A DNA stretch of 64,000 nucleotides from contig CAKPCL010000005.1 of NCBI GenBank assembly GCA_934141605.1, forward strand, positions 4,574 to 68,573. Direction: 5' to 3'. This document shows, piece by piece, positions 1-64,000 of the stretch. The notes under the pieces are model-generated. The model was not told the origin of the DNA. It saw only the letters and a list, made by a program, of their open reading frames with translations, and ran no database searches. The stretch is from an uncultured Clostridia bacterium. GTDB taxonomy: Bacteria > Bacillota > Clostridia > TANB77 > CAG-508. The stretch's first letter is position 1. The number at the start of each line of letters is the position of its first letter. The position numbers and the translations under genes were made by a program.

Positions 1-232
1 CGCCAACTACATTTTTGCAAAACTCATCTAAACCATATTCTTCTTCAAATATAGCTTCTAAATTCATGTTTTTAGCATATTCTTTTAATGTGTCTCTTCT
101 TGCTTTATATTCCATGTATGGATGTATGTTCGGATTGTACCAATATATTGTTGGTTCTATTCCTTCTTCTTTTAATGCATCTATACAGTATACACTGCAT
201 GGTGCGCAACATGTGTGCATTAATAATTTCAT
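1..232 (-). CDS. queH: epoxyqueuosine reductase QueH (DUF208), N-terminal part; gene runs off the left edge
   Basis: Not in ORF track because truncated. Minus-strand ATG at 232..230 translates MKLLMHTCCAPCSVYCIDALKEEGIEPTIYWYNPNIHPYMEYKARRDTLKEY..., with the CCAPC and YNPNIHP motifs typical of QueH. Confidence 0.7.
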   Translation of the reverse strand, partial: MKLLMHTCCAPCSVYCIDALKEEGIEPTIYWYNPNIHPYMEYKARRDTLKEYAKNMNLEAIFEEEYGLDEFCKNVVG

Positions 233-259
233 TTTTTCTCCTTTTTAAATCAAACATTG

Positions 260-1777
260 TTATATTTTTTTATATACATCATATATACTTATTTCATTAA
301 TTTTTTCTAAATTTTCTCTAATATAATTTACTACATTTAACGGCGTTTGCCAATTTGTCTTTATATTTTCTTTCCTTATTAAAAACAACTCATTTTCTTT
401 GCATTGCTTAATTATTTCTATTTGTCCCTCTTCTCCATCTTTTCCAATATTTCCTTTTAAAAACATATCATAATTTTTATTATATTTGTTTATTGGAATC
501 ATATATATTGCCGCTTCTGCATCTAATATATATACTCTTTTTCCTTCATATTCTTTTTCTAGAACATAATTATCTATTTCTTTAATTCTTTGTGTTAAGT
601 CATCATCAATTATAACAAATCTAAAATGTTGTATTTCTGTATTCTTCTCTGTTTTAATATATTCATACATATTATAAATAGCTATATATAAAAATAATGC
701 AAAAATTAGTATCCATATTAAAAATGTTATTATTTTATATGACCTAAATTTATTATCATATTTTATTTTGTTATATGCTTTTTTTCCAATTAAGCTAATA
801 ATATAAATAGTTGAAATTATTGAAATAAAGCTTCCTATTAAAAAATGTATTTCATCTGATATTGGATACATTACAATTATTATTGATAAACTATACACTA
901 ATAATGTTAATATTTCTTTTGTTGACTCATTTTCCTTTTTTAATATGCTTGTAATTATTAGTATTCCTGACATTATAATTATTGAAATTGGCACTACTAC
1001 TGCTAGAATTCTTATTTCAATTTTACCGTTGTTAAATAGTGATACATATTCAATTTTGTTAGAAAATGTGCTTATTCCAAGTATCGCATAGTTTATAAAA
1101 TCATTTAAGGCATTATTGATGACTAAATATATAAATATTAATGTTACTGGTAACATTATTCCTATGATTCGTGTTCCAGCTATTTTTATGTATTCTTTAA
1201 ATTGTTGTTTATTTTCTACAAATAGTAATTTATATCCAATTACAACTATTGCAAGTGTTGTTCCTATACTTTGTTTTGTACATATTGCTAGTCCTGCCAA
1301 TAGTCCTATTATTAAATCTTGTTTTTTATTATATTGTGTTACATTTTTTATATTTTTTAATTCTTGATTTAATATAATTAGTGCTAAGAATAGAACTGTT
1401 ACATTGTAGTCTATACAGTATATTTTTCTACATACTATTCCTATTAGTCCTGTGCATATTAATGCTGTGTTTTCTTCTTTTATTAGTTGTTTTAATATTT
1501 TGTATGTTGTGTATAGTATTCCTGTGCAAAGCATTGCTGCAAGAATTCTTGAGATTATTATTTCATTTGTAAATATTTTTAGAAAAATTGCTGTTGCCAT
1601 AGGCAGTAATGGTGTTGTTATCATACTTACATCTTTATATGGTATTAGTCCTTCTGCTATTGCTCTTGCTGTATTGTAATTCCATATTTCGTCTAAATCA
1701 TTTATAGGCTTTACTATTATTAGTGATAGTATTATTATAAATATAAAGGTTATTAATAAAATTTCTTTTCTTTTCAT
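260..1777 (-). CDS. polytopic membrane glycosyltransferase, GT-C / PMT_2-ArnT-like (putative)
   Basis: 505-aa ORF with many hydrophobic helices and a soluble C-terminal domain. GGAG RBS 7 nt upstream of ATG 1777. Neighbours are glycan-modification genes. Confidence 0.5.
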   Translation of the reverse strand: MKRKEILLITFIFIIILSLIIVKPINDLDEIWNYNTARAIAEGLIPYKDVSMITTPLLPMATAIFLKIFTNEIIISRILAAMLCTGILYTTYKILKQLIKEENTALICTGLIGIVCRKIYCIDYNVTVLFLALIILNQELKNIKNVTQYNKKQDLIIGLLAGLAICTKQSIGTTLAIVVIGYKLLFVENKQQFKEYIKIAGTRIIGIMLPVTLIFIYLVINNALNDFINYAILGISTFSNKIEYVSLFNNGKIEIRILAVVVPISIIIMSGILIITSILKKENESTKEILTLLVYSLSIIIVMYPISDEIHFLIGSFISIISTIYIISLIGKKAYNKIKYDNKFRSYKIITFLIWILIFALFLYIAIYNMYEYIKTEKNTEIQHFRFVIIDDDLTQRIKEIDNYVLEKEYEGKRVYILDAEAAIYMIPINKYNKNYDMFLKGNIGKDGEEGQIEIIKQCKENELFLIRKENIKTNWQTPLNVVNYIRENLEKINEISIYDVYKKI

Positions 1778-2789
1778 TTCTTTCTCCAGTATTATCTATA
1801 TATTTATTAACTTTATTATTTATTTTTAATATAATGTCATTTAATTTTGGAATTCTTAATATTGTCATTTCAATAATTTTACTTACAATATAATCAATAA
1901 TTGTACAAATAATAAAAATTATTATACTTATATTTATTGTTTCTATTAAAAAATATTGTGTATTAAATATATTTAACATATTTAATCTTTTGATTATTAT
2001 TTCATTTCTTATATATTTGTTATCATGTATTAAATAAACACTAATTGTATGTTTAGCAATGTTGTTAATTATATTATTTTTTATTTTTAAATTTGCAAAT
2101 AGTGTAAATATAGCCATTGCTGTTGTTAATGGTATTAATGTAGTATATGGTCTTAATTCTAATTTCCAAGCTATTACAACTAAATATAATACAACTATTG
2201 CCAAAATGTTTAATATCAGGTTATCAAAAGTTTTAACTAACTTAGGTAATATATGTCTACCACATAAATAAAAATATATAAATCCTTCAATATTAGGCAT
2301 TATTCTCACTGGTACAACAAAGGAAAAAGTCATCCATATAAATATTATCTTTTGTATTTTTATAGGTATTTCTTTTTCACATATTTTAATAATTGGTTCT
2401 ACCATAAATAGTATTATCCATGTATTTATAAACCAATATTGTTTATATTCATTTATGTCTAAAAAATTATTTTTGTTAAATATAATCATAAATAATATTG
2501 TATACACTACTACTTTTAATATTATATTTATAGGTCTTGATATATTAAATTTTGATTTTTTTGAATAATATCCCATTATTAATATATATATTATTACAGC
2601 TATTTTTCCTCCTGCTAATAATACTAATGCCATAAAATGATTTTCTCCACTATATGCATATATTCGTGGGTGTATTATCAAATGATGAATAATAATCATT
2701 AACATTGCTATTATTCTTAATAATTCTATATTTGAATCTCTTGTTTTTTCTTTCATATGTTCTTTCATTTGTTTCTCTTCTACTTTCAA
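1698..2789 (-). CDS. acyltransferase family 3 membrane protein (O-acyltransferase)
   Basis: 363-aa ORF. N-terminal NIELLRIIAMLMIIIHH motif and about 10 TM segments are typical of acyltransferase_3. The 3-prime end overlaps the next gene by 80 nt. Confidence 0.6.
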   Translation of the reverse strand: MKVEEKQMKEHMKEKTRDSNIELLRIIAMLMIIIHHLIIHPRIYAYSGENHFMALVLLAGGKIAVIIYILIMGYYSKKSKFNISRPINIILKVVVYTILFMIIFNKNNFLDINEYKQYWFINTWIILFMVEPIIKICEKEIPIKIQKIIFIWMTFSFVVPVRIMPNIEGFIYFYLCGRHILPKLVKTFDNLILNILAIVVLYLVVIAWKLELRPYTTLIPLTTAMAIFTLFANLKIKNNIINNIAKHTISVYLIHDNKYIRNEIIIKRLNMLNIFNTQYFLIETINISIIIFIICTIIDYIVSKIIEMTILRIPKLNDIILKINNKVNKYIDNTGERNEKKRNFINNLYIYNNTITNNSKAYK

Positions 2790-2811
2790 TAATTTTTACT
2801 GCATATTTCGG

Positions 2812-3840
2812 TTAAATAAACCTTTGCTGTCCATTGTCTCCATCAAACTCATATCCCAAATGTTCATAAGCCGGAGGCAACACAACTCTTCCCCTCAAAG
2901 TCCTTGATATAAACCCAATTTGAATCAAATATGGTTCATAAACATCTTCGATTGTATCAACTTCTTCACCAACTGTAACAGCTAAAGCTTCTATTCCAAC
3001 TGGTCTTCCACTATATTGAACTATCATAGTATCTAATATTTTTCTATCAATTTCATCTAGACCTAATTCATCTATTTCTAATTTATTTAAAGCATGTTTT
3101 GCAATTTTCAAATCAATATCGCCATCACCCAAAACTGCTGCATAATCCCTAACTCTTTTTAATAATCTGTTTGCAATTCTTGGAGTTCCTCTAGACCTTC
3201 TTGCAATTTCTTCAGCCGCTTTTTCATCTATATCCACATCTAAAATTTTAGCTGACCTTTTTACAATTTTTTTTAAGTTTTCTACTGAATATAGTTCTAA
3301 TCTGTTTACTATTCCAAACCTGTCTCTTAATGGTGTAGTTAAAGAACCAGCTTTTGTTGTCGCACCTATTAATGTAAATTTAGGTAAATCCAATCTTATA
3401 GACCTTGCACTTGGCCCTTTTCCTATCATAATATCAATTGTATAATCTTCTAAAGCAGGATATAATATTTCTTCTACATTTTTACTTAATCTATGAATTT
3501 CATCTATAAAAAGCACATCATTTTCTGATAAATTTGTAAGTAATGACGCTAAATCACCTGGTCTTTCAATTGCTGGTCCTGATGTTATTTTTATATTTGA
3601 ACCCATTTCATTTGCAATTATATTTGAAAGTGTTGTTTTTCCAAGTCCTGGAGGGCCATATAATAAAACATGGTCTAATGCCTCTCCTCTTTTTTTAGCC
3701 GCTTCTATATAAATTTTCATATTTTCTTTTACTTTATCTTGTCCAATATATTCATCCAAAGTTTGAGGCCTTAAAGTATTCTCTAATCTTTCTTCTCCTA
3801 TATCCCCCAACTCCGGATTTATTATTCTATCATCATTCAT
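2812..3840 (-). CDS. ruvB: Holliday junction branch migration helicase RuvB
   Basis: [19 protein letters not shown]..., Walker [17 protein letters not shown], full-length 342 aa. Confidence 0.97.
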
Positions 3841-3919
3841 CTTTTATCCTTTCGGGATTTATGGACGTTCCTCTTTTTCCCTTTTTGGATGGATTTGGGG
3901 ACACTCCTTAAATCTTTTT

Positions 3920-4399
3920 TTATATATTTTCAATAAAATCTTCTATTATTTTTAACATTTTTTGATTATTAGGTTGGTATTTTACTGGTTCAAATGTTTT
4001 TGATTTTATAATTGCTTCTTTTAAATCCTCGACATTTTCAATTCCTATTATATATCCTTTCTCATTAAAATCTTTAACAATTTGAATTTGATGATTATTT
4101 ACATGTTCACCATATTCATGTTTTCTTGGCACAGCTATAACCTTTTTGCCTTTTTCAATTGATGATATAATTGAACCAACACCACCATGTGTTATTATTA
4201 AACTTGCCTCATCTTGAAATTTAGCCAACTGTTCTTTTGACATCAAATCAATTATTTTCATTTTATCTGTTTGATATTTTGTATATCCTGCTTGAACAAT
4301 TACTTCTTCATCTATTGTTTTATCTTCTATATTCTTTTCCACTTCTTCTAATAATCTGTGGAAACTATTATTTTGCGTTCCTACTAATACTAATACCAT
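3920..4399 (-). CDS. glycosyltransferase family 28 C-terminal-domain protein (Alg13/PssE/Cps14G-like half of a split GT)
   Basis: 159 aa. MVLVLVGTQNNSFHRLL... and ITHGGVGSI motif. AGGAGG RBS. Follows the Alg14-like partner. Confidence 0.7.
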   Translation of the reverse strand: MVLVLVGTQNNSFHRLLEEVEKNIEDKTIDEEVIVQAGYTKYQTDKMKIIDLMSKEQLAKFQDEASLIITHGGVGSIISSIEKGKKVIAVPRKHEYGEHVNNHQIQIVKDFNEKGYIIGIENVEDLKEAIIKSKTFEPVKYQPNNQKMLKIIEDFIENI

Positions 4400-4420
4400 T
4401 TTTACCTCCTACTTTTACTT

Positions 4421-4490
4421 TTGTCCAAATGTCCAAATGGGACGGTTCTTTTTGGACAAAATGTCCAAACGGGACGGTTCTTTTTGGACA
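4421..4490. repeat. REP-like palindromic element, two tandem units (TGTCCAAA-N13-TTTGGACA with GGGACGGTTCT loop)
   Basis: Units at 4429-4458 and 4461-4490 lie between the Alg14-like stop and the Alg13-like RBS. The same element recurs at 22261-22322 and, inverted, at 22838-22902. Confidence 0.8.
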
Positions 4491-4961
4491 TTAATAAATT
4501 GAACCCCCATATGTTGCTTTAGGATATAGCTTTAACATTTCTTCCCATTGTACAATAAATAAATCGGCTATTGGATATATTAGCCTTCCTGTTGCTGTTT
4601 TTTTGTTTTTATTTGCAAATGTTTCTATGTAAATTATTTTACTTCCTAATATTTTTCCTAAGTAGCACATTGGCCCTGCTGTATGTGTTCCTGTTGTTAT
4701 TATTACATTTGGTCGTAGTTTAATGTAATAATATATTGTTTTTAAACATAAATAAAAATATTTGAATATATATGTGAATAATTTTGCTCTTGTTCCATAT
4801 GGTAAAAAGTCTATTTTTTTTCCATATTGTTGTTTTAAATTTTCATTTGCTTTGTCTTTTTCTGTTATTATATGATAGTCATATTTTTTAAATAAAGGTG
4901 CTAATTGTAATAATTCATTTAGATGTCCGCCTGTACTTGATATAAATAGTACTTTTTTCAT
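4491..4961 (-). CDS. Alg14/PssD/Cps14F-like glycosyltransferase membrane-anchor subunit
   Basis: MKKVLFISSTGGHLNELLQL motif. The track ORF begins at an upstream TTG (4979). ATG 4961 preferred, with GGAGG upstream. Confidence 0.65.
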   Translation of the reverse strand: MKKVLFISSTGGHLNELLQLAPLFKKYDYHIITEKDKANENLKQQYGKKIDFLPYGTRAKLFTYIFKYFYLCLKTIYYYIKLRPNVIITTGTHTAGPMCYLGKILGSKIIYIETFANKNKKTATGRLIYPIADLFIVQWEEMLKLYPKATYGGSIY

Positions 4962-5053
4962 TTTATGTGTTTCCTCCAAAATTCTGTTTTTCTTTGTCTA
5001 TTATACATTTTATTTGTTTTTCTGTCTAGTATAATATAAAAAAAGACAAATAT

Positions 5054-5089
5054 AAAAAAAGGCAAATATTAAATTTTAATATTTGTCTT
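5054..5089 (-). terminator. rho-independent terminator after dnaJ
   Basis: Minus-strand hairpin AGACAAATATTAAA/TTTAATATTTGCCT followed by a T-run, about 50 nt downstream of the dnaJ stop. Confidence 0.6.
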
Positions 5090-5138
5090 TAAATTTTAAT
5101 ATTTGTCTTATATTTTATTTCATATTATTTTTTGAATT

Positions 5139-6299
5139 TTATCCAAAGATTCCTTTCTTCTTAACCGGTGGTTGTTCGTTCATAGTTTTTGCAAGTTCTA
5201 CAAATAAATCTCTTTGCTCTTTTGTCAATTTTTTTGGTGTTTGAACTTGAACTGTAAATACAAAATCTCCTTCTGATGTTGAATTTACATATTTAAATCC
5301 TTTGTTTCTAATAGTAAATTTAGTACCTGTCTGAGTTCCTTCTGGTATTTTGTACATTTCTTTGCTTCCGTCTACCATAGGAATTTCAAGTTCAGCTCCT
5401 AATGTTGCTTGAGTTATTGTAATTGGAATATTGCACAAAACATCATTGCCTTTTCTAGTATAAATACTATGTCTTTTAATTCTTAAAGTAATATATAGGT
5501 CTCCTTTTGGACCGCCTTTTGTTCCAGGTTCACCCTCGCCTCTTAATACTACAGTTTGATTATCATCAATTCCTGCTGGGATTTTTACTTTTATTTTTGG
5601 TTGTTTTCTTACAGTTCCTTTTCCTTTACAATTATCACAAATTTCTGTAATAACTTCACCTGTTCCATGGCATTTACCACAGGTTCTTGTTGTTTGAACT
5701 TGGCCTAAAATTGTATTTTGAACTTGTGTTACTTGACCTGTTCCATGACAATCAGGACATTTTATTGGATTTGTTCCAGGTTTTGCACCTGTTCCATGGC
5801 AATGTTCACAAGTTTCATTTCTGTTTATTATAACTTCTTTTTCAACACCTAAAAAAGCTTCCTCAAAAGTAATATCCATACTTAAGTTTAAATCTGCACC
5901 TTTTCTTGGCCCATTACTTTTTCTAGTAGATTGTCTGCTTCCAAAGCCACCACCAAAAAATGATGAGAATATATCACCTAAATCTCCAAAGTCTCCAAAA
6001 CCATCAAATCCAGAAGTTGAATATGTATAACTTCCACCTCCAAATGGCCCACTAGCTCCTCCAAATCCTTGTGGGTCAGCTGTTCCAAATTGGTCATACA
6101 TTTTTCTTTTTTGAGGATTAGAAAGTGTTTCATATGCTTCATTTACTTCTTTAAACTTTTTCTCTGCTTCTTCTTTATTATCTGGGTTTGCATCTGGGTG
6201 ATATTTTTTTGCCATTTTTCTATATGCTTTTTTTAGTTCATCATCTGTGGCGTTTTTATCTACACCCAAAACCTCATAATAATCTTTTTTATTGGCCAT
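5139..6299 (-). CDS. dnaJ: chaperone DnaJ
   Basis: J domain (DYYEVLGV...HPD), G/F region, four CxxCxGxG zinc motifs. Start moved to MANKKDYY (GGAGG RBS). Confidence 0.97.
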
Positions 6300-6345
6300 T
6301 TTTTCCTCCATATGTTTTATAAATCGAATCAAAAATTTGACTTAA

Positions 6346-8229
<1,884 letters not shown>

Positions 8230-8398
8230 CTACGCTTCGTTCATCGTCATCCAAAGATTTCTTTGAAATCTTCGTCTGCCAACCCTTTAAGCTTTGCTTA
8301 TTTTATATTTATAATATTTACAATTTCGCTTTGCTCAATTGTATATGTTATCTGTAATCGGCATAGCCTCAACAGCTAACTTAAAATTAATAACTTGT

Positions 8399-8911
8399 TT
8401 AGTTTGCTACAACGACCATAGTATGGCGAATAACTTTATGTCCTATTTTGTAACCTTTCCTGTATTCTTGAACAATTTCTTTTTCTCCCTTAGAATCATC
8501 TTGAACACTGCTAACAGCTTCATGAAGTTCTGGATCAAAAGTTTCTCCAAGAGCTTTAATTTCTTCTACACCTTTTGATTTAAGCACATCTTGAAATTGT
8601 TTTAAAACAAGTTCAACACCTTTTTTATAATTTTCATCTGAGGTTTCAACTTTTGCTGCATTTTCAAGATTGTCTAGAATTGGAAGCATTACTTCTATTA
8701 TGTCTCCTAATATTGAATTATATAACCCTTCTCTTTCTTTTTGACTCCTTTTTTTATGGTTTTCAAATTCTGCTAATAATCTTTTGTATCTATCTGTTAG
8801 CTCATCTAATTCCTGTTGCTTTGATTGTAATTCGTTTTTGTTTGTTTCCTTTGTTGTTTCTTCTGATGATGTCTGATTTTCTAATTTTTCATTTTCTTTT
8901 TTGTCTGCCAT
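8399..8911 (-). CDS. grpE: nucleotide exchange factor GrpE
   Basis: 170 aa with coiled-coil N-terminus and LAEFENHKKR motif, positioned between hrcA and dnaK. Confidence 0.95.
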   Translation of the reverse strand: MADKKENEKLENQTSSEETTKETNKNELQSKQQELDELTDRYKRLLAEFENHKKRSQKEREGLYNSILGDIIEVMLPILDNLENAAKVETSDENYKKGVELVLKQFQDVLKSKGVEEIKALGETFDPELHEAVSSVQDDSKGEKEIVQEYRKGYKIGHKVIRHTMVVVAN

Positions 8912-8927
8912 CTTCTCGCTCCTTCCT

Positions 8928-9938
8928 TTATATACCTTTGTCTTTTAGTTTTTTGTTTATATATTTCATTACTGAAATAACCTTTGAATAATCCATCCTT
9001 TTAGGTCCTATAATTCCTATTGTTCCCATATTTTTGTCACCAACTTTATGCTTAAAAGTTATAACACTAAAATCTTTAAGTTCATCTTTTTCGTTTTCTT
9101 CTCCAATATATACATTAATATCTTTTGCAAATCCTGAATTCAATATATCTGTCATTAAGTCTTTTTCATCAATTATATTTACAAAATTTTTAGCAACTGA
9201 TAAACTATTAAATTCTGGTAAATCAAATGATTTGTTTGCACCTTCAAGATATAGTTGTCTATCTTCTGAGATAACTTTTTTGATTTGTTCTATTATTGGC
9301 TTTATAACTTTTACACTATATTTCATTTCATTTATTAGATATTCTTCTAATGGAACATCTATTATTTGAAGTGGTTGACCTTTCAGTTTTTGATTAAACA
9401 TATAGTTTATTGTTTCAACTTGTTTGTCTGTTATGTCTTCATCAAATTTTATTATTGTTTCTTTAACCATTCCTGTGTTTGTTAATATTATTGCCATTAA
9501 CATCCTTGGTCCTAACAAAACAAATTTTATTTCTTCTATTAACAAATCTTGTGTACTTGGTCCTATTGCTAATGTTGTATAATGTGTTATTTCTGAAATT
9601 GTTGTTGTTGCTATTTTGGTTAAATCTTCTATTTCATTTACTTTTGTTTCTAGCTTATCACTAATATATTTAATTTCTTCTAAGCTTATATTGTCATCTT
9701 TTAATAGTTCATCAACATAGTATCTGTAACCTTTTTCGGATGGTATTCTTCCACTTGATGTATGTGTTTTTTCCAAATATCCTGCTTTTTCAAGTTCTGC
9801 CATTTCATTTCTAATTGTTGCACTACTGTATTGTAGTTCGTCATTATTTGTCAAGGCATTTGAACTTACAGGTTCTGCTGTGTTTATATATTCTTCTACT
9901 ATTGCTTGAAGTACTTTCTTTTTTCTAGCATCTAGCAT
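8928..9938 (-). CDS. hrcA: heat-inducible transcription repressor HrcA
   Basis: MLDARKKKVLQAIVEEYINTAEPVSS..., 336 aa, first gene of the hrcA-grpE-dnaK-dnaJ operon. Confidence 0.95.
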   Translation of the reverse strand: MLDARKKKVLQAIVEEYINTAEPVSSNALTNNDELQYSSATIRNEMAELEKAGYLEKTHTSSGRIPSEKGYRYYVDELLKDDNISLEEIKYISDKLETKVNEIEDLTKIATTTISEITHYTTLAIGPSTQDLLIEEIKFVLLGPRMLMAIILTNTGMVKETIIKFDEDITDKQVETINYMFNQKLKGQPLQIIDVPLEEYLINEMKYSVKVIKPIIEQIKKVISEDRQLYLEGANKSFDLPEFNSLSVAKNFVNIIDEKDLMTDILNSGFAKDINVYIGEENEKDELKDFSVITFKHKVGDKNMGTIGIIGPKRMDYSKVISVMKYINKKLKDKGI

Positions 9939-9951
9939 TTTATCACCTCTT

Positions 9952-9978
9952 TTAGCACTCTTTTGTTTTGATTGCTAA
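9952..9978. promoter_or_regulatory. CIRCE operator (HrcA binding site)
   Basis: TTAGCACTC-N9-GATTGCTAA, 1 mismatch to TTAGCACTC-N9-GAGTGCTAA, 14 nt upstream of the hrcA start. Confidence 0.85.
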
Positions 9979-10002
9979 TCTTTATATATATTATAACCTT
10001 TT

Positions 10003-10029
10003 TTAGCACTTGTCAATACAATTTGCTAA
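10003..10029. promoter_or_regulatory. second, more degenerate CIRCE-like inverted repeat
   Basis: TTAGCACTT-N9-ATTTGCTAA, 24 nt upstream of the first CIRCE. Confidence 0.55.
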
Positions 10030-10105
10030 TTTTTTTGTGAATTTTTTGTGAATTCATATATAAGTAAAAGCATAGTGCTTTTTATATGCACTATGCTTTA
10101 TGTAA

Positions 10106-11128
10106 TTATTTTTCTAAATCAGATTTACCATCTACTCTAGTTACACCTTTATCTCCGTTTTTTTCTTTTTTAACATCTACTTTGCTTGAATCATTATTTT
10201 TACTTTTTGTTTTTCTAGATGCTATTTTTTCTTTTTCAATAATTGACTTAATAATCTCTTTAAAATCTTTTTTGTTTTCTAATAAGTTGGCTTTTATATT
10301 TTCTTCTATTTCGAAATTTGACATATCTAAAAGCATTGTTTCTAATTTTTCATCAATATAATTTTTTATAATAGCATACTTTCCAACATCATTTTCTTGT
10401 AAAATTCCATTATATCTACTATTCAAATGTGAAAAGTACAAAATATATTTTTGCTCTATTAATTTATTTCTAGTATTTTCATATATTCTAGGATCAATTT
10501 CATTAGTCCTTTTACCTAAATCTGATATATATCTTTCAATTTGTTTGAACGCGTATTCATAAAATTTTTCTTCTGTCATATGTGACAAAATATATCCTTT
10601 TTCTTTAAATGAAAATTCTCCAATCGGATTTTTTATATTTCTTCTTTCTATTATTTTTTCTAAATTTTCACTTTGTAAATCATATTCAGCATTTCTTATT
10701 TTTTCAAATTTTGTATTTTTGTATATACTTGGATTAATTTCATTTCCTTCGCCATCAACAATTGATATATATCTTAATTCAGTATAAGCCATTTCTAAAT
10801 ATTCATTTAGAATATTCATAGTTTCATTCATTATGCTTTCTGGTTTTTGAAAATTTAATAGTTCTAAATCTCTGTCATCTTCTTCTATATTAATACTCTC
10901 AGTATCTTCTGTTATTAATTCTTGTAGCTTTCTATATTCTTTTTGAATTCTTTCAAATAAAGTTTTTAAAATTTCATTGTTTTCGATTTGTTGTCTTTTT
11001 ATTTCTCTTCCATTCATTTCTGCTAATGCATAGTCTGATAAGTATGTTCCTATCTGATGCATTATATTCATTATTTCGTCCATAATTTTGTTCATTTCAA
11101 CATCCATTTTATTAATACCTTTCTGCAA
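10106..11128 (-). CDS. hypothetical protein, coiled-coil rich, lysine-rich C-terminal tail
   Basis: 340-aa ORF with no TM segment and no recognised motif. Confidence 0.4.
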   Translation of the reverse strand: MQKGINKMDVEMNKIMDEIMNIMHQIGTYLSDYALAEMNGREIKRQQIENNEILKTLFERIQKEYRKLQELITEDTESINIEEDDRDLELLNFQKPESIMNETMNILNEYLEMAYTELRYISIVDGEGNEINPSIYKNTKFEKIRNAEYDLQSENLEKIIERRNIKNPIGEFSFKEKGYILSHMTEEKFYEYAFKQIERYISDLGKRTNEIDPRIYENTRNKLIEQKYILYFSHLNSRYNGILQENDVGKYAIIKNYIDEKLETMLLDMSNFEIEENIKANLLENKKDFKEIIKSIIEKEKIASRKTKSKNNDSSKVDVKKEKNGDKGVTRVDGKSDLEK

Positions 11129-11312
11129 AAAATTATAATAAAATTTTTATTAATATATCATATTTTTATGTTTTTTTCAATAATTTTACATAATTTTATT
11201 TTTTTGCTGTCTCAAATTTTATTACATATTTTTTGTCATATTACTTGAATTTATTTTAATTTTATTATAGTATATATAGAAGTAAAAATGAGATGTAACA
11301 TAGGAGGTAAAA

Positions 11313-12086
11313 ATGCCAAGAAAAACAAAAGAAAACGAAGAACCAAAGAAAACAACTAAAACAACTACTAAGGCTAGTAAATCTACAACAAGCAAAAAAA
11401 CAACTACAAAATCAAAAACTACCACAACCAAAGCAAAAGCTGGTACAAAATCAACTTCTACAACAAAAAAGACAAACAAAACTGCCCAAAGAAGCACAAA
11501 AACACAAAATACTACTGTTGAATACTATGACTTACCAGAAAGATATAACCAAACAGTTATTAAAGTATTAGCACAAACACCAAAAACACTATTTATTTAT
11601 TGGGAAATTTCTGATGATGATATTAAAAAATATAAAGAACAATATGGTGAAAATTTCTTTGAGACAACAAAACCTGTCTTAATTATTCACAATGATACTT
11701 TAAATTATAGTTTTGAAGTTGAAATCAACGATTTTGCTAATAGCTGGTATTTACATGTAAATGACAGTAAATCAGATTATAGAATAGAACTTGGTAGACG
11801 CCCTATTTTTAATAATACAAATCGAAAAGAAGATTATATATGTATATCTTCTTCTAATGAAATTGAATCACCTAATGACCACATATTATTCAATAATTCT
11901 CAAAAAATGGTTTATTTTAAAAATATAAAAACAAATCAAGAAATTCAAAAACCTGTATCTTCATTATCTTTTATGAAAAATATGGGTAAAATTTATGATA
12001 TTTATGATTTGTACCAAGAATTATATAAAAACGAAAACAACCTTGAAAACTTATCAAATCCATCTTCAGGTTCATTAACTCATTAA
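11313..12086 (+). CDS. DUF4912 domain protein with K/T-rich low-complexity N-terminus
   Basis: AGGAGG RBS. YYDLPERYNQTVIKVLAQTPKTLFIYWEISDD matches the DUF4912 signature. This family commonly precedes GH57 branching enzymes. Confidence 0.65.
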   Translation: MPRKTKENEEPKKTTKTTTKASKSTTSKKTTTKSKTTTTKAKAGTKSTSTTKKTNKTAQRSTKTQNTTVEYYDLPERYNQTVIKVLAQTPKTLFIYWEISDDDIKKYKEQYGENFFETTKPVLIIHNDTLNYSFEVEINDFANSWYLHVNDSKSDYRIELGRRPIFNNTNRKEDYICISSSNEIESPNDHILFNNSQKMVYFKNIKTNQEIQKPVSSLSFMKNMGKIYDIYDLYQELYKNENNLENLSNPSSGSLTH

Positions 12087-12116
12087 AAAGACCAAGCGTG
12101 ACGAAAGGAGTACTTT

Positions 12117-13703
12117 ATGCAAGAGAAAAAAGGTTATGTAAGTTTTGTATTACATGCACACTTGCCATTTATTCACCACCCAGAAAGTGATGAATATTTA
12201 GAAGAATCTTGGTTATATGAAGCTATTTCAGAAACATATATACCATTACTTACAAACTTTAAAAAATTAGTAGATGAAGGGGTTAATTTTAGAATTACAA
12301 TGTCTATGACACCACCTCTTCTATCAATGTTAGATAATAAATTATTACAAAAAAAATATATTAAATATTTAAAAAAGATGATAGAGCTTTCTAAAAAAGA
12401 AGTTATTAGAACTGCTTATGATGAACGCTTAAACAAATTATCACATTATTATTTAGAAAGATATTCTAATGATTTACATTTATTCAAAGATATTTACAAC
12501 TGTGATTTAATTAGTGCTTTCAAGCATTTTCAAGATATTGGAGTTTTAGAAATAATTACATGTGGTGCAACACATGGATATTTTCCTATTTTATATGTTA
12601 ATGAAAAAACTGTAAAAGCTCAAATTGCAGTTGGAGTTCAAACTTATGAAAAATATTTTGGAAAAAAGCCTCGTGGAATTTGGCTTCCAGAGTGTGGCTA
12701 TGTTCCAGAAGCTGATAAATATTTAAAAGAATTTGGAATTGAATATATTATTACTGAATCTCATGGAATTTTATATGCTAATCCAACTCCTATTTATGGA
12801 ACATTTTCACCCATTGTATCACCTGAAGGGGTTGTTGCATTTGGCCGTGATATAGAATCTTCAAGGCAAGTTTGGAGTTCTGTTGACGGATATCCCGGTG
12901 ATTTTAATTATAGAGAATTTTACCGTGATATTGGATATGATGCTGATTATAACTATATAAAACCTTACATTGCCCATAATGGTGTAAGAGTTCATACCGG
13001 AATTAAATATTATAGAATTACTGGAAAGACTGAAAATAAAGACTATTATGATATACAATGGGCAAAAGATTCAGCAGAAAAGCAAGCAGGTCATTTTTTA
13101 GACTGTAGAACTAACCAAATAAATAGCTTAGCCCCAATAATGGATAAGCCTCCTATTATTTTATGTCCTTATGATGCAGAACTTTATGGACATTGGTGGT
13201 ATGAAGGTCCTTATTGGTTATATATATTATTCAAAAAAATTTATTATGATGATTGTAACTTTGAATTAATAACACCTTCTGAATACATAGATAAATATCC
13301 AGAAATTCAAGTAGCTTCCCCTTGCCGTTCTAGTTGGGGTGCAAATGGTTATAGCGAAGTTTGGCTTAATCAAACAAATGACTATGTTCATAAACATTTG
13401 CATGTTGCTGGTGATAGAATGTGTGAACTTGCTTCACTTTATCCAAATGCAAAAGGTTTAAAGAAAAAAGCATTGAATCAATGTGCTAGAGAATTATTGT
13501 TAGCACAAAGCAGTGACTGGTTATTTATTATTACAAATGGTACTATGGTTGATTATGCTAAAAAGCGTATTAAAGACCACATTGGCCGTTTTACTAAATT
13601 ATATTATCAAATCAAAAATGATGATATTGATGAAGATTTCTTGAAGGACATTTCTAAAAAAGATTGTGTTTTTCCAGATATTGATTATCAAATTTATAAA
13701 TAA
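12117..13703 (+). CDS. GH57-family 1,4-alpha-glucan branching enzyme (DUF1957 C-terminus)
   Basis: GYVSFVLHAHLPFIHHPE, WLPECGY, CPYDAELYGHWWYEGP motifs, 528 aa. Confidence 0.85.
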   Translation: MQEKKGYVSFVLHAHLPFIHHPESDEYLEESWLYEAISETYIPLLTNFKKLVDEGVNFRITMSMTPPLLSMLDNKLLQKKYIKYLKKMIELSKKEVIRTAYDERLNKLSHYYLERYSNDLHLFKDIYNCDLISAFKHFQDIGVLEIITCGATHGYFPILYVNEKTVKAQIAVGVQTYEKYFGKKPRGIWLPECGYVPEADKYLKEFGIEYIITESHGILYANPTPIYGTFSPIVSPEGVVAFGRDIESSRQVWSSVDGYPGDFNYREFYRDIGYDADYNYIKPYIAHNGVRVHTGIKYYRITGKTENKDYYDIQWAKDSAEKQAGHFLDCRTNQINSLAPIMDKPPIILCPYDAELYGHWWYEGPYWLYILFKKIYYDDCNFELITPSEYIDKYPEIQVASPCRSSWGANGYSEVWLNQTNDYVHKHLHVAGDRMCELASLYPNAKGLKKKALNQCARELLLAQSSDWLFIITNGTMVDYAKKRIKDHIGRFTKLYYQIKNDDIDEDFLKDISKKDCVFPDIDYQIYK

Positions 13704-13716
13704 AAATCTAAATTTT

Positions 13717-13746
13717 AAGGACTGAAGAAAATTCTTCGGTCCTTAA
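13717..13746 (+). terminator. rho-independent terminator after the GH57 gene
   Basis: AAGGACTGAAGAA-aatt-CTTCGGTCCTT hairpin followed by a T-rich tail. Confidence 0.6.
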
Positions 13747-13847
13747 TTAATTTCAATTTTTAAACATGCTCCTTTTAATTTATTTTGCATATTATAATGT
13801 ATAACTTTCAAAAGTTTAGCAGATAATATATAAGAAGGGAGAAAATC

Positions 13848-14717
13848 ATGAAATCTATATGTATAAAAACCAATAATTCCAATTTATTAGATTATCTACT
13901 AAACGAATTGAATTATATTGAAATAGAACCTGTTTATATTTCTTCCAACAAGTTTAAAAATTATAAAAATGTTATTGTGCATTATAGAGGCAATGATAAT
14001 AAAAAATTTATTCATGAAATTTCTTGTATTCTATCATGCTTGGTATTAGATGAATTAGAAGAAAAATTTTTGAAAAATATAATTCAAAAAAACTATTTTT
14101 ATTTTAATTCTAACGAAAGAGAACATATTTTAGAAATCTGCTTTGACACATTTTCCAATGATTTTAATACTTATTTTGACAAGAGATATAATTGTTTAAT
14201 CAATAATTTTGAAAGCTATTTAATGGACAATAAATCTATTGTGTTATCAGGATTTATAAATTTTAGGCTTAAAAATTATATGTCTATCCTCGAAGATGTT
14301 GTTGATGAAGCTGTAAATGCTTTTGTAATTGAAAAAGAATATTTTGAATTTGTTTCTTTATTAAAAATGTATATAAATTCTCAGAGTACTAATTGTGAGC
14401 TAGTTCACCTAGTCTATAACAATGAAAATTCTGTTTTGTTAGATGAAAATAAAAAGGTTATAAATATTTCAGATAATATTTTTAAGGCTAAATATCTGTC
14501 TGATATTAGTTTTTCTTCAAATGATTATGCTTTAAATAGTTTGCTTACTCTCCTTCCTAAAAAAATTTATGTTCATCTTATTGATAATTGTGTTGATGAA
14601 TTTATTCATACTATTGGATTAATTTTTGAAAATAGAGTTGAAATTTGTACTGATTGCAATATTTGCAAAATTTATAAAAATAATAAATTAAATAAAAAAA
14701 GCATCATAAAAAAATAA
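13848..14717 (+). CDS. ytxC: YtxC-like sporulation protein
   Basis: GFINFRLKNYMSILEDVVDEAVNAFVIEKEYFEFVSLLKMYI resembles the B. subtilis YtxC core (FLTFRLKSY...EYKLEREYQNFI), recalled from memory. Confidence 0.6.
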   Translation: MKSICIKTNNSNLLDYLLNELNYIEIEPVYISSNKFKNYKNVIVHYRGNDNKKFIHEISCILSCLVLDELEEKFLKNIIQKNYFYFNSNEREHILEICFDTFSNDFNTYFDKRYNCLINNFESYLMDNKSIVLSGFINFRLKNYMSILEDVVDEAVNAFVIEKEYFEFVSLLKMYINSQSTNCELVHLVYNNENSVLLDENKKVINISDNIFKAKYLSDISFSSNDYALNSLLTLLPKKIYVHLIDNCVDEFIHTIGLIFENRVEICTDCNICKIYKNNKLNKKSIIKK

Positions 14718-14748
14718 TTTTATAGTGCTTTTTTATTTTACCTCAATA

Positions 14749-15714
14749 TTACATACTTAAATTAATTCCCTTTGCGACTACATCTTTCATATTTTCTATC
14801 AAGTCGTCAATTTCCTTTGGAGTAACAATTAAGTTAAAATCTCTTGGAAGCAATGCTTCTTTTATTTCTTCATAATTGTCTTGCTCTTTAAGCTGATTTA
14901 AGTATTCATTTGATTTTGCTTCTTCTTGTAATTTTGTAATAAATAGGTCTAAAGAATCATTTACCAATACTGCTGTCTCTACAACTGTTGGTATTCCTAT
15001 TGCTATAACTGGTATTCCTAAAGTAGCTTGACTTAATTCTGCTCTGGTATTTCCCACACCAGCTCCTGGGACAATTCCTGTATCTGAAAGTTGTACTGTA
15101 CTGCTTATTCTTTCTATGCTTCTTGAAGCTAAGGCATCTATAACAATTACAAGTTTTGGGTGAATATTATCTACTATTCCTTTTAAGATTTCTAAAGTTT
15201 CGATTCCAGTTGTGCCCAGTACTCCTGGTGATATTGCGCTTACCATTCTTGTTCCTTCTTCTACATATTGTGGTAAATAATTTATTATGTGTCTTGTTAC
15301 TTCTATTTCATTTATAACTTTTGGTCCTAAACTGTCTGGTGTTACATATATATTTCCAAGTCCTACTACTAATATTTCTCCCTGCTTGTCTATGTGTGTG
15401 TCTATTAATTTTTTTAGTTCATTTGATAATATTTCTGCTGATTTTTCAATATCTTCGTCTTGTGCTATTTTTAATTTTTGAATGTCTATTGTGATATAGT
15501 TTCCAATGGGTTTTCCTATTGCTTTTTCTCCTTCTTCGTTTGTAATTTTGACTCTTTCTACTGATATGTTTTCGTTTATTTCTTCTTTTTCACTTTCTAT
15601 TCCTTGTATTTCGTTTTCTATGCTGTTTGCTTTTTTGTATATGTCTCTTCTTTCTGATGCTAAGTCTGTTCTAAAGTTGAAAGATTTTTTTTCATTATTT
15701 ATCATAAAAACCAA
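14749..15714 (-). CDS. gpr: germination protease GPR (spore endopeptidase)
   Basis: RTDLASERRDIY N-terminus and GLGNIYVTPDSLGPKV motif, 321 aa. Confidence 0.9.
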   Translation of the reverse strand: MVFMINNEKKSFNFRTDLASERRDIYKKANSIENEIQGIESEKEEINENISVERVKITNEEGEKAIGKPIGNYITIDIQKLKIAQDEDIEKSAEILSNELKKLIDTHIDKQGEILVVGLGNIYVTPDSLGPKVINEIEVTRHIINYLPQYVEEGTRMVSAISPGVLGTTGIETLEILKGIVDNIHPKLVIVIDALASRSIERISSTVQLSDTGIVPGAGVGNTRAELSQATLGIPVIAIGIPTVVETAVLVNDSLDLFITKLQEEAKSNEYLNQLKEQDNYEEIKEALLPRDFNLIVTPKEIDDLIENMKDVVAKGINLSM

Positions 15715-15763
15715 CTCCTACTTTTAGTATTTGTTGGTTTTTGTTTTTTATTCGTTATATTTT

Positions 15764-17425
15764 CTAAAAAATTCCTACTATATTTCCATCTTCATCAATA
15801 TCAATATTTTCAGCAGCCGGAATCCTTGGAAGACCAGGCATAGTCATTATCTTTCCAGAAATAGCAACAATAAAACCTGCACCAGCCTTTAAATCAACTT
15901 CCCTAATTGTAATTTCAAATGGCTCCTTACACTCTAAATTTTTAGCATCATCTGAAAAAGAATATTGAGTCTTAGCAATACATACAGGTAAATTTTCATA
16001 CCCCAAGCCTTCAATCCTATGTATTTCTCTTTCAGCATCTTCTGAAAAATTAACTCCTGTTGCTCCATAAATCTCTTTTGCAACTTTCTGTATTTTTGTT
16101 TTTATATCATCTTGTAAATCATAAATATACCTAAAATCTTCTGGTTGTTCTGTCAAATTAACAAGTTTTGTGGCTATATCTATTGCACCATTTCCACCCT
16201 TTGCCCAACCTTCAACAAGACTTGATTGTATACTTTTTTTATTTAAATCTTCTTGTATGTATAACAATTCTTTTTCTGTATCTGTATTATATTTATTTAT
16301 AGCAACTATAACATTTAATCCATATTTATCTCTTAAATTTTCTACATGTTTATATAGATTTCTCATGCCATTTTTTAACGCCTCTAAATTTTCTTCCTGT
16401 ATTTTATCCTTTTCTACTCCACCATGATATTTTAATGCTTTTATAGTTGCAACAATTACTACAGCATCTGGTTTAATTCCAGCTTTTCTGCATTTTATAT
16501 CTAAAAATTTTTCAGCTCCTAAATCTGCTCCAAATCCTGCTTCCGTAACAACATAGTCTGACATCTTCATAGCCATTTTTGTTGCTAATATACTATTACA
16601 ACCATGTGCAATATTAGCAAATGGGCCTCCGTGAATTATTGCTGGTGTATGTTCTAATGTTTGTACTAAATTTGGTTTTATTGCATCTTTTAATAAAACT
16701 GCCATTGCTCCTTCTGCTTTTAGTTGTTTAACATATATAGGTTCTTTTTTTGAGTTATATCCTATTATTATATTTCCTAGTTTTTCTTTTAAGTCATCTA
16801 TGTTTTCTGATAAGCATAATATTGCCATAATTTCAGAAGCTACTGTTATGTCAAATCCGTCTTCTCTTGGGACAATATTTTTTTCACCAGACAATCCTGT
16901 TTCCACTTTTCTTAATTGTCTATCATTTAAGTCTACACATCTTTTCCATGTGATTTCTTGAATATCTAGTTCATTTCCAAAATAAATGTGATTATCTATA
17001 ATGCTAGAAAGTAAATTGTTAGCTGATGTGATTGCATGTATATCACCTGTGAAATGAAGGTTTATATCTTCCATTGGAGCAACTTGAGAGTTTCCACCAC
17101 CTGTTGCACCACCTTTTATTCCAAATACAGGTCCTAAAGATGGTTCTCTTAATGCTAAAATTGCATTTTTTTGTATTTTAGAAAGTCCATCAGCTATTGC
17201 TATTGAAACAGTTGTCTTTCCTTCTCCTAAAGGTGTTGGATTTATGGCTGTAACTAATATTAATTTTCCATTTTTGTTATTTTTTAATTTCTCATATATT
17301 GAATTGGATAGCTTAGCTTTATATTTCCCATAACAATCAATATCATCTTCATCAATATTTAATTTTTGCGCTATCTTATTGATATTTTCTAATTTCGTAT
17401 TTCTAGCAATTTCAATATCAGTCAT
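15764..17425 (-). CDS. fhs: formate--tetrahydrofolate ligase
   Basis: [12 protein letters not shown]...TPLGEGKTT..., 553 aa, full-length FTHFS pattern. Confidence 0.95.
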
Positions 17426-17446
17426 ACAATCATCTCCTATCTTAGT

Positions 17447-17887
17447 CTAAGCAATTAGTCCAACAACTACTCCAATTAAAGCTCCTATAAAAACTTGAAC
17501 AGGAGTATGTCCTAAAACTTCAACTAATCTTTCTGAAACTTGGACTCCCGTAAGTCCTGGTGTTTCAATTATTTTATTTAATAGTGCTGCTTGTTTTCCA
17601 GCGGCTCTTCTAACTCCACAGGCATCATACATAACAATAAAAGCCATTATTAAAGATAATGCAAATATAGGAGTATCTACTCCCTCATATTTTCCTATTA
17701 ATGTTGCTAATGATGTAACAATTGCAGAATGAGAACTAGGCATGCCACCTGCTCCCATTATTCTTTTAAAATTGAATTTTTTTGTAGTAACTAAGTCACA
17801 TATAACTTTAAATAATTGAATAAAAAACCATAATAAAATTGGTATATATATATATTTATTTTGTAAAAATCCTAAAAATGTATTCAC
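17447..17887 (-). CDS. divergent PAP2 family membrane protein (DUF212)
   Basis: GGMPSSHSAIVTSLAT and YDACGVRR motifs, 146 aa. Confidence 0.8.
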   Translation of the reverse strand: MNTFLGFLQNKYIYIPILLWFFIQLFKVICDLVTTKKFNFKRIMGAGGMPSSHSAIVTSLATLIGKYEGVDTPIFALSLIMAFIVMYDACGVRRAAGKQAALLNKIIETPGLTGVQVSERLVEVLGHTPVQVFIGALIGVVVGLIA

Positions 17888-17916
17888 TTTAATTTGCTCC
17901 CCTTTTAAATATAAAT

Positions 17917-18141
17917 TTAATCTTCAGCTGTAAAGTTTTCTTCTTTTACTTCTCCGTCTTTGTCTAGTAATATTGTTATTTTCTTTTCAGCTTCTTCTAA
18001 AATTTTATTACATTCCTTTGATATTTTTATTCCGTCTTCAAATTTAGCAATTGATTCATCTAAATTTAAATCTCCTTTTTCTAATTCAGTTACTATTTTT
18101 TCTAAATTTTCCATATTATCTTCAAAATTTGATTTTGACAT
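17917..18141 (-). CDS. xseB: exodeoxyribonuclease VII small subunit
   Basis: 74 aa, FEDNMENLEKIVTELEKGDLNLDESI, downstream of xseA. Confidence 0.9.
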   Translation of the reverse strand: MSKSNFEDNMENLEKIVTELEKGDLNLDESIAKFEDGIKISKECNKILEEAEKKITILLDKDGEVKEENFTAED

Positions 18142-18173
18142 ATAAATATTCTCCTTTTAATTTTCGAGGTCTA

Positions 18174-19367
18174 TTATATAATAGTAGCCTTTTTTTCTCC
18201 ATCTACAAACTTAATATCTATTTTATCTCCTTGTTTCAAATCATTAGCACTCTTAACTATTTTATTGTCTTTTTCTGTTATCGAAAATCCTCTGGTTAAA
18301 GTTTTTAGAGGACTTAGGGCATCTAGTTTTGATGTCAATTCTATATATTTTGTTTGTTCTTCTTTTTGCTTAATTTTTATAATATTTTCTAATCTTTTTA
18401 AATACACATCTATTTTCAAATAATTATCATTAATATTTCTAAAAGGTTCTTTAAAAAATCTACTAGACATACATTTTTCATATCTTAGTTTCATTATTTC
18501 AACCTTTTTAATTAGTGATAATCGTAGTCTGTTTTGATATGTATTTATTTTTTGTTTTACTTCGTACACATCTGGTACAGCTAATTCTGCCGCTGCTGAT
18601 GGTGTTGGTGCTCTTAAGTCTGCGACAAAGTCTGAAATTGAAAAATCAGTTTCATGTCCAACTGCAGAAATTATTGGTATTTTTGAGTTATAAATTGCAT
18701 GTGCTACTATCTCTTCATTAAAAGGCCATAGGTCTTCCAAAGAACCTCCTCCTCTTGCTAAAATCAACACATCTGCTTGTTGTTTATCGTTCATAAATTT
18801 GATTCCTTCAGCTATTTTTTCAGATGCGCCTTCTCCTTGAACAGGAACTGGATATAATCTAATATGTACATTTGGATTTCTTCTTGTACTTACATTTATT
18901 ATATCTCTTATTACTGAACCAGTCTGTGATGTTAAAACTCCTATTATTTTGGGCATAACTGGAATTTTTTGTTTATGCCTTTCATCAAAATATCCTTCTT
19001 GTTCTAGTCTTTGTTTTAATTCTTCGTACTTTTTATATAATGCTCCTATTCCGTCTTCTTGCATAGCTTTTACATATATTTGGTAAACTCCGTCTCTTTC
19101 AAAGACTGAAACTCCACCTAATACAAATACTTTCATACCATCTTTTGGCATAAAATCTAGTCTTTGTGCATAACTTTTAAACATTATACATTTTATCAAT
19201 GAATTTTCATCTTTTAAAGTAAAATACATATGACCTGTATAATGATTTTTAAAGTTAGATATTTCGCCTTTTACTAGTACATTATTTAAGTACTCATCAT
19301 CAGCAATTTTGTCTTTTATATAGTTATTTAATTGGCTTACACTTATTGCCATGCTTTCATAATTCAT
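18174..19367 (-). CDS. xseA: exodeoxyribonuclease VII large subunit
   Basis: SVSQLNNYIKDKI..., OB-fold N-terminus, GRGGGSLEDLWPFN-like ARGGGSLEDLWPFN motif. Confidence 0.95.
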   Translation of the reverse strand: MNYESMAISVSQLNNYIKDKIADDEYLNNVLVKGEISNFKNHYTGHMYFTLKDENSLIKCIMFKSYAQRLDFMPKDGMKVFVLGGVSVFERDGVYQIYVKAMQEDGIGALYKKYEELKQRLEQEGYFDERHKQKIPVMPKIIGVLTSQTGSVIRDIINVSTRRNPNVHIRLYPVPVQGEGASEKIAEGIKFMNDKQQADVLILARGGGSLEDLWPFNEEIVAHAIYNSKIPIISAVGHETDFSISDFVADLRAPTPSAAAELAVPDVYEVKQKINTYQNRLRLSLIKKVEIMKLRYEKCMSSRFFKEPFRNINDNYLKIDVYLKRLENIIKIKQKEEQTKYIELTSKLDALSPLKTLTRGFSITEKDNKIVKSANDLKQGDKIDIKFVDGEKKATII

Positions 19368-19397
19368 GTTTTACCTCTTATAAGTTTATATTTTGGC

Positions 19398-19811
19398 TTA
19401 CATATCTTTTACTATACTTGCTAAAACTCCATTAACAAAATTTTTTGATTTATCTTCTCCATATTTTTTTGCAAGTTCTACTGCTTCATTTATTGCTACT
19501 TTATATGGTACTTCGCTAAATTTTATTTCATATATTGCAAGTTTTAGTATTGTTAAATCTATTTTAGAAATTCTATTTAATTTCCACTCTTCTTTTAAAT
19601 TTTCTTGAATACTGTCTAAAATTTCCTTTTCATTTTTATTTATACCTAAAATTACATTTTTTATATATTCTTTAGCTTCTTCATCTTTTATTTCATTACT
19701 TTCAAAAAACAAATCTATTTGTTCTTCTATATTTTCAGCTTTTTGAATTTCTAAACTATATATTAATTTAAAAGCATTTTCTCTAATTGCTGACCTATTC
19801 ATTTTTTTCAA
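19398..19811 (-). CDS. nusB: transcription antitermination factor NusB
   Basis: 137 aa, [14 protein letters not shown]... and [10 protein letters not shown] motifs. Confidence 0.9.
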
Positions 19812-19841
19812 TCCTTTCGATTTTCTTTGTTATAATTATTT

Positions 19842-20045
19842 TTACATTTTATCGATAAATTTTTTTAGTTTTAATTTTACATCATCTTTATTTCTTTGAA
19901 CATAGTTTCCAATAAAAGCTCCTGCTAATATTAATAGAATTCCAACTATTAATTCGTATAATCTTGTAGCTAATATTACTATTGCAACAATTACTCCTAT
20001 TATTGCACCCAAATATTGACTTATAAATTTTTTAATATCTTCCAT
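19842..20045 (-). CDS. DUF2273 small membrane protein
   Basis: 67 aa with two TM helices, conserved position after asp23-amaP. Confidence 0.7.
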   Translation of the reverse strand: MEDIKKFISQYLGAIIGVIVAIVILATRLYELIVGILLILAGAFIGNYVQRNKDDVKLKLKKFIDKM

Positions 20046-20062
20046 AATTCATATTCCCCTTT

Positions 20063-20632
20063 TTATGCTTGTTCTTTTTCTACTCTAGCTGATTTTTCTT
20101 GTATTGCTTTTTTTATTGTTATATTTACTTCTTTTACATCTAAGTCTGTTGTTTCTTTTACTTTGTTTTTAATTTTATTTTGTAAATCAACTGATAAATC
20201 TTTTATAACTGTGTCTGCGCCTATTGTTAAATTAATATAAATACTTACATTGTTTTCTTTATCTAATTCTACTCTTGATGTTACTTCTTTGGCTGTTTTG
20301 TATTCTTTTGTAACTGCTTCAACTAAGTTTTCTATAGTTTCTTTTGATATCATTAGTTTACCATTTTCATTTGCTAAAAGGATTCCTTGTTTATCTTTTA
20401 TTTCTTTTTTTGATGTAGGATCAAAGAATATACATCTTATTGATAATAATATAAATACTACACTTACTCCTAAAATTATTTTTGATGATGTTGAAGATAC
20501 TATTAATGTTTTTACTAAACTTTGTACTATGTCTATATCTAACCAGCCAAATACTAGTAGGCAGGCTATAACTGCCATTATTAATATAACATTTGAATAT
20601 ATAATTAATGTGATTTTTTCTATAACTTTCAT
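20063..20632 (-). CDS. amaP: alkaline shock response membrane anchor protein AmaP
   Basis: 189 aa with two N-terminal TM helices, immediately downstream of the Asp23 gene. Confidence 0.7.
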   Translation of the reverse strand: MKVIEKITLIIYSNVILIMAVIACLLVFGWLDIDIVQSLVKTLIVSSTSSKIILGVSVVFILLSIRCIFFDPTSKKEIKDKQGILLANENGKLMISKETIENLVEAVTKEYKTAKEVTSRVELDKENNVSIYINLTIGADTVIKDLSVDLQNKIKNKVKETTDLDVKEVNITIKKAIQEKSARVEKEQA

Positions 20633-20671
20633 TTCTTTTTACCTCTCTTTTTTCTTTGTATTTTAATTTAA

Positions 20672-21169
20672 TTAATCATTTGAAGTTGTTTCTTCTTCAG
20701 TTTGTTTTTCTTCTTTTTTGTTATCTTTTACTATGTCTGTATTTACACCTTGAATGTGTACATTTACTTCTTCTACTTTAAATCCTGTCATTCCTTCTAC
20801 TGATTTTTTTACTCTATTTTGTATTTCGAATGCTACATCTGGTATTCTTGAGCCATATTCTACTATGATGTTTACATCTATTTTTGCTGTATTATCTGTT
20901 TTTTCTACTTTTATTCCTTTTGCCATGTTTTTCTTTCCGCTTAAAACTTCTGAAATCCCTCCTGCAAATCCTCCTGACATTGATGCTACTCCTTGTACTT
21001 CTGATACAGCTACTCCTGCTATTACTGCGATTACATCATTTGATATTTCTATTCCGTTTTCTTTTTCATCTTGTCCTTGTTCTTTTACTTGTTCACCGTT
21101 GTTCACTTCTTGTTTTTCTAGTTCTTCATTTTCTAGTTTTTCATTTTTTAGTTTTTCGTTTTCTTCCAT
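20672..21169 (-). CDS. Asp23/Gls24 family envelope stress protein
   Basis: ISNDVIAVIAGVAVSEVQGVASM motif, acidic tails. Confidence 0.85.
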   Translation of the reverse strand: MEENEKLKNEKLENEELEKQEVNNGEQVKEQGQDEKENGIEISNDVIAVIAGVAVSEVQGVASMSGGFAGGISEVLSGKKNMAKGIKVEKTDNTAKIDVNIIVEYGSRIPDVAFEIQNRVKKSVEGMTGFKVEEVNVHIQGVNTDIVKDNKKEEKQTEEETTSND

Positions 21170-21192
21170 GTAAAATTCCTCCTTTACAATAA

Positions 21193-21236
21193 AAAAATTG
21201 ATATACTTAAATCATGTTATAAGTATATCAATTTTT
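21193..21236 (-). terminator. terminator hairpin after fmt (perfect 16-bp inverted repeat)
   Basis: AAAATTGATATACTTA-loop-TAAGTATATCAATTTT flanked by A/T runs, potentially bidirectional. Confidence 0.65.
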
Positions 21237-21286
21237 AGCATTTTTTACAACCTTTTTTGAGTATTTTATAATTTATTTTTATTGTA

Positions 21287-22246
21287 TTATTTAAATACTT
21301 CAAACTCATCAATTTGATTTCCCCTTAAGAAATCTCCTATGCTCATTTTTCTAGAATTTTCTCCTTGAATTTCTAACACTTGTAAAATTCCGTCTTTAGT
21401 TTTAATAAATAGCCCATCTCTTTGGTCTGATACCAAAACAGTACCATTTCTAAATATTTTTATATTGTCTGCATCATATCCAACATTTTTTGCAACATCA
21501 ACTTTCCAAAACTTAATTTTTTTATCATTTAAAAATGTGTACGCACCCATAATTGGATTTAAGCCTCTTACCAAATTTTTAATTTCTTTAGCACTTTTAT
21601 TTTCCCAATCAATTTTCGCCATCTCTTTATTTAGCATTGGAGCTAATGTATAGCCATCTCCTTGTTTTTCTCTTGGTGCAGTACCACTTTCAATTTGCTT
21701 CAAAGTTTCTACTAATAATTTCCCACCAATTTCAGAAAGTCTATCCCATAATTCTCCTGTTGTCTCATCTTCTCCAATAGTCACTTCCTCTTTCAAAATC
21801 ATATCACCTGTATCCATACCAACATCCATATACATTGTAGTAATACCAGTTTTCTTGTCTCCATTTAAAACTGCCCATTGAATAGGTGCAGCCCCTCTAT
21901 ATTTAGGAAGTAATGAACCATGAACATTTATGCACCCTTTATCAGGAATATCTAATATCTCTTTTGGAAGAATTTTCCCGTATGCCACAACACAAATAAC
22001 ATCTGGCTGTATTTTTTTAATTTCATCTATAAACTCTTGATTATTTCTTACCTTTTCTGGTTGATATACAGGTATATTTTTTTCAATAGCAAACTCTTTT
22101 ACAGGAGATGCTACCATTTTCATACCTCTTCCTTTTGGCTTATCCGGATTTGTAACAACACCTAGTATATTATATCCTGCATTATATACAGACTCTAAGC
22201 TTTCTCTTGCAAAATCTGGTGTTCCCATAAATAAAATATTTAGCAT
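21287..22246 (-). CDS. fmt: methionyl-tRNA formyltransferase
   Basis: ILFMGTPDFA..., HGSLLPKYRGAAPIQWA motif, 319 aa. Confidence 0.95.
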   Translation of the reverse strand: MLNILFMGTPDFARESLESVYNAGYNILGVVTNPDKPKGRGMKMVASPVKEFAIEKNIPVYQPEKVRNNQEFIDEIKKIQPDVICVVAYGKILPKEILDIPDKGCINVHGSLLPKYRGAAPIQWAVLNGDKKTGITTMYMDVGMDTGDMILKEEVTIGEDETTGELWDRLSEIGGKLLVETLKQIESGTAPREKQGDGYTLAPMLNKEMAKIDWENKSAKEIKNLVRGLNPIMGAYTFLNDKKIKFWKVDVAKNVGYDADNIKIFRNGTVLVSDQRDGLFIKTKDGILQVLEIQGENSRKMSIGDFLRGNQIDEFEVFK

Positions 22247-22260
22247 ATAACTTCCTCCTT

Positions 22261-22322
22261 TTGTCCAAACGGGACGGTTCTATTTGGACATTTTGTCCAT
22301 TGGGGACGGTTCTGTTTGGACA
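22261..22322. repeat. REP-like palindromic element, two tandem units
   Basis: TTGTCCAAACGGGACGGTTCTATTTGGACA plus TTGTCCATTGGGGACGGTTCTGTTTGGACA, between def and fmt. Confidence 0.8.
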
Positions 22323-22341
22323 TTTTCGACATTTCTCGACA

Positions 22342-22818
22342 TTATTTTTCTGGTTCTACATATTCCAATGTTCCAGGAACAATTTTATCAATAAAGACTT
22401 CACCCTCTAAATGGTCTAATTCGTGGCAAATAGCTTGTGCTAACAAGTCCTTTGCCTTTACTTTTACTCTTTTTCCAGTTCTATCAGTATATTCCGCTGT
22501 CACTTCTTCTGGTCTAATAACCTTTGCAAATTTATTTGGAAAACTTAAACAACCTTCATCAACTTCATGCTCACCTTTTGTTTTCAAAATAATTGGATTT
22601 ATTAAAGTAATTGGTCCTTTATCATCATACAAATCAATAACAACTACTCTTTTCAAAACACCCACTTGAACAGCAGCTAATCCTACACCATTATATTTAT
22701 GCATTGTATCTATCATATCATCTATTAATATCTGTAATTTGTCATCAATTACTTCAACTTCTCTTGATTTCTTTTTTAGAATTTCGTCTCCTTCTAATCT
22801 TAAATTTCTTATTGCCAA
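22342..22818 (-). CDS. def: peptide deformylase
   Basis: GVGLAAVQVG, EGCLSFP, HELDHLEG motifs. Confidence 0.97.
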   Translation of the reverse strand: MAIRNLRLEGDEILKKKSREVEVIDDKLQILIDDMIDTMHKYNGVGLAAVQVGVLKRVVVIDLYDDKGPITLINPIILKTKGEHEVDEGCLSFPNKFAKVIRPEEVTAEYTDRTGKRVKVKAKDLLAQAICHELDHLEGEVFIDKIVPGTLEYVEPEK

Positions 22819-22837
22819 TTTTATTCCCCCTATTCAA

Positions 22838-22902
22838 AATGTCCATTTAGAACCGTCCCAAATGGACAAAATGTCCAAAAAGAACCGTCCCGTTTGGACA
22901 TT
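22838..22902. repeat. REP-like palindromic element, two tandem units, inverted relative to the other loci
   Basis: ATGTCCATTTAGAACCGTCCCAAATGGACA plus ATGTCCAAAAAGAACCGTCCCGTTTGGACA, between priA and def. Confidence 0.8.
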
Positions 22903-25147
22903 ATACCATATTGTTTGGATTTACATCTATTGTAATTTTGGTATTTTTATAATTCTTTTCATATATATTTTTTAATAATGCATTTAAAGTTTCATTTGTT
23001 TTTTCATCCACATTTCCTTTTATTATAATTCTCCATCTAATTTTGTTTTGTATTTTGTCTATTGGAGATGGCATTGGTTTAAATATCTTGAATTTTTCAT
23101 TGTCTAATTTTTGTTTTAAGTTTTCATAAGTGTAATTTGAAACTTTTTGTATTTCTTTTTCGTCTATACTACTAAATGCAATTACTATTATATCGCAAAA
23201 TGGTGGATATTTCAACTGTTTTCTTAAAGCTATTTCTGTTTCATAGAATTTTTCATAATCTTGTTTTTGGGCATCTTGAATACTGAAGCTTTCTGGATTA
23301 TAACTTTGTATTATTACTTTTCCTGGTAGTTTTTCTCTTCCTGCTCTTCCTGCTACTTGTGTTAGTATTTGAAATGTTCTTTCTGTTGCTCTATAATCGT
23401 CTATATTTAAAGAACTGTCTGCTGCTATAACTCCTACTAAAGTTACTTTTGGAAAATGATGTCCTTTTACTACCATTTGAGTTCCAATTAGTATATCAAT
23501 ATCGTCGTTTTTAAATTTATTAAGTATTTCTTCGTGTGAATTCTTTTTAGTAACTGTGTCTATATCCATTCTTATTGTTTTTGCATTTGGAAATTGTTTG
23601 TGTATTTCTTGTTCTAGTTTTTGTGTTCCTGTTCCAAAATATCTTATTTTATCACTTCCGCATTCTGGACATGTTTTTACTAAATTTTCTTCATATCCAC
23701 AATAATGACACTTTAATTTATTTTCATAACTATGATATGTCATGCTGATATTACAATTTTTACATTTTATAGTATATCCACAATTTCTGCACATTATAAA
23801 AGTCGAATACCCTCTTCTGTTCAAAAATAGTATTGTTTGAAGTTTATTATCCAAATTCTGTTCTATTGCTTTGTATAGTTCATTGCTTAACATTGATTTA
23901 TTCCCATTTGCAAGTTCTTGTTTTAAGTCTATTATTTCTACTTTTGGTAAGTTTGAATTATTTGCTCTTTTTGTCAATTTTAAAAGTGTTATTTTTTTTA
24001 TATCTTTTGCATTGTAAAATGTTGTTAAATCAGGTGTTGCACTTCCTAGTAAAAGCGGTATTTTTCTCTCTATTGCTATTTTTTGTGCAACTTCTTTTGC
24101 ATTGTATTTTGGAGTTGCCTCTGATTTATATGAACTATCGTGTTCTTCATCTATTATGATTATTCCTAAATTTGGAGCTGGTGCAAATATTGCAGACCTT
24201 GCTCCGATTACGATTTTTGCTTTTCCTTCTTGTATCCTTTTCCACTCATCATGTCTTTCTCCTATTGATAACTTACTATGTAAAACCGCAATTTTTTCTT
24301 TTCCGAATCTTGATATAAATCTATCTAGCATTTGTGGTGTTAATGAAATTTCTGGAACTAATACAATTGCTGTTTTGTCTTCTTTTATGACTTTATTTAT
24401 TAATTGCAAGTATACTTCTGTTTTTCCTGAACCTGTTACACCATATAGTAGAAATTGTTGATATCTATTATTATCAATTGCATTTGATACTTTAGTAAAC
24501 GCATTTTGTTGTTCATCTGTCAATTTTAAATTTTGTGTATTTTCTATGTTTTTTCTATCTAATGGATTTCTTTCTATCTTTGTTTCAAGTAATTCTAAAT
24601 AGTTATTCTTAATAAGAGTATTTACTATTCCTCTTGAGCAGTCTGTAAAAGCTTCTATTTCTGGTATAGTACACCCTTCATTATCTTTAACAAAATTTAG
24701 TATTTTGATTTGTTTATCTGATTTTATTTTTCCATTTTTTATTTCAAAACTAATTTCATCAAAATCTTTTTTAAAGTAAATAACATTTATCTTCTTGTCT
24801 TGAATTCTTTTATTTACATCTTTTGTTCTAGTTCCTGGTGTTTGCATTAGTTTAATACATTCTGATACATTACAAAAATATTTATTTGCCAACCAGTTTG
24901 CAAGTTCTATCTGTTTATCTGTTAAACCTGTTTCTACTTTTGCTATATCTTTGATTTCAAAATTAGATGATGGTTTTATGCTTACAACATGTGCTTCTTC
25001 TAAGTTTTTAAATCTACCAAATGGTACCAAAACTTTGCTTCCTACAAATACCATTTCTTCTAGTTCTTTTGGTATGTTGTAGTCGAAGGTTCTATTTAAT
25101 TTTTTTGCTGTACTATTTATTATTACTTCTGCTACCATTTTGTTCAC
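22901..25147 (-). CDS. priA: primosomal replication restart helicase PriA
   Basis: 748 aa. Walker A GVTGSGKTEV, DEEHD, Cys-rich zinc insertion CRNCGY...CKNC...CHYCGY...CPECGS. Confidence 0.95.
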   Translation of the reverse strand: MNKMVAEVIINSTAKKLNRTFDYNIPKELEEMVFVGSKVLVPFGRFKNLEEAHVVSIKPSSNFEIKDIAKVETGLTDKQIELANWLANKYFCNVSECIKLMQTPGTRTKDVNKRIQDKKINVIYFKKDFDEISFEIKNGKIKSDKQIKILNFVKDNEGCTIPEIEAFTDCSRGIVNTLIKNNYLELLETKIERNPLDRKNIENTQNLKLTDEQQNAFTKVSNAIDNNRYQQFLLYGVTGSGKTEVYLQLINKVIKEDKTAIVLVPEISLTPQMLDRFISRFGKEKIAVLHSKLSIGERHDEWKRIQEGKAKIVIGARSAIFAPAPNLGIIIIDEEHDSSYKSEATPKYNAKEVAQKIAIERKIPLLLGSATPDLTTFYNAKDIKKITLLKLTKRANNSNLPKVEIIDLKQELANGNKSMLSNELYKAIEQNLDNKLQTILFLNRRGYSTFIMCRNCGYTIKCKNCNISMTYHSYENKLKCHYCGYEENLVKTCPECGSDKIRYFGTGTQKLEQEIHKQFPNAKTIRMDIDTVTKKNSHEEILNKFKNDDIDILIGTQMVVKGHHFPKVTLVGVIAADSSLNIDDYRATERTFQILTQVAGRAGREKLPGKVIIQSYNPESFSIQDAQKQDYEKFYETEIALRKQLKYPPFCDIIVIAFSSIDEKEIQKVSNYTYENLKQKLDNEKFKIFKPMPSPIDKIQNKIRWRIIIKGNVDEKTNETLNALLKNIYEKNYKNTKITIDVNPNNMV

Positions 25148-25352
25148 TCCTTGTTTCTATTGGATATTTTACTATATTTCTTTGTTCAAATCAATAAAAT
25201 ATTTTTAAAATGTCAACATTTTTGTGATAGTTCATTGTAATTGTTTTAAATGCTGATATATTAATATTTAATTTTTTATAAACTGTAACAGTTTTTATTG
25301 TTTTATGCTATAATATTTGATATGTCGTAATAAAATGAAATAGGTGAATATT

Positions 25353-26216
25353 ATGTATGAAGAAAGATTTAAATTAACTAAAAAAGTTGGTGTTTTAGGA
25401 ATTATAGGTAATGTTTTTTTGTTGGTTATAAAAGCTATTGTTGGTTTTATTTTTAAAAGTCAATCAATGATTGCAGATAGTTTTAACAGTGCTGGTGACA
25501 TTTTTGCATCTCTTATGACTTTTATTGGAAATAAAATTGCTAGTGTTCCAAATGATGAAGACCATAATTTTGGTCACGGAAAAGCTGAATATATATTTTC
25601 AATGTTTATTGGGCTTTCTATGATTTTAGTTGCTGCTAAATTATTTTACGATTCTATAAGTGCATTGATTTTGGGAAGTAAATTGGAGTTTTCTTGGCTT
25701 TTAGTTTTTGTTTGTATTATAACTATTATTGTTAAACTTTTTTTATTTTTATATACTAAAAAGGCTTTTAAGACTCATAATAATATTTTACTAGAGTCTA
25801 ATATGAAGGACCATAGAAATGATTGTATTGTAACTTCTTTTACTTTGATTTCTATTTTACTTACTTTATTTGGTGTTTATTGGGTTGATGGCGTTGTTGG
25901 TATTGGTATTTCTATTTGGATTGGATATACTGGTATTTCAATTTTTTTGGAGAGTTATAATGTTTTAATGGATATTTCTGTTGATGAAAAAACTAAGGAT
26001 TTCATTTTGGATATTATTAATAGTTATAAAGATGTTAAAAAAATTGATAGTATTTCTTCTGCTCCTGTTGGTAGTCAATATATAATTTTTATTACTGTTT
26101 GTTTAGATGGTAATTTGAGTACTTTTGAGAGTCATGGCTTGGCTAATAGTATTGAGGAGTCTGTTTCTAAGTTGGATAATGTTTATAAGACTATTGTTCA
26201 TGTTGAGCCTATTTAA
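25353..26216 (+). CDS. cation diffusion facilitator family transporter
   Basis: Six TM helices, ADSFNSAGD and HNFGHGKAE motifs. ATG 25353 preferred over the GTG at 25344 (AGGTGA RBS). Confidence 0.85.
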   Translation: MYEERFKLTKKVGVLGIIGNVFLLVIKAIVGFIFKSQSMIADSFNSAGDIFASLMTFIGNKIASVPNDEDHNFGHGKAEYIFSMFIGLSMILVAAKLFYDSISALILGSKLEFSWLLVFVCIITIIVKLFLFLYTKKAFKTHNNILLESNMKDHRNDCIVTSFTLISILLTLFGVYWVDGVVGIGISIWIGYTGISIFLESYNVLMDISVDEKTKDFILDIINSYKDVKKIDSISSAPVGSQYIIFITVCLDGNLSTFESHGLANSIEESVSKLDNVYKTIVHVEPI

Positions 26217-26235
26217 TTTAATTAATTTAAAAAAT

Positions 26236-26262
26236 AAAGTGCAATTTCCGCACTTTATTTTA
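26236..26262 (+). terminator. rho-independent terminator after the CDF gene
   Basis: AAAGTGC-aatttcc-GCACTTT followed by ATTTTA. Confidence 0.55.
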
Positions 26263-26320
26263 CTTCTATTGCACCTTAAATATTTTAAAATTTACACACT
26301 AATTTTAATAAGTTCGTCTT

Positions 26321-28498
26321 CTAATTATTTTTAATTAACACAACACGGAAGCCATTAAGATTGTCCGGAACACCGTTAGTATTATTGAACACAAACTCAC
26401 CTGCATAAGAACCTACCCAAAAAGAACCACCGCGTTCAAAGAACGGAGCATCAGTACGAGCGTAAACAGAATAATCTTCGTTCCATGATGTTGAATTATC
26501 ACCTGTTAATGAAGTCTCTAATATTGCATCTCCAAACCCATATGTTATTGATTTTAAATCCTTATAAACATTATAATTATTTTCCCTACTATCACTTGTA
26601 GAATTATATGGATATACTGTTGCCCATTTTGTACTTTCTGTTTTGTATCCATTTGCATTTGCTGTTAATAATGATGCAAATGATTTTCCATGAGTTGCTA
26701 TATTTCCGTGTCCATTTGATATATATGATGCTGTTCTTTCCCATACACAACCATTTAAATCAAATACTCCTGTTTTATTATTTGTACTACTTGCTGAAAC
26801 TCCATTTGCTGTTCCTCCTGCATATCCTGTTACTGCGTAGATTTGTTTTGTGCTTTTATTTAAATTTTTGCTATTTAATGTTACCTCTGTTCTATTTCTT
26901 CCATATGAACTTTGTGTTAAGTATGCAACTGCTCCCCACTCACTATTTTTCATTTGGTGTGAGTCAGTTTGATTTGAACTTAAACCATAGAAGCTACTTG
27001 CACTTGCTATTTCTTTTGAAATTGTATAACTATCTCCTGTATTTATTACATTATAAGCATATGTTAATGGCTTAAATACTGGATATGACAATTTTTGAGT
27101 TGCATAATCTGTTGAAGTTAATGTTTGTCCAAGTGCATTTGTTGTATAATTTTCATTATATGAACTATATTTACTATCTGAATATTTTACATTTGCTAAA
27201 TTTATTGTTGGTTCTGTTACTGTTCCATCACTTGCTACTGTCTGTGTACATTCTTGGAAACCTGCCGCATATTTTGCAACCCAAAATCCCGGTATTTCTG
27301 AATCCCACTCACCGTTCATAAAATTATTTGCTGTTCCATTTGTAAAGCTTGGATGCACAACATAATCTGTCATTGCATTATTTGTTACTGTAGGATATTT
27401 AGTAGAAATTTCTTTTCCTGTGCTATCATAATTTGTTCTTCCTTGCAAAAATTTTATATTTATATTTCCTGATATACCCGTTCCACCTTTATTACAATTA
27501 CTTGTTATTTGGTAAGCATATCTTGGTATCCATACAAACATACTGCCTAAATCTTTATCTGTGACAACCGTTCCAACAGCTGTTGTTGTATCATATTTTC
27601 CATCACATAACATTATATTAGCCCAAAGTCTTTTTTCAGTAGCATAGTCATACCATTCCGCATCATCTTTACTACATATAACCCAATTTGTACCATTATA
27701 CTTTATTGGTATCATACCATCATTAATTTGAGGGGCATTTACTCCTTTTGATAAATCAAATTCAGATGTAGAAATTGTTTTTTCTCCTAAGTCAACCTCA
27801 CTACCATGTATAACTTTTATTGTATATATTCCTTCGTCTTTTAAATAAAAAGTTAAATTATCACTTGTCTGCCAATATGAATCTCTATCTAATTTATATT
27901 TTACTTGCCATTTATCTACATACCCATTATATTGTATATTTGATATTTGAATTTTACTTCTATTATCTTCTTTTGTTACAGTTACATCAAAACTTCCGCT
28001 ATTTTCATTTTTATTGTTATAGCGAACATTATAAACTTCACCTTCAATTTGGTCTATCATATAATATGTAGTTCCATTATATTTAAATCCTTCTGGAAAA
28101 ATAACATAAGCATATTCAACATTTATTAAATATTCTCTTTCAATACTGTCTAAATTTAATTCTGTATTTATATTATTTTTACTTACATATCTAAATCCAT
28201 TTTGAATATTTGCTTTTTCCGTTTCTGTTTTCCCATTATAAATAATGTTTGCTATTTCTGTTGTTTCTAACTTATTTTTTTGATTTTCACTTATTGCTTG
28301 TCCTATATCAGTTTTATTTTCTTGGTTTAATTCATTAACTTTACTTTGCATTACTTTTAGTTCATTTGTAAATTGAGTAAATTTTATTGATTGTAGTGTT
28401 GAATTTCCTGCGGTGTATCCTATTCCTGATAAAATTAATAATAATATTATTGTTATTATTAGTGCTACTAGTGTTATACCATTTTCTTTTGTTTTCAT
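26321..28498 (-). CDS. large secreted protein: prepilin-like N-terminal hydrophobic segment, beta-rich middle, FGE-sulfatase (SUMF1)-like C-terminal domain
   Basis: The N-terminus KENGITLVALIITIILLLIL resembles a class III (pilin-type) signal but has Ala at +5. The C-terminus has GVFDLNGCVWERT, FFERGGSFW and GFRVVL, which resemble the FGE-sulfatase motifs GNVWEW / RGGSW / GFR. Confidence 0.5.
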   Translation of the reverse strand: MKTKENGITLVALIITIILLLILSGIGYTAGNSTLQSIKFTQFTNELKVMQSKVNELNQENKTDIGQAISENQKNKLETTEIANIIYNGKTETEKANIQNGFRYVSKNNINTELNLDSIEREYLINVEYAYVIFPEGFKYNGTTYYMIDQIEGEVYNVRYNNKNENSGSFDVTVTKEDNRSKIQISNIQYNGYVDKWQVKYKLDRDSYWQTSDNLTFYLKDEGIYTIKVIHGSEVDLGEKTISTSEFDLSKGVNAPQINDGMIPIKYNGTNWVICSKDDAEWYDYATEKRLWANIMLCDGKYDTTTAVGTVVTDKDLGSMFVWIPRYAYQITSNCNKGGTGISGNINIKFLQGRTNYDSTGKEISTKYPTVTNNAMTDYVVHPSFTNGTANNFMNGEWDSEIPGFWVAKYAAGFQECTQTVASDGTVTEPTINLANVKYSDSKYSSYNENYTTNALGQTLTSTDYATQKLSYPVFKPLTYAYNVINTGDSYTISKEIASASSFYGLSSNQTDSHQMKNSEWGAVAYLTQSSYGRNRTEVTLNSKNLNKSTKQIYAVTGYAGGTANGVSASSTNNKTGVFDLNGCVWERTASYISNGHGNIATHGKSFASLLTANANGYKTESTKWATVYPYNSTSDSRENNYNVYKDLKSITYGFGDAILETSLTGDNSTSWNEDYSVYARTDAPFFERGGSFWVGSYAGEFVFNNTNGVPDNLNGFRVVLIKNN

Positions 28499-28582
28499 TT
28501 TTTCCTCCTAAACAAGAAGTTTTATTTTGCTAGTTTTATTATAACAGATTATTTGTTTTTGATAAATAGTTTTTGAAAACTT

Positions 28583-28909
28583 TTATTTTATTATTTTCCA
28601 ATATCCTTTTCTGTCTGATCCAATTCTTTTAATTTTGCTTTTTTCTTTTAGGCTAGCTAGCAAGATTGAAATAGTTCTTCTTGATACTTTTAATTTATTT
28701 GAAAGTTCAGCTTGAGTTATATTAGAATTTATTTTTAATATTTCTAATATTTTTATTTCATTATCTGTGCAGTTTTCTATGCAATTATCTATGCAATTAT
28801 CTGTGCAATTTTCTGTGCAATTTTCTGTGCAATTTTCTGTGCAATTTTCTGTGCAATTTTCTGTATAACAGTCCTCTGTGCAGTTTTCTGTGCAGTTTTC
28901 TGTGCAGTT
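28583..28909 (-). pseudogene. detached 3-prime part of the AlbA_2/HATPase_c_4 gene: (ENCT)n repeat linker plus winged-HTH domain, in a different frame
   Basis: The frame with lowest codon position = 2 mod 3 is open through the repeat. It encodes ...ENCTENCTDNCIDNCIENCTDNEIKILEILKINSNITQAELSNKLKVSRRTISILLASLKEKSKIKRIGSDRKGYWKIIK*. It contains no Met, so it is absent from the ORF track. Confidence 0.6.
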
Positions 28910-28912
28910 CTG
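28763..28912. repeat. 12-nt tandem repeat, about 12 units (plus strand TGTGCAATTTTC and variants)
   Basis: Read directly: five perfect ctgtgcaattttc units at 28801-28862, flanked by the variants tgcagttttc and tgcaattatc. Confidence 0.9.
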
Positions 28913-30155
28913 TCCGTTTTAAATCTTTTCTAAAAGTAACTTTAAATGTTCCTCTTAAATTTTCAAATTCTGGCTCTGGCAAATTCATTTTTTTCATTTC
29001 TTCTCTCATTGTAGCAATACCAGTATGTCTATTTTCAACAATATCTGTAGTTTCTTCTAATAATCTAATAATAGTATTGTTTCTGACCTCAAGCATATTA
29101 TCAGAACCTAAATTTTCTAAACGATTATTACCATATAAACCACCAGGATTTAGAATTTCAATTCTATCATCAAATATTCTTAAATAAATATAAGCACCAT
29201 CTGTATTTATACTATAATCTCTATGTATAAGAGCATTTGCAATAGCTTCTCTTAATGCCTTCATAGGATAATGAGGTACATCAGTTCTTTTCCCATTATC
29301 ATCAATTATTACCATTGTTCCAATATTTCTTCTTACAAATGCCAAAGATTTATCTAACATTTCTTCAACAGTTCCTTCTACTCTTTCATTGTCATCAAAT
29401 CTCTGACTTAATTTTCCAACATCTCCAAGTTTTCTTCCTGGGACAACTACGCAGGCGATAAATAGTTGTGGCAAATATCCTTGTGGATATTCTCCAAATA
29501 CCATCATTCCTGCTAATGTAGGATGTATTTCTACATTACTTTTTTCTATAATGCCATTTAACTTTAATATTTTTTCATCTGAAAATTTTGAAAGATTAGG
29601 TTTTTTTCTTTTAATTTCTTCAATATACAACTGAATCTTTTCTTGATTTAAGTCTTCGTATTCTGCTCTTTTTATTGGTCTCAAATCTTCTTCAATTCCA
29701 TCAGTATAGCTTTGTAAACTATATATTTCATAATCAGTCATATGCTCATCTGAATCACCAATTCTAATATATGAACCTTTATTTATTCCAACACTTTTAT
29801 AATAGCAGGGTTTCTTTTTTTGTGGTAATTCATTTATTTTTACAGCTAATAATTTTTTGTTATTATATGTAACAGCTAAAAATTCTGGTCTAATTTTAGG
29901 TTCAAGAGAAGTAGTACATAATGATGTAATTTGTTTTTGCAAATCATTTACATCATATACATCTTGTTCTACAAAATTATTATGTTCATTTATTCCAAAT
30001 ATTATAATTCCTCCATGTTTATTAGCAAAACTAGATATTGTGTCATAGCATTTTTGTGGATAACCTTTTTCTGCTGTTTTTGCTTCTATATTGTCAGTTT
30101 CTGTTTGATATTTTTGCATATATTTTATTGCTTCTATAACTTCTTTTTCTTTCAT
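28797..30155 (-). CDS. AlbA_2 (Schlafen-like) plus HATPase_c_4 putative transcriptional regulator (RecG-like C-terminal family), ending in an out-of-frame HRKL repeat tail
   Basis: N-terminal ETDNIEAKTAEKGYPQKCYDTISSFANKHGGIIIFGI (AlbA_2). ALREAIANALIHRDYS (HATPase_c_4). The C-terminal (KLHR)n comes from the 12-nt repeat read in the wrong frame. Confidence 0.7.
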   Translation of the reverse strand: MKEKEVIEAIKYMQKYQTETDNIEAKTAEKGYPQKCYDTISSFANKHGGIIIFGINEHNNFVEQDVYDVNDLQKQITSLCTTSLEPKIRPEFLAVTYNNKKLLAVKINELPQKKKPCYYKSVGINKGSYIRIGDSDEHMTDYEIYSLQSYTDGIEEDLRPIKRAEYEDLNQEKIQLYIEEIKRKKPNLSKFSDEKILKLNGIIEKSNVEIHPTLAGMMVFGEYPQGYLPQLFIACVVVPGRKLGDVGKLSQRFDDNERVEGTVEEMLDKSLAFVRRNIGTMVIIDDNGKRTDVPHYPMKALREAIANALIHRDYSINTDGAYIYLRIFDDRIEILNPGGLYGNNRLENLGSDNMLEVRNNTIIRLLEETTDIVENRHTGIATMREEMKKMNLPEPEFENLRGTFKVTFRKDLKRTELHRKLHRKLHRGLLYRKLHRKLHRKLHRKLHRKLHR

Positions 30156-30267
30156 TTAAATCCTCCTTTACTTTTCGATTTTTATATCTATTAAATTCAT
30201 CATTCTTGCTTATTAAACATAAAAAAATAAATCTGCAAATATTCTTTATTTACAGACTTTTAATGTG

Positions 30268-30342
30268 TGGCTGGGGTACTGTGATTCGAACACAGGAATG
30301 TCGGAGTCAGAGTCCGATGCCTTACCGCTTGGCGATACCCCA
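30268..30342 (-). tRNA. tRNA-Gln (anticodon CUG)
   Basis: Manual cloverleaf: acceptor TGGGGTA/TACCCCA, anticodon arm TCGGA-CTCTGAC-TCCGA, T arm CTGTG-TTCGAAT-CACAG, G73, encoded CCA. Confidence 0.9.
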
Positions 30343-30422
30343 ATATAAAATTAAATTTATACTACCACATTTTTTAACATTTGTCCATAACCATACAACT
30401 AAAATTTCAAATAAAAATCAAA

Positions 30423-30992
30423 TTAATTCAATCCAAACACAGCCTCATCTATAAGAAACTCATTACTATCACCACTAACTATAGGAATAGAATTATCAAC
30501 AACAATATCTGTCGCTATTTCAGTAGCAATACTTTTCAAACCTCCATTATCAACAGCCAATCCATCAGTAAAAACAAGTTTTAAATTTCCATCAACCTCT
30601 AAATTACTCAATTGAATATCAAATATTTTATAATCAGCTTTGTCTTGGACTTGTCCAAATTCAATATTTGCATTATCAACAAATTGACCATTAATCTTTA
30701 TTTTAATATGATTTGAATCTAAAAAAACTTCATTCAAGTTTTTTTCTACTATTTTAATTTTAGCAACTATTTTATGTGTTTTATTTGCAAAATTCTTATA
30801 TTCTAAATCAGTATTTTGAATACTAACTAATTCTATTTTAGGCTGTGTTCTATCAATATTAAGTTCTGCGACACAAATTTCCTCTTGAAATACATATTTA
30901 GCATATATATTCGTAAAGCTAAAAGCTATAAACATAAATATCTCAATTACTAAAAGTGTCCTAAAAAATCCTTTTTTTGCTTTCGCCATCAT
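30423..30992 (-). CDS. secreted protein with SipW-type-like signal (…NIYAKY), fourth gene of the TasA-like operon
   Basis: 189 aa, N-terminal TM/signal, start abuts the upstream stop. Confidence 0.45.
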   Translation of the reverse strand: MMAKAKKGFFRTLLVIEIFMFIAFSFTNIYAKYVFQEEICVAELNIDRTQPKIELVSIQNTDLEYKNFANKTHKIVAKIKIVEKNLNEVFLDSNHIKIKINGQFVDNANIEFGQVQDKADYKIFDIQLSNLEVDGNLKLVFTDGLAVDNGGLKSIATEIATDIVVDNSIPIVSGDSNEFLIDEAVFGLN

Positions 30993-30993
30993 C

Positions 30994-31581
30994 TTACACC
31001 TCTTCTCCCAAAACTAATATCTCAAATTTGTATTTTTCTATATTTTTTCCATCTATAGTATCTTGAATATCCACTTGTTCCTCTTGATTTTCTCCCTCAT
31101 ATGGCCAATACCATAATACTGTTATACTTACCTTTTGATTTTTTAAAATAATTCCTTTTAAGTTCTCAGATAATTCTTCTAATTCACTTGCTTTTGTAAT
31201 CTTTTCTCCATTTGTTAATGCCATAAATTTTAAATTTTGTGGTTTTGCACTTGTACTACTAAATTTTACTTGATATTGTAAATCTCTAGTTGAATTTAAA
31301 ACAATATTAAATTTTCCATTTGTCCCAGGTGCTACTTTTTTATAAAAATTTTTGTTTATTGTATCTGATAAATTTACTGTTTTTAAACCTTTATTTAAAT
31401 AATTTACTTTAAAGCTATATTCCTCTTCTGCCGTTTTGCTTTGGCTCTGAAATAATTTAAGAAATAAAAAATCATCACTTTGAGTTTTATTTGAAATTTG
31501 TTTGAAACAAAATATAATTATGAATAAATTTATTAATATAATAATCAAGATGAGTTTAATAATTTTTGTTTTATTTTTCAT
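30994..31581 (-). CDS. TasA/camelysin-like secreted protein (paralogue of 32158..32748)
   Basis: Shares KVAPGTNGKFNI, KPQNLKF and WYWPYEG with the first gene (KIAPGTSGKFQI, KPSNLKF, WEWPYETG). N-terminal TM segment. Confidence 0.5.
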   Translation of the reverse strand: MKNKTKIIKLILIIILINLFIIIFCFKQISNKTQSDDFLFLKLFQSQSKTAEEEYSFKVNYLNKGLKTVNLSDTINKNFYKKVAPGTNGKFNIVLNSTRDLQYQVKFSSTSAKPQNLKFMALTNGEKITKASELEELSENLKGIILKNQKVSITVLWYWPYEGENQEEQVDIQDTIDGKNIEKYKFEILVLGEEV

Positions 31582-31590
31582 TACATCACC

Positions 31591-32142
31591 TTATGCCTTT
31601 TCTTGCTCTGTATGAATTCTAATTTGAATTTTTTCCATTATATCTTCAAATGTACTAGATTTATTTTTATCGTACATTACTTTTATTTTATATTCTCTTT
31701 CTTCTTTTTGATTTTTAGATATTTCCATATATTCTGTTTTTTTTTCGTTTAAATTTATTCTATTTTCACCCTGATATAGTTCTATTATTACTGAATCGTC
31801 AGCATTTGATAATATTTCAATATAATATTTTAAATCAACTTCTGATAATTTATCTTGTTCATTATAATTTTTTACTTTAAATGTATATTCCCCATAATTT
31901 TGAGTTTCTGTTATATCTAAAGTTGGGTCACTTTCAATTGTTAAAATTGGTTCTGCTATTTGTGCTTTTCCTTTTATTATAACTTCCTCTACCATTTTTG
32001 CCATGCTATATTCACACATTATTAATAAAACAAATATAAAAACTATTATAGCTGTTGTTATAAATTTATTAATTTTGTTCTTTTTCTTTTTGTTCAATTT
32101 TTTTCCTTCCTTTTCATTTTTTATATAAATACACATTTTCAT
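31591..32142 (-). CDS. secreted/membrane-anchored protein of unknown function
   Basis: 183 aa, lysine-rich N-terminus then a TM helix, beta-rich remainder. Confidence 0.4.
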   Translation of the reverse strand: MKMCIYIKNEKEGKKLNKKKKNKINKFITTAIIVFIFVLLIMCEYSMAKMVEEVIIKGKAQIAEPILTIESDPTLDITETQNYGEYTFKVKNYNEQDKLSEVDLKYYIEILSNADDSVIIELYQGENRINLNEKKTEYMEISKNQKEEREYKIKVMYDKNKSSTFEDIMEKIQIRIHTEQEKA

Positions 32143-32157
32143 ATTTTTTATGTTTTA

Positions 32158-32748
32158 TCATTGTGGTTTTATCTGTGTTCCTGTTACAATTACATCAAAA
32201 GTATAATCATCTATTGCTTTTGCTTCCTTTGTGTCTAAAGCATCATTTTGTGCTATTTCTTCTGCTGTTGTTCCTGTTTCATATGGCCACTCCCATTCAA
32301 TTGTTACTATTTCTTCTTTATTTTCTTGAATTGCATATATACTTCCTACAATTGTATTTCTTAAGTATCCTAAAGTTTTATATGTTTCTCCATTAAACTT
32401 AAATTTTAAATTACTTGGTTTTACTGATTCATTTGCAAAATCTATGGTGTATAAAACTCCTGCATCTGAACCTGTGGCATCTAATTTGATTTGAAATTTT
32501 CCCGATGTTCCCGGTGCTATTTTTCCTTTTGCTAATGTAATATTGTTTATTGTTGAATTTAATGAAATAGTTTGCATTACTTCTTCGTTTTCATTTACTT
32601 TAAATTTCCAATTTGCAACTTCTGCTACTCCATTTCCAGTTACTTTTGACATATATTTTGCATATGCCTGTCCTCCTATAAATGATACCAATACTATTGT
32701 AATGGCAATTATTGTTAATACTATTTTTGTTTTCTTTCTCAATAACAT
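32158..32748 (-). CDS. TasA/camelysin-like secreted protein with SipW-dependent-type signal peptide
   Basis: FIGGQAYAKYMS resembles the GGTYAYF SipW-type signal end. KIAPGTSGKFQIKLDATGSD resembles the L.PGD..F.L.N.G block of TasA/CalY. Confidence 0.5.
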   Translation of the reverse strand: MLLRKKTKIVLTIIAITIVLVSFIGGQAYAKYMSKVTGNGVAEVANWKFKVNENEEVMQTISLNSTINNITLAKGKIAPGTSGKFQIKLDATGSDAGVLYTIDFANESVKPSNLKFKFNGETYKTLGYLRNTIVGSIYAIQENKEEIVTIEWEWPYETGTTAEEIAQNDALDTKEAKAIDDYTFDVIVTGTQIKPQ

Positions 32749-32855
32749 TCCTCCTTATTATTTAATTTTGTTTTTTTGGATTTTTTTAGATTTAAGCAAA
32801 GTTCGTTTGAACCGCTTTTTGAATTAATTTATAAAAAATATGAAAATGTGATTAA

Positions 32856-32884
32856 ATTATACTTCCCATTTTCTCATTTGTCAA
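32856..32884 (-). promoter_or_regulatory. consensus sigma-A promoter of the TasA-like operon
   Basis: Minus strand reads TTGACA-17 nt-TATAAT, about 105 nt upstream of ATG 32748. Confidence 0.6.
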
Positions 32885-32893
32885 TAAAAAGAT

Positions 32894-32910
32894 TTCGACA
32901 AAATTCGACT
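32894..32910 (-). promoter_or_regulatory. two tandem Spo0A-box-like motifs (TGTCGAA, AGTCGAA) just upstream of the -35
   Basis: Plus strand reads TTCGACAaaaTTCGACT. The 0A box consensus is TGNCGAA. Single 7-mers are expected by chance in 64 kb, so only position and pairing support this. Confidence 0.3.
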
Positions 32911-32965
32911 TCAAATTATTTTTAAAAAGCCTGAATCGCTTTGAATTCAATGGCTTTATGTGTTT

Positions 32966-33352
32966 TTATTTTTTGTTTACTCCTATTATTCCTCCCAAAA
33001 TTCCAAATACTATTCCTATTATAGCCATTATAATAGATTGAGCATTTATTGAAAATTTCCAATTTAAAATACTTGACATTATATATATTACTAAAGTGTA
33101 AAATAATCCTATTATTGCACCGTTCATTAATCCATTTTTCTTTATTTTAGTATTTTCTATTGAGCTTCCTACTAATATGCTTATTGCTGTTATTAGCATT
33201 GTTACTGGTTTTATTACATTTTCTCCTACACTCGTATATGTTAATATTATTGCAAATATTATTAATGATATTATTGTTATAACTAATGAAATTCCAATTC
33301 CTTTTACTATTCTTGATATTGTATTATTTTCTTTTACTTGCATTTTTTCCAT
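32966..33352 (-). CDS. TIGR04086-family membrane protein (YrzE-like)
   Basis: 128 aa, four TM helices, glycine-rich C-terminal helix GIVFGILGGIIG. Confidence 0.6.
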   Translation of the reverse strand: MEKMQVKENNTISRIVKGIGISLVITIISLIIFAIILTYTSVGENVIKPVTMLITAISILVGSSIENTKIKKNGLMNGAIIGLFYTLVIYIMSSILNWKFSINAQSIIMAIIGIVFGILGGIIGVNKK

Positions 33353-33429
33353 AAACCTGCCTCCATAACTTTATTTACTTAATTATATTTTATTTTTTTA
33401 TATTTATGATATTTTTTCGAAATTAGGGC

Positions 33430-33459
33430 TTGACAAATCTATAGTAAATGAGTTACAAT
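33430..33459 (+). promoter_or_regulatory. sigma-A promoter of the tRNA-His/tRNA-Gln pair
   Basis: TTGACA-18 nt-TACAAT, 31 nt upstream of tRNA-His. Confidence 0.6.
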
Positions 33460-33490
33460 AAGAAAGTGCCAAGACAAGCACGGAAACTAT

Positions 33491-33568
33491 GGTGGATGTA
33501 GCGTAGTTGGTTAACGCGCCAGTTTGTGGCACTGGAGACCGTGGGTTCGAGTCCCATCTTCCACCCCA
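33491..33568 (+). tRNA. tRNA-His (anticodon GUG)
   Basis: Extra 5-prime G(-1), anticodon arm CCAGT-TTGTGGC-ACTGG, T loop TTCGAGT, encoded CCA. Confidence 0.9.
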
Positions 33569-33585
33569 GTTTTAATTTAATATAT

Positions 33586-33660
33586 TGGACTGTAGCCAAG
33601 CGGTAAGGCACCAGACTTTGACTCTGGCATGCGCTAGTTCGAATCTAGCCAGTCCAGCCA
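33586..33660 (+). tRNA. tRNA-Gln (anticodon UUG)
   Basis: Acceptor TGGACTG/CAGTCCA, anticodon arm CCAGA-CTTTGAC-TCTGG, T arm GCTAG-TTCGAAT-CTAGC, encoded CCA. Confidence 0.9.
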
Positions 33661-33670
33661 ATTATTAAAA

Positions 33671-33697
33671 AGGAGCAGAATTACTGCTCCTTTTTTT
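33671..33697 (+). terminator. terminator after the tRNA pair (overlaps the convergent gene end)
   Basis: AGGAGCAG-aatta-CTGCTCCT followed by T7. Confidence 0.7.
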
Positions 33698-33929
33698 GAC
33701 ATCCAATATTTTTCTTTAGCTGTTTTTTTGCATCAATATATAATTTGATATTTCTATTTCTGTCGCCCAAAAGACAATGTACCAAAAATTCCAAATCTCT
33801 TTCAATTGTCTCCCGGGAAATATTAAACTCCTCTCGAGTTTCCTTTATGGTATTGCCCTCAATTATAAACTCTGCTACTCCAACGGCCCGGTTATACCTT
33901 ACTCTTTCCTTTTCGATATAACTTCTCAT
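33681..33929 (-). CDS. SpoIIID-like small HTH transcriptional regulator
   Basis: 82 aa. YIEKERV...AEFIIEGNTIKETREEFNISRETIERDL parallels B. subtilis SpoIIID YIKERTIKIGKYIVETKKTVRVIAKEFGVSKSTVHKDL, recalled from memory. Confidence 0.5.
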   Translation of the reverse strand: MRSYIEKERVRYNRAVGVAEFIIEGNTIKETREEFNISRETIERDLEFLVHCLLGDRNRNIKLYIDAKKQLKKNIGCQKKEQ

Positions 33930-34101
33930 ATTGTGTTCCTCCTAAAAAATATTGAGAATTACTAAAAATTCTTATATATATTATACAACATTTTTTATAT
34001 TTTCTCAAGTATTTTTTGTATTATGTTACCAATAATCATTGACTTCTCAATAATAGGCTTGTATAATAAAAACATATAAATACACGAAAAGGAAAGAAAA
34101 A

Positions 34102-36462
34102 ATGAAAAACAAATACTTAGAAAAATTAGAATATTCAAAAATTTTAAGCATACTATCAAATTATGCTCAAACATATATTGGAAAAAACATGTGCCAAGCA
34201 TTAACACCCTCAAGCCAAAAGAAAGATGTGCAAAAAAGCTTAGCAGAAACAGAAGAAGCACTAAACATTTTATATAGATGTAACACTCCGCCCATCTCTG
34301 AAATTGCTGACAACACCAAAAATCTAAAAACAATTGAATCCTATGGTACACTTTCTATAAAATCAATTTTAGAATTAGCAAATATTTTAAAAATGTCTGA
34401 CGAACTAAAAAAATATTTCTACAATGATTTTTTAGATTCAAATGAATTCATATATTTAGCAGATATTTTTTCAAAGTTATATTCAAACAGTTCAATTATC
34501 GAAAAAATATCTTACAGCATAATTGACGAAAATACAATTGATGATAGAGCCTCAAAAAATTTATCATCTATTCGTAAAAAACAAAAGAATATTGAACAAG
34601 ATATAAAAGCAAAATTAAATACATTTTTGCACTCTTCAACATATTCAAAATATATTCAAGAAAATGTTATTACAATTAGAAATGATCGTTATGTAATACC
34701 TGTAAAAGATGAATATAGAAGCCAAATTAAGGGATTTGTGCATGATGTATCAAGTTCTGGTTCAACTGTTTTTATTGAACCTATTTCAGTTTTTGAATTA
34801 AACAATGAGCTTACAAATTTAAAGATTGAAGAAAATTTAGAGATAGAAAAAATTTTGCAGGAATTAAGTAAATTATTTTATCCATATTCAAATGAAATAA
34901 AAGAAGATATTAAATGTATTGGAAAGCTTGATTTCGCTTTTGCCAAGGCTAAATATTCTAAAAACATAAATGGAATAACACCTAACATAAATGACAAAAA
35001 ACAAATCATTTTAAAAGATGCCAAACACCCTCTTTTAGACCCTAAAAAGGCCGTTCCAATTTCACTAGAATTAGGAACAACTTACAATACATTAGTTATA
35101 ACAGGTCCAAATACTGGAGGAAAAACTGTAACTTTAAAGACAATTGGTCTATTAACAGCAATGGCTTGCAGTGGTCTTAATATTCCAGCTTCTAATAAAT
35201 CATCACTTTATGTATTTGATAATATTTTTGCAGACATTGGTGATGACCAAAGTATTACTGAATCACTTAGTACATTTTCTGCCCATATGACAAATATTGT
35301 TGACATTGTAAAAAACTCAACAGAAAATTCTTTAATTTTAGTTGATGAATTAGGCTCTGGAACAGACCCTGTTGAAGGAGCATCACTTGCAATTAGTATC
35401 TTAGATTATTTCAAAACAAAATCATCTATAACAGTTGCTACAACTCACTATCAAGAATTAAAAAAATACGCATTAACAACTGACGGTTTTGAAAATGCTT
35501 CTGTTGAATTTGATATAAATACATTGTCACCTACATATCATCTTTTAATTGGTGTACCTGGAAAAAGTAATGCTTTTGAAATTAGCCAAAAGCTTGGATT
35601 ACCAGTTTCTATAATAAATGAAGCAAAAATAAATCTTACTAAAAATGATATTGATTTTGAGGAATTGCTTAAAAATATTTATGATAATAAGTCTAAAATT
35701 GAAAATGAAAAATTAGAAATTTCTAAAAAACTAAAAGAAGTTTCAGAACTAAAAAAATCACTGGAACGCGACAATACAAAGCTTAATGAGCAAGAACGCG
35801 AAATTATTAACAATGCTAAAATAGAAGCTAGAAACATTTTATTAAATGCAAAAGAAGAAGCATCTTCTATTATTTCAAAAATGAAGAATTTAGCTAACTC
35901 AAGCAGTGATTTAAATAATTTAAGAAATCAGCTAAATAAAGATATTAAAAATATTTCTTTAACTTCTTCTAATGAACAAGATAGTCCTTCAAAAAACTCA
36001 TTAGATATAAAATATATTAAGCCAAATACAGAAGTTTTTGTAACTACTTTAGGTCAAAATGGTATTATAATGTCTAATATTTCTAAATCAAATGAAGTTC
36101 AAGTTCAAGTTGGAAGTATGAAAATGAGTATAAATATAAAGTATTTAGAAGAAGCAAAAAATTCTAATAAGAAAAATAATTCTTCTGTATCTTATGGTTC
36201 AATTTCTAAATCTAGAACTGCTAAAACTGAAATAAATGTTATTGGTTTTAATGTTGATGAAGCTATTTTTGTTATTGATAAATTTTTAGATGATAGTTAT
36301 TTAGCTAACTTACAGACTGTTAGAATTGTTCATGGCAAAGGTACTGGCAAGTTGCGTGAAGGAATTCATAAATTTTTGAAATCTAATTCTCATGTTAAGT
36401 CTTTTAGAATTGGCACTTTTGGTGAAGGTGAAATGGGAGTTACTGTTGTTGAATTAAAATAG
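34102..36462 (+). CDS. mutS2: endonuclease MutS2 (MutS domain V ATPase plus C-terminal Smr)
   Basis: 786 aa. ITGPNTGGKTV Walker A, DELGSGTDP, C-terminal Smr (VRIVHGKGTGKLREG). Confidence 0.95.
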   Translation: MKNKYLEKLEYSKILSILSNYAQTYIGKNMCQALTPSSQKKDVQKSLAETEEALNILYRCNTPPISEIADNTKNLKTIESYGTLSIKSILELANILKMSDELKKYFYNDFLDSNEFIYLADIFSKLYSNSSIIEKISYSIIDENTIDDRASKNLSSIRKKQKNIEQDIKAKLNTFLHSSTYSKYIQENVITIRNDRYVIPVKDEYRSQIKGFVHDVSSSGSTVFIEPISVFELNNELTNLKIEENLEIEKILQELSKLFYPYSNEIKEDIKCIGKLDFAFAKAKYSKNINGITPNINDKKQIILKDAKHPLLDPKKAVPISLELGTTYNTLVITGPNTGGKTVTLKTIGLLTAMACSGLNIPASNKSSLYVFDNIFADIGDDQSITESLSTFSAHMTNIVDIVKNSTENSLILVDELGSGTDPVEGASLAISILDYFKTKSSITVATTHYQELKKYALTTDGFENASVEFDINTLSPTYHLLIGVPGKSNAFEISQKLGLPVSIINEAKINLTKNDIDFEELLKNIYDNKSKIENEKLEISKKLKEVSELKKSLERDNTKLNEQEREIINNAKIEARNILLNAKEEASSIISKMKNLANSSSDLNNLRNQLNKDIKNISLTSSNEQDSPSKNSLDIKYIKPNTEVFVTTLGQNGIIMSNISKSNEVQVQVGSMKMSINIKYLEEAKNSNKKNNSSVSYGSISKSRTAKTEINVIGFNVDEAIFVIDKFLDDSYLANLQTVRIVHGKGTGKLREGIHKFLKSNSHVKSFRIGTFGEGEMGVTVVELK

Positions 36463-36483
36463 AGGGATTTTATTAGTATCCCT

Positions 36484-36993
36484 CTATTTTAACTCTATTT
36501 CTATTTTTTTATCTTCTTTTAATTCTATTTTTCTATACTTAACACCGCAACAATCAAATAATTTTCTTGAAGCAATATTATTTTCAGAATTTGCGTACTT
36601 GTCAGACAAATAAATAACCTCTTTAATTCCAGATTGAATAATAATCTTTGCACACTCATTGCATGGAAACAAATCTACATATATTTTTGCATTTTCTAAG
36701 TCTTTTTTATTTCCTCTAAAATTTAAAACTGCATTTAGTTCAGCATGACATACATATGGATATTTTGTATCCAAATTAGCTCCTTCTCTCGCCCATGGAA
36801 ATTCATCATCACAAAATCCATTTGGAGCTCCATTGTATCCAATTGACAAAATCCTATTGTCATTACTTACTATACATGCACCAACTTGTGTTGATGGGTC
36901 TTTACTTCTCATGGCTGATAATTTTGCTATTGCCATAAAATATTCTTCCCAATTTATATAGTTTTCTCTTTTTTTATTTATATTATTATCCAT
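36484..36993 (-). CDS. comEB: dCMP deaminase (ComEB family)
   Basis: CHAELNAV and PCNECAKII zinc motifs, 169 aa. Confidence 0.9.
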
Positions 36994-37058
36994 ATAATAT
37001 CCTCCTTATATGAACATATTACTATATAAATAAAAAAATATCAATACCTAAATTTATT

Positions 37059-38057
37059 TTAAACAATGTACATTATTTCGTTATTAGGAAAATACTTTTT
37101 CATCTGTTCTCTTAAAAATATTTCACCATCTACTCTATATTGATTTTTATACATGTACTTTCCTTTTCCTCTACCAGTCATTAAATCTTTATTATATAAA
37201 TTTATTGCATTTGGAAAGGCTTCTTCATTGATTTTGGTGTGAACAAAGCTGTATGTCATAAAAATAATTTCAAAAAATACATCTTTTTTTACCTTTTCTG
37301 TCAATTCTTCTGATAGTCTTTTTATTAGTTCTGAATATAGTTCTTTCCAATTTTCAACCATAATTACAGGTGCAATTAAAATTCCTATTTTATATCCTGC
37401 TTCTTTTAATTTATTTATTGCTTCTATTCTTCCTTTTAGTCTTGATGTTCCGAATTCTACTTTATTTATAATTTGTTCTGGGTTTACACTTACTCTAATA
37501 GTTACTTTTCCTTGATGGTCTACATCTAATATATCATCTACCATGTCAAATTTTGTTGGAAATGTTAAGTGTCCCTTTGGTGAGTTTTTAAAATTTTCTA
37601 TTGTCCATGGTAAGTTTCCTGTAATTGTGTTTTCTAAAATCAAATCACTGTTGCTTCCTATTTCAAAAGTTAAGTCTTTCTCTGATTTGTTTGCTACTTT
37701 TATTATTTTATCTAGCATTTGTTCTCTGTTTACAAATAGTCTTAAATATGCACATTTGTTATAATTACATACTAAATAGCAATACATGCATGCTGCTGTG
37801 CATCCTGATGATGTGTATGGCACTAAATAGTCTGATGTTTTATGATTTTCTACAAATTTGTGTGTTTTTCTTACTCCTATTATTAGGTTTCTTTTCATGT
37901 CCATAAATTCTTTGTTTTGCTTTTTTCTCATTTCTTCTATATTATTATGGTTTTCTATTTCTACTTTTGGTATTTCTTTGTATTTTTCTAATAACTTTTT
38001 TCCTAATTCGTAGTTTTCAATTTCTTTTTCAAAATAAATAGCTTTAGGTTTAAACAT
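37059..38057 (-). CDS. splB: spore photoproduct lyase (radical SAM)
   Basis: 332 aa, CTAACMYCY CxxxCxxC cluster, typical SP lyase length and layout. Confidence 0.8.
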   Translation of the reverse strand: MFKPKAIYFEKEIENYELGKKLLEKYKEIPKVEIENHNNIEEMRKKQNKEFMDMKRNLIIGVRKTHKFVENHKTSDYLVPYTSSGCTAACMYCYLVCNYNKCAYLRLFVNREQMLDKIIKVANKSEKDLTFEIGSNSDLILENTITGNLPWTIENFKNSPKGHLTFPTKFDMVDDILDVDHQGKVTIRVSVNPEQIINKVEFGTSRLKGRIEAINKLKEAGYKIGILIAPVIMVENWKELYSELIKRLSEELTEKVKKDVFFEIIFMTYSFVHTKINEEAFPNAINLYNKDLMTGRGKGKYMYKNQYRVDGEIFLREQMKKYFPNNEIMYIV

Positions 38058-38106
38058 GTTTTTTCACTCCATTCATTAATTAGTTTAACCTAAAGCTTTT
38101 ATTTTA

Positions 38107-38364
38107 TTATTTATTTTTAATCGTTTTACTATCATAGTACAAATTTTCTGGTGCAATGTCTTCACCATTTTGCCACTCTACTGTAATTCCTGTTTCAGAT
38201 ATTTTTACATTTTTAAAATATTCATAATCTTTTAATTTTTCATAAATTTTTTCATTAATATTTTGCTCCATATCTAATATTTTTTCTTCACCGTTTTCAA
38301 ATTTTATATATAGTTTATATTTTTCTAATGCTTTAACTTCAATTGGTTCTGGTACTATATACAT
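38107..38364 (-). CDS. DUF2442 domain protein
   Basis: 85 aa, motif pattern IEVKALEKYKLYIKFENGEEK...ITVEWQNGEDIAPE. Confidence 0.7.
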   Translation of the reverse strand: MYIVPEPIEVKALEKYKLYIKFENGEEKILDMEQNINEKIYEKLKDYEYFKNVKISETGITVEWQNGEDIAPENLYYDSKTIKNK

Positions 38365-38387
38365 ACATATTCCCCCTTTACCATTTA

Positions 38388-38654
38388 TTATTTTAATGGA
38401 TCAATTTTGAAAAATTCACCTTGTTCTTGCATCAAATCCCATAAACTTTGTAATTCTTCTTTGTGAATAAGTATCCATGCTTCTACTAACTTTTGCTGTT
38501 TGTTAGGTAATTTTCCTTCTAAAATTACTCCATTCAAATTATATACTGCTTTATATTCATTATATTTAACATGTATATGTTTCTGATTATGTGGTCCATC
38601 TTCTTTAAAAAACATTTGAATTATTATACCATAAAATTGTGAAATAATTGGCAA
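38388..38654 (-). CDS. DUF4160 domain protein
   Basis: 88 aa, MPIISQFYGIIIQMFFKEDGPHNQKHIHVKY typical of DUF4160, usual partner of DUF2442. Confidence 0.75.
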   Translation of the reverse strand: MPIISQFYGIIIQMFFKEDGPHNQKHIHVKYNEYKAVYNLNGVILEGKLPNKQQKLVEAWILIHKEELQSLWDLMQEQGEFFKIDPLK

Positions 38655-38826
38655 TTTATCACCACCTTTATTATAACAACATTCCTTTTAATTTTCAATA
38701 CTTGGAAATACTAATTGTAGATTTACAATAGTCAAAACGAATAAAAACATCATTAATATACTCAAAAAAATCACTTTGTCAAGCAGTTTTCATCGCAAAA
38801 TTCGACAAATACATACTATTTATAAT

Positions 38827-38857
38827 AAAAAAATTGATAACTTCAAATTATCAATTC
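38827..38857 (-). terminator. rho-independent terminator after folA
   Basis: Minus strand reads AATTGATAA-tttgaag-TTATCAATT followed by T7. Confidence 0.65.
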
Positions 38858-38866
38858 TTTTACATA

Positions 38867-39352
38867 TTATTTTCTAACATAAGTAATATACTCATAGTCA
38901 AAATCATTAACACCATCAGCTAAACCTTGTTCTCTAGAAACCTCTTGCCATATATTTTCATCTATTTTTGGAAATAACGCATCTCCTTCAAAATCTTTTT
39001 CTAATTGTGTAACATACATTTTTTTGCAATAAGGCATTAATAAGTTATAAATAATTGCTCCTCCTATTACAAAATGCTCTTCTTCGTCGTCCATATATGT
39101 TTGTAGTTCTAATAAAGAGTGAACTACTTTTACATAGTCTGAATCTATATTAAAATCTGGATTTCTACTTAAAATTATATGCATTCTATCTGGAAGAATT
39201 CCTCCTAATGATTCAAATGTTTTTCTTCCCATTATTATTGTATGTCCTGTTGTTTTTTCTTTAAATCTTTTTAAATCATCTGGCAATTTCCAAAGCATAC
39301 TATTATCTTTTCCTATTATATTATTTTTCGCTTTTGCTACTATTATACTTAA
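38867..39352 (-). CDS. folA: dihydrofolate reductase
   Basis: MLSIIVAKAKNNIIGKDNSMLWKLPDDLKRFKEKTTGHTIIMGRKTFES. Start moved to the Met with an AAAGGAG RBS. Confidence 0.92.
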   Translation of the reverse strand, partial: LSIIVAKAKNNIIGKDNSMLWKLPDDLKRFKEKTTGHTIIMGRKTFESLGGILPDRMHIILSRNPDFNIDSDYVKVVHSLLELQTYMDDEEEHFVIGGAIIYNLLMPYCKKMYVTQLEKDFEGDALFPKIDENIWQEVSREQGLADGVNDFDYEYITYVRK

Positions 39353-39415
39353 CATTTCTTTTGCTCCTTTTATTATAATATGGAGAAAGCACACCGCTTT
39401 CCCCCTTTTAATATG

Positions 39416-40567
39416 CTAAATTTTTCTATTCATAGCATTTTTTCCGCCAAAAATACATGGCGAATTGCACTTCCAGCCAGGAAATGTACATCTTGCACCT
39501 TTTGAATATGGAAGTAATTCATTTTCAATAACTGAATTACCCTTTACTGCATCCAAATAGTTATTCATTGTTATTACTGTCTGTTCCATAATTTCAAGTT
39601 GTGCAGCTCCACACAAGCGCTCCGTACATTTCAAAATAAAATTCTCTAATGTACCTCTTTCATTTACTCTTACTAACATTCCCTGTGGATAATATTCTTT
39701 CAATGAAGAAATATCTTTTAACCATTCCTTTTCTAATTCTGTTCCCCTTATTATTCTTGGAACATAATATTCTGGTTTTTCAAGCAATGTCATTTCATAT
39801 GCTAGTGTTCTATGTCTTTGTGCTTGAGCTAACTGTGCAAAACTTGCAAGATATGTAGTACTATAATTTTCTCCAAATTCTTCTACTCTATCTCTTTTTG
39901 CAAAAAGAGATAATTTTGTACCTTTTACCCTTGGATTCAATTTTTCTACTTTTAAATCTGGCAATGCTTCTAAAAACTCTTTCATTGCACTCTTTAATTT
40001 TGTTGAAAACTCTGTTTCAGGCTCATATTCAATGTAATCTTCAAACCAACTAATAATGAAGTTCAATTGTTCAAAACTAACTGTATACTCCATAATTGTT
40101 GCTGGTGTGAAAACACTAATCAAATATCTAGCATTTTCCTGTGCCAATTTTTGAACCTTTTTTTCATCAAATTTTGGATATTCTTTACTTATTTCTTTTT
40201 TGTAAATCTCTATCCATTTCTCATATAAAATTTTTTCTTCTTCAGAAGGTTCCATTTTCGTATATCTTGCTGATTTTTCAGAAGTATTATATATCTTCTC
40301 ATTATTTAAAATCATTGCAAGAATTTTTGGTATTCCCTCTAAAATAAGGTTGTAATGTGCATGGCCAAAAACACTGTGATGACCTGACTCCAAGTTTCCA
40401 TTTGCTCTTCTTTGAGTTTTTTCTGGTAACTCTGCAAATAAAGTTTCTACCGTATCTGGCAAATAACAAATGCCTGCAGATTTTCCTGAAAAATCAATAG
40501 CTTCTTCTTTTGGTAATACATATCCTACTTTTGTTGATGCAATAACTTTGATTTTCATTTGTGACAT
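39416..40567 (-). CDS. ThyX (Thy1)-family protein, long and divergent; putative flavin-dependent thymidylate synthase
   Basis: SGHHSVFGHAHY (HxSxxEH-like) and QAQRHRTLAY (RHR motif, but with Ala where ThyX has the RHRxxS Ser). 383 aa versus about 220-250 for typical ThyX. Confidence 0.5.
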   Translation of the reverse strand: MSQMKIKVIASTKVGYVLPKEEAIDFSGKSAGICYLPDTVETLFAELPEKTQRRANGNLESGHHSVFGHAHYNLILEGIPKILAMILNNEKIYNTSEKSARYTKMEPSEEEKILYEKWIEIYKKEISKEYPKFDEKKVQKLAQENARYLISVFTPATIMEYTVSFEQLNFIISWFEDYIEYEPETEFSTKLKSAMKEFLEALPDLKVEKLNPRVKGTKLSLFAKRDRVEEFGENYSTTYLASFAQLAQAQRHRTLAYEMTLLEKPEYYVPRIIRGTELEKEWLKDISSLKEYYPQGMLVRVNERGTLENFILKCTERLCGAAQLEIMEQTVITMNNYLDAVKGNSVIENELLPYSKGARCTFPGWKCNSPCIFGGKNAMNRKI

Positions 40568-40684
40568 CTCCTTTTTAATATATTAAATATTGTTGGCTGC
40601 ACTATTGCAACTTAAGTGCATTATAACATACAAAATCTCATTTTTCTACATTTTTTTAATATTTTCATAGATTTGCCACAACAA

Positions 40685-41575
40685 TTAAAAATCCCAATTT
40701 GGTACATACTCTTCCTCATGTTCACCAAGTTCCTGAATATATCCATTTTCCAAGTCTAATCTATACAAGTAATTTTCTATTTGTTCATATTCTTCTTTAG
40801 TTAATTTTCTATTTATATCATCTATTTCTTTAGCTTTATATGTAGGAAAATACTGAGCCATAACACTTACATATACATCATGCATATTATCATTTATCCA
40901 TTTTAATACTCTTCTAGAATTTAAAATATGATTAGGCAAAACTAAATGACGGATAATCATTCCCTTTTGCATTATACCATTTTCATCAAAAACCGCCTTA
41001 CCTGTTTGTCTATGCATCTCTTTTAATGCCTCTGTTGCAATTTCAAAATAGTTATCCACTTTTGATAATCTTTTCCCCAATTCATTGTCTGAATATTTCA
41101 AATCTGGTAAATAAATATCCACATATCCTTCTAACATTTTTAATGTTTCAACTTTTTCATATCCATTTGTATTATAAACTATTGGTAATTTTAGCCCTTT
41201 GCTTCTTGCAATTTTTATTGCTTCAATGATTTGTGGTACATAACTTGTTGGAGTTACCAAATTGATATTTTCCACATCCTTTTCCTGCTGTTTGATAAAA
41301 ATGTCTGCCAATTCTTCTATTGAGATTTCTTTGCCTTTTCCCTGTTGACTTATCTCATAATTTTGACAAAATACACAATTCATATTGCAATTTGAAAAAA
41401 AGACTGTTCCAGAGCCTTTTCTTCCACTAATGCAAGGTTCTTCAAAATTATGAATTGAATATAAAGCTACCTTCACAGTATCTTTAGACTTGCATCTACC
41501 TATTTGATTATCTAATCTATTTATTCCACAATTGTGTGGACATATTGCACATTTTTCTAGTAATTTTAACTCCAT
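40685..41575 (-). CDS. radical SAM protein, PflX family (putative glycyl-radical activating-like)
   Basis: CAICPHNCGINRLDNQIGRC N-terminal Cys motif, EEPCISGRKGSGTVFFSNCNMNCVFCQN. Confidence 0.8.
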   Translation of the reverse strand: MELKLLEKCAICPHNCGINRLDNQIGRCKSKDTVKVALYSIHNFEEPCISGRKGSGTVFFSNCNMNCVFCQNYEISQQGKGKEISIEELADIFIKQQEKDVENINLVTPTSYVPQIIEAIKIARSKGLKLPIVYNTNGYEKVETLKMLEGYVDIYLPDLKYSDNELGKRLSKVDNYFEIATEALKEMHRQTGKAVFDENGIMQKGMIIRHLVLPNHILNSRRVLKWINDNMHDVYVSVMAQYFPTYKAKEIDDINRKLTKEEYEQIENYLYRLDLENGYIQELGEHEEEYVPNWDF

Positions 41576-41616
41576 TTAATTGTACCTTCTATTTTTTTGC
41601 ATATTTTGACAAATAA

Positions 41617-41650
41617 ATGAAACATTTTAAGTCCGTCCCACTTGTTTCAT
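41617..41650. repeat. hairpin possibly related to the REP-like family (different arms, shared CCGTCCC loop)
   Basis: ATGAAACA-ttttaagtccgtcccact-TGTTTCAT, between two co-directional genes. Confidence 0.35.
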
Positions 41651-42339
41651 TTTACACTTTCTACAAATATTTCTCCTTTTGAATTTTTAATTAGTTCTAT
41701 TGTTTTTGTAGAAAATTTATCAATGTTTTCTTTTACACTTTCAATAACTTTTGTCTCACTTTCATCACTTTCTATTGTTGCTATTATTTCATTATCTAAA
41801 TTTTCTATATAGATGTCATAAATTTCATTTTCGTCTTCTATTCCAAGAGAATTCTCATAATCTTCTAAATATTCTGCTATTTCTACTTCATAGCCTTTTT
41901 TAGTTTTATTTATCTTTTTTATAAAAAACATATCATCTTGTGTATCTAAGCCAATTCCTGTTGTTATATATTTATCTAAACTTTCATCATAATATATATA
42001 TTTGGAGCCTTCTTTAGGGAATTTCTTTTTAAAGCTATTTCCGAATATTTCGACTGCTTTCTCCTGAATTTCATTATATGAAAGTTCATAATTTTCTAAG
42101 TTTTTTTTCACAACTTCCCATGTCCACAAATCTGATACATCATTAATATTATCAAATTTTGGTAATGCATCTCCTGTTACTTCTCTCCACATATATATTT
42201 TTGATATATAGTTTTCTATTTTCTGTACTTCTGAAGCAGTTATATTTTTTTGATTTATGTTTTTTTTATATATAAACATCCCAACTAAGATTACTAATAA
42301 TACACATATTATTGATAGCAATTTTTTCATTGGCTTCAT
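41647..42339 (-). CDS. hypothetical secreted/membrane-anchored protein
   Basis: 230 aa with N-terminal signal/TM (KKLLSIICVLLVILVGMF) and an acidic C-terminal half. Confidence 0.45.
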   Translation of the reverse strand: MKPMKKLLSIICVLLVILVGMFIYKKNINQKNITASEVQKIENYISKIYMWREVTGDALPKFDNINDVSDLWTWEVVKKNLENYELSYNEIQEKAVEIFGNSFKKKFPKEGSKYIYYDESLDKYITTGIGLDTQDDMFFIKKINKTKKGYEVEIAEYLEDYENSLGIEDENEIYDIYIENLDNEIIATIESDESETKVIESVKENIDKFSTKTIELIKNSKGEIFVESVK

Positions 42340-42359
42340 CTCCTAGATTATTGTTTAGC

Positions 42360-43316
42360 CTATTCTTTTTCTTCTACCCCTGTTGCAATTACAGTAACTT
42401 GAACTTCATCTCCCATATTTTCATCAATTACAGTTCCAAATATTATGTTTGCATCTTCACTTACTTTTTCATTTATGATAGAAACTGCACTATTTATTTC
42501 TATAAGGCTTAGTGTATTATTTCCTTTTACATTGAATATTACTCCTTTTGCTCCATCTATTTTGCTTTCTGTTAGTGGATTTTCTATTGCTTGTTTTACT
42601 GCTTCTTCTACTTTTTTCTCTCCTGATGCTCTACCTATTCCCATATATGCTTTTCCTCTATAGCTCATTGTTGTTTTGATATCAGCAAAGTCTATATTTA
42701 CTTCTCCTATTGATGTTAATAGGTCTGTTATACTAGTGATTCCTTGTTCTAAAATGTCATCTGCTAATGAAAAAGCATTGTTTAGTGTTACTTTTGAGTC
42801 TGTTACTTTTAAAAGGTTGTCGTTTAATACAACTATTAAGTCATCAACATTATCTTTTAGTCTTTCTGTTCCTTTTTCTGCTCTTAGTTTTCTTGCTTTT
42901 CCTTCAAATGCAAATGGTTTTGTTACTATTCCTATTGTTAATATTCCCATTTCTTTTGCTATTTCTGCTACTATTGGGGCTGCACCTGTTCCTGTTCCTC
43001 CACCCATTCCGGCTGTTATGAATACTAAGTCTGAGCCTCTTAGTATGTTTTTTATATCTTCTTTATTTTCTATTGCTGCTCTTTCTCCTATAATTTCATT
43101 TGCTCCTGCTCCTAGTCCTCTTGTTGTTTGTACTCCTATTTGTAGTGTGTTGCTGGTTCTTGCTCTTTTTAGTGTTCCTGTTTCTGTGTTTATCATGTAA
43201 AATGATACTCCTTTTACATTGTCTTCTATCATCCTTGTTATTGCGTTGTTTCCTGCTCCACCTACTCCTATTACTTTTATTTTTAGTATTTTGTCTAGGT
43301 CTCTTATATCGTTCAT
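42360..43316 (-). CDS. FtsZ-family tubulin-like GTPase, short form without C-terminal linker/tail
   Basis: GVGGAGNNA and GGGTGTGAAPIVAEIAKE signature. The protein ends right after the globular domain (…VIATGVEEKE), 318 aa. Confidence 0.85.
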   Translation of the reverse strand: MNDIRDLDKILKIKVIGVGGAGNNAITRMIEDNVKGVSFYMINTETGTLKRARTSNTLQIGVQTTRGLGAGANEIIGERAAIENKEDIKNILRGSDLVFITAGMGGGTGTGAAPIVAEIAKEMGILTIGIVTKPFAFEGKARKLRAEKGTERLKDNVDDLIVVLNDNLLKVTDSKVTLNNAFSLADDILEQGITSITDLLTSIGEVNIDFADIKTTMSYRGKAYMGIGRASGEKKVEEAVKQAIENPLTESKIDGAKGVIFNVKGNNTLSLIEINSAVSIINEKVSEDANIIFGTVIDENMGDEVQVTVIATGVEEKE

Positions 43317-43371
43317 TTTTTTACTTCCTCCCTGTTTTTCTGTTTGTTTTGCTTTGTTTCTTATTATATAT

Positions 43372-43409
43372 AAAAAAAGTCAAAAAAACAACTATTTTTG
43401 ACTTTTTTT
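43372..43409. terminator. bidirectional terminator-like hairpin
   Basis: A7-GTCAAAAA-loop-TTTTTGAC-T7. Confidence 0.55.
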
Positions 43410-43449
43410 CTTTATATATTGTAGATTTTATAATTAAAACTAATTTATG

Positions 43450-43699
43450 TTAAATAATAACTTTAAATTTTTCATATTTTTCACACAAATTAAGTGTTGA
43501 TTTATTTTTAATTTCTTGAATTGGAATTATAAATATGTCCATAGCATCAGTAAGTATGAATACTTCATCTATGTTAGTTTCTATTAATGTTTTATATGTT
43601 ATGCCTTTGGTTCCTCCACAACTTTTTAGTGCAACTTGATATTTATTATATTTAGTCTTACAAGATGTTGCTTTTTTCTTTATTTGTTTTAAAAATCAT
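43450..43699 (-). pseudogene. decayed copy of the PD-(D/E)XK endonuclease gene (internal deletion of about 130 nt plus frameshift)
   Basis: ATG 43699 gives MIFKTNKEKSNIL*. The remainder aligns with the C-terminal half of 48150..48533, and the deletion removes the D...QVK catalytic core. Confidence 0.75.
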
Positions 43700-43775
43700 A
43701 CTTTCACGCCCTTTAAAAGAATATTTGTTCGTATATTCGTTAAAAAATAAAAACAAGTTGCCTTGTTTTTATGGT
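43450..43775. repeat. direct repeat copy A (endonuclease region up to a CACCA tRNA-end-like junction)
   Basis: Aligns with 48150-48610 apart from the deletion. Positions 43604-43675 are identical to 48304-48375 (offset exactly 4700). Confidence 0.85.
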
Positions 43776-43955
43776 GCGTTAGCGGAGGACGTATTCGAAA
43801 AACATCACGCACAAAAGCACCTTATTATCCGTTTCAAAATTTGTTATAGCAATGGTTTGAAAAGAATGCATATACAAATGTGAGTTTTTTACCATAACTA
43901 TGTTCTTAATTTAACACAATTTTTTATTTTTTGCAAGATTAAAGTTATATTTTCA

Positions 43956-45626
43956 TTAGCTAATATTCTTGTAAAATCTATTATATTCTTCATTATATTT
44001 TTCATTTTGAGAATCATATTTTAATGCTTTTTCAATATCTGCTTTTGCTTGTTTGAAATTTGACAATCTATAATAAGCTACACTTCTATTATAATAGGCA
44101 AATGGATTATTCTCTTCCATTGATATTGATTTATCAAACTCTTTTATTGCATCATTTAATTTATTTAAAAAAACATAGTTTATGCCCTTATTTGCATAAA
44201 TTTGTGAATTGTATCCTATTTTATCCTGTAAAACTTCTAGGTCTTTTAAAGCTAAGTTGTATTCTCCAATTCTACAATAGCAATTTGATCTAGAAGATAA
44301 AGAATCACATTCTTTTATTTCATTATTAATGCAATATGTATATTTTTCAATGGCTTCAAAATATTTTTTTTGAATTTCAAGAATTTTTCCTATATAATAT
44401 ATTCCTATTCTATTTAATTCGTCATCATCCAATTCATTATCCACTTCTTTTAATACTTCCTTATATTTTCCTTCTAAAATAAGTGAATTTATTCTATTTT
44501 CAAAATATAACACCTTTTTATATGGTTTTTCTAAATTTTCAAGATATTTAAAAATTTCTTCATTAGCATTATATATTTCTATTTTTCCATTATTATATTC
44601 TACATCTATATTATATTTATCTTTTATACATTTTTTTATATGTGTTAATAATTCTTCTTTTTCATCATTGCCCATTTTTTGAGGTATTGTATTAGAAGAA
44701 ACTTGTACTATTATATTTAATAATCTTTCTAAATTCATTTCTTCAAAAGATTCCAACATAGGTTTTGGTAGAGTAAAAATAATACTATTCTTTCCTGTTT
44801 TTTCTATTAATAAATCTTGAAAATAGTAATCATATATTTCTGTAATATCCTCAATATTTCCAATATCTATTGTATTATTATTATCTTTCATATATTTCAT
44901 AAATTTATCATTTGAGCTATTAATTATGATTCTTATTTCACTCTGTTGAGAATAATAATTATCTTTTAAAAGTAATTCTTTTGGATATGGTATAGCAGAA
45001 ATTGAAACAACTTTTTTATCGATATACTCAACTGGCGAAATAATTATTTCATCTTCGCTTAGTCCAATTTTCTTTAAGGCATCTCTTACTCTTTCAAATA
45101 ATTTATGAGGATTATTAATAAACATAACAACAGATTTCTCATTATCCTCTATAGATTCGTAGTCTAATTCTGTGATATTGTTAGAAAAATCCGTAAAATA
45201 ACTATTTTCTACTCTAGATATATAATGTGCCTTTCCATCCTTTTCAATATTTTTTTGTGTGAAACTATTATCTTTTAACCCATAAAAACATATAGAATAT
45301 AATTCTTCTATCTTTTTCCTTCTAAAATATACAAATCCATTTTCATAAAAATGCGTTAGATTGCTATCTTTTTTTAACTTTTTTATAAAATTAGAGTTAT
45401 CATTCTCCTTTGCTGAAAGAAATGTCCCTTCTAAAACATCTCCTTGTCCTTTATTGCCATCCTTTTCAATTTGTATCCAATTTTTAGGTTGATTAAAGAA
45501 AATCTTTCCTTTTACAAATGATTCTGCATATTTTCTTTTTGTACATCTAAACAATAATATTGTTGAAAAATTAAAATTGAATACATTTCTAGGCTTGACA
45601 TATGGTGTTATATCTATATAATCCAT
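43956..45626 (-). CDS. 556-aa protein: unknown N-terminal domain plus C-terminal TPR repeats
   Basis: Start moved to MDYIDIT (AGAAGGGA RBS). The C-terminal approx 150 aa show TPR periodicity (…AYYNRSVAYYRLSNFKQAKADIEKALKYD). Confidence 0.55.
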   Translation of the reverse strand: MDYIDITPYVKPRNVFNFNFSTILLFRCTKRKYAESFVKGKIFFNQPKNWIQIEKDGNKGQGDVLEGTFLSAKENDNSNFIKKLKKDSNLTHFYENGFVYFRRKKIEELYSICFYGLKDNSFTQKNIEKDGKAHYISRVENSYFTDFSNNITELDYESIEDNEKSVVMFINNPHKLFERVRDALKKIGLSEDEIIISPVEYIDKKVVSISAIPYPKELLLKDNYYSQQSEIRIIINSSNDKFMKYMKDNNNTIDIGNIEDITEIYDYYFQDLLIEKTGKNSIIFTLPKPMLESFEEMNLERLLNIIVQVSSNTIPQKMGNDEKEELLTHIKKCIKDKYNIDVEYNNGKIEIYNANEEIFKYLENLEKPYKKVLYFENRINSLILEGKYKEVLKEVDNELDDDELNRIGIYYIGKILEIQKKYFEAIEKYTYCINNEIKECDSLSSRSNCYCRIGEYNLALKDLEVLQDKIGYNSQIYANKGINYVFLNKLNDAIKEFDKSISMEENNPFAYYNRSVAYYRLSNFKQAKADIEKALKYDSQNEKYNEEYNRFYKNIS

Positions 45627-45657
45627 AATTTTATCCCTTCTTTTAACACTATACCTT

Positions 45658-45681
45658 ACTGGTTCCACACTGTGGAACCAC
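45658..45681. repeat. 24-nt palindromic motif ACTGGTTCCACACTGTGGAACCAC (copy 1, intergenic)
   Basis: 9-bp perfect arms GGTTCCACA/TGTGGAACC. A second copy at 46396-46419 differs only at the central base. Confidence 0.85.
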
Positions 45682-45682
45682 T

Positions 45683-46711
45683 CTATTTCTTATCTTTAAA
45701 TTCTTCTTTTTGTTTTTCAATTTCTCTTGCTAATTCTTCTTCAGTTGGTAAATATAATTGATATTTTGACGCAAATAAATTCTTATTATCATTAAGAACA
45801 GAATATTTTACTATTGTATCTTTTTTATCTGAACACAATATAATTCCTATTGTTGGATTATCATCTTCTGCTTTTATTTCATTATCATAATATCTAACAT
45901 AAAAATCCATTTGTCCAATATCTTGATGTGTTAGTTTGTCCAATTTTAAATCAATTAAAACGAAACATTTTAGCACATAATTGTAAAACACTAAATCAAT
46001 ATAAAAATTGTCGCCATCTACATCAATTCTTTTTTGCCTTGCTACAAAAGAAAATCCCCTACCTAATTCTAGTAAAAATTCTGATATATGTTCAAGCAAA
46101 TTAGATTCTAAGTCTTTTTCTAAAAATCTTCTGTCTTTTATGTCTAAAAATTCTAAAACATAAGGGTCTTTAATAAAGTCTTGAACTTTCTCCTTTTTCT
46201 CTAAAATATTTATTTCATTTTTTACTTCTTCTTTATGTTCTTCACTTGTTGATAAAAGCCTTTCATAATAAAAACTATTTATTTGCCTTTCTAATTGTCT
46301 AACACTCCAATTTGACTTTATTGTTTCTTCTAAATAAAAATTTCTTTTAGCCTCATTGTCTATATTCATTATTAAACGATTATGGCTCCAACTCAACTGG
46401 TTCCACAGTGTGGAACCACCTTTATACGTTAAATAAAACTTTTTCATTTTCTTTAAATTTGGAACACTAAAACCTTGTCCAAATTCTCGAGTTAACTTTT
46501 CTGAAAACAATTTTAATATTTCATTTTGAGATGCCTCTAAATTATAGTTTTCAATTAATTCGTTTATAGTAGAACCAATTTCAAAGTATAATTCTACCAT
46601 TTCAGAATTAATATTTTTCACAACATTCTGCTTTGTTTTTAATATTAAGTTATTTATTCTATCATAGTAATTTCCAAATACTTGATTATTTTGTTCTATT
46701 AAATCAGCCAT
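45683..46711 (-). CDS. YhcG-like PDDEXK nuclease domain protein (DUF1016)
   Basis: LSWSHNRLIM, IDLVFYNYVLKCFVLIDLKLDKLTHQDIGQMDFYVRYYD typical of DUF1016. Confidence 0.8.
   Translation of the reverse strand: MADLIEQNNQVFGNYYDRINNLILKTKQNVVKNINSEMVELYFEIGSTINELIENYNLEASQNEILKLFSEKLTREFGQGFSVPNLKKMKKFYLTYKGGSTLWNQLSWSHNRLIMNIDNEAKRNFYLEETIKSNWSVRQLERQINSFYYERLLSTSEEHKEEVKNEINILEKKEKVQDFIKDPYVLEFLDIKDRRFLEKDLESNLLEHISEFLLELGRGFSFVARQKRIDVDGDNFYIDLVFYNYVLKCFVLIDLKLDKLTHQDIGQMDFYVRYYDNEIKAEDDNPTIGIILCSDKKDTIVKYSVLNDNKNLFASKYQLYLPTEEELAREIEKQKEEFKDKK
46396..46419. repeat. 24-nt palindromic motif ACTGGTTCCACAGTGTGGAACCAC (copy 2, inside the DUF1016 CDS)
   Basis: Read directly. Encodes part of ...GGSTLWNQLSW. 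Confidence 0.85.
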
Positions 46712-46784
46712 TCAATACCCTCCTTTGTTTTTTGCCAATAACATTGGCAAAATTTGATATTTCATAAAAAAATTTCCTCAAAAT

Positions 46785-47561
46785 TTAATTATGTTTATTT
46801 TTTATATATTCTTTTGCACATTTTCTTATATCTTCCATCTTTTGTTTTGTATCATCATTTTTATACTCAATTCTATCTACCAAAATATCTATATAATTAT
46901 TTTCTTGCACATATTTTAAAGATATATCAAAATTTAAATCAAATATAAAAGCTATTACGCAAACCCAATAGTCAATTATTGTTTTTCTATCTTCCAATTT
47001 TATACATTTGTGTTTCAAAAAGTCTTCATATACTTTTTTACTTACTGTTTCATAATTTATAGTTTTCTTATTATATATCTTTGGAAACATATCTTCAAAT
47101 TTATCTTCTTGTTTAACCCTAAAATTATCAATCTTATCTGCATCTCTTATTATTTTACAATGAAGTAATTCAATATCATTTAAGTTGTCTTCTATTTTGA
47201 ATTTATTATGATTATATATTGCTTTACTGATTATATTATCATATTTTCTATCTTCTATGAATTTTGCTATTAAGTTACTTTCAAACAATACTTTTATTCC
47301 AAAGTCTGCATGTTCTATATTTTTGTCACTAAACTCATTAAATTCTTTTATTTGTTCAAATCTTCCTATGTCGTGCAACAATGCTATTATTTTTGCAAGT
47401 TCAATATTTTCTTTATCTAGTTTTAGCCCTGTTGCTATATATTCACTTTTTTTAACTACTTCATATGTATGTTTTATTTTTAATTTAATACTGCCATTGT
47501 CTAAATCATAGTCTTTTAAATATTCTTTAAAACTTTCCTGTGCTTTTCTAAAATCGAGCAT
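46785..47561 (-). CDS. HD-domain phosphohydrolase
   Basis: HTYEV...LHDIGRFEQ...RDADKIDN (H..HD..D pattern). Confidence 0.75.
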   Translation of the reverse strand: MLDFRKAQESFKEYLKDYDLDNGSIKLKIKHTYEVVKKSEYIATGLKLDKENIELAKIIALLHDIGRFEQIKEFNEFSDKNIEHADFGIKVLFESNLIAKFIEDRKYDNIISKAIYNHNKFKIEDNLNDIELLHCKIIRDADKIDNFRVKQEDKFEDMFPKIYNKKTINYETVSKKVYEDFLKHKCIKLEDRKTIIDYWVCVIAFIFDLNFDISLKYVQENNYIDILVDRIEYKNDDTKQKMEDIRKCAKEYIKNKHN

Positions 47562-47588
47562 TTTCGATCCTTTCTATACTTTACATTA

Positions 47589-48071
47589 TTATAATACATC
47601 TATTATATCCAATGGATATAATTTATTTTCCTTAAGCATTTTTAATGTTCTCTTTATTAGTCCTTCATCTCTTAAATTTTCAATATTCATATTTTCTAAT
47701 TCTTCTTTTGAAATCCATTTGACATCTAAGATTTCTTCTTTGTTAAATGAAATTTTTTCTTCTAATAATTCTGTTGTAAATGTTATTATTATCAATGTAG
47801 TATCTTCTATATCTTTACTCATTATTGGAAGTACATTTTTTAATCTGACTTTGCATCCAGTTTCTTCAAATATTTCTCTAATAGCTCCCTCAAATATTGT
47901 TTCTCCTTTTTTTAAATGTCCTGCAGGGACGTTCCATTTTCCATAACATTTCTTTTTTGCTTCTTTAACCATTAATATTTTATTGTTTTTTTCAATAATT
48001 CCGCCTACAATAATTTCCACCTTTATTTTCCTACCTTTCAAAAATTGCAATAAATATCTCATTTTTCTCAT
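47589..48071 (-). CDS. NUDIX hydrolase
   Basis: Nudix box GHLKKGETIFEGAIREIFEETGC. Exact start uncertain. Confidence 0.85.
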   Translation of the reverse strand: MRKMRYLLQFLKGRKIKVEIIVGGIIEKNNKILMVKEAKKKCYGKWNVPAGHLKKGETIFEGAIREIFEETGCKVRLKNVLPIMSKDIEDTTLIIITFTTELLEEKISFNKEEILDVKWISKEELENMNIENLRDEGLIKRTLKMLKENKLYPLDIIDVL

Positions 48072-48149
48072 TTATATCATAAAATCCGTATAAAAACAAT
48101 TATTTCCATAAATTAATGTAAGAAATTATAACTTATATAGAGAATCTTT

Positions 48150-48533
48150 TTATATTACAATTCTATATTTTTCATACTTATCACATAAATTAAGAGTTGA
48201 TTTATTTTTTATTTTTTCAATTGGAATTATAAATATATCCATACTATCAGTAACTATAAACACTTCATATATATTTGTATTTATTATAGTCTTATATGTT
48301 TTCCCTTTGGTTCCTCCACAACTTTTTAGTGCAACTTGATATTTATTATATTTAGTCTTACAAGATGTTGCTTTTACTTGCACTCTCTTTAAAATATTAT
48401 CTTTATCTACAATTAAATCATAATCTTGTGTATCATTTAATGGAATAGAAACTGTATAACCATTTGCACTATAATATGCAATTGCTATTCCTAATCCAGT
48501 ATTTCCTTTTTCTTTATTTGTTTTAAAAATCAT
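48150..48533 (-). CDS. free-standing PD-(D/E)XK endonuclease of the I-Ssp6803I / group I intron-associated family (PDDEXK_5-like)
   Basis: MIFKTNKEKGNTGLGIAIAYYSANGYTVSIPLNDTQDYDLIVDKDNILKRVQVKAT has the D...(Q/E)VK pattern. It starts 73 nt downstream of the intron-containing tRNA. Start moved to the Met with an AAGGGTG RBS. Confidence 0.6.
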   Translation of the reverse strand: MIFKTNKEKGNTGLGIAIAYYSANGYTVSIPLNDTQDYDLIVDKDNILKRVQVKATSCKTKYNKYQVALKSCGGTKGKTYKTIINTNIYEVFIVTDSMDIFIIPIEKIKNKSTLNLCDKYEKYRIVI

Positions 48534-48610
48534 ACTTTCACACCCTTTTAAAGAATATTTGTTCGTATACTGATTAAAAAATAAAAACAAGTTGCCTTGT
48601 TTTTATGGTG
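48150..48610. repeat. direct repeat copy B (intact endonuclease gene up to the tRNA-Tyr 3-prime CACCA)
   Basis: See copy A. The shared sequence ends at ...ttatggtg in both copies. Confidence 0.85.
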
Positions 48611-48913
48611 GGCAGGGATGGATTCGAACCATCGTACTCAAATGAGAACAGATTTCTTACTACTATAGTTTTCACTACCAAATTTTTTGTTTGTAGTCTG
48701 GACTTTCTCTTTATCTTTTTCAAGATACCAGGTATAAAGTCTCTACACTCGGAATTTCTTCCTAGCTCGGGATTGCCATCAGCCTTTCCTGTTAAGGTTT
48801 CCCCGAATTAGCCTAGTTTTCATCTTACCATTACTGATAAGAGCTGCAAGTTTAGGTTTTTGTTTTAACCAAAGACCACAGTCTGCCGCCTTTAGCCACT
48901 CGGCCACCTACCC
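48606..48913 (-). tRNA. tRNA-Tyr (anticodon GUA) interrupted by a group I intron in the anticodon loop
   Basis: Exon 1 (48913..48878): GGGTAGG-TG-GCC-GAGTGGCTAAA-GGC-G-GCAGA-CTGT. Exon 2 (48655..48606): AAA-TCTGT-TCTCATTTGAGTAC-GATGG-TTCGAAT-CCATC-CCTGCCC-A-CCA. Joined they give a class II tRNA with loop CTGTAAA, closely matching the bacterial tRNA-Tyr pattern. Confidence 0.85.
48656..48877 (-). ncRNA. group I intron, IC3-like (222 nt)
   Basis: 5-prime exon ends in U and the intron ends in G. Core blocks AAUUCGGGGAAACCUUAAC, AUGGCAAUCCCGAGCUAGG, GAGUGUAGAGACUUU and AAAGUCCAGACUAC resemble the Anabaena tRNA-Leu and Azoarcus tRNA-Ile intron cores, recalled from memory. Confidence 0.8.
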
Positions 48914-48951
48914 ATATTCAATTTTAAGTTGTCGAGCTATCGACAATAGCT

Positions 48952-48980
48952 ATTATAAGCTTTTTAATAACTTTTGTCAA
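48952..48980 (-). promoter_or_regulatory. consensus sigma-A promoter of tRNA-Tyr
   Basis: Minus strand reads TTGACA-17 nt-TATAAT, leaving a 38-nt leader containing the nested palindromes GCTATTGTCGATAGC / TCGATAGCTCGA. Confidence 0.65.
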
Positions 48981-49011
48981 TACATTTTTTAAATTTTTTC
49001 ATATTTCTACA

Positions 49012-49152
49012 TCAAATCTCCACCAAAATCAAATCATCACCTATACACTTAACATTTTGCCAAGGAATAACAATATCATTATTTGAAGAAAAAATACTCA
49101 TAAACTTATTGCTACCAGGCACAATTATAGATGTCGTTGTTGCAAGATTGAT
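49012..49152 (-). pseudogene. 3-prime fragment of a YlmC/YmxH-family (PRC-barrel) sporulation protein gene
   Basis: …INLATTTSIIVPGSNKFMSIFSSNNDIVIPWQNVKCIGDDLILVEI* parallels B. subtilis YlmC …INVTTGKIQSIIIGGSGKMLGFFGKEEELVIPWRNIVKIGEDVILV, recalled from memory. There is no RBS, the N-terminal approx 25-30 aa are missing, and similarity stops near 49152. Confidence 0.55.
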
Positions 49153-50863
49153 AGTTGTTCTCTTTTGTAGAACATCCATTGTTGTTGCTGTCACATAAAA
49201 GATACTTTTCATCATTAATAATATATTCTTGTTTTTCCTGTTTTTTTAGATTTCCTTCTAATGTAATCGGTTCTCCTATTTTAAAGTAGATTTCTAATTT
49301 AATATGTTTTCTATCTCCATTTACTTTTGACACATATATTTTGTCTACTAATAGTTTTATTAAATCTTCTATATTTTCATCTATCTTTATTTCTTTTTCT
49401 AATGCTACTTTTATTTGATTCATGCTATCTTCTATAGAAGATAAGTTTTCTTTTTCTTCTTTTAGCCCTTTTATTTTCTCTTGCTGTTTCTCTATTTCTT
49501 TATTTAGTTCCTCGTTTCTTTTATAAAATTCTTCATCAGATAATAAATTTTTAATAGTAAGTTCTAATAACTTATCCTTTTTTGATTGTATTACATTTAT
49601 ATTGCTTTCTATATTTGAAATTTCCATTTCAAAATCTTTTGTAAAATTATATTTCTTGTACTTGTTCATTAAATCTTCTATAATTTCTTTTTTATTAGAA
49701 AGAAACTTATTCAAAACTACTTTTAAAATTTCTATTAATTCTGATTCTTGTATAATTGGACTTTCACATTCTTTTAGTCCATATGTAATATATCGACTAC
49801 ATGCCCAAGCAGGTTTATTTGACCTTTTGCTTCCAGATATTCTATTATATCCTGGCATGTGTTTTTCTCCTTCATGTTCTTTGCAATAAATTAATCCACT
49901 AAAAGTATATCTACTTTTAAATACGTCTTTATTTTCTACCCTATTTAAGCAGCTTGCTGATTTCTTTTCTAATATATTATTGCATTTTTCCCATAGTTCT
50001 TCTGAAACAATAGCTGGTATGTTTTCTTTGCATTCAAACACTTTCCATTCTTCTTTTGGCATCTTTTGTGCTTTGTGTAATTTGTAGTCTACCACTTTTA
50101 CAGTCCCTGTTCTGTAATATCCTTTATATTTAGGATTTCTTATAATTCTTCTTAAAGTTTGTGAAGATATCGGTGTTCCGTTTTTTCCTTTATATCCTTT
50201 TTGTTTAAAATATTCTGCTATCTTGTAAAATCCCATTTCTCCTTGCGAATAAATTTCAAATAGTTCTCTTATCATTTTTGCTTCTTCTTCATGTATCACT
50301 AATTTTGTCTTGTCCTTTCGATATCCAAATATATTATTATTTCCTAACACTCTCTTTTTCTCAATAGATCTACTAAATCCAAATTTAACTCTTTCTGATA
50401 ATTTTCTTACTTCATCTTGTGCTACACTTGCCATAATGGTTAATCTTAATTCCGAATCTGGCATAATAGTGTTAATGTTATCAGATTGAAAATACACTCC
50501 CACTCCATTTTCTAATAACTTCTGGGTATAAGAGATACTATCTAAAGTATTTCTTGCAAAACGCGTCACTTCTTTTGTAAGTATTAAATCAAACTTTCCT
50601 TTTTTGCTGTCTGCTATCATTCTTTTAAATGAATCTCTTTTGTTTACACTTGTACCACTTATACCCTCATCTACATATCCTTCAACATATGTCCAGTTAG
50701 AGACTTCTTTTATATGGTTTTCAAAATAAAAAACTTGATTACTTAATGAATTTAACTGTTCATCTTTTTCGCTTGATACTCTTGCATAGTATGTTACTTT
50801 TAGTGGTAAGTCATATATGCTTTTGCCACTACTTATTTCTTTTCTCATATTATATAAATCCAT
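49112..50863 (-). CDS. large serine recombinase (resolvase N-domain, recombinase domain, zinc ribbon, coiled coil)
   Basis: YYARVSSEKDEQLNSLSNQ catalytic Ser region, …TKEVTRFARNTLD…, 583 aa. The odd Cys/Asn-rich last approx 25 aa overlap the ylmC-like fragment in another frame. Confidence 0.9.
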   Translation of the reverse strand: MDLYNMRKEISSGKSIYDLPLKVTYYARVSSEKDEQLNSLSNQVFYFENHIKEVSNWTYVEGYVDEGISGTSVNKRDSFKRMIADSKKGKFDLILTKEVTRFARNTLDSISYTQKLLENGVGVYFQSDNINTIMPDSELRLTIMASVAQDEVRKLSERVKFGFSRSIEKKRVLGNNNIFGYRKDKTKLVIHEEEAKMIRELFEIYSQGEMGFYKIAEYFKQKGYKGKNGTPISSQTLRRIIRNPKYKGYYRTGTVKVVDYKLHKAQKMPKEEWKVFECKENIPAIVSEELWEKCNNILEKKSASCLNRVENKDVFKSRYTFSGLIYCKEHEGEKHMPGYNRISGSKRSNKPAWACSRYITYGLKECESPIIQESELIEILKVVLNKFLSNKKEIIEDLMNKYKKYNFTKDFEMEISNIESNINVIQSKKDKLLELTIKNLLSDEEFYKRNEELNKEIEKQQEKIKGLKEEKENLSSIEDSMNQIKVALEKEIKIDENIEDLIKLLVDKIYVSKVNGDRKHIKLEIYFKIGEPITLEGNLKKQEKQEYIINDEKYLLCDSNNNGCSTKENNYQSCNNDIYNCAW

Positions 50864-50958
50864 ATCTTTTATCTCCTTCCTTTTTCAAAGTATCTTTATA
50901 GATACAATTATTATATAATTGTTTTTCTTTTATGTCTATATTATAAAGTAGTTATTTT

Positions 50959-51120
50959 TCAAACTTTTTCTATTTCCTTATTAATCTCTTTTAATAATTC
51001 ATCTTGTACATTTTCATATACCTCTCTATTAATTGTATTATTTTGAAACAATTTTCTATTTAGTATCAATTCAATCTCTAACTTTACTTGTTTATTAGAT
51101 ACAATTTGCTTTTTTTCCAT
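50959..51120 (-). CDS. small hypothetical protein (53 aa)
   Basis: Not in track. GAGGAGG RBS. MEKKQIVSNKQVKLEIELILNRKLFQNNTINREVYENVQDELLKEINKEIEKV. Confidence 0.45.
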   Translation of the reverse strand: MEKKQIVSNKQVKLEIELILNRKLFQNNTINREVYENVQDELLKEINKEIEKV

Positions 51121-51360
51121 AGATTGCCTCCTCTTGTTTCTAATTAATATTCAAAGTTAGATTAATGTATGCTAAAACTTATCTCCTCCCTTCTCTATTT
51201 TTTGCTTTTAAGGCATACTAAAAAGCAAGCCTTTTATTTTGCCAATAAATGCTTGCTTTTAGTTGATTTTTTGGAACAATATTTTGAACATAATTAGACT
51301 AAGTATTTTTTTGACATTTCAATTGCGTGTTGCCATTGTAGATGTCTTAAATACTCTAAC

Positions 51361-51636
51361 TCATAATCTTCTTTTTTCTTCAAAATTTTTGTTCTTAACT
51401 TTCTGTTTGTCTTTTTTTCTCTCAAGATAATTTTTATGTTTTATCTCACTTCTTATTTCCTTTTCTTTTTTATAGTTAGGATGTCCTTTTAAAACTTTTG
51501 ATACATATTGTGGACTTACTCCTAATTCTTTTGCTATACAAACACAGTTAAGGTTTCCTTCAAAATACAATTCGCAAATTTTCTGTGCCTTGCTGTCTGG
51601 TTTGATTACCTCCTTCCAAAAAATAGTAATCAACAA
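51361..51636 (-). CDS. small HTH DNA-binding protein
   Basis: 91 aa. ICELYFEGNLNCVCIAKELGVSPQYVSKVLKG helix-turn-helix and a basic C-terminus. Confidence 0.55.
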   Translation of the reverse strand: MLITIFWKEVIKPDSKAQKICELYFEGNLNCVCIAKELGVSPQYVSKVLKGHPNYKKEKEIRSEIKHKNYLERKKDKQKVKNKNFEEKRRL

Positions 51637-51772
51637 TCCTTATTCTTTTTTGAAAATTTGACTTTCTCGTATTTCCTTCCTTTTTATAAACCTTTCTTAA
51701 GTCATTTTGTATCTACTTTTGTTGTTGATAGACTCATTGTACTACATTATTTGTATAATTTCAATACTTGCA

Positions 51773-52534
51773 TCAAAACTTTTCTCTATATTTTCCAACA
51801 ATCCAATTTTTTGCATTTTGAGTATTATCTAATAGGTATTTACCTCTATACCTTTCATCATCTCCAAAAGGGAAAAAATCCAATATATTATTTATATATT
51901 CATTATCCATTATAACTAATTCTTTTACTTTTTTAAAACATTCTTCTGTTATTTCATCCATTTCTTTAAACTTATCTTTAAAATATAAATTACTTTTATA
52001 TTGACTAATAATAATTGTATCAATTTTCTTATTTGAAAAGAATTTTTTAAATGTAGAAAATACTTTGCTACTTATCTCATTAATTTTTGTAGGTTCTTTA
52101 CCTAACTTTATCCATGCCTCTGTTAGCATATCTCTAAAACTTTCATTATTTAAGTCTTTATCATAGTTATTCATATATTCTGCAATTATCATATCATCTA
52201 TGCAATGATTTGATAACAATAAATCAAATTCATTAGGAATATCTTCAAAAGCATTTTCAAAACTTTTATTTATAGTTATAATTTTAGCATTAGGAAGTAT
52301 TTTCTTATATTTTTCATTAACATATTCTAAAACTTCTGTATTAGTATCTATAATATATAAAATTCCTTGAAAGTTTACTTCTTTCAAAGCATATGCTATT
52401 TTATATCTAAATCCTGGTGCAATTTCAACAACATTTTTAATATTTGATTTATGAGCATTTTGTATAAGTCTTGCAAATATCTGCCCTATATACCATTCCC
52501 ATTCATCATCAGCACTATTATCTTTAAATTTCAT
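51773..52534 (-). CDS. class I SAM-dependent methyltransferase-like protein
   Basis: VVEIAPGF (motif I), LYIIDTN (acidic end of beta2), DLLLSNHCIDD. Has its own RBS and follows a terminator. Confidence 0.5.
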   Translation of the reverse strand: MKFKDNSADDEWEWYIGQIFARLIQNAHKSNIKNVVEIAPGFRYKIAYALKEVNFQGILYIIDTNTEVLEYVNEKYKKILPNAKIITINKSFENAFEDIPNEFDLLLSNHCIDDMIIAEYMNNYDKDLNNESFRDMLTEAWIKLGKEPTKINEISSKVFSTFKKFFSNKKIDTIIISQYKSNLYFKDKFKEMDEITEECFKKVKELVIMDNEYINNILDFFPFGDDERYRGKYLLDNTQNAKNWIVGKYREKF

Positions 52535-52574
52535 ATTCTATTCCTCTTTATTAATATAATTATTTATTATTAAA

Positions 52575-52619
52575 TAAAAAAGTATTTCATTTCTCTAATC
52601 TATGAGAACAAAATACTTC
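52575..52619 (-). terminator. terminator ending the cargo operon
   Basis: Minus strand reads AAGTATTTTGTTCTC-loop-GAGAAATGAAATACTT followed by a T-run, directly after the 117-aa gene. Confidence 0.5.
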
Positions 52620-52649
52620 TTTCATAATTTTCTTTGTAATTAAAGAGCC

Positions 52650-53003
52650 TTATCTTTCATTATCATCTTGCTCTTTTCCTTTTTCATCTAATCCACCCAT
52701 CATTCTTCTGAATCTAGCTTTTGTTTCTGGATCAAGTTTATCAATTTGTGCTGATACTTTTTGCTCTGCTTTTTCTAAATCTTTTTTTGCAGAATCTAAA
52801 TCAGTTTGTCTTTCTGTAACAACATCTCTACATCTTTCAACTTCTTCTAATAGTTCGAGCATTTCTACCATTGGTGATTTATTTCTTTTTTCACTATTTC
52901 TTTCTCTCATAGTCCCTGGCACTCTAGCGACATCACTAATTCTACTTGAATTTGTACTTCCCTTTCCACTATAACTTGAACTTCTATAACTACTTGCTCC
53001 CAT
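52650..53003 (-). CDS. hypothetical 117-aa protein: Ser-rich N-terminus, coiled-coil C-terminus
   Basis: AGGAGG RBS. MGASSYRSSSYSGKGSTNSSRISD… Locally less AT-rich than its neighbours. Confidence 0.5.
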   Translation of the reverse strand: MGASSYRSSSYSGKGSTNSSRISDVARVPGTMRERNSEKRNKSPMVEMLELLEEVERCRDVVTERQTDLDSAKKDLEKAEQKVSAQIDKLDPETKARFRRMMGGLDEKGKEQDDNER

Positions 53004-53087
53004 AATATTACCTCCTAAAATTTATTCCTTATCAATATATATAATAACATAAAAAACGATTTTAGTCAAATTTTTACAGTTTTTCGA

Positions 53088-53195
53088 TTATTTATATATC
53101 AATTTTTCTTTATATTTTTTGCCATTAATTTTTAGTTTTATATCAAAACTTAATATATCTGGTAAATTTTCAAATTTTACCTTTTCACTTATCAT
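53088..53195 (-). CDS. possible 35-aa small ORF overlapping the SelO-like stop region
   Basis: Not in track. GGTGA 5 nt upstream of the ATG. MISEKVKFENLPDILSFDIKLKINGKKYKEKLIYK. Confidence 0.25.
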   Translation of the reverse strand: MISEKVKFENLPDILSFDIKLKINGKKYKEKLIYK

Positions 53196-53199
53196 AATT

Positions 53200-54954
53200 T
53201 CACCGTTTTTCATTTAATGAATGTTTTATCATCATTTCCTCTCCATTTATAATAGCTTTTGCAAATTCTATTTTCATATTAGAAAATGATTCTATTACTA
53301 AATAATAAGATTCATTTGATATAACCCAATAGGTTAGAAAATCTTTGTATAACTGTAAGCCTACCATACTTTCTTCATCATTATCATAATTGTTCCTTAT
53401 ATTTGTTTTAATTAGTGAATTTATAATTATATTTAGTGCATTACTATCAAGTTGCTTTGTATCATATAAATAAGAAAGTTCTCCATATATATTTTTATTA
53501 CTATAAAGATAATTTCTATCAGCATTTACTATATATTGCTTTAATATAATATTAGTTAAATCTGTTTCTTCGCTAATCTCATTGAACAATTCGTCATACT
53601 CTTGGGCAAAGTCCATAGCTTTATTTATAAAGTAATCCATATTATTTTCATTTACTAGATTTTCACTAAAAAATTCATCAACTTTTTCTTTTATCATTCC
53701 TACTTTTTCATATTCTATATATTCGGTATAATTAAGTAATAATTTCATACCTAATAGCATATTATTCTTATTCTCTTTTTTGTATATTAAATATTTTTGG
53801 AAAAATCTTGAGAAATCAAATAAATATGTAATATCTCCATTATCTTCTACTACATTTGTTTCGTAATAATTAGGTAAAAATTTTCTTGATAATACATTAA
53901 ATTTTTTAGATAAATTATCAATGTATTTACTATACTTTTTGTAATGTAAATTATAGTCTAAACCTAATAAATCACAGAATTTTATTTTCATATTTCTTTC
54001 GTATTCTTTATTCATTATATCTTCTAACCTATTTTGAACTTCAGTAATATTTTCTATATTTGAATTATCTAAAATAGATTTTATCATTAGTTTTTGTCCT
54101 ATCAATTCATACCCAAAATAATTTGACTTATATTTGTTAGTATTTGAATATTGAGGAAATCTTCCTTTTACAAAAGTTGCTGTATCAAAATCAATTAAAT
54201 TTCCACCTGTTGATATATTACCTACAGACCATGAACCATGCAAAAATCTATCACAAAACTTGTTTGCCTCAATCTTTGCTAATTTTTTGCAAAAATTCTC
54301 TAATTCCTTCATTGTATATTCGTCTTTATTTATTAAACTATTACTAATTCGATATAGTTCTTTTTCCTTATTTACTCTTATTTCTATGCTACATGGTAAA
54401 TTATAAGTTTCTTCTCTAATAATATCATCTGAATCCATATACTCGTCTAAAAAATCAAATCTTTCTTTTGTTTCTAATATAGCTAAAGTTTCAAAAGTTG
54501 GTATAGCAAAATCTTTTGCTAATATATTAGCAATTACAGTTTCTTTAATTGTTGCAGATAATGCATACTTTCCATTACTATAAATTGATTTAGGAGATGT
54601 TGCAAGTTTTGTTTTATCTCCCTTTATATTAAAATTGCTACCATAAAAATATGCTCTACCAGAACCTAAGTTACCACTTAAAGCCATACCTGTTGGATCT
54701 AGTTGTTTATCACTATAAGCTTTTCCTACTAATTGCTTGTTTGACTTTTTTTCATCTAAAGTTATTGAAAACATTTCACTTATTTTTTGTTTTGCTGTTT
54801 CCCATTCATATTCTTCATTAAATATTTCTTTATACAATCTGGAATTAATATAAACTACATTATAATTTTCTTTAGCCTTATATACATCTTGAACGCATAA
54901 ATTATCTTCTTTAAACAACTTTTTTATATGTGGTTTTTCAATTATTTCTTCCAT
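53200..54954 (-). CDS. SelO/YdiU-like kinase-fold protein (putative nucleotidyl transferase, or pseudokinase)
   Basis: LGSGRAYFYG (cf. GDGRA), GKYALSATIKETVIANILAKDFAIPTFETLAI (cf. REfl.SEam..LGIPTtRAL), FLHGSWSVGNISTGGNLIDFDTATF (cf. HGVMNTDNMSI.G.TIDYGPFGF), with Gly in place of the TDN Asp. Confidence 0.55.
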   Translation of the reverse strand: MEEIIEKPHIKKLFKEDNLCVQDVYKAKENYNVVYINSRLYKEIFNEEYEWETAKQKISEMFSITLDEKKSNKQLVGKAYSDKQLDPTGMALSGNLGSGRAYFYGSNFNIKGDKTKLATSPKSIYSNGKYALSATIKETVIANILAKDFAIPTFETLAILETKERFDFLDEYMDSDDIIREETYNLPCSIEIRVNKEKELYRISNSLINKDEYTMKELENFCKKLAKIEANKFCDRFLHGSWSVGNISTGGNLIDFDTATFVKGRFPQYSNTNKYKSNYFGYELIGQKLMIKSILDNSNIENITEVQNRLEDIMNKEYERNMKIKFCDLLGLDYNLHYKKYSKYIDNLSKKFNVLSRKFLPNYYETNVVEDNGDITYLFDFSRFFQKYLIYKKENKNNMLLGMKLLLNYTEYIEYEKVGMIKEKVDEFFSENLVNENNMDYFINKAMDFAQEYDELFNEISEETDLTNIILKQYIVNADRNYLYSNKNIYGELSYLYDTKQLDSNALNIIINSLIKTNIRNNYDNDEESMVGLQLYKDFLTYWVISNESYYLVIESFSNMKIEFAKAIINGEEMMIKHSLNEKR

Positions 54955-54960
54955 ATCTTC

Positions 54961-55086
54961 CTACCTTATTAAATTATTTTTTTCACAAAACTTTATACAA
55001 AATTCACATCCATAGCAAGAGGTTTCACAGAAATTTTGCTCTAAAATTCTATTTGGTATTACTTCTCTAAATCCGAACTGTACCAT
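54961..55086 (-). CDS. 41-aa Cys-rich ORF. Either the frameshifted end of the SPASM domain or a separate Cys-rich peptide
   Basis: Not in track. MVQFGFREVIPNRILEQNFCETSCYGCEFCIKFCEKNNLIR. Overlaps the radical SAM stop in the +1 frame, and an alternative ATG lies at 55107. Confidence 0.4.
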   Translation of the reverse strand: MVQFGFREVIPNRILEQNFCETSCYGCEFCIKFCEKNNLIR

Positions 55087-56068
55087 ATTTTCTAATAAAT
55101 TTAACATATTTATTATTGTTCAAGTTTTCTAAAACTTTATCCAATCCAATTTCAAAATAATTGCCTAAAAATAAATCTTTATGTATGTTAAATACTTCAC
55201 AAGGATAACAATCTCCATTACATTTCATAAATATTTTAGGACTTACAAACTTTCCAACTTCTACATCAAATCTATTATCACATTCATTTATAGCATCATA
55301 TACTGTCATTTTATATGTTTCAATTTTATCTTTAGCTCGAATATTACTATTTACATAGTATGAGTCTGTTAAGTATATCCTTTTACTTGGAAATTCCCCA
55401 AATTTTTTTAAATAAATATTATATAATTTAGATAATCGTGATTCTTTCTCTCCTTTTAATCTAGTATGAACAATTCCTAAATTTAATTCTTTTATTGTAT
55501 AATGATTAGCTACATAATTTATAATATTACATATATATTCTAATGGAATAGTTTGCTCTCCTATTGATATTTGTATAGATGGGACAAAAAATTGATTATT
55601 AAAAAGTCCCGACTCTTCCATTTTTTCAAAATAATATTCTACATTCTTTCCCCAGAATCCATTTGAAATTATTTTACTAACATCTATTTTATTCTCAGAA
55701 TATTTTATCATTTTACACATATTATCAAATTCTAAAAAAGGCTCTCCTCCAGTTATAGCAAAAGCAGGTATTCCCTGTTCATATAAATCATCTACTAATT
55801 TATATATTTCCTTTTCAGTTAATTTCGTCTTTCCTAATTTTATGCTATTTGCTGACATTCCACAATCTTTGCAATTACAATTACATCTATTCGTAATCTC
55901 AAAAGTAAATTGTATAGGCTTTATAATATGTTCTCTATTGCCTTTTTCTTTTTGCCATTTATCTATATCTTCATAAAATGTTTCTTTTTTTGAAGAATAT
56001 TTACCTATTGTTGGATTACAATTTTGTTCATTTATAGATAAAAATTTTTCCATTATTTCATCTTCCAC
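55067..56068 (-). CDS. radical SAM protein with (truncated?) SPASM/twitch C-terminal domain
   Basis: TNRCNCNCKDC CxxxCxxC cluster, GGEPF, C-terminal KCNGDCYPCEV…FLGNYFEIGLDKVLENL resembling the start of a SPASM domain. Confidence 0.75.
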   Translation of the reverse strand: MEDEIMEKFLSINEQNCNPTIGKYSSKKETFYEDIDKWQKEKGNREHIIKPIQFTFEITNRCNCNCKDCGMSANSIKLGKTKLTEKEIYKLVDDLYEQGIPAFAITGGEPFLEFDNMCKMIKYSENKIDVSKIISNGFWGKNVEYYFEKMEESGLFNNQFFVPSIQISIGEQTIPLEYICNIINYVANHYTIKELNLGIVHTRLKGEKESRLSKLYNIYLKKFGEFPSKRIYLTDSYYVNSNIRAKDKIETYKMTVYDAINECDNRFDVEVGKFVSPKIFMKCNGDCYPCEVFNIHKDLFLGNYFEIGLDKVLENLNNNKYVKFIRKYGTVRI

Positions 56069-56073
56069 TATGC

Positions 56074-56532
56074 TTATACCTCTTTCCTATACCAAAACTC
56101 ATCTTCTATTGTTTCGTATAACTTAAATCCTCTTTTTTCATAAAATTTTATTGCTATATCAAATTCTTTAAATGTGCATAATATGATTTCTTCATATTTT
56201 TCTTTTTTAGCAAAATTTAAAAATAAATCATATAGTCTATTTCCAATTCCTAAGTTTCTATATTTAGCATTTATATAAAAGCAGTTCATTTTTATAATTT
56301 TATCTGTTTGCTGCAAACCTCCACATGTTCCTACAATTTGATTTTGTTTATTTAGTGCAATCCAGAACTTATTATTTCCTGTCTTGTACTTTTCCACTAA
56401 TTTGTGTTCAAAATAATCTTTCCAATGTGTAAATCCAAATTCTTCTGATGTAATTTTAATGAGAAATTTAATAATATCTTCTCGCTCTCCATATTTACAT
56501 TCAACTATTTTTACTCCACTATTTTCTAACAT
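56074..56532 (-). CDS. GNAT family N-acetyltransferase
   Basis: 152 aa, YRNLGIGNRLYDLFLNFAKK acetyl-CoA binding motif (R/Q-x-x-G-x-G/A). Confidence 0.85.
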   Translation of the reverse strand: MLENSGVKIVECKYGEREDIIKFLIKITSEEFGFTHWKDYFEHKLVEKYKTGNNKFWIALNKQNQIVGTCGGLQQTDKIIKMNCFYINAKYRNLGIGNRLYDLFLNFAKKEKYEEIILCTFKEFDIAIKFYEKRGFKLYETIEDEFWYRKEV

Positions 56533-56545
56533 ACTTTCTCCCTAA

Positions 56546-58249
56546 TTACTCTTGCTTTAATTTTTTTATATGCCAATCGCAAATATCAACAAGTAATGTA
56601 TCATCTTTAAATCCTATGTAATTCATTAATTTTTTAAATCCACTGTCTGTTTGTCCTAGTGTAATATCACCATCAATTTTTTGATAAAATTCTTTATTCA
56701 TTTTCCATAGTCTTATTGAAGTTTCCATTTCTTTTGATGCAGAAATTGTAGCCCTAGTCTTTAGACTCACATAAGGCAACATATATGGACTTCTTGCAAT
56801 CTCTTTATTGGGTAATCTTACTACTAATCCTCCGTTTTTTGCTCCTATTATAAAATCTCTAAGATCTACTATATCAAATATTTTTTCATTTCCCATACTA
56901 GCTAAAAGAAATATTTGCTCAATATTAATTCTTTCTGGCAAATTGCTCATTACTTCCCTTATTGTTTTTCCAGTTGCACTATCATCATCTACTAATATAT
57001 AGTTTCCATCTTCAATTTTTTGAATTTGATTTTTTACTGTATCATGTCCTATTCTCCCAATTAAAGATATATATTTTTTCTGTATGTCGCTTATATCAAA
57101 TAGTCTACTTGTTTCTATATTATAAGTTCCTCTATAATATGTATCTAGGCTTATTGTTTGTTTTGCTTCTAATATAGAATATGCTTTTTTTAACTGTTCT
57201 TCCATATTTATTGTTTTTACATCTAATTGATTATGAAATACTGCTCTTATTAATTCTATTAATTGCTTTAAAAACTCTTCATGTTCTTTTTGTAATATTT
57301 CTTCTTTTACATTTTGCTTGTAATTCAATAATGGTGTTATTCCCTCGTTTCTTATAACATAGTCTCCATCTTCTTTACTATAATTTTGATTATTATAGTC
57401 ATAACCTTCTCTTTGTCTTATATTTCTTGAAGAATATGTTGACACAATTGATTTATTATTAATAAAAAAATTATTTTTTCCTTTACATTTATTTTTTATT
57501 TGGTTAAATTTTTCACTATAGCCTTCTCTTTCAATGCATATTCCTATTCCTTTATTTTCAAAGCAATACATAAATTCGCTATTATCTCCACCAAAAACAT
57601 AGGCTACTTGTATGTTAGGATTTACATGTTTCCTTAAATATTGTTCTAGTCTTTGTATTATATCTGTGAAATTAATATATGTTTTCACATATATTGATTC
57701 CCAAGGATCTATCATCAACCAATTACTATCTTTAATACATTCTTGACATAGGTCTAATCTTTCATAAGAATTTATTTTATAATATGGTTTCGTTGATACA
57801 TAGCTTTCATGTGATGGTGACAAATAGCCACCTACAACATTATATCCGTTTTTTTCTAAGACTTTTTTTGCAAAATCCATCATATACAAATGTCCCTCAT
57901 GTATTGGGTCAAATCCTCCTGTTGTAAGTAATACAACTGGATTTTTTATATCTTTATCCTTCATATTTTCAATAATTTTGCTTACTGGTGTTGTAAGAAA
58001 ATTCAAATTATAATAATCTATATCTTCTAAATCTATATTGTCTAAAATAAATCCTGCTTTTATAACAATATCTATACTTAAATATTTTTTATATATTTCA
58101 CTATAATATTCATCTCTTAATATTTTCCATGCTAATTTTACTTCATCTGTTTTATTTTCTATTTTACTATATGCAATATCTACATCTGCACATTTAAAAT
58201 TTTTATCTAAATTTAATATATCCCAAAGATATTCTTTTTGTTCGCTCAT
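56546..58249 (-). CDS. fusion protein: eukaryotic-type NMNAT-like nucleotidyltransferase (HxGH) plus type I phosphoribosyltransferase domain
   Basis: TTGGFDPIHEGHLYMMDFAKK…VVGGYLSPSHESYVSTKP (NMNAT-like). C-terminal YILVDDDSATGKTIRE (PRPP-binding motif of type I PRTases). The N-terminal approx 100 aa are unassigned. Confidence 0.65.
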   Translation of the reverse strand: MSEQKEYLWDILNLDKNFKCADVDIAYSKIENKTDEVKLAWKILRDEYYSEIYKKYLSIDIVIKAGFILDNIDLEDIDYYNLNFLTTPVSKIIENMKDKDIKNPVVLLTTGGFDPIHEGHLYMMDFAKKVLEKNGYNVVGGYLSPSHESYVSTKPYYKINSYERLDLCQECIKDSNWLMIDPWESIYVKTYINFTDIIQRLEQYLRKHVNPNIQVAYVFGGDNSEFMYCFENKGIGICIEREGYSEKFNQIKNKCKGKNNFFINNKSIVSTYSSRNIRQREGYDYNNQNYSKEDGDYVIRNEGITPLLNYKQNVKEEILQKEHEEFLKQLIELIRAVFHNQLDVKTINMEEQLKKAYSILEAKQTISLDTYYRGTYNIETSRLFDISDIQKKYISLIGRIGHDTVKNQIQKIEDGNYILVDDDSATGKTIREVMSNLPERINIEQIFLLASMGNEKIFDIVDLRDFIIGAKNGGLVVRLPNKEIARSPYMLPYVSLKTRATISASKEMETSIRLWKMNKEFYQKIDGDITLGQTDSGFKKLMNYIGFKDDTLLVDICDWHIKKLKQE

Positions 58250-58288
58250 AAATTCTTTTTACTATCTACCTTTAGATTGTACCTTTCC

Positions 58289-64000: not shown

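Follow-up and report, generated by a model that had tools for sequence, protein, structure and literature searches.

The locus described here raises two questions: (i) what interrupts its tRNA-Tyr gene, and could the interruption be removed by splicing, and (ii) how is the small nuclease gene that follows the tRNA related to that interruption. The locus lies in a 64,000-nucleotide stretch of DNA from an uncultured Clostridia bacterium (contig CAKPCL010000005.1), hereafter called the window. Group I introns of bacterial tRNA genes are generally assigned to subgroup IC3 and are known from cyanobacterial and plastid tRNA-Leu(UAA), cyanobacterial tRNA-fMet, Azoarcus tRNA-Ile(CAU), and Agrobacterium and cyanobacterial tRNA-Arg(CCU) genes. 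The tRNA-Tyr gene of the window is not called by ARAGORN in its default mode (introns off), whereas with introns allowed the program reports tRNA-Tyr(gta) at c[48606,48913] with an intron of 222 nt from gene position 37. The first-pass annotation had assembled a class II tRNA-Tyr from segments of 36 and 50 nt and had placed a 222-nt insertion between U35 and A36, with the 5′ exon ending in U and the insert ending in G. The intron-aware ARAGORN call, the fold of the joined exons and the sequence itself agree with this description. The features of the locus are collected in Table 1.

Table 1. Features of the interrupted tRNA-Tyr locus, in window coordinates
Feature	Positions	Strand	Details
Sigma-70-type promoter, TTGACA-17 nt-TATAAT	48952..48980	-	about 38 nt upstream of the tRNA 5′ end; 12/12 consensus
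tRNA-Tyr(GUA) 5′ exon	48878..48913	-	36 nt; 3′-terminal anticodon bases G34 U35; intron-aware ARAGORN
Group I intron	48656..48877	-	222 nt, without ORF, between U35 and A36; RF00028, 27 orthologs, covariation, RNAalifold
Internal guide sequence UUGCAG (intron 29-34)	48844..48849	-	read from sequence; RNAalifold agrees
P2 hairpin	48824..48841	-	7 bp, GNRA loop (GUAA); compensatory changes in 4/7 pairs
P3 5′ strand ACUAGG	48812..48817	-	partner CCUGGU at 48732-48727; 2 pairs with compensatory changes; 99.4% of cells paired
P4-P5-P5a domain	48766..48807	-	P4 UUCGGGG/UCCCGAG, J4/5 AAA, P5 CCUUAAC...GAUGG
P6 hairpin	48748..48765	-	GAAA loop; 3 pairs with compensatory changes
P7 5′ strand GAGACU	48738..48743	-	A bulged; partner AGUCC at 48704-48700; pseudoknot with P3; invariant
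P8 hairpin AUCUU/AAGAU	48713..48726	-	GAAA loop; 99.3% of cells paired; variable loop length
P9 domain	48659..48697	-	outer ACUAC/GUAGU around hairpins CAAA...UUUG and UAGU-GAAA-ACUA
Terminal (omega) G, last intron base G222	48656	-	sequence
tRNA-Tyr 3′ exon	48606..48655	-	50 nt; A36 first, CCA encoded at end; ARAGORN
Putative terminator	48576..48604	-	AT-rich hairpin AAAAACAAG-GCAA-CUUGUUUUU, then U run; read from sequence
Free-standing PD-(D/E)XK endonuclease gene	48150..48533	-	127 aa, I-Ssp6803I family; 72 nt downstream of tRNA; PF11645

The joined exons comprise 86 nt and fold as a class II tRNA-Tyr. The acceptor stem has 7 bp and the D stem 3 bp, the anticodon stem GCAGA/UCUGU closes the loop CUGUAAA, and both a long variable arm and a T arm are present. 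The exons are identical at 86 of 86 positions to the uninterrupted tRNA-Tyr genes of two low-GC metagenome contigs (L045 and L054), and the predicted ligated-exon junction joins GGCAGACUGU to AAAUCUGUU (GACUGU to AAAUCU). The promoter is a consensus match, which does not by itself imply function. The terminator-like hairpin on the 3′ side is conserved in relatives and escaped a terminator scanner because it contains only two G-C pairs. The gene occupies the tRNA-Met/tRNA-Tyr locus, the same position at which intronless relatives carry the uninterrupted gene, and splicing is for this reason probably needed for growth.

Several observations identify the insert as a group I intron. With the Rfam model RF00028, a search of 501 nt at relaxed thresholds gives the window copy 38.8 bits (E 1.8e-8) over the whole model, and the orthologous tRNA-Tyr intron of L004, at 55.7 bits, exceeds the gathering score of 50. 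A search of the full window at the gathering threshold (50 bits) returns no intron match, and at E <= 0.01 the model finds no match at a megaphage locus that carries a clearly related tRNA-Leu intron. Because the ortholog passes but the related megaphage intron locus is unmatched, the sensitivity of RF00028 for compact introns appears to be limited, which would explain the missing gathering-level match in the window. The insert shares its core blocks with tRNA introns to which this model gives 59-78 bits. The core blocks quoted in the first-pass annotation (GGGGAAACCUUAA, AUGGCAAUCCCGAGC, GUGUAGAGACU and AAAGUCC) are all found in the insert, and the core can be aligned with tRNA-hosted introns of candidate-phyla-radiation (CPR) bacteria, a cyanobacterium and large phages. 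In this alignment, the blocks J3/4-P4, P4′-P6, J6/7-P7 and J8/7-P7′ are common to the insert and the cyanobacterial tRNA-Arg(CCU) and CPR tRNA(CAU) introns.

The splice-site features are also those of this class: U35 pairs with intron G31 in CUGU/GCAG, the intron ends in G222 and both are invariant in 27 genomes. An archaeal-type or group II intron can be rejected, as the site is 35/36 and not 37/38, no bulge-helix-bulge is seen and the core is that of group I. The sequence evidence supports assignment of the insert to the compact, tRNA-hosted (IC3-like) kind of group I intron. Of the earlier designation, the group I part is upheld by RF00028, the fold and covariation, and the IC3 part stands by similarity to tRNA-hosted introns only.

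Can the insert adopt a complete group I fold? A P1-P9 model of 64 pairs in 13 helices was evaluated on an alignment of 27 introns, in which it is 99.4% paired. Compensatory changes are present at 13 pairs (in P2, P3, P6, P9a and P9b), compared with 0-3 when the partners are slid, although the introns, with a mean column identity of 88%, are close relatives of common descent, and the counts do not represent independent events. The covariation score of 0.169 compares with 0.086 in shuffled alignments and was reached by none of 500 shuffles. RNAalifold, which was run without the drawn model, returned P1, P2, P3, P4, P5, P5a, P6, P8 and the P9 domain; the pseudoknotted P7 was the sole helix that it did not recover. 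P1, P4, P5 and P7 are invariant in the 27 genomes and uninformative for covariation, and their support comes from sequence similarity only. The feasibility of a P1-P9 fold, which the first-pass annotation had named as a point on which its proposal could fail, is answered by a fold that is conserved and covarying in 27 genomes.

P1 is formed by the guide GCAG and exon CUGU (48881-48878), with a U.G pair at the splice site. The adjoining guide UU can pair either with intron G1G2, as a P1 extension, or with 3′-exon A36A37, as P10. The guide is invariant in the 27 genomes, and the P1 extension shows a single replacement of G.U by A-U. Two alternative pairings of intron GGUCU were considered: with exon AGACU the loop would be 2 nt, and with intron AGACU (179-183) the pairing clashes with the supported P9 outer helix. 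Both were rejected, and a G1-to-A change is consistent with the P1 extension and not with either of them. For the P9 domain, a single long helix ACUACAAA/UUUGGUAGU with a bulge was likewise rejected, since covariation favors two hairpins inside ACUAC/GUAGU, each with two compensatory pairs. The sequence of this domain is nearly identical to that of the megaphage tRNA-Leu intron.

P5 resembles a tetraloop receptor and the P4-P5-P5a domain is invariant in the 27 genomes, with blocks that also occur in CPR, cyanobacterial and phage tRNA introns. The loops on P2 are of the GNRA type (GUAA, GUGA or GCAA), and both the GAAA loop on P9b and the receptor-like P5 (CCUUAAC/GAUGG) are invariant. By analogy with the Azoarcus structure, L2-P8 and L9-P5 tetraloop-receptor contacts may be formed. 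The P7 sequence is common to the RF00028-positive tRNA introns, and in group I introns this helix is the one expected to bind guanosine.

On this model, the tRNA-Tyr precursor would be transcribed from its own promoter and the intron would fold into P1-P9. Pairing of exon CUGU with guide GCAG would put U35 in a U.G wobble, and a free guanosine bound in P7 could attack after U35. G222 would then occupy the guanosine site while A36A37 pair with the guide as P10, and exon joining would yield an ordinary 86-nt tRNA-Tyr.

The intron is not confined to the window. tRNA-Tyr introns of 217-233 nt are present at the identical site in 27 species-level genomes of uncultured low-GC Clostridia. All tRNA-Tyr matches come from metagenome-assembled genomes (MAGs) labelled Clostridia, Clostridium or Bacillota, in keeping with the Firmicute host suggested earlier, and sporulation genes adjoin the tRNA in one of them (L029). 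The suggestion that the host tRNA is unusual holds to the extent of our literature search, which found no published bacterial tRNA-Tyr group I intron, but the intron is common in a gut clade and is not a singleton. The same search found no report of an adjoining homing-endonuclease-family gene for a tRNA-Tyr gene. The intron is precisely absent in L045 relative to L039, and the intronless loci number 12. Five other matches of the genome scan are not tRNA-Tyr cases. The Micromonospora locus L018 matches by chance and has no tRNA, L006 holds the tRNA-Arg(CCU) intron of a cyanobacterium, and the CPR loci L007, L023 and L027 have introns in CAU-anticodon tRNAs, with the GACTGT of the search pattern inside the interruption.

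The second question concerns the nuclease gene, which is absent from the first-pass annotation. Its 127-aa product matches PF11645 with 59.4 bits (cut-off 26.1, E 5.1e-16), and its top PDB sequence match is 2OST (E 5.6e-4 as a single sequence, 4.7e-6 as a profile). PADLOC labels the protein 'homing endonuclease' (E 2.8e-6), and NCBIfam has no model that matches it. A homologous cluster (P0048, 85% identical) bears the NCBI name 'group I intron-associated PD-(D/E)XK endonuclease'. Orthologs are 59-87% identical, with 55 invariant residues. The presumed catalytic motif D39...Q52-V-K54 does not vary among 10 of them: D39 and Q52-V53-K54 correspond in the alignment to D37 and Q50-V51-K52 of 2OST. 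An AlphaFold2 model built from a shallow alignment (mean pLDDT 42.9) is too poor for fold comparison. PF11645 (ssp6803i, 2ost) is the I-Ssp6803I homing-endonuclease family (PMC3424549; PMC3384342), whose founding member cleaves a tRNA gene where an intron inserts (PMC3384342; PMC3424549).

The gene is free-standing and not intron-encoded: the intron has no ORF, and the nuclease gene starts only past the tRNA, with the terminator-like hairpin between the two. We found no promoter of its own for it. Single variants of the nuclease occur in 650-900 blocks of a public assembly index. The copies in L020 and L021 contain in-frame stop codons, which fits the decay of a selfish gene.

The nuclease gene and the intron are linked. 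Of the 21 intron-containing species with enough flanking sequence, 12 have the nuclease gene downstream of the tRNA, whereas the 11 intronless loci of relatives are all without it (Fisher p = 0.0016, phylogeny ignored). It is on the same strand as the tRNA throughout, at a spacing of 56-87 nt in 11 of the 12 species and 474 nt in L026. Further nuclease-bearing contigs, found in sets of 8 and 19, all contain the intron (27/27). Comparison of L004 with L017 shows the nuclease cassette as a clean 383-nt indel. Relatives of the nuclease in phages (43-54% identity) all lie within tRNA gene arrays and 4 of 14 adjoin tRNA-Tyr; in L163, the relative is inside an insert that splits tRNA-Tyr between CTGT and AAA. 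The reading that we favor, at a probability of roughly 0.8, is that an ORF-less intron and a free-standing homing endonuclease engage in 'collaborative homing' at a bacterial tRNA-Tyr gene. The 127-aa nuclease is most likely a free-standing homing endonuclease that probably spreads the intron; its target is assigned from family, position and linkage only.

The linkage may also have a different origin. Beyond the tRNA and the nuclease lies a variable island that differs between strains and contains candidate defence genes, and some of the association could reflect an island hot spot and not a functional pair. The tRNA-Tyr gene also receives integrative elements: in L185 and L186, an element of about 8 kb that encodes a serine recombinase and a relaxase sits precisely behind the CCA end. 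These two loci had appeared to carry the nuclease without tRNA-Tyr, but longer flanks show an intron-containing tRNA-Tyr just upstream of the element. The phage relatives of the nuclease, moreover, are found in tRNA arrays that have no group I intron.

The variable island, the integrative elements and the intron-free phage arrays would suit an intron that splices but is immobile, being inherited vertically and occasionally lost, with the nuclease as a passenger of the island. The passenger might serve defence or repair, or act as a homing endonuclease at another site, such as one in phage or neighboring DNA. The nine of 21 intron-containing species that lack the nuclease gene, in which the intron evidently persists without it, point in the same direction. 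We nevertheless regard this account as rather unlikely, if deserving of serious weight. A passenger would not be expected to keep its position and strand next to the tRNA while the DNA beyond differs, to be missing from every intronless locus of the clade or to be accompanied by the intron on all of the additional contigs, and the activity of the family founder at the intron site of a tRNA gene (PMC3384342; PMC3424549) also argues against it.

In the favored collaborative-homing reading, the nuclease would cut the uninterrupted tRNA-Tyr gene at or near its palindromic anticodon stem-loop; tRNA anticodon-loop DNA is a natural palindrome that suits a symmetric oligomer (PMC3384342). Repair off the intron-containing copy would convert the intron and the nuclease gene together, and the intron would shield its own genome by splitting the nuclease target. 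Such a preference for the intronless allele is what defines collaborative homing. A broader version, which is speculative and on the whole improbable, sets this chromosomal collaborative homing within a larger conflict in which gut bacteria and their phages compete for tRNA genes; it draws on the nuclease relatives in phage tRNA arrays, often beside tRNA-Tyr, and on the intron relatives in very large phages. The intron would then protect the host tRNA-Tyr, the split palindromic target denying a site to tRNA-gene-cutting nucleases, both its own and phage-borne, and the nuclease would promote the exchange of the neighboring island of defence genes.

We know of no maturase in the I-Ssp6803I family. 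There is, in our estimate, a very slight chance that the protein no longer cleaves DNA, serves chiefly as a maturase of the adjacent intron and is kept for host benefit. Homing endonucleases have repeatedly turned maturase (PMC3384342) and the protein is well conserved, as the identities and invariant residues given above attest, but the D...QVK motif, aligned to the motif region of 2OST, is invariant as well. Moreover, the intron appears to be independent of the protein, because nine species keep it without the gene and two copies of the gene have stop codons. Finally, we give almost no credence to a dead tRNA-Tyr with a non-splicing insert, a second and uninterrupted tRNA-Tyr serving translation: the window copy does fall below the Rfam gathering score, but its exons are perfectly conserved and identical to the working genes of relatives, its promoter is intact, its locus is that of their uninterrupted tRNA-Tyr, and helix-preserving compensatory changes over 27 species are unexpected for a pseudogene.

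The tRNA-Tyr intron extends the known tRNA group I introns to a new isoacceptor (Tyr), insertion site (35/36) and phylum (Bacillota). Among abundant Clostridia of the human gut it is common, and because standard tRNA finders overlook the interrupted gene, these genomes would look tRNA-Tyr-less, which bears on MAG completeness checks and codon-usage inference. If the nuclease cuts the intronless allele, the locus would represent collaborative homing in a cell and in a tRNA gene, a proposed intermediate step in the origin of mobile introns (PMC3984707). The nuclease family involved already resides inside a tRNA intron in cyanobacteria, and two states of one evolutionary pathway would then be open to direct comparison. 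The system is small, with a precursor of 308 nt and a protein of 127 aa.

Like other tRNA-hosted introns of bacteria, the tRNA-Tyr intron is compact (about 200-280 nt for the group), lies in the anticodon loop directly after a U, contains the core blocks AAUUCGGGGAAACC, GGCAAUCCCGAGC, GUGUAGAGACU and AGUCC, has GNRA loops both on P2 and within the P9 domain, and matches RF00028, in the window copy below the gathering score. Its anticodon stem can hold the exons together, a role reported for Anabaena (cited in PMC3984707). It differs in its host tRNA, tRNA-Tyr(GUA), and in its site, 35/36, whereas the known introns lie at 34/35 in tRNA-Leu and after position 36 in the CAU and CCU tRNAs (ARAGORN positions). 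It differs also in being carried by Clostridia (Bacillota) and not by cyanobacteria or proteobacteria, and in its P1 loop of 30 nt, which has a small hairpin of its own.

Over the whole intron, there is about 61% identity to the introns of tRNA-Leu(UAA) in megaphage LR756501.1, tRNA-Leu(UAA) in Agrobacterium phage Atu_ph07 and tRNA-Arg(ACG) in Escherichia phage Turkey5, which were called by ARAGORN and sequence similarity only. The P9 domains of these very-large-phage introns are nearly identical to that of the tRNA-Tyr intron (GUCCAGACUACAAAC...GGUAACGAAAGUUAUAGUAGUAAG), but the tRNAs and insertion sites are different and the genomes are those of phages. The interrupted tRNA of Turkey5 is immediately followed by a gene annotated as an HNH homing endonuclease.

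I-Ssp6803I is encoded inside the Synechocystis tRNA-fMet intron (PDB 2OST, PF11645). The Clostridia nuclease belongs to the same Pfam family, is similarly small (127 versus about 150 aa) and is also associated with a group I intron that interrupts the anticodon loop of a tRNA. Unlike I-Ssp6803I, its gene is located outside both the intron and the tRNA gene, past a terminator-like hairpin, and the tRNA is Tyr and not fMet; sequence similarity between the two proteins is low (the single-sequence E-value given above).

Collaborative homing has been described for two phage systems (PMC3984707). The Clostridia locus differs from them in lying on a bacterial chromosome and in a tRNA gene, not a protein-coding gene, and its putative nuclease is of the PD-(D/E)XK type and not HNH or Endo VII-type. 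Phage examples of collaborative homing are the T3/T7-like phage DNA polymerase gene and psbA/F-CphI in cyanophage S-PM2. As in these systems, the intron lacks an ORF, and a free-standing gene of an endonuclease family lies no more than about 125 nt from the insertion site. Intron and nuclease gene are each present or absent among relatives, and the uninterrupted loci, here those of tRNA-Tyr, are without the nuclease.

The first-pass annotation had read a tRNA-Tyr(GUA) gene interrupted by 222 nt from the sequence of the window. The split gene is absent from default-mode ARAGORN output and from Rfam at gathering thresholds for the window. With introns permitted, as the same annotation had suggested, ARAGORN calls tRNA-Tyr(gta) at c[48606,48913] and places a 222-nt intron at gene position 37. 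The insertion point lies between anticodon bases U35 and A36, and the joined exons form an 86-nt class II tRNA-Tyr fold with an encoded CCA. A search of public metagenomes for the uninterrupted junction yielded intact tRNA-Tyr genes on low-GC contigs (25–31% G+C), two of which (L045 and L054) are identical to the joined exons at 86/86 positions. This match leaves no doubt about which bases are exon or where exactly the insert lies.

The insert had also been assigned to the group I introns, with a search against RF00028 proposed as a check. At relaxed thresholds the whole model is matched (38.8 bits, E 1.8e-8), but the curated gathering score is 50 bits and nothing is returned at that level; the orthologous intron of L004 passes with 55.7 bits, and bona fide tRNA introns from the same genome scan score 58.8–77.6 bits. 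Because RF00028 also finds no match at E <= 0.01 where a phage carries a clearly related tRNA-Leu intron, the sub-threshold score of the window copy is weak counter-evidence. When 185,579 species genomes were scanned once, using a search pattern built on the exon and two blocks of the core, 32 loci matched. Twenty-six (27 sequences including the window) are tRNA-Tyr(GUA) genes with introns of 217–233 nt at the identical site; one further locus is truncated by a contig end.

In a fold drawn by hand, P1 pairs exon CUGU with guide GCAG, with a U.G at the splice site and two more wobble pairs into the intron, and its loop contains a small hairpin; P2 is a hairpin with a GNRA loop; P3 is ACUAGG/CCUGGU, P4 is UUCGGGG/UCCCGAG and P5/P5a has a receptor-like internal loop; P6 and P8 carry GAAA loops; P7 is GAGACU/AGUCC with a bulged A; and the P9 domain comprises three helices and ends in G222. 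Across the 27 aligned introns, standard pairs fill 99.4% of cells. Two-sided changes, which among such close relatives do not count as independent events, occur at 13 pairs (in P2, P3, P6 and both P9 hairpins), compared with 0–3 pairs in controls with partners slid by 1–3 columns. The covariation score is 0.169 versus 0.086 in shuffles and was reached by 0/500 of these. P1, P4, P5 and P7 are invariant in the alignment, so their support comes entirely from likeness to other group I introns. RNAalifold, given the alignment alone, recovers the same P1, P2, P3, P4, P5, P5a, P6, P8 and P9 helices plus the tRNA arms, and the core blocks are common to CPR tRNA(CAU) introns and a cyanobacterial tRNA-Arg(CCU) intron. 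Together with the whole-model match, these observations uphold the group I reading, and we put the probability that the insert is a functional group I intron at about 0.9.

The window is bacterial chromosome (~27% G+C) with dnaK, priA, mutS2 and a formate-tetrahydrofolate ligase gene, and contigs identical to it are present in gut metagenome assemblies. A Firmicute host is supported by the related loci, all in MAGs titled uncultured Clostridia, Clostridium or Bacillota, and in one relative spoIIGA-sigE-sigG adjoins the tRNA. A perfect promoter consensus (TTGACA-17-TATAAT) lies ~38 nt upstream of tRNA-Tyr, and an AT-rich hairpin and U run follow its CCA. At least 17 relatives have tRNA-Met as the nearest upstream neighbour of the interrupted gene, and 11 of 12 low-GC intronless loci also have it upstream of tRNA-Tyr. 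Intronless L045 and intron-containing L039 share upstream synteny (78–92% identity), and their tRNA-Tyr genes differ solely by a 225-nt intron, precisely absent in L045. The interrupted gene is thus orthologous to the ordinary tRNA-Tyr of the chromosome, and presumably it must be spliced.

A gene missing from the first-pass annotation, a 127-aa ORF on the same strand, starts 72 nt downstream of the tRNA. It matches Pfam PF11645 (PDDEXK_5; E 5.1e-16) and the PADLOC 'homing endonuclease' model, and among solved structures it matches 2OST best, with E 5.6e-4 for the single sequence and 4.7e-6 for a profile of 10 sequences; PF11645/2OST is I-Ssp6803I (PMC3424549). D39 and Q52-V-K54, invariant among the orthologs, align with D37 and Q50-V-K52 of 2OST. 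The link of this family to group I introns is already recognised in the NCBI name of one homologous cluster (P0048, 85% identical), 'group I intron-associated PD-(D/E)XK endonuclease'.

Homologs of the nuclease (29–54% identity) lie inside tRNA gene arrays in 13/13 IMG/VR loci, Vibrio phage Chester and a megaphage (LR756501.1), which points to a family of free-standing nucleases with ties to tRNA genes. Taking the IMG/VR loci and Chester together (14 loci), the homolog adjoins tRNA-Tyr in 4, and Rfam found no group I intron in the nine phage loci scanned. Among loci L164–L176 the homolog is often directly next to tRNA-Tyr (L165, L167, Chester) or tRNA-Ser(GCU) (L166, L169–L175). In phage contig L163, a 507-nt insert interrupts a tRNA-Tyr gene at CTGT|AAA. 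The two halves of this gene are perfectly complementary, and the insert carries a nuclease homolog (46% identity) along with another, odd tRNA-Tyr-like sequence. CTGT is repeated at both junctions, Rfam detects no group I intron in this locus, and insertion driven by the nuclease may have left this arrangement as its footprint.

Other interrupted genes came to light elsewhere. By ARAGORN, tRNA genes of very large phages contain group I-like introns with ~61% identity to that of the window and a nearly identical P9 domain; phage introns known by 2014 were all in protein-coding genes, according to a review of that year. ARAGORN also reports short inserts (31–53 nt) in or near the anticodon loop of several phage tRNA genes. 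CPR CAU-anticodon tRNA genes (Peregrinibacteria, Saccharibacteria and Doudnabacteria MAGs) are apparently interrupted by ~600–650 nt, of which the 3' ~220 nt match RF00028 strongly (64–78 bits) and the part 5' of this match is conserved across the phyla (...GCAGTTAGACTGT...). In the crAss-like Kolpuevirus sp. 'frurule' (L178), the DnaB helicase is annotated in two pieces flanking a GIY-YIG endonuclease gene. Rfam gives no match there at E <= 0.01; a group I intron in this dnaB is likely, given a 66-nt stretch 83% identical to the tRNA-Tyr intron core.

Coordinates of features in the window and in compared loci
Feature	Location	Strand	Remark
Interrupted tRNA-Tyr(GUA)	window 48913–48606	-	222-nt insert
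RF00028 match	window 48863–48677		relaxed thresholds
Nuclease ORF	window 48533–48150	-	PD-(D/E)XK
Apparent integrated element	window 49112–63175	-
Large serine recombinase	window 49112–50863	-	in integrated element
RepA_N replication initiator	window 61378–62247	-	in integrated element
NUDIX gene	within window 43956–48071	-	PADLOC candidate PDC-S07
HD-domain gene	within window 43956–48071	-
YhcG/DUF1016 nuclease	within window 43956–48071	-	PDC-S02, E 1e-129
TPR protein gene	within window 43956–48071	-
FtsZ-like gene	window 42360–43316
Nuclease copies with in-frame stops	L020 1401–1781; L021 5990–6370
~8-kb element	L203 1830–9800
Chester nuclease homolog	NC_055830.1 73915–74316
Split phage tRNA-Tyr	L163 2341–2932		IMGVR_UViG_3300020201_000012
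tRNA-Leu(UAA), 205-nt intron	L177 3744–4034		megaphage LR756501.1; ARAGORN
tRNA-Leu(UAA), 278-nt intron	L179 638–999		Agrobacterium phage Atu_ph07; ARAGORN; 'hypothetical protein' CDS annotated over part
tRNA-Arg(ACG), 230-nt intron	L180 846–1151		Escherichia phage Turkey5; ARAGORN; annotated HNH homing endonuclease directly after
Phage tRNA genes with short inserts	L166 3573–4082; L169 3283–3860; L172 3530–4192		Rfam tRNA model spans 115–123 nt
Interrupted CPR CAU tRNA genes	L007 ~850–1580; L023 ~3330–4010; L027 ~3680–4380
Two-piece dnaB	L178, OQ198718.1 75415–77708

Of 21 intron-containing species for which 500 nt or more beyond the tRNA were available, 12 have the nuclease gene 56–87 nt (once 474 nt) after the tRNA, compared with 0/11 informative intronless relatives (Fisher p = 0.0016, uncorrected for phylogeny). 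All 27 further metagenome contigs selected for the nuclease gene have an intron-containing tRNA-Tyr upstream; two of them at first seemed to be exceptions, but there an ~8-kb integrative element separates the tRNA from the nuclease gene. L004 and L017 are 97.8% identical across tRNA-Met, the intron-bearing tRNA-Tyr and the hairpin, after which L004 has 383 nt with the nuclease ORF and L017 has 14 nt before homology resumes. The nuclease gene is a discrete presence/absence cassette. Copies in two species contain in-frame stops: that of L020 follows codon 42, that of L021 lies 10 codons short of the normal end, and the remaining frame is intact in each. These stops could reflect recent inactivation or sequencing errors.

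In the window, tRNA-Met, present upstream in most relatives, is missing, and an apparent integrated element lies directly upstream of the promoter; its further genes encode two radical-SAM proteins, GNAT, NAD synthase and a cytidylyltransferase-like protein. Four genes separate the nuclease gene from the FtsZ-like gene. They are lacking in close relatives L003 and L034, where FtsZ directly follows the nuclease gene, and in L035–L042 their place is taken by different cargo, either an Apyc1-like gene or a 387-aa ORF. The stretch looks like a strain-variable, defence-like islet next to the nuclease gene. The ~8-kb element, seen in a related species on the metagenome contigs L203 and L204, encodes a serine recombinase, TnpV, a NikA-like protein, a relaxase and Bro-N. 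It sits exactly after the CCA of the intron-containing tRNA-Tyr and its far junction has a degenerate tRNA 3'-half-like end (...TTCGAATACGTCCTCCGTTAACGCACCA), so the tRNA-Tyr 3' end apparently acts as an attachment site.

On balance, we lean slightly towards intron and nuclease forming a homing partnership. The main rival, rather unlikely in our estimation, is that the nuclease is a passenger or defence nuclease within a variable island; the DNA past its gene does vary, and in the window includes candidate defence genes. A maturase role for the nuclease is very improbable, and a dead tRNA-Tyr gene scarcely credible. The combined description, a functional intron with a putative homing partner, is probably correct.

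From the general group I mechanism, splicing would begin with guanosine attack after U35, in the U.G context of P1. G222 would then take guanosine's place in the P7 pocket, A36A37 would pair with the guide UU (P10), assisted by the anticodon stem, and the exons would be ligated. For mobility, the nuclease would cut tRNA-Tyr genes that lack the intron, close to the midpoint of the palindrome formed by the anticodon stem-loop (GGCAGA-CTGTAAA-TCTGTT). The intron site lies half a base from that midpoint, and repair from an intron-containing donor would copy the intron together with the nuclease gene ~125 nt away. The intron would also render its own genome resistant to cutting.

Group I introns have been reported for tRNA Leu(UAA), fMet, Ile(CAU) and Arg(CCU), and other tRNAs have been claimed in cyanobacteria. 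Among the reports found, a partial coverage of the literature whose silence is absence of evidence, none names tRNA-Tyr as host and none is from Clostridia. The earlier view that a tRNA-Tyr host in a Firmicute would be unusual stands to that extent, yet 27 sequences share the site. Also apparently undescribed is the placement, in a bacterial chromosome, of a free-standing I-Ssp6803I-family gene next to an ORF-less tRNA intron. 'Collaborative homing' has been described in a review for two phage systems (PMC3984707), and the tRNA-Tyr intron and nuclease gene would, as we infer, represent the same arrangement.
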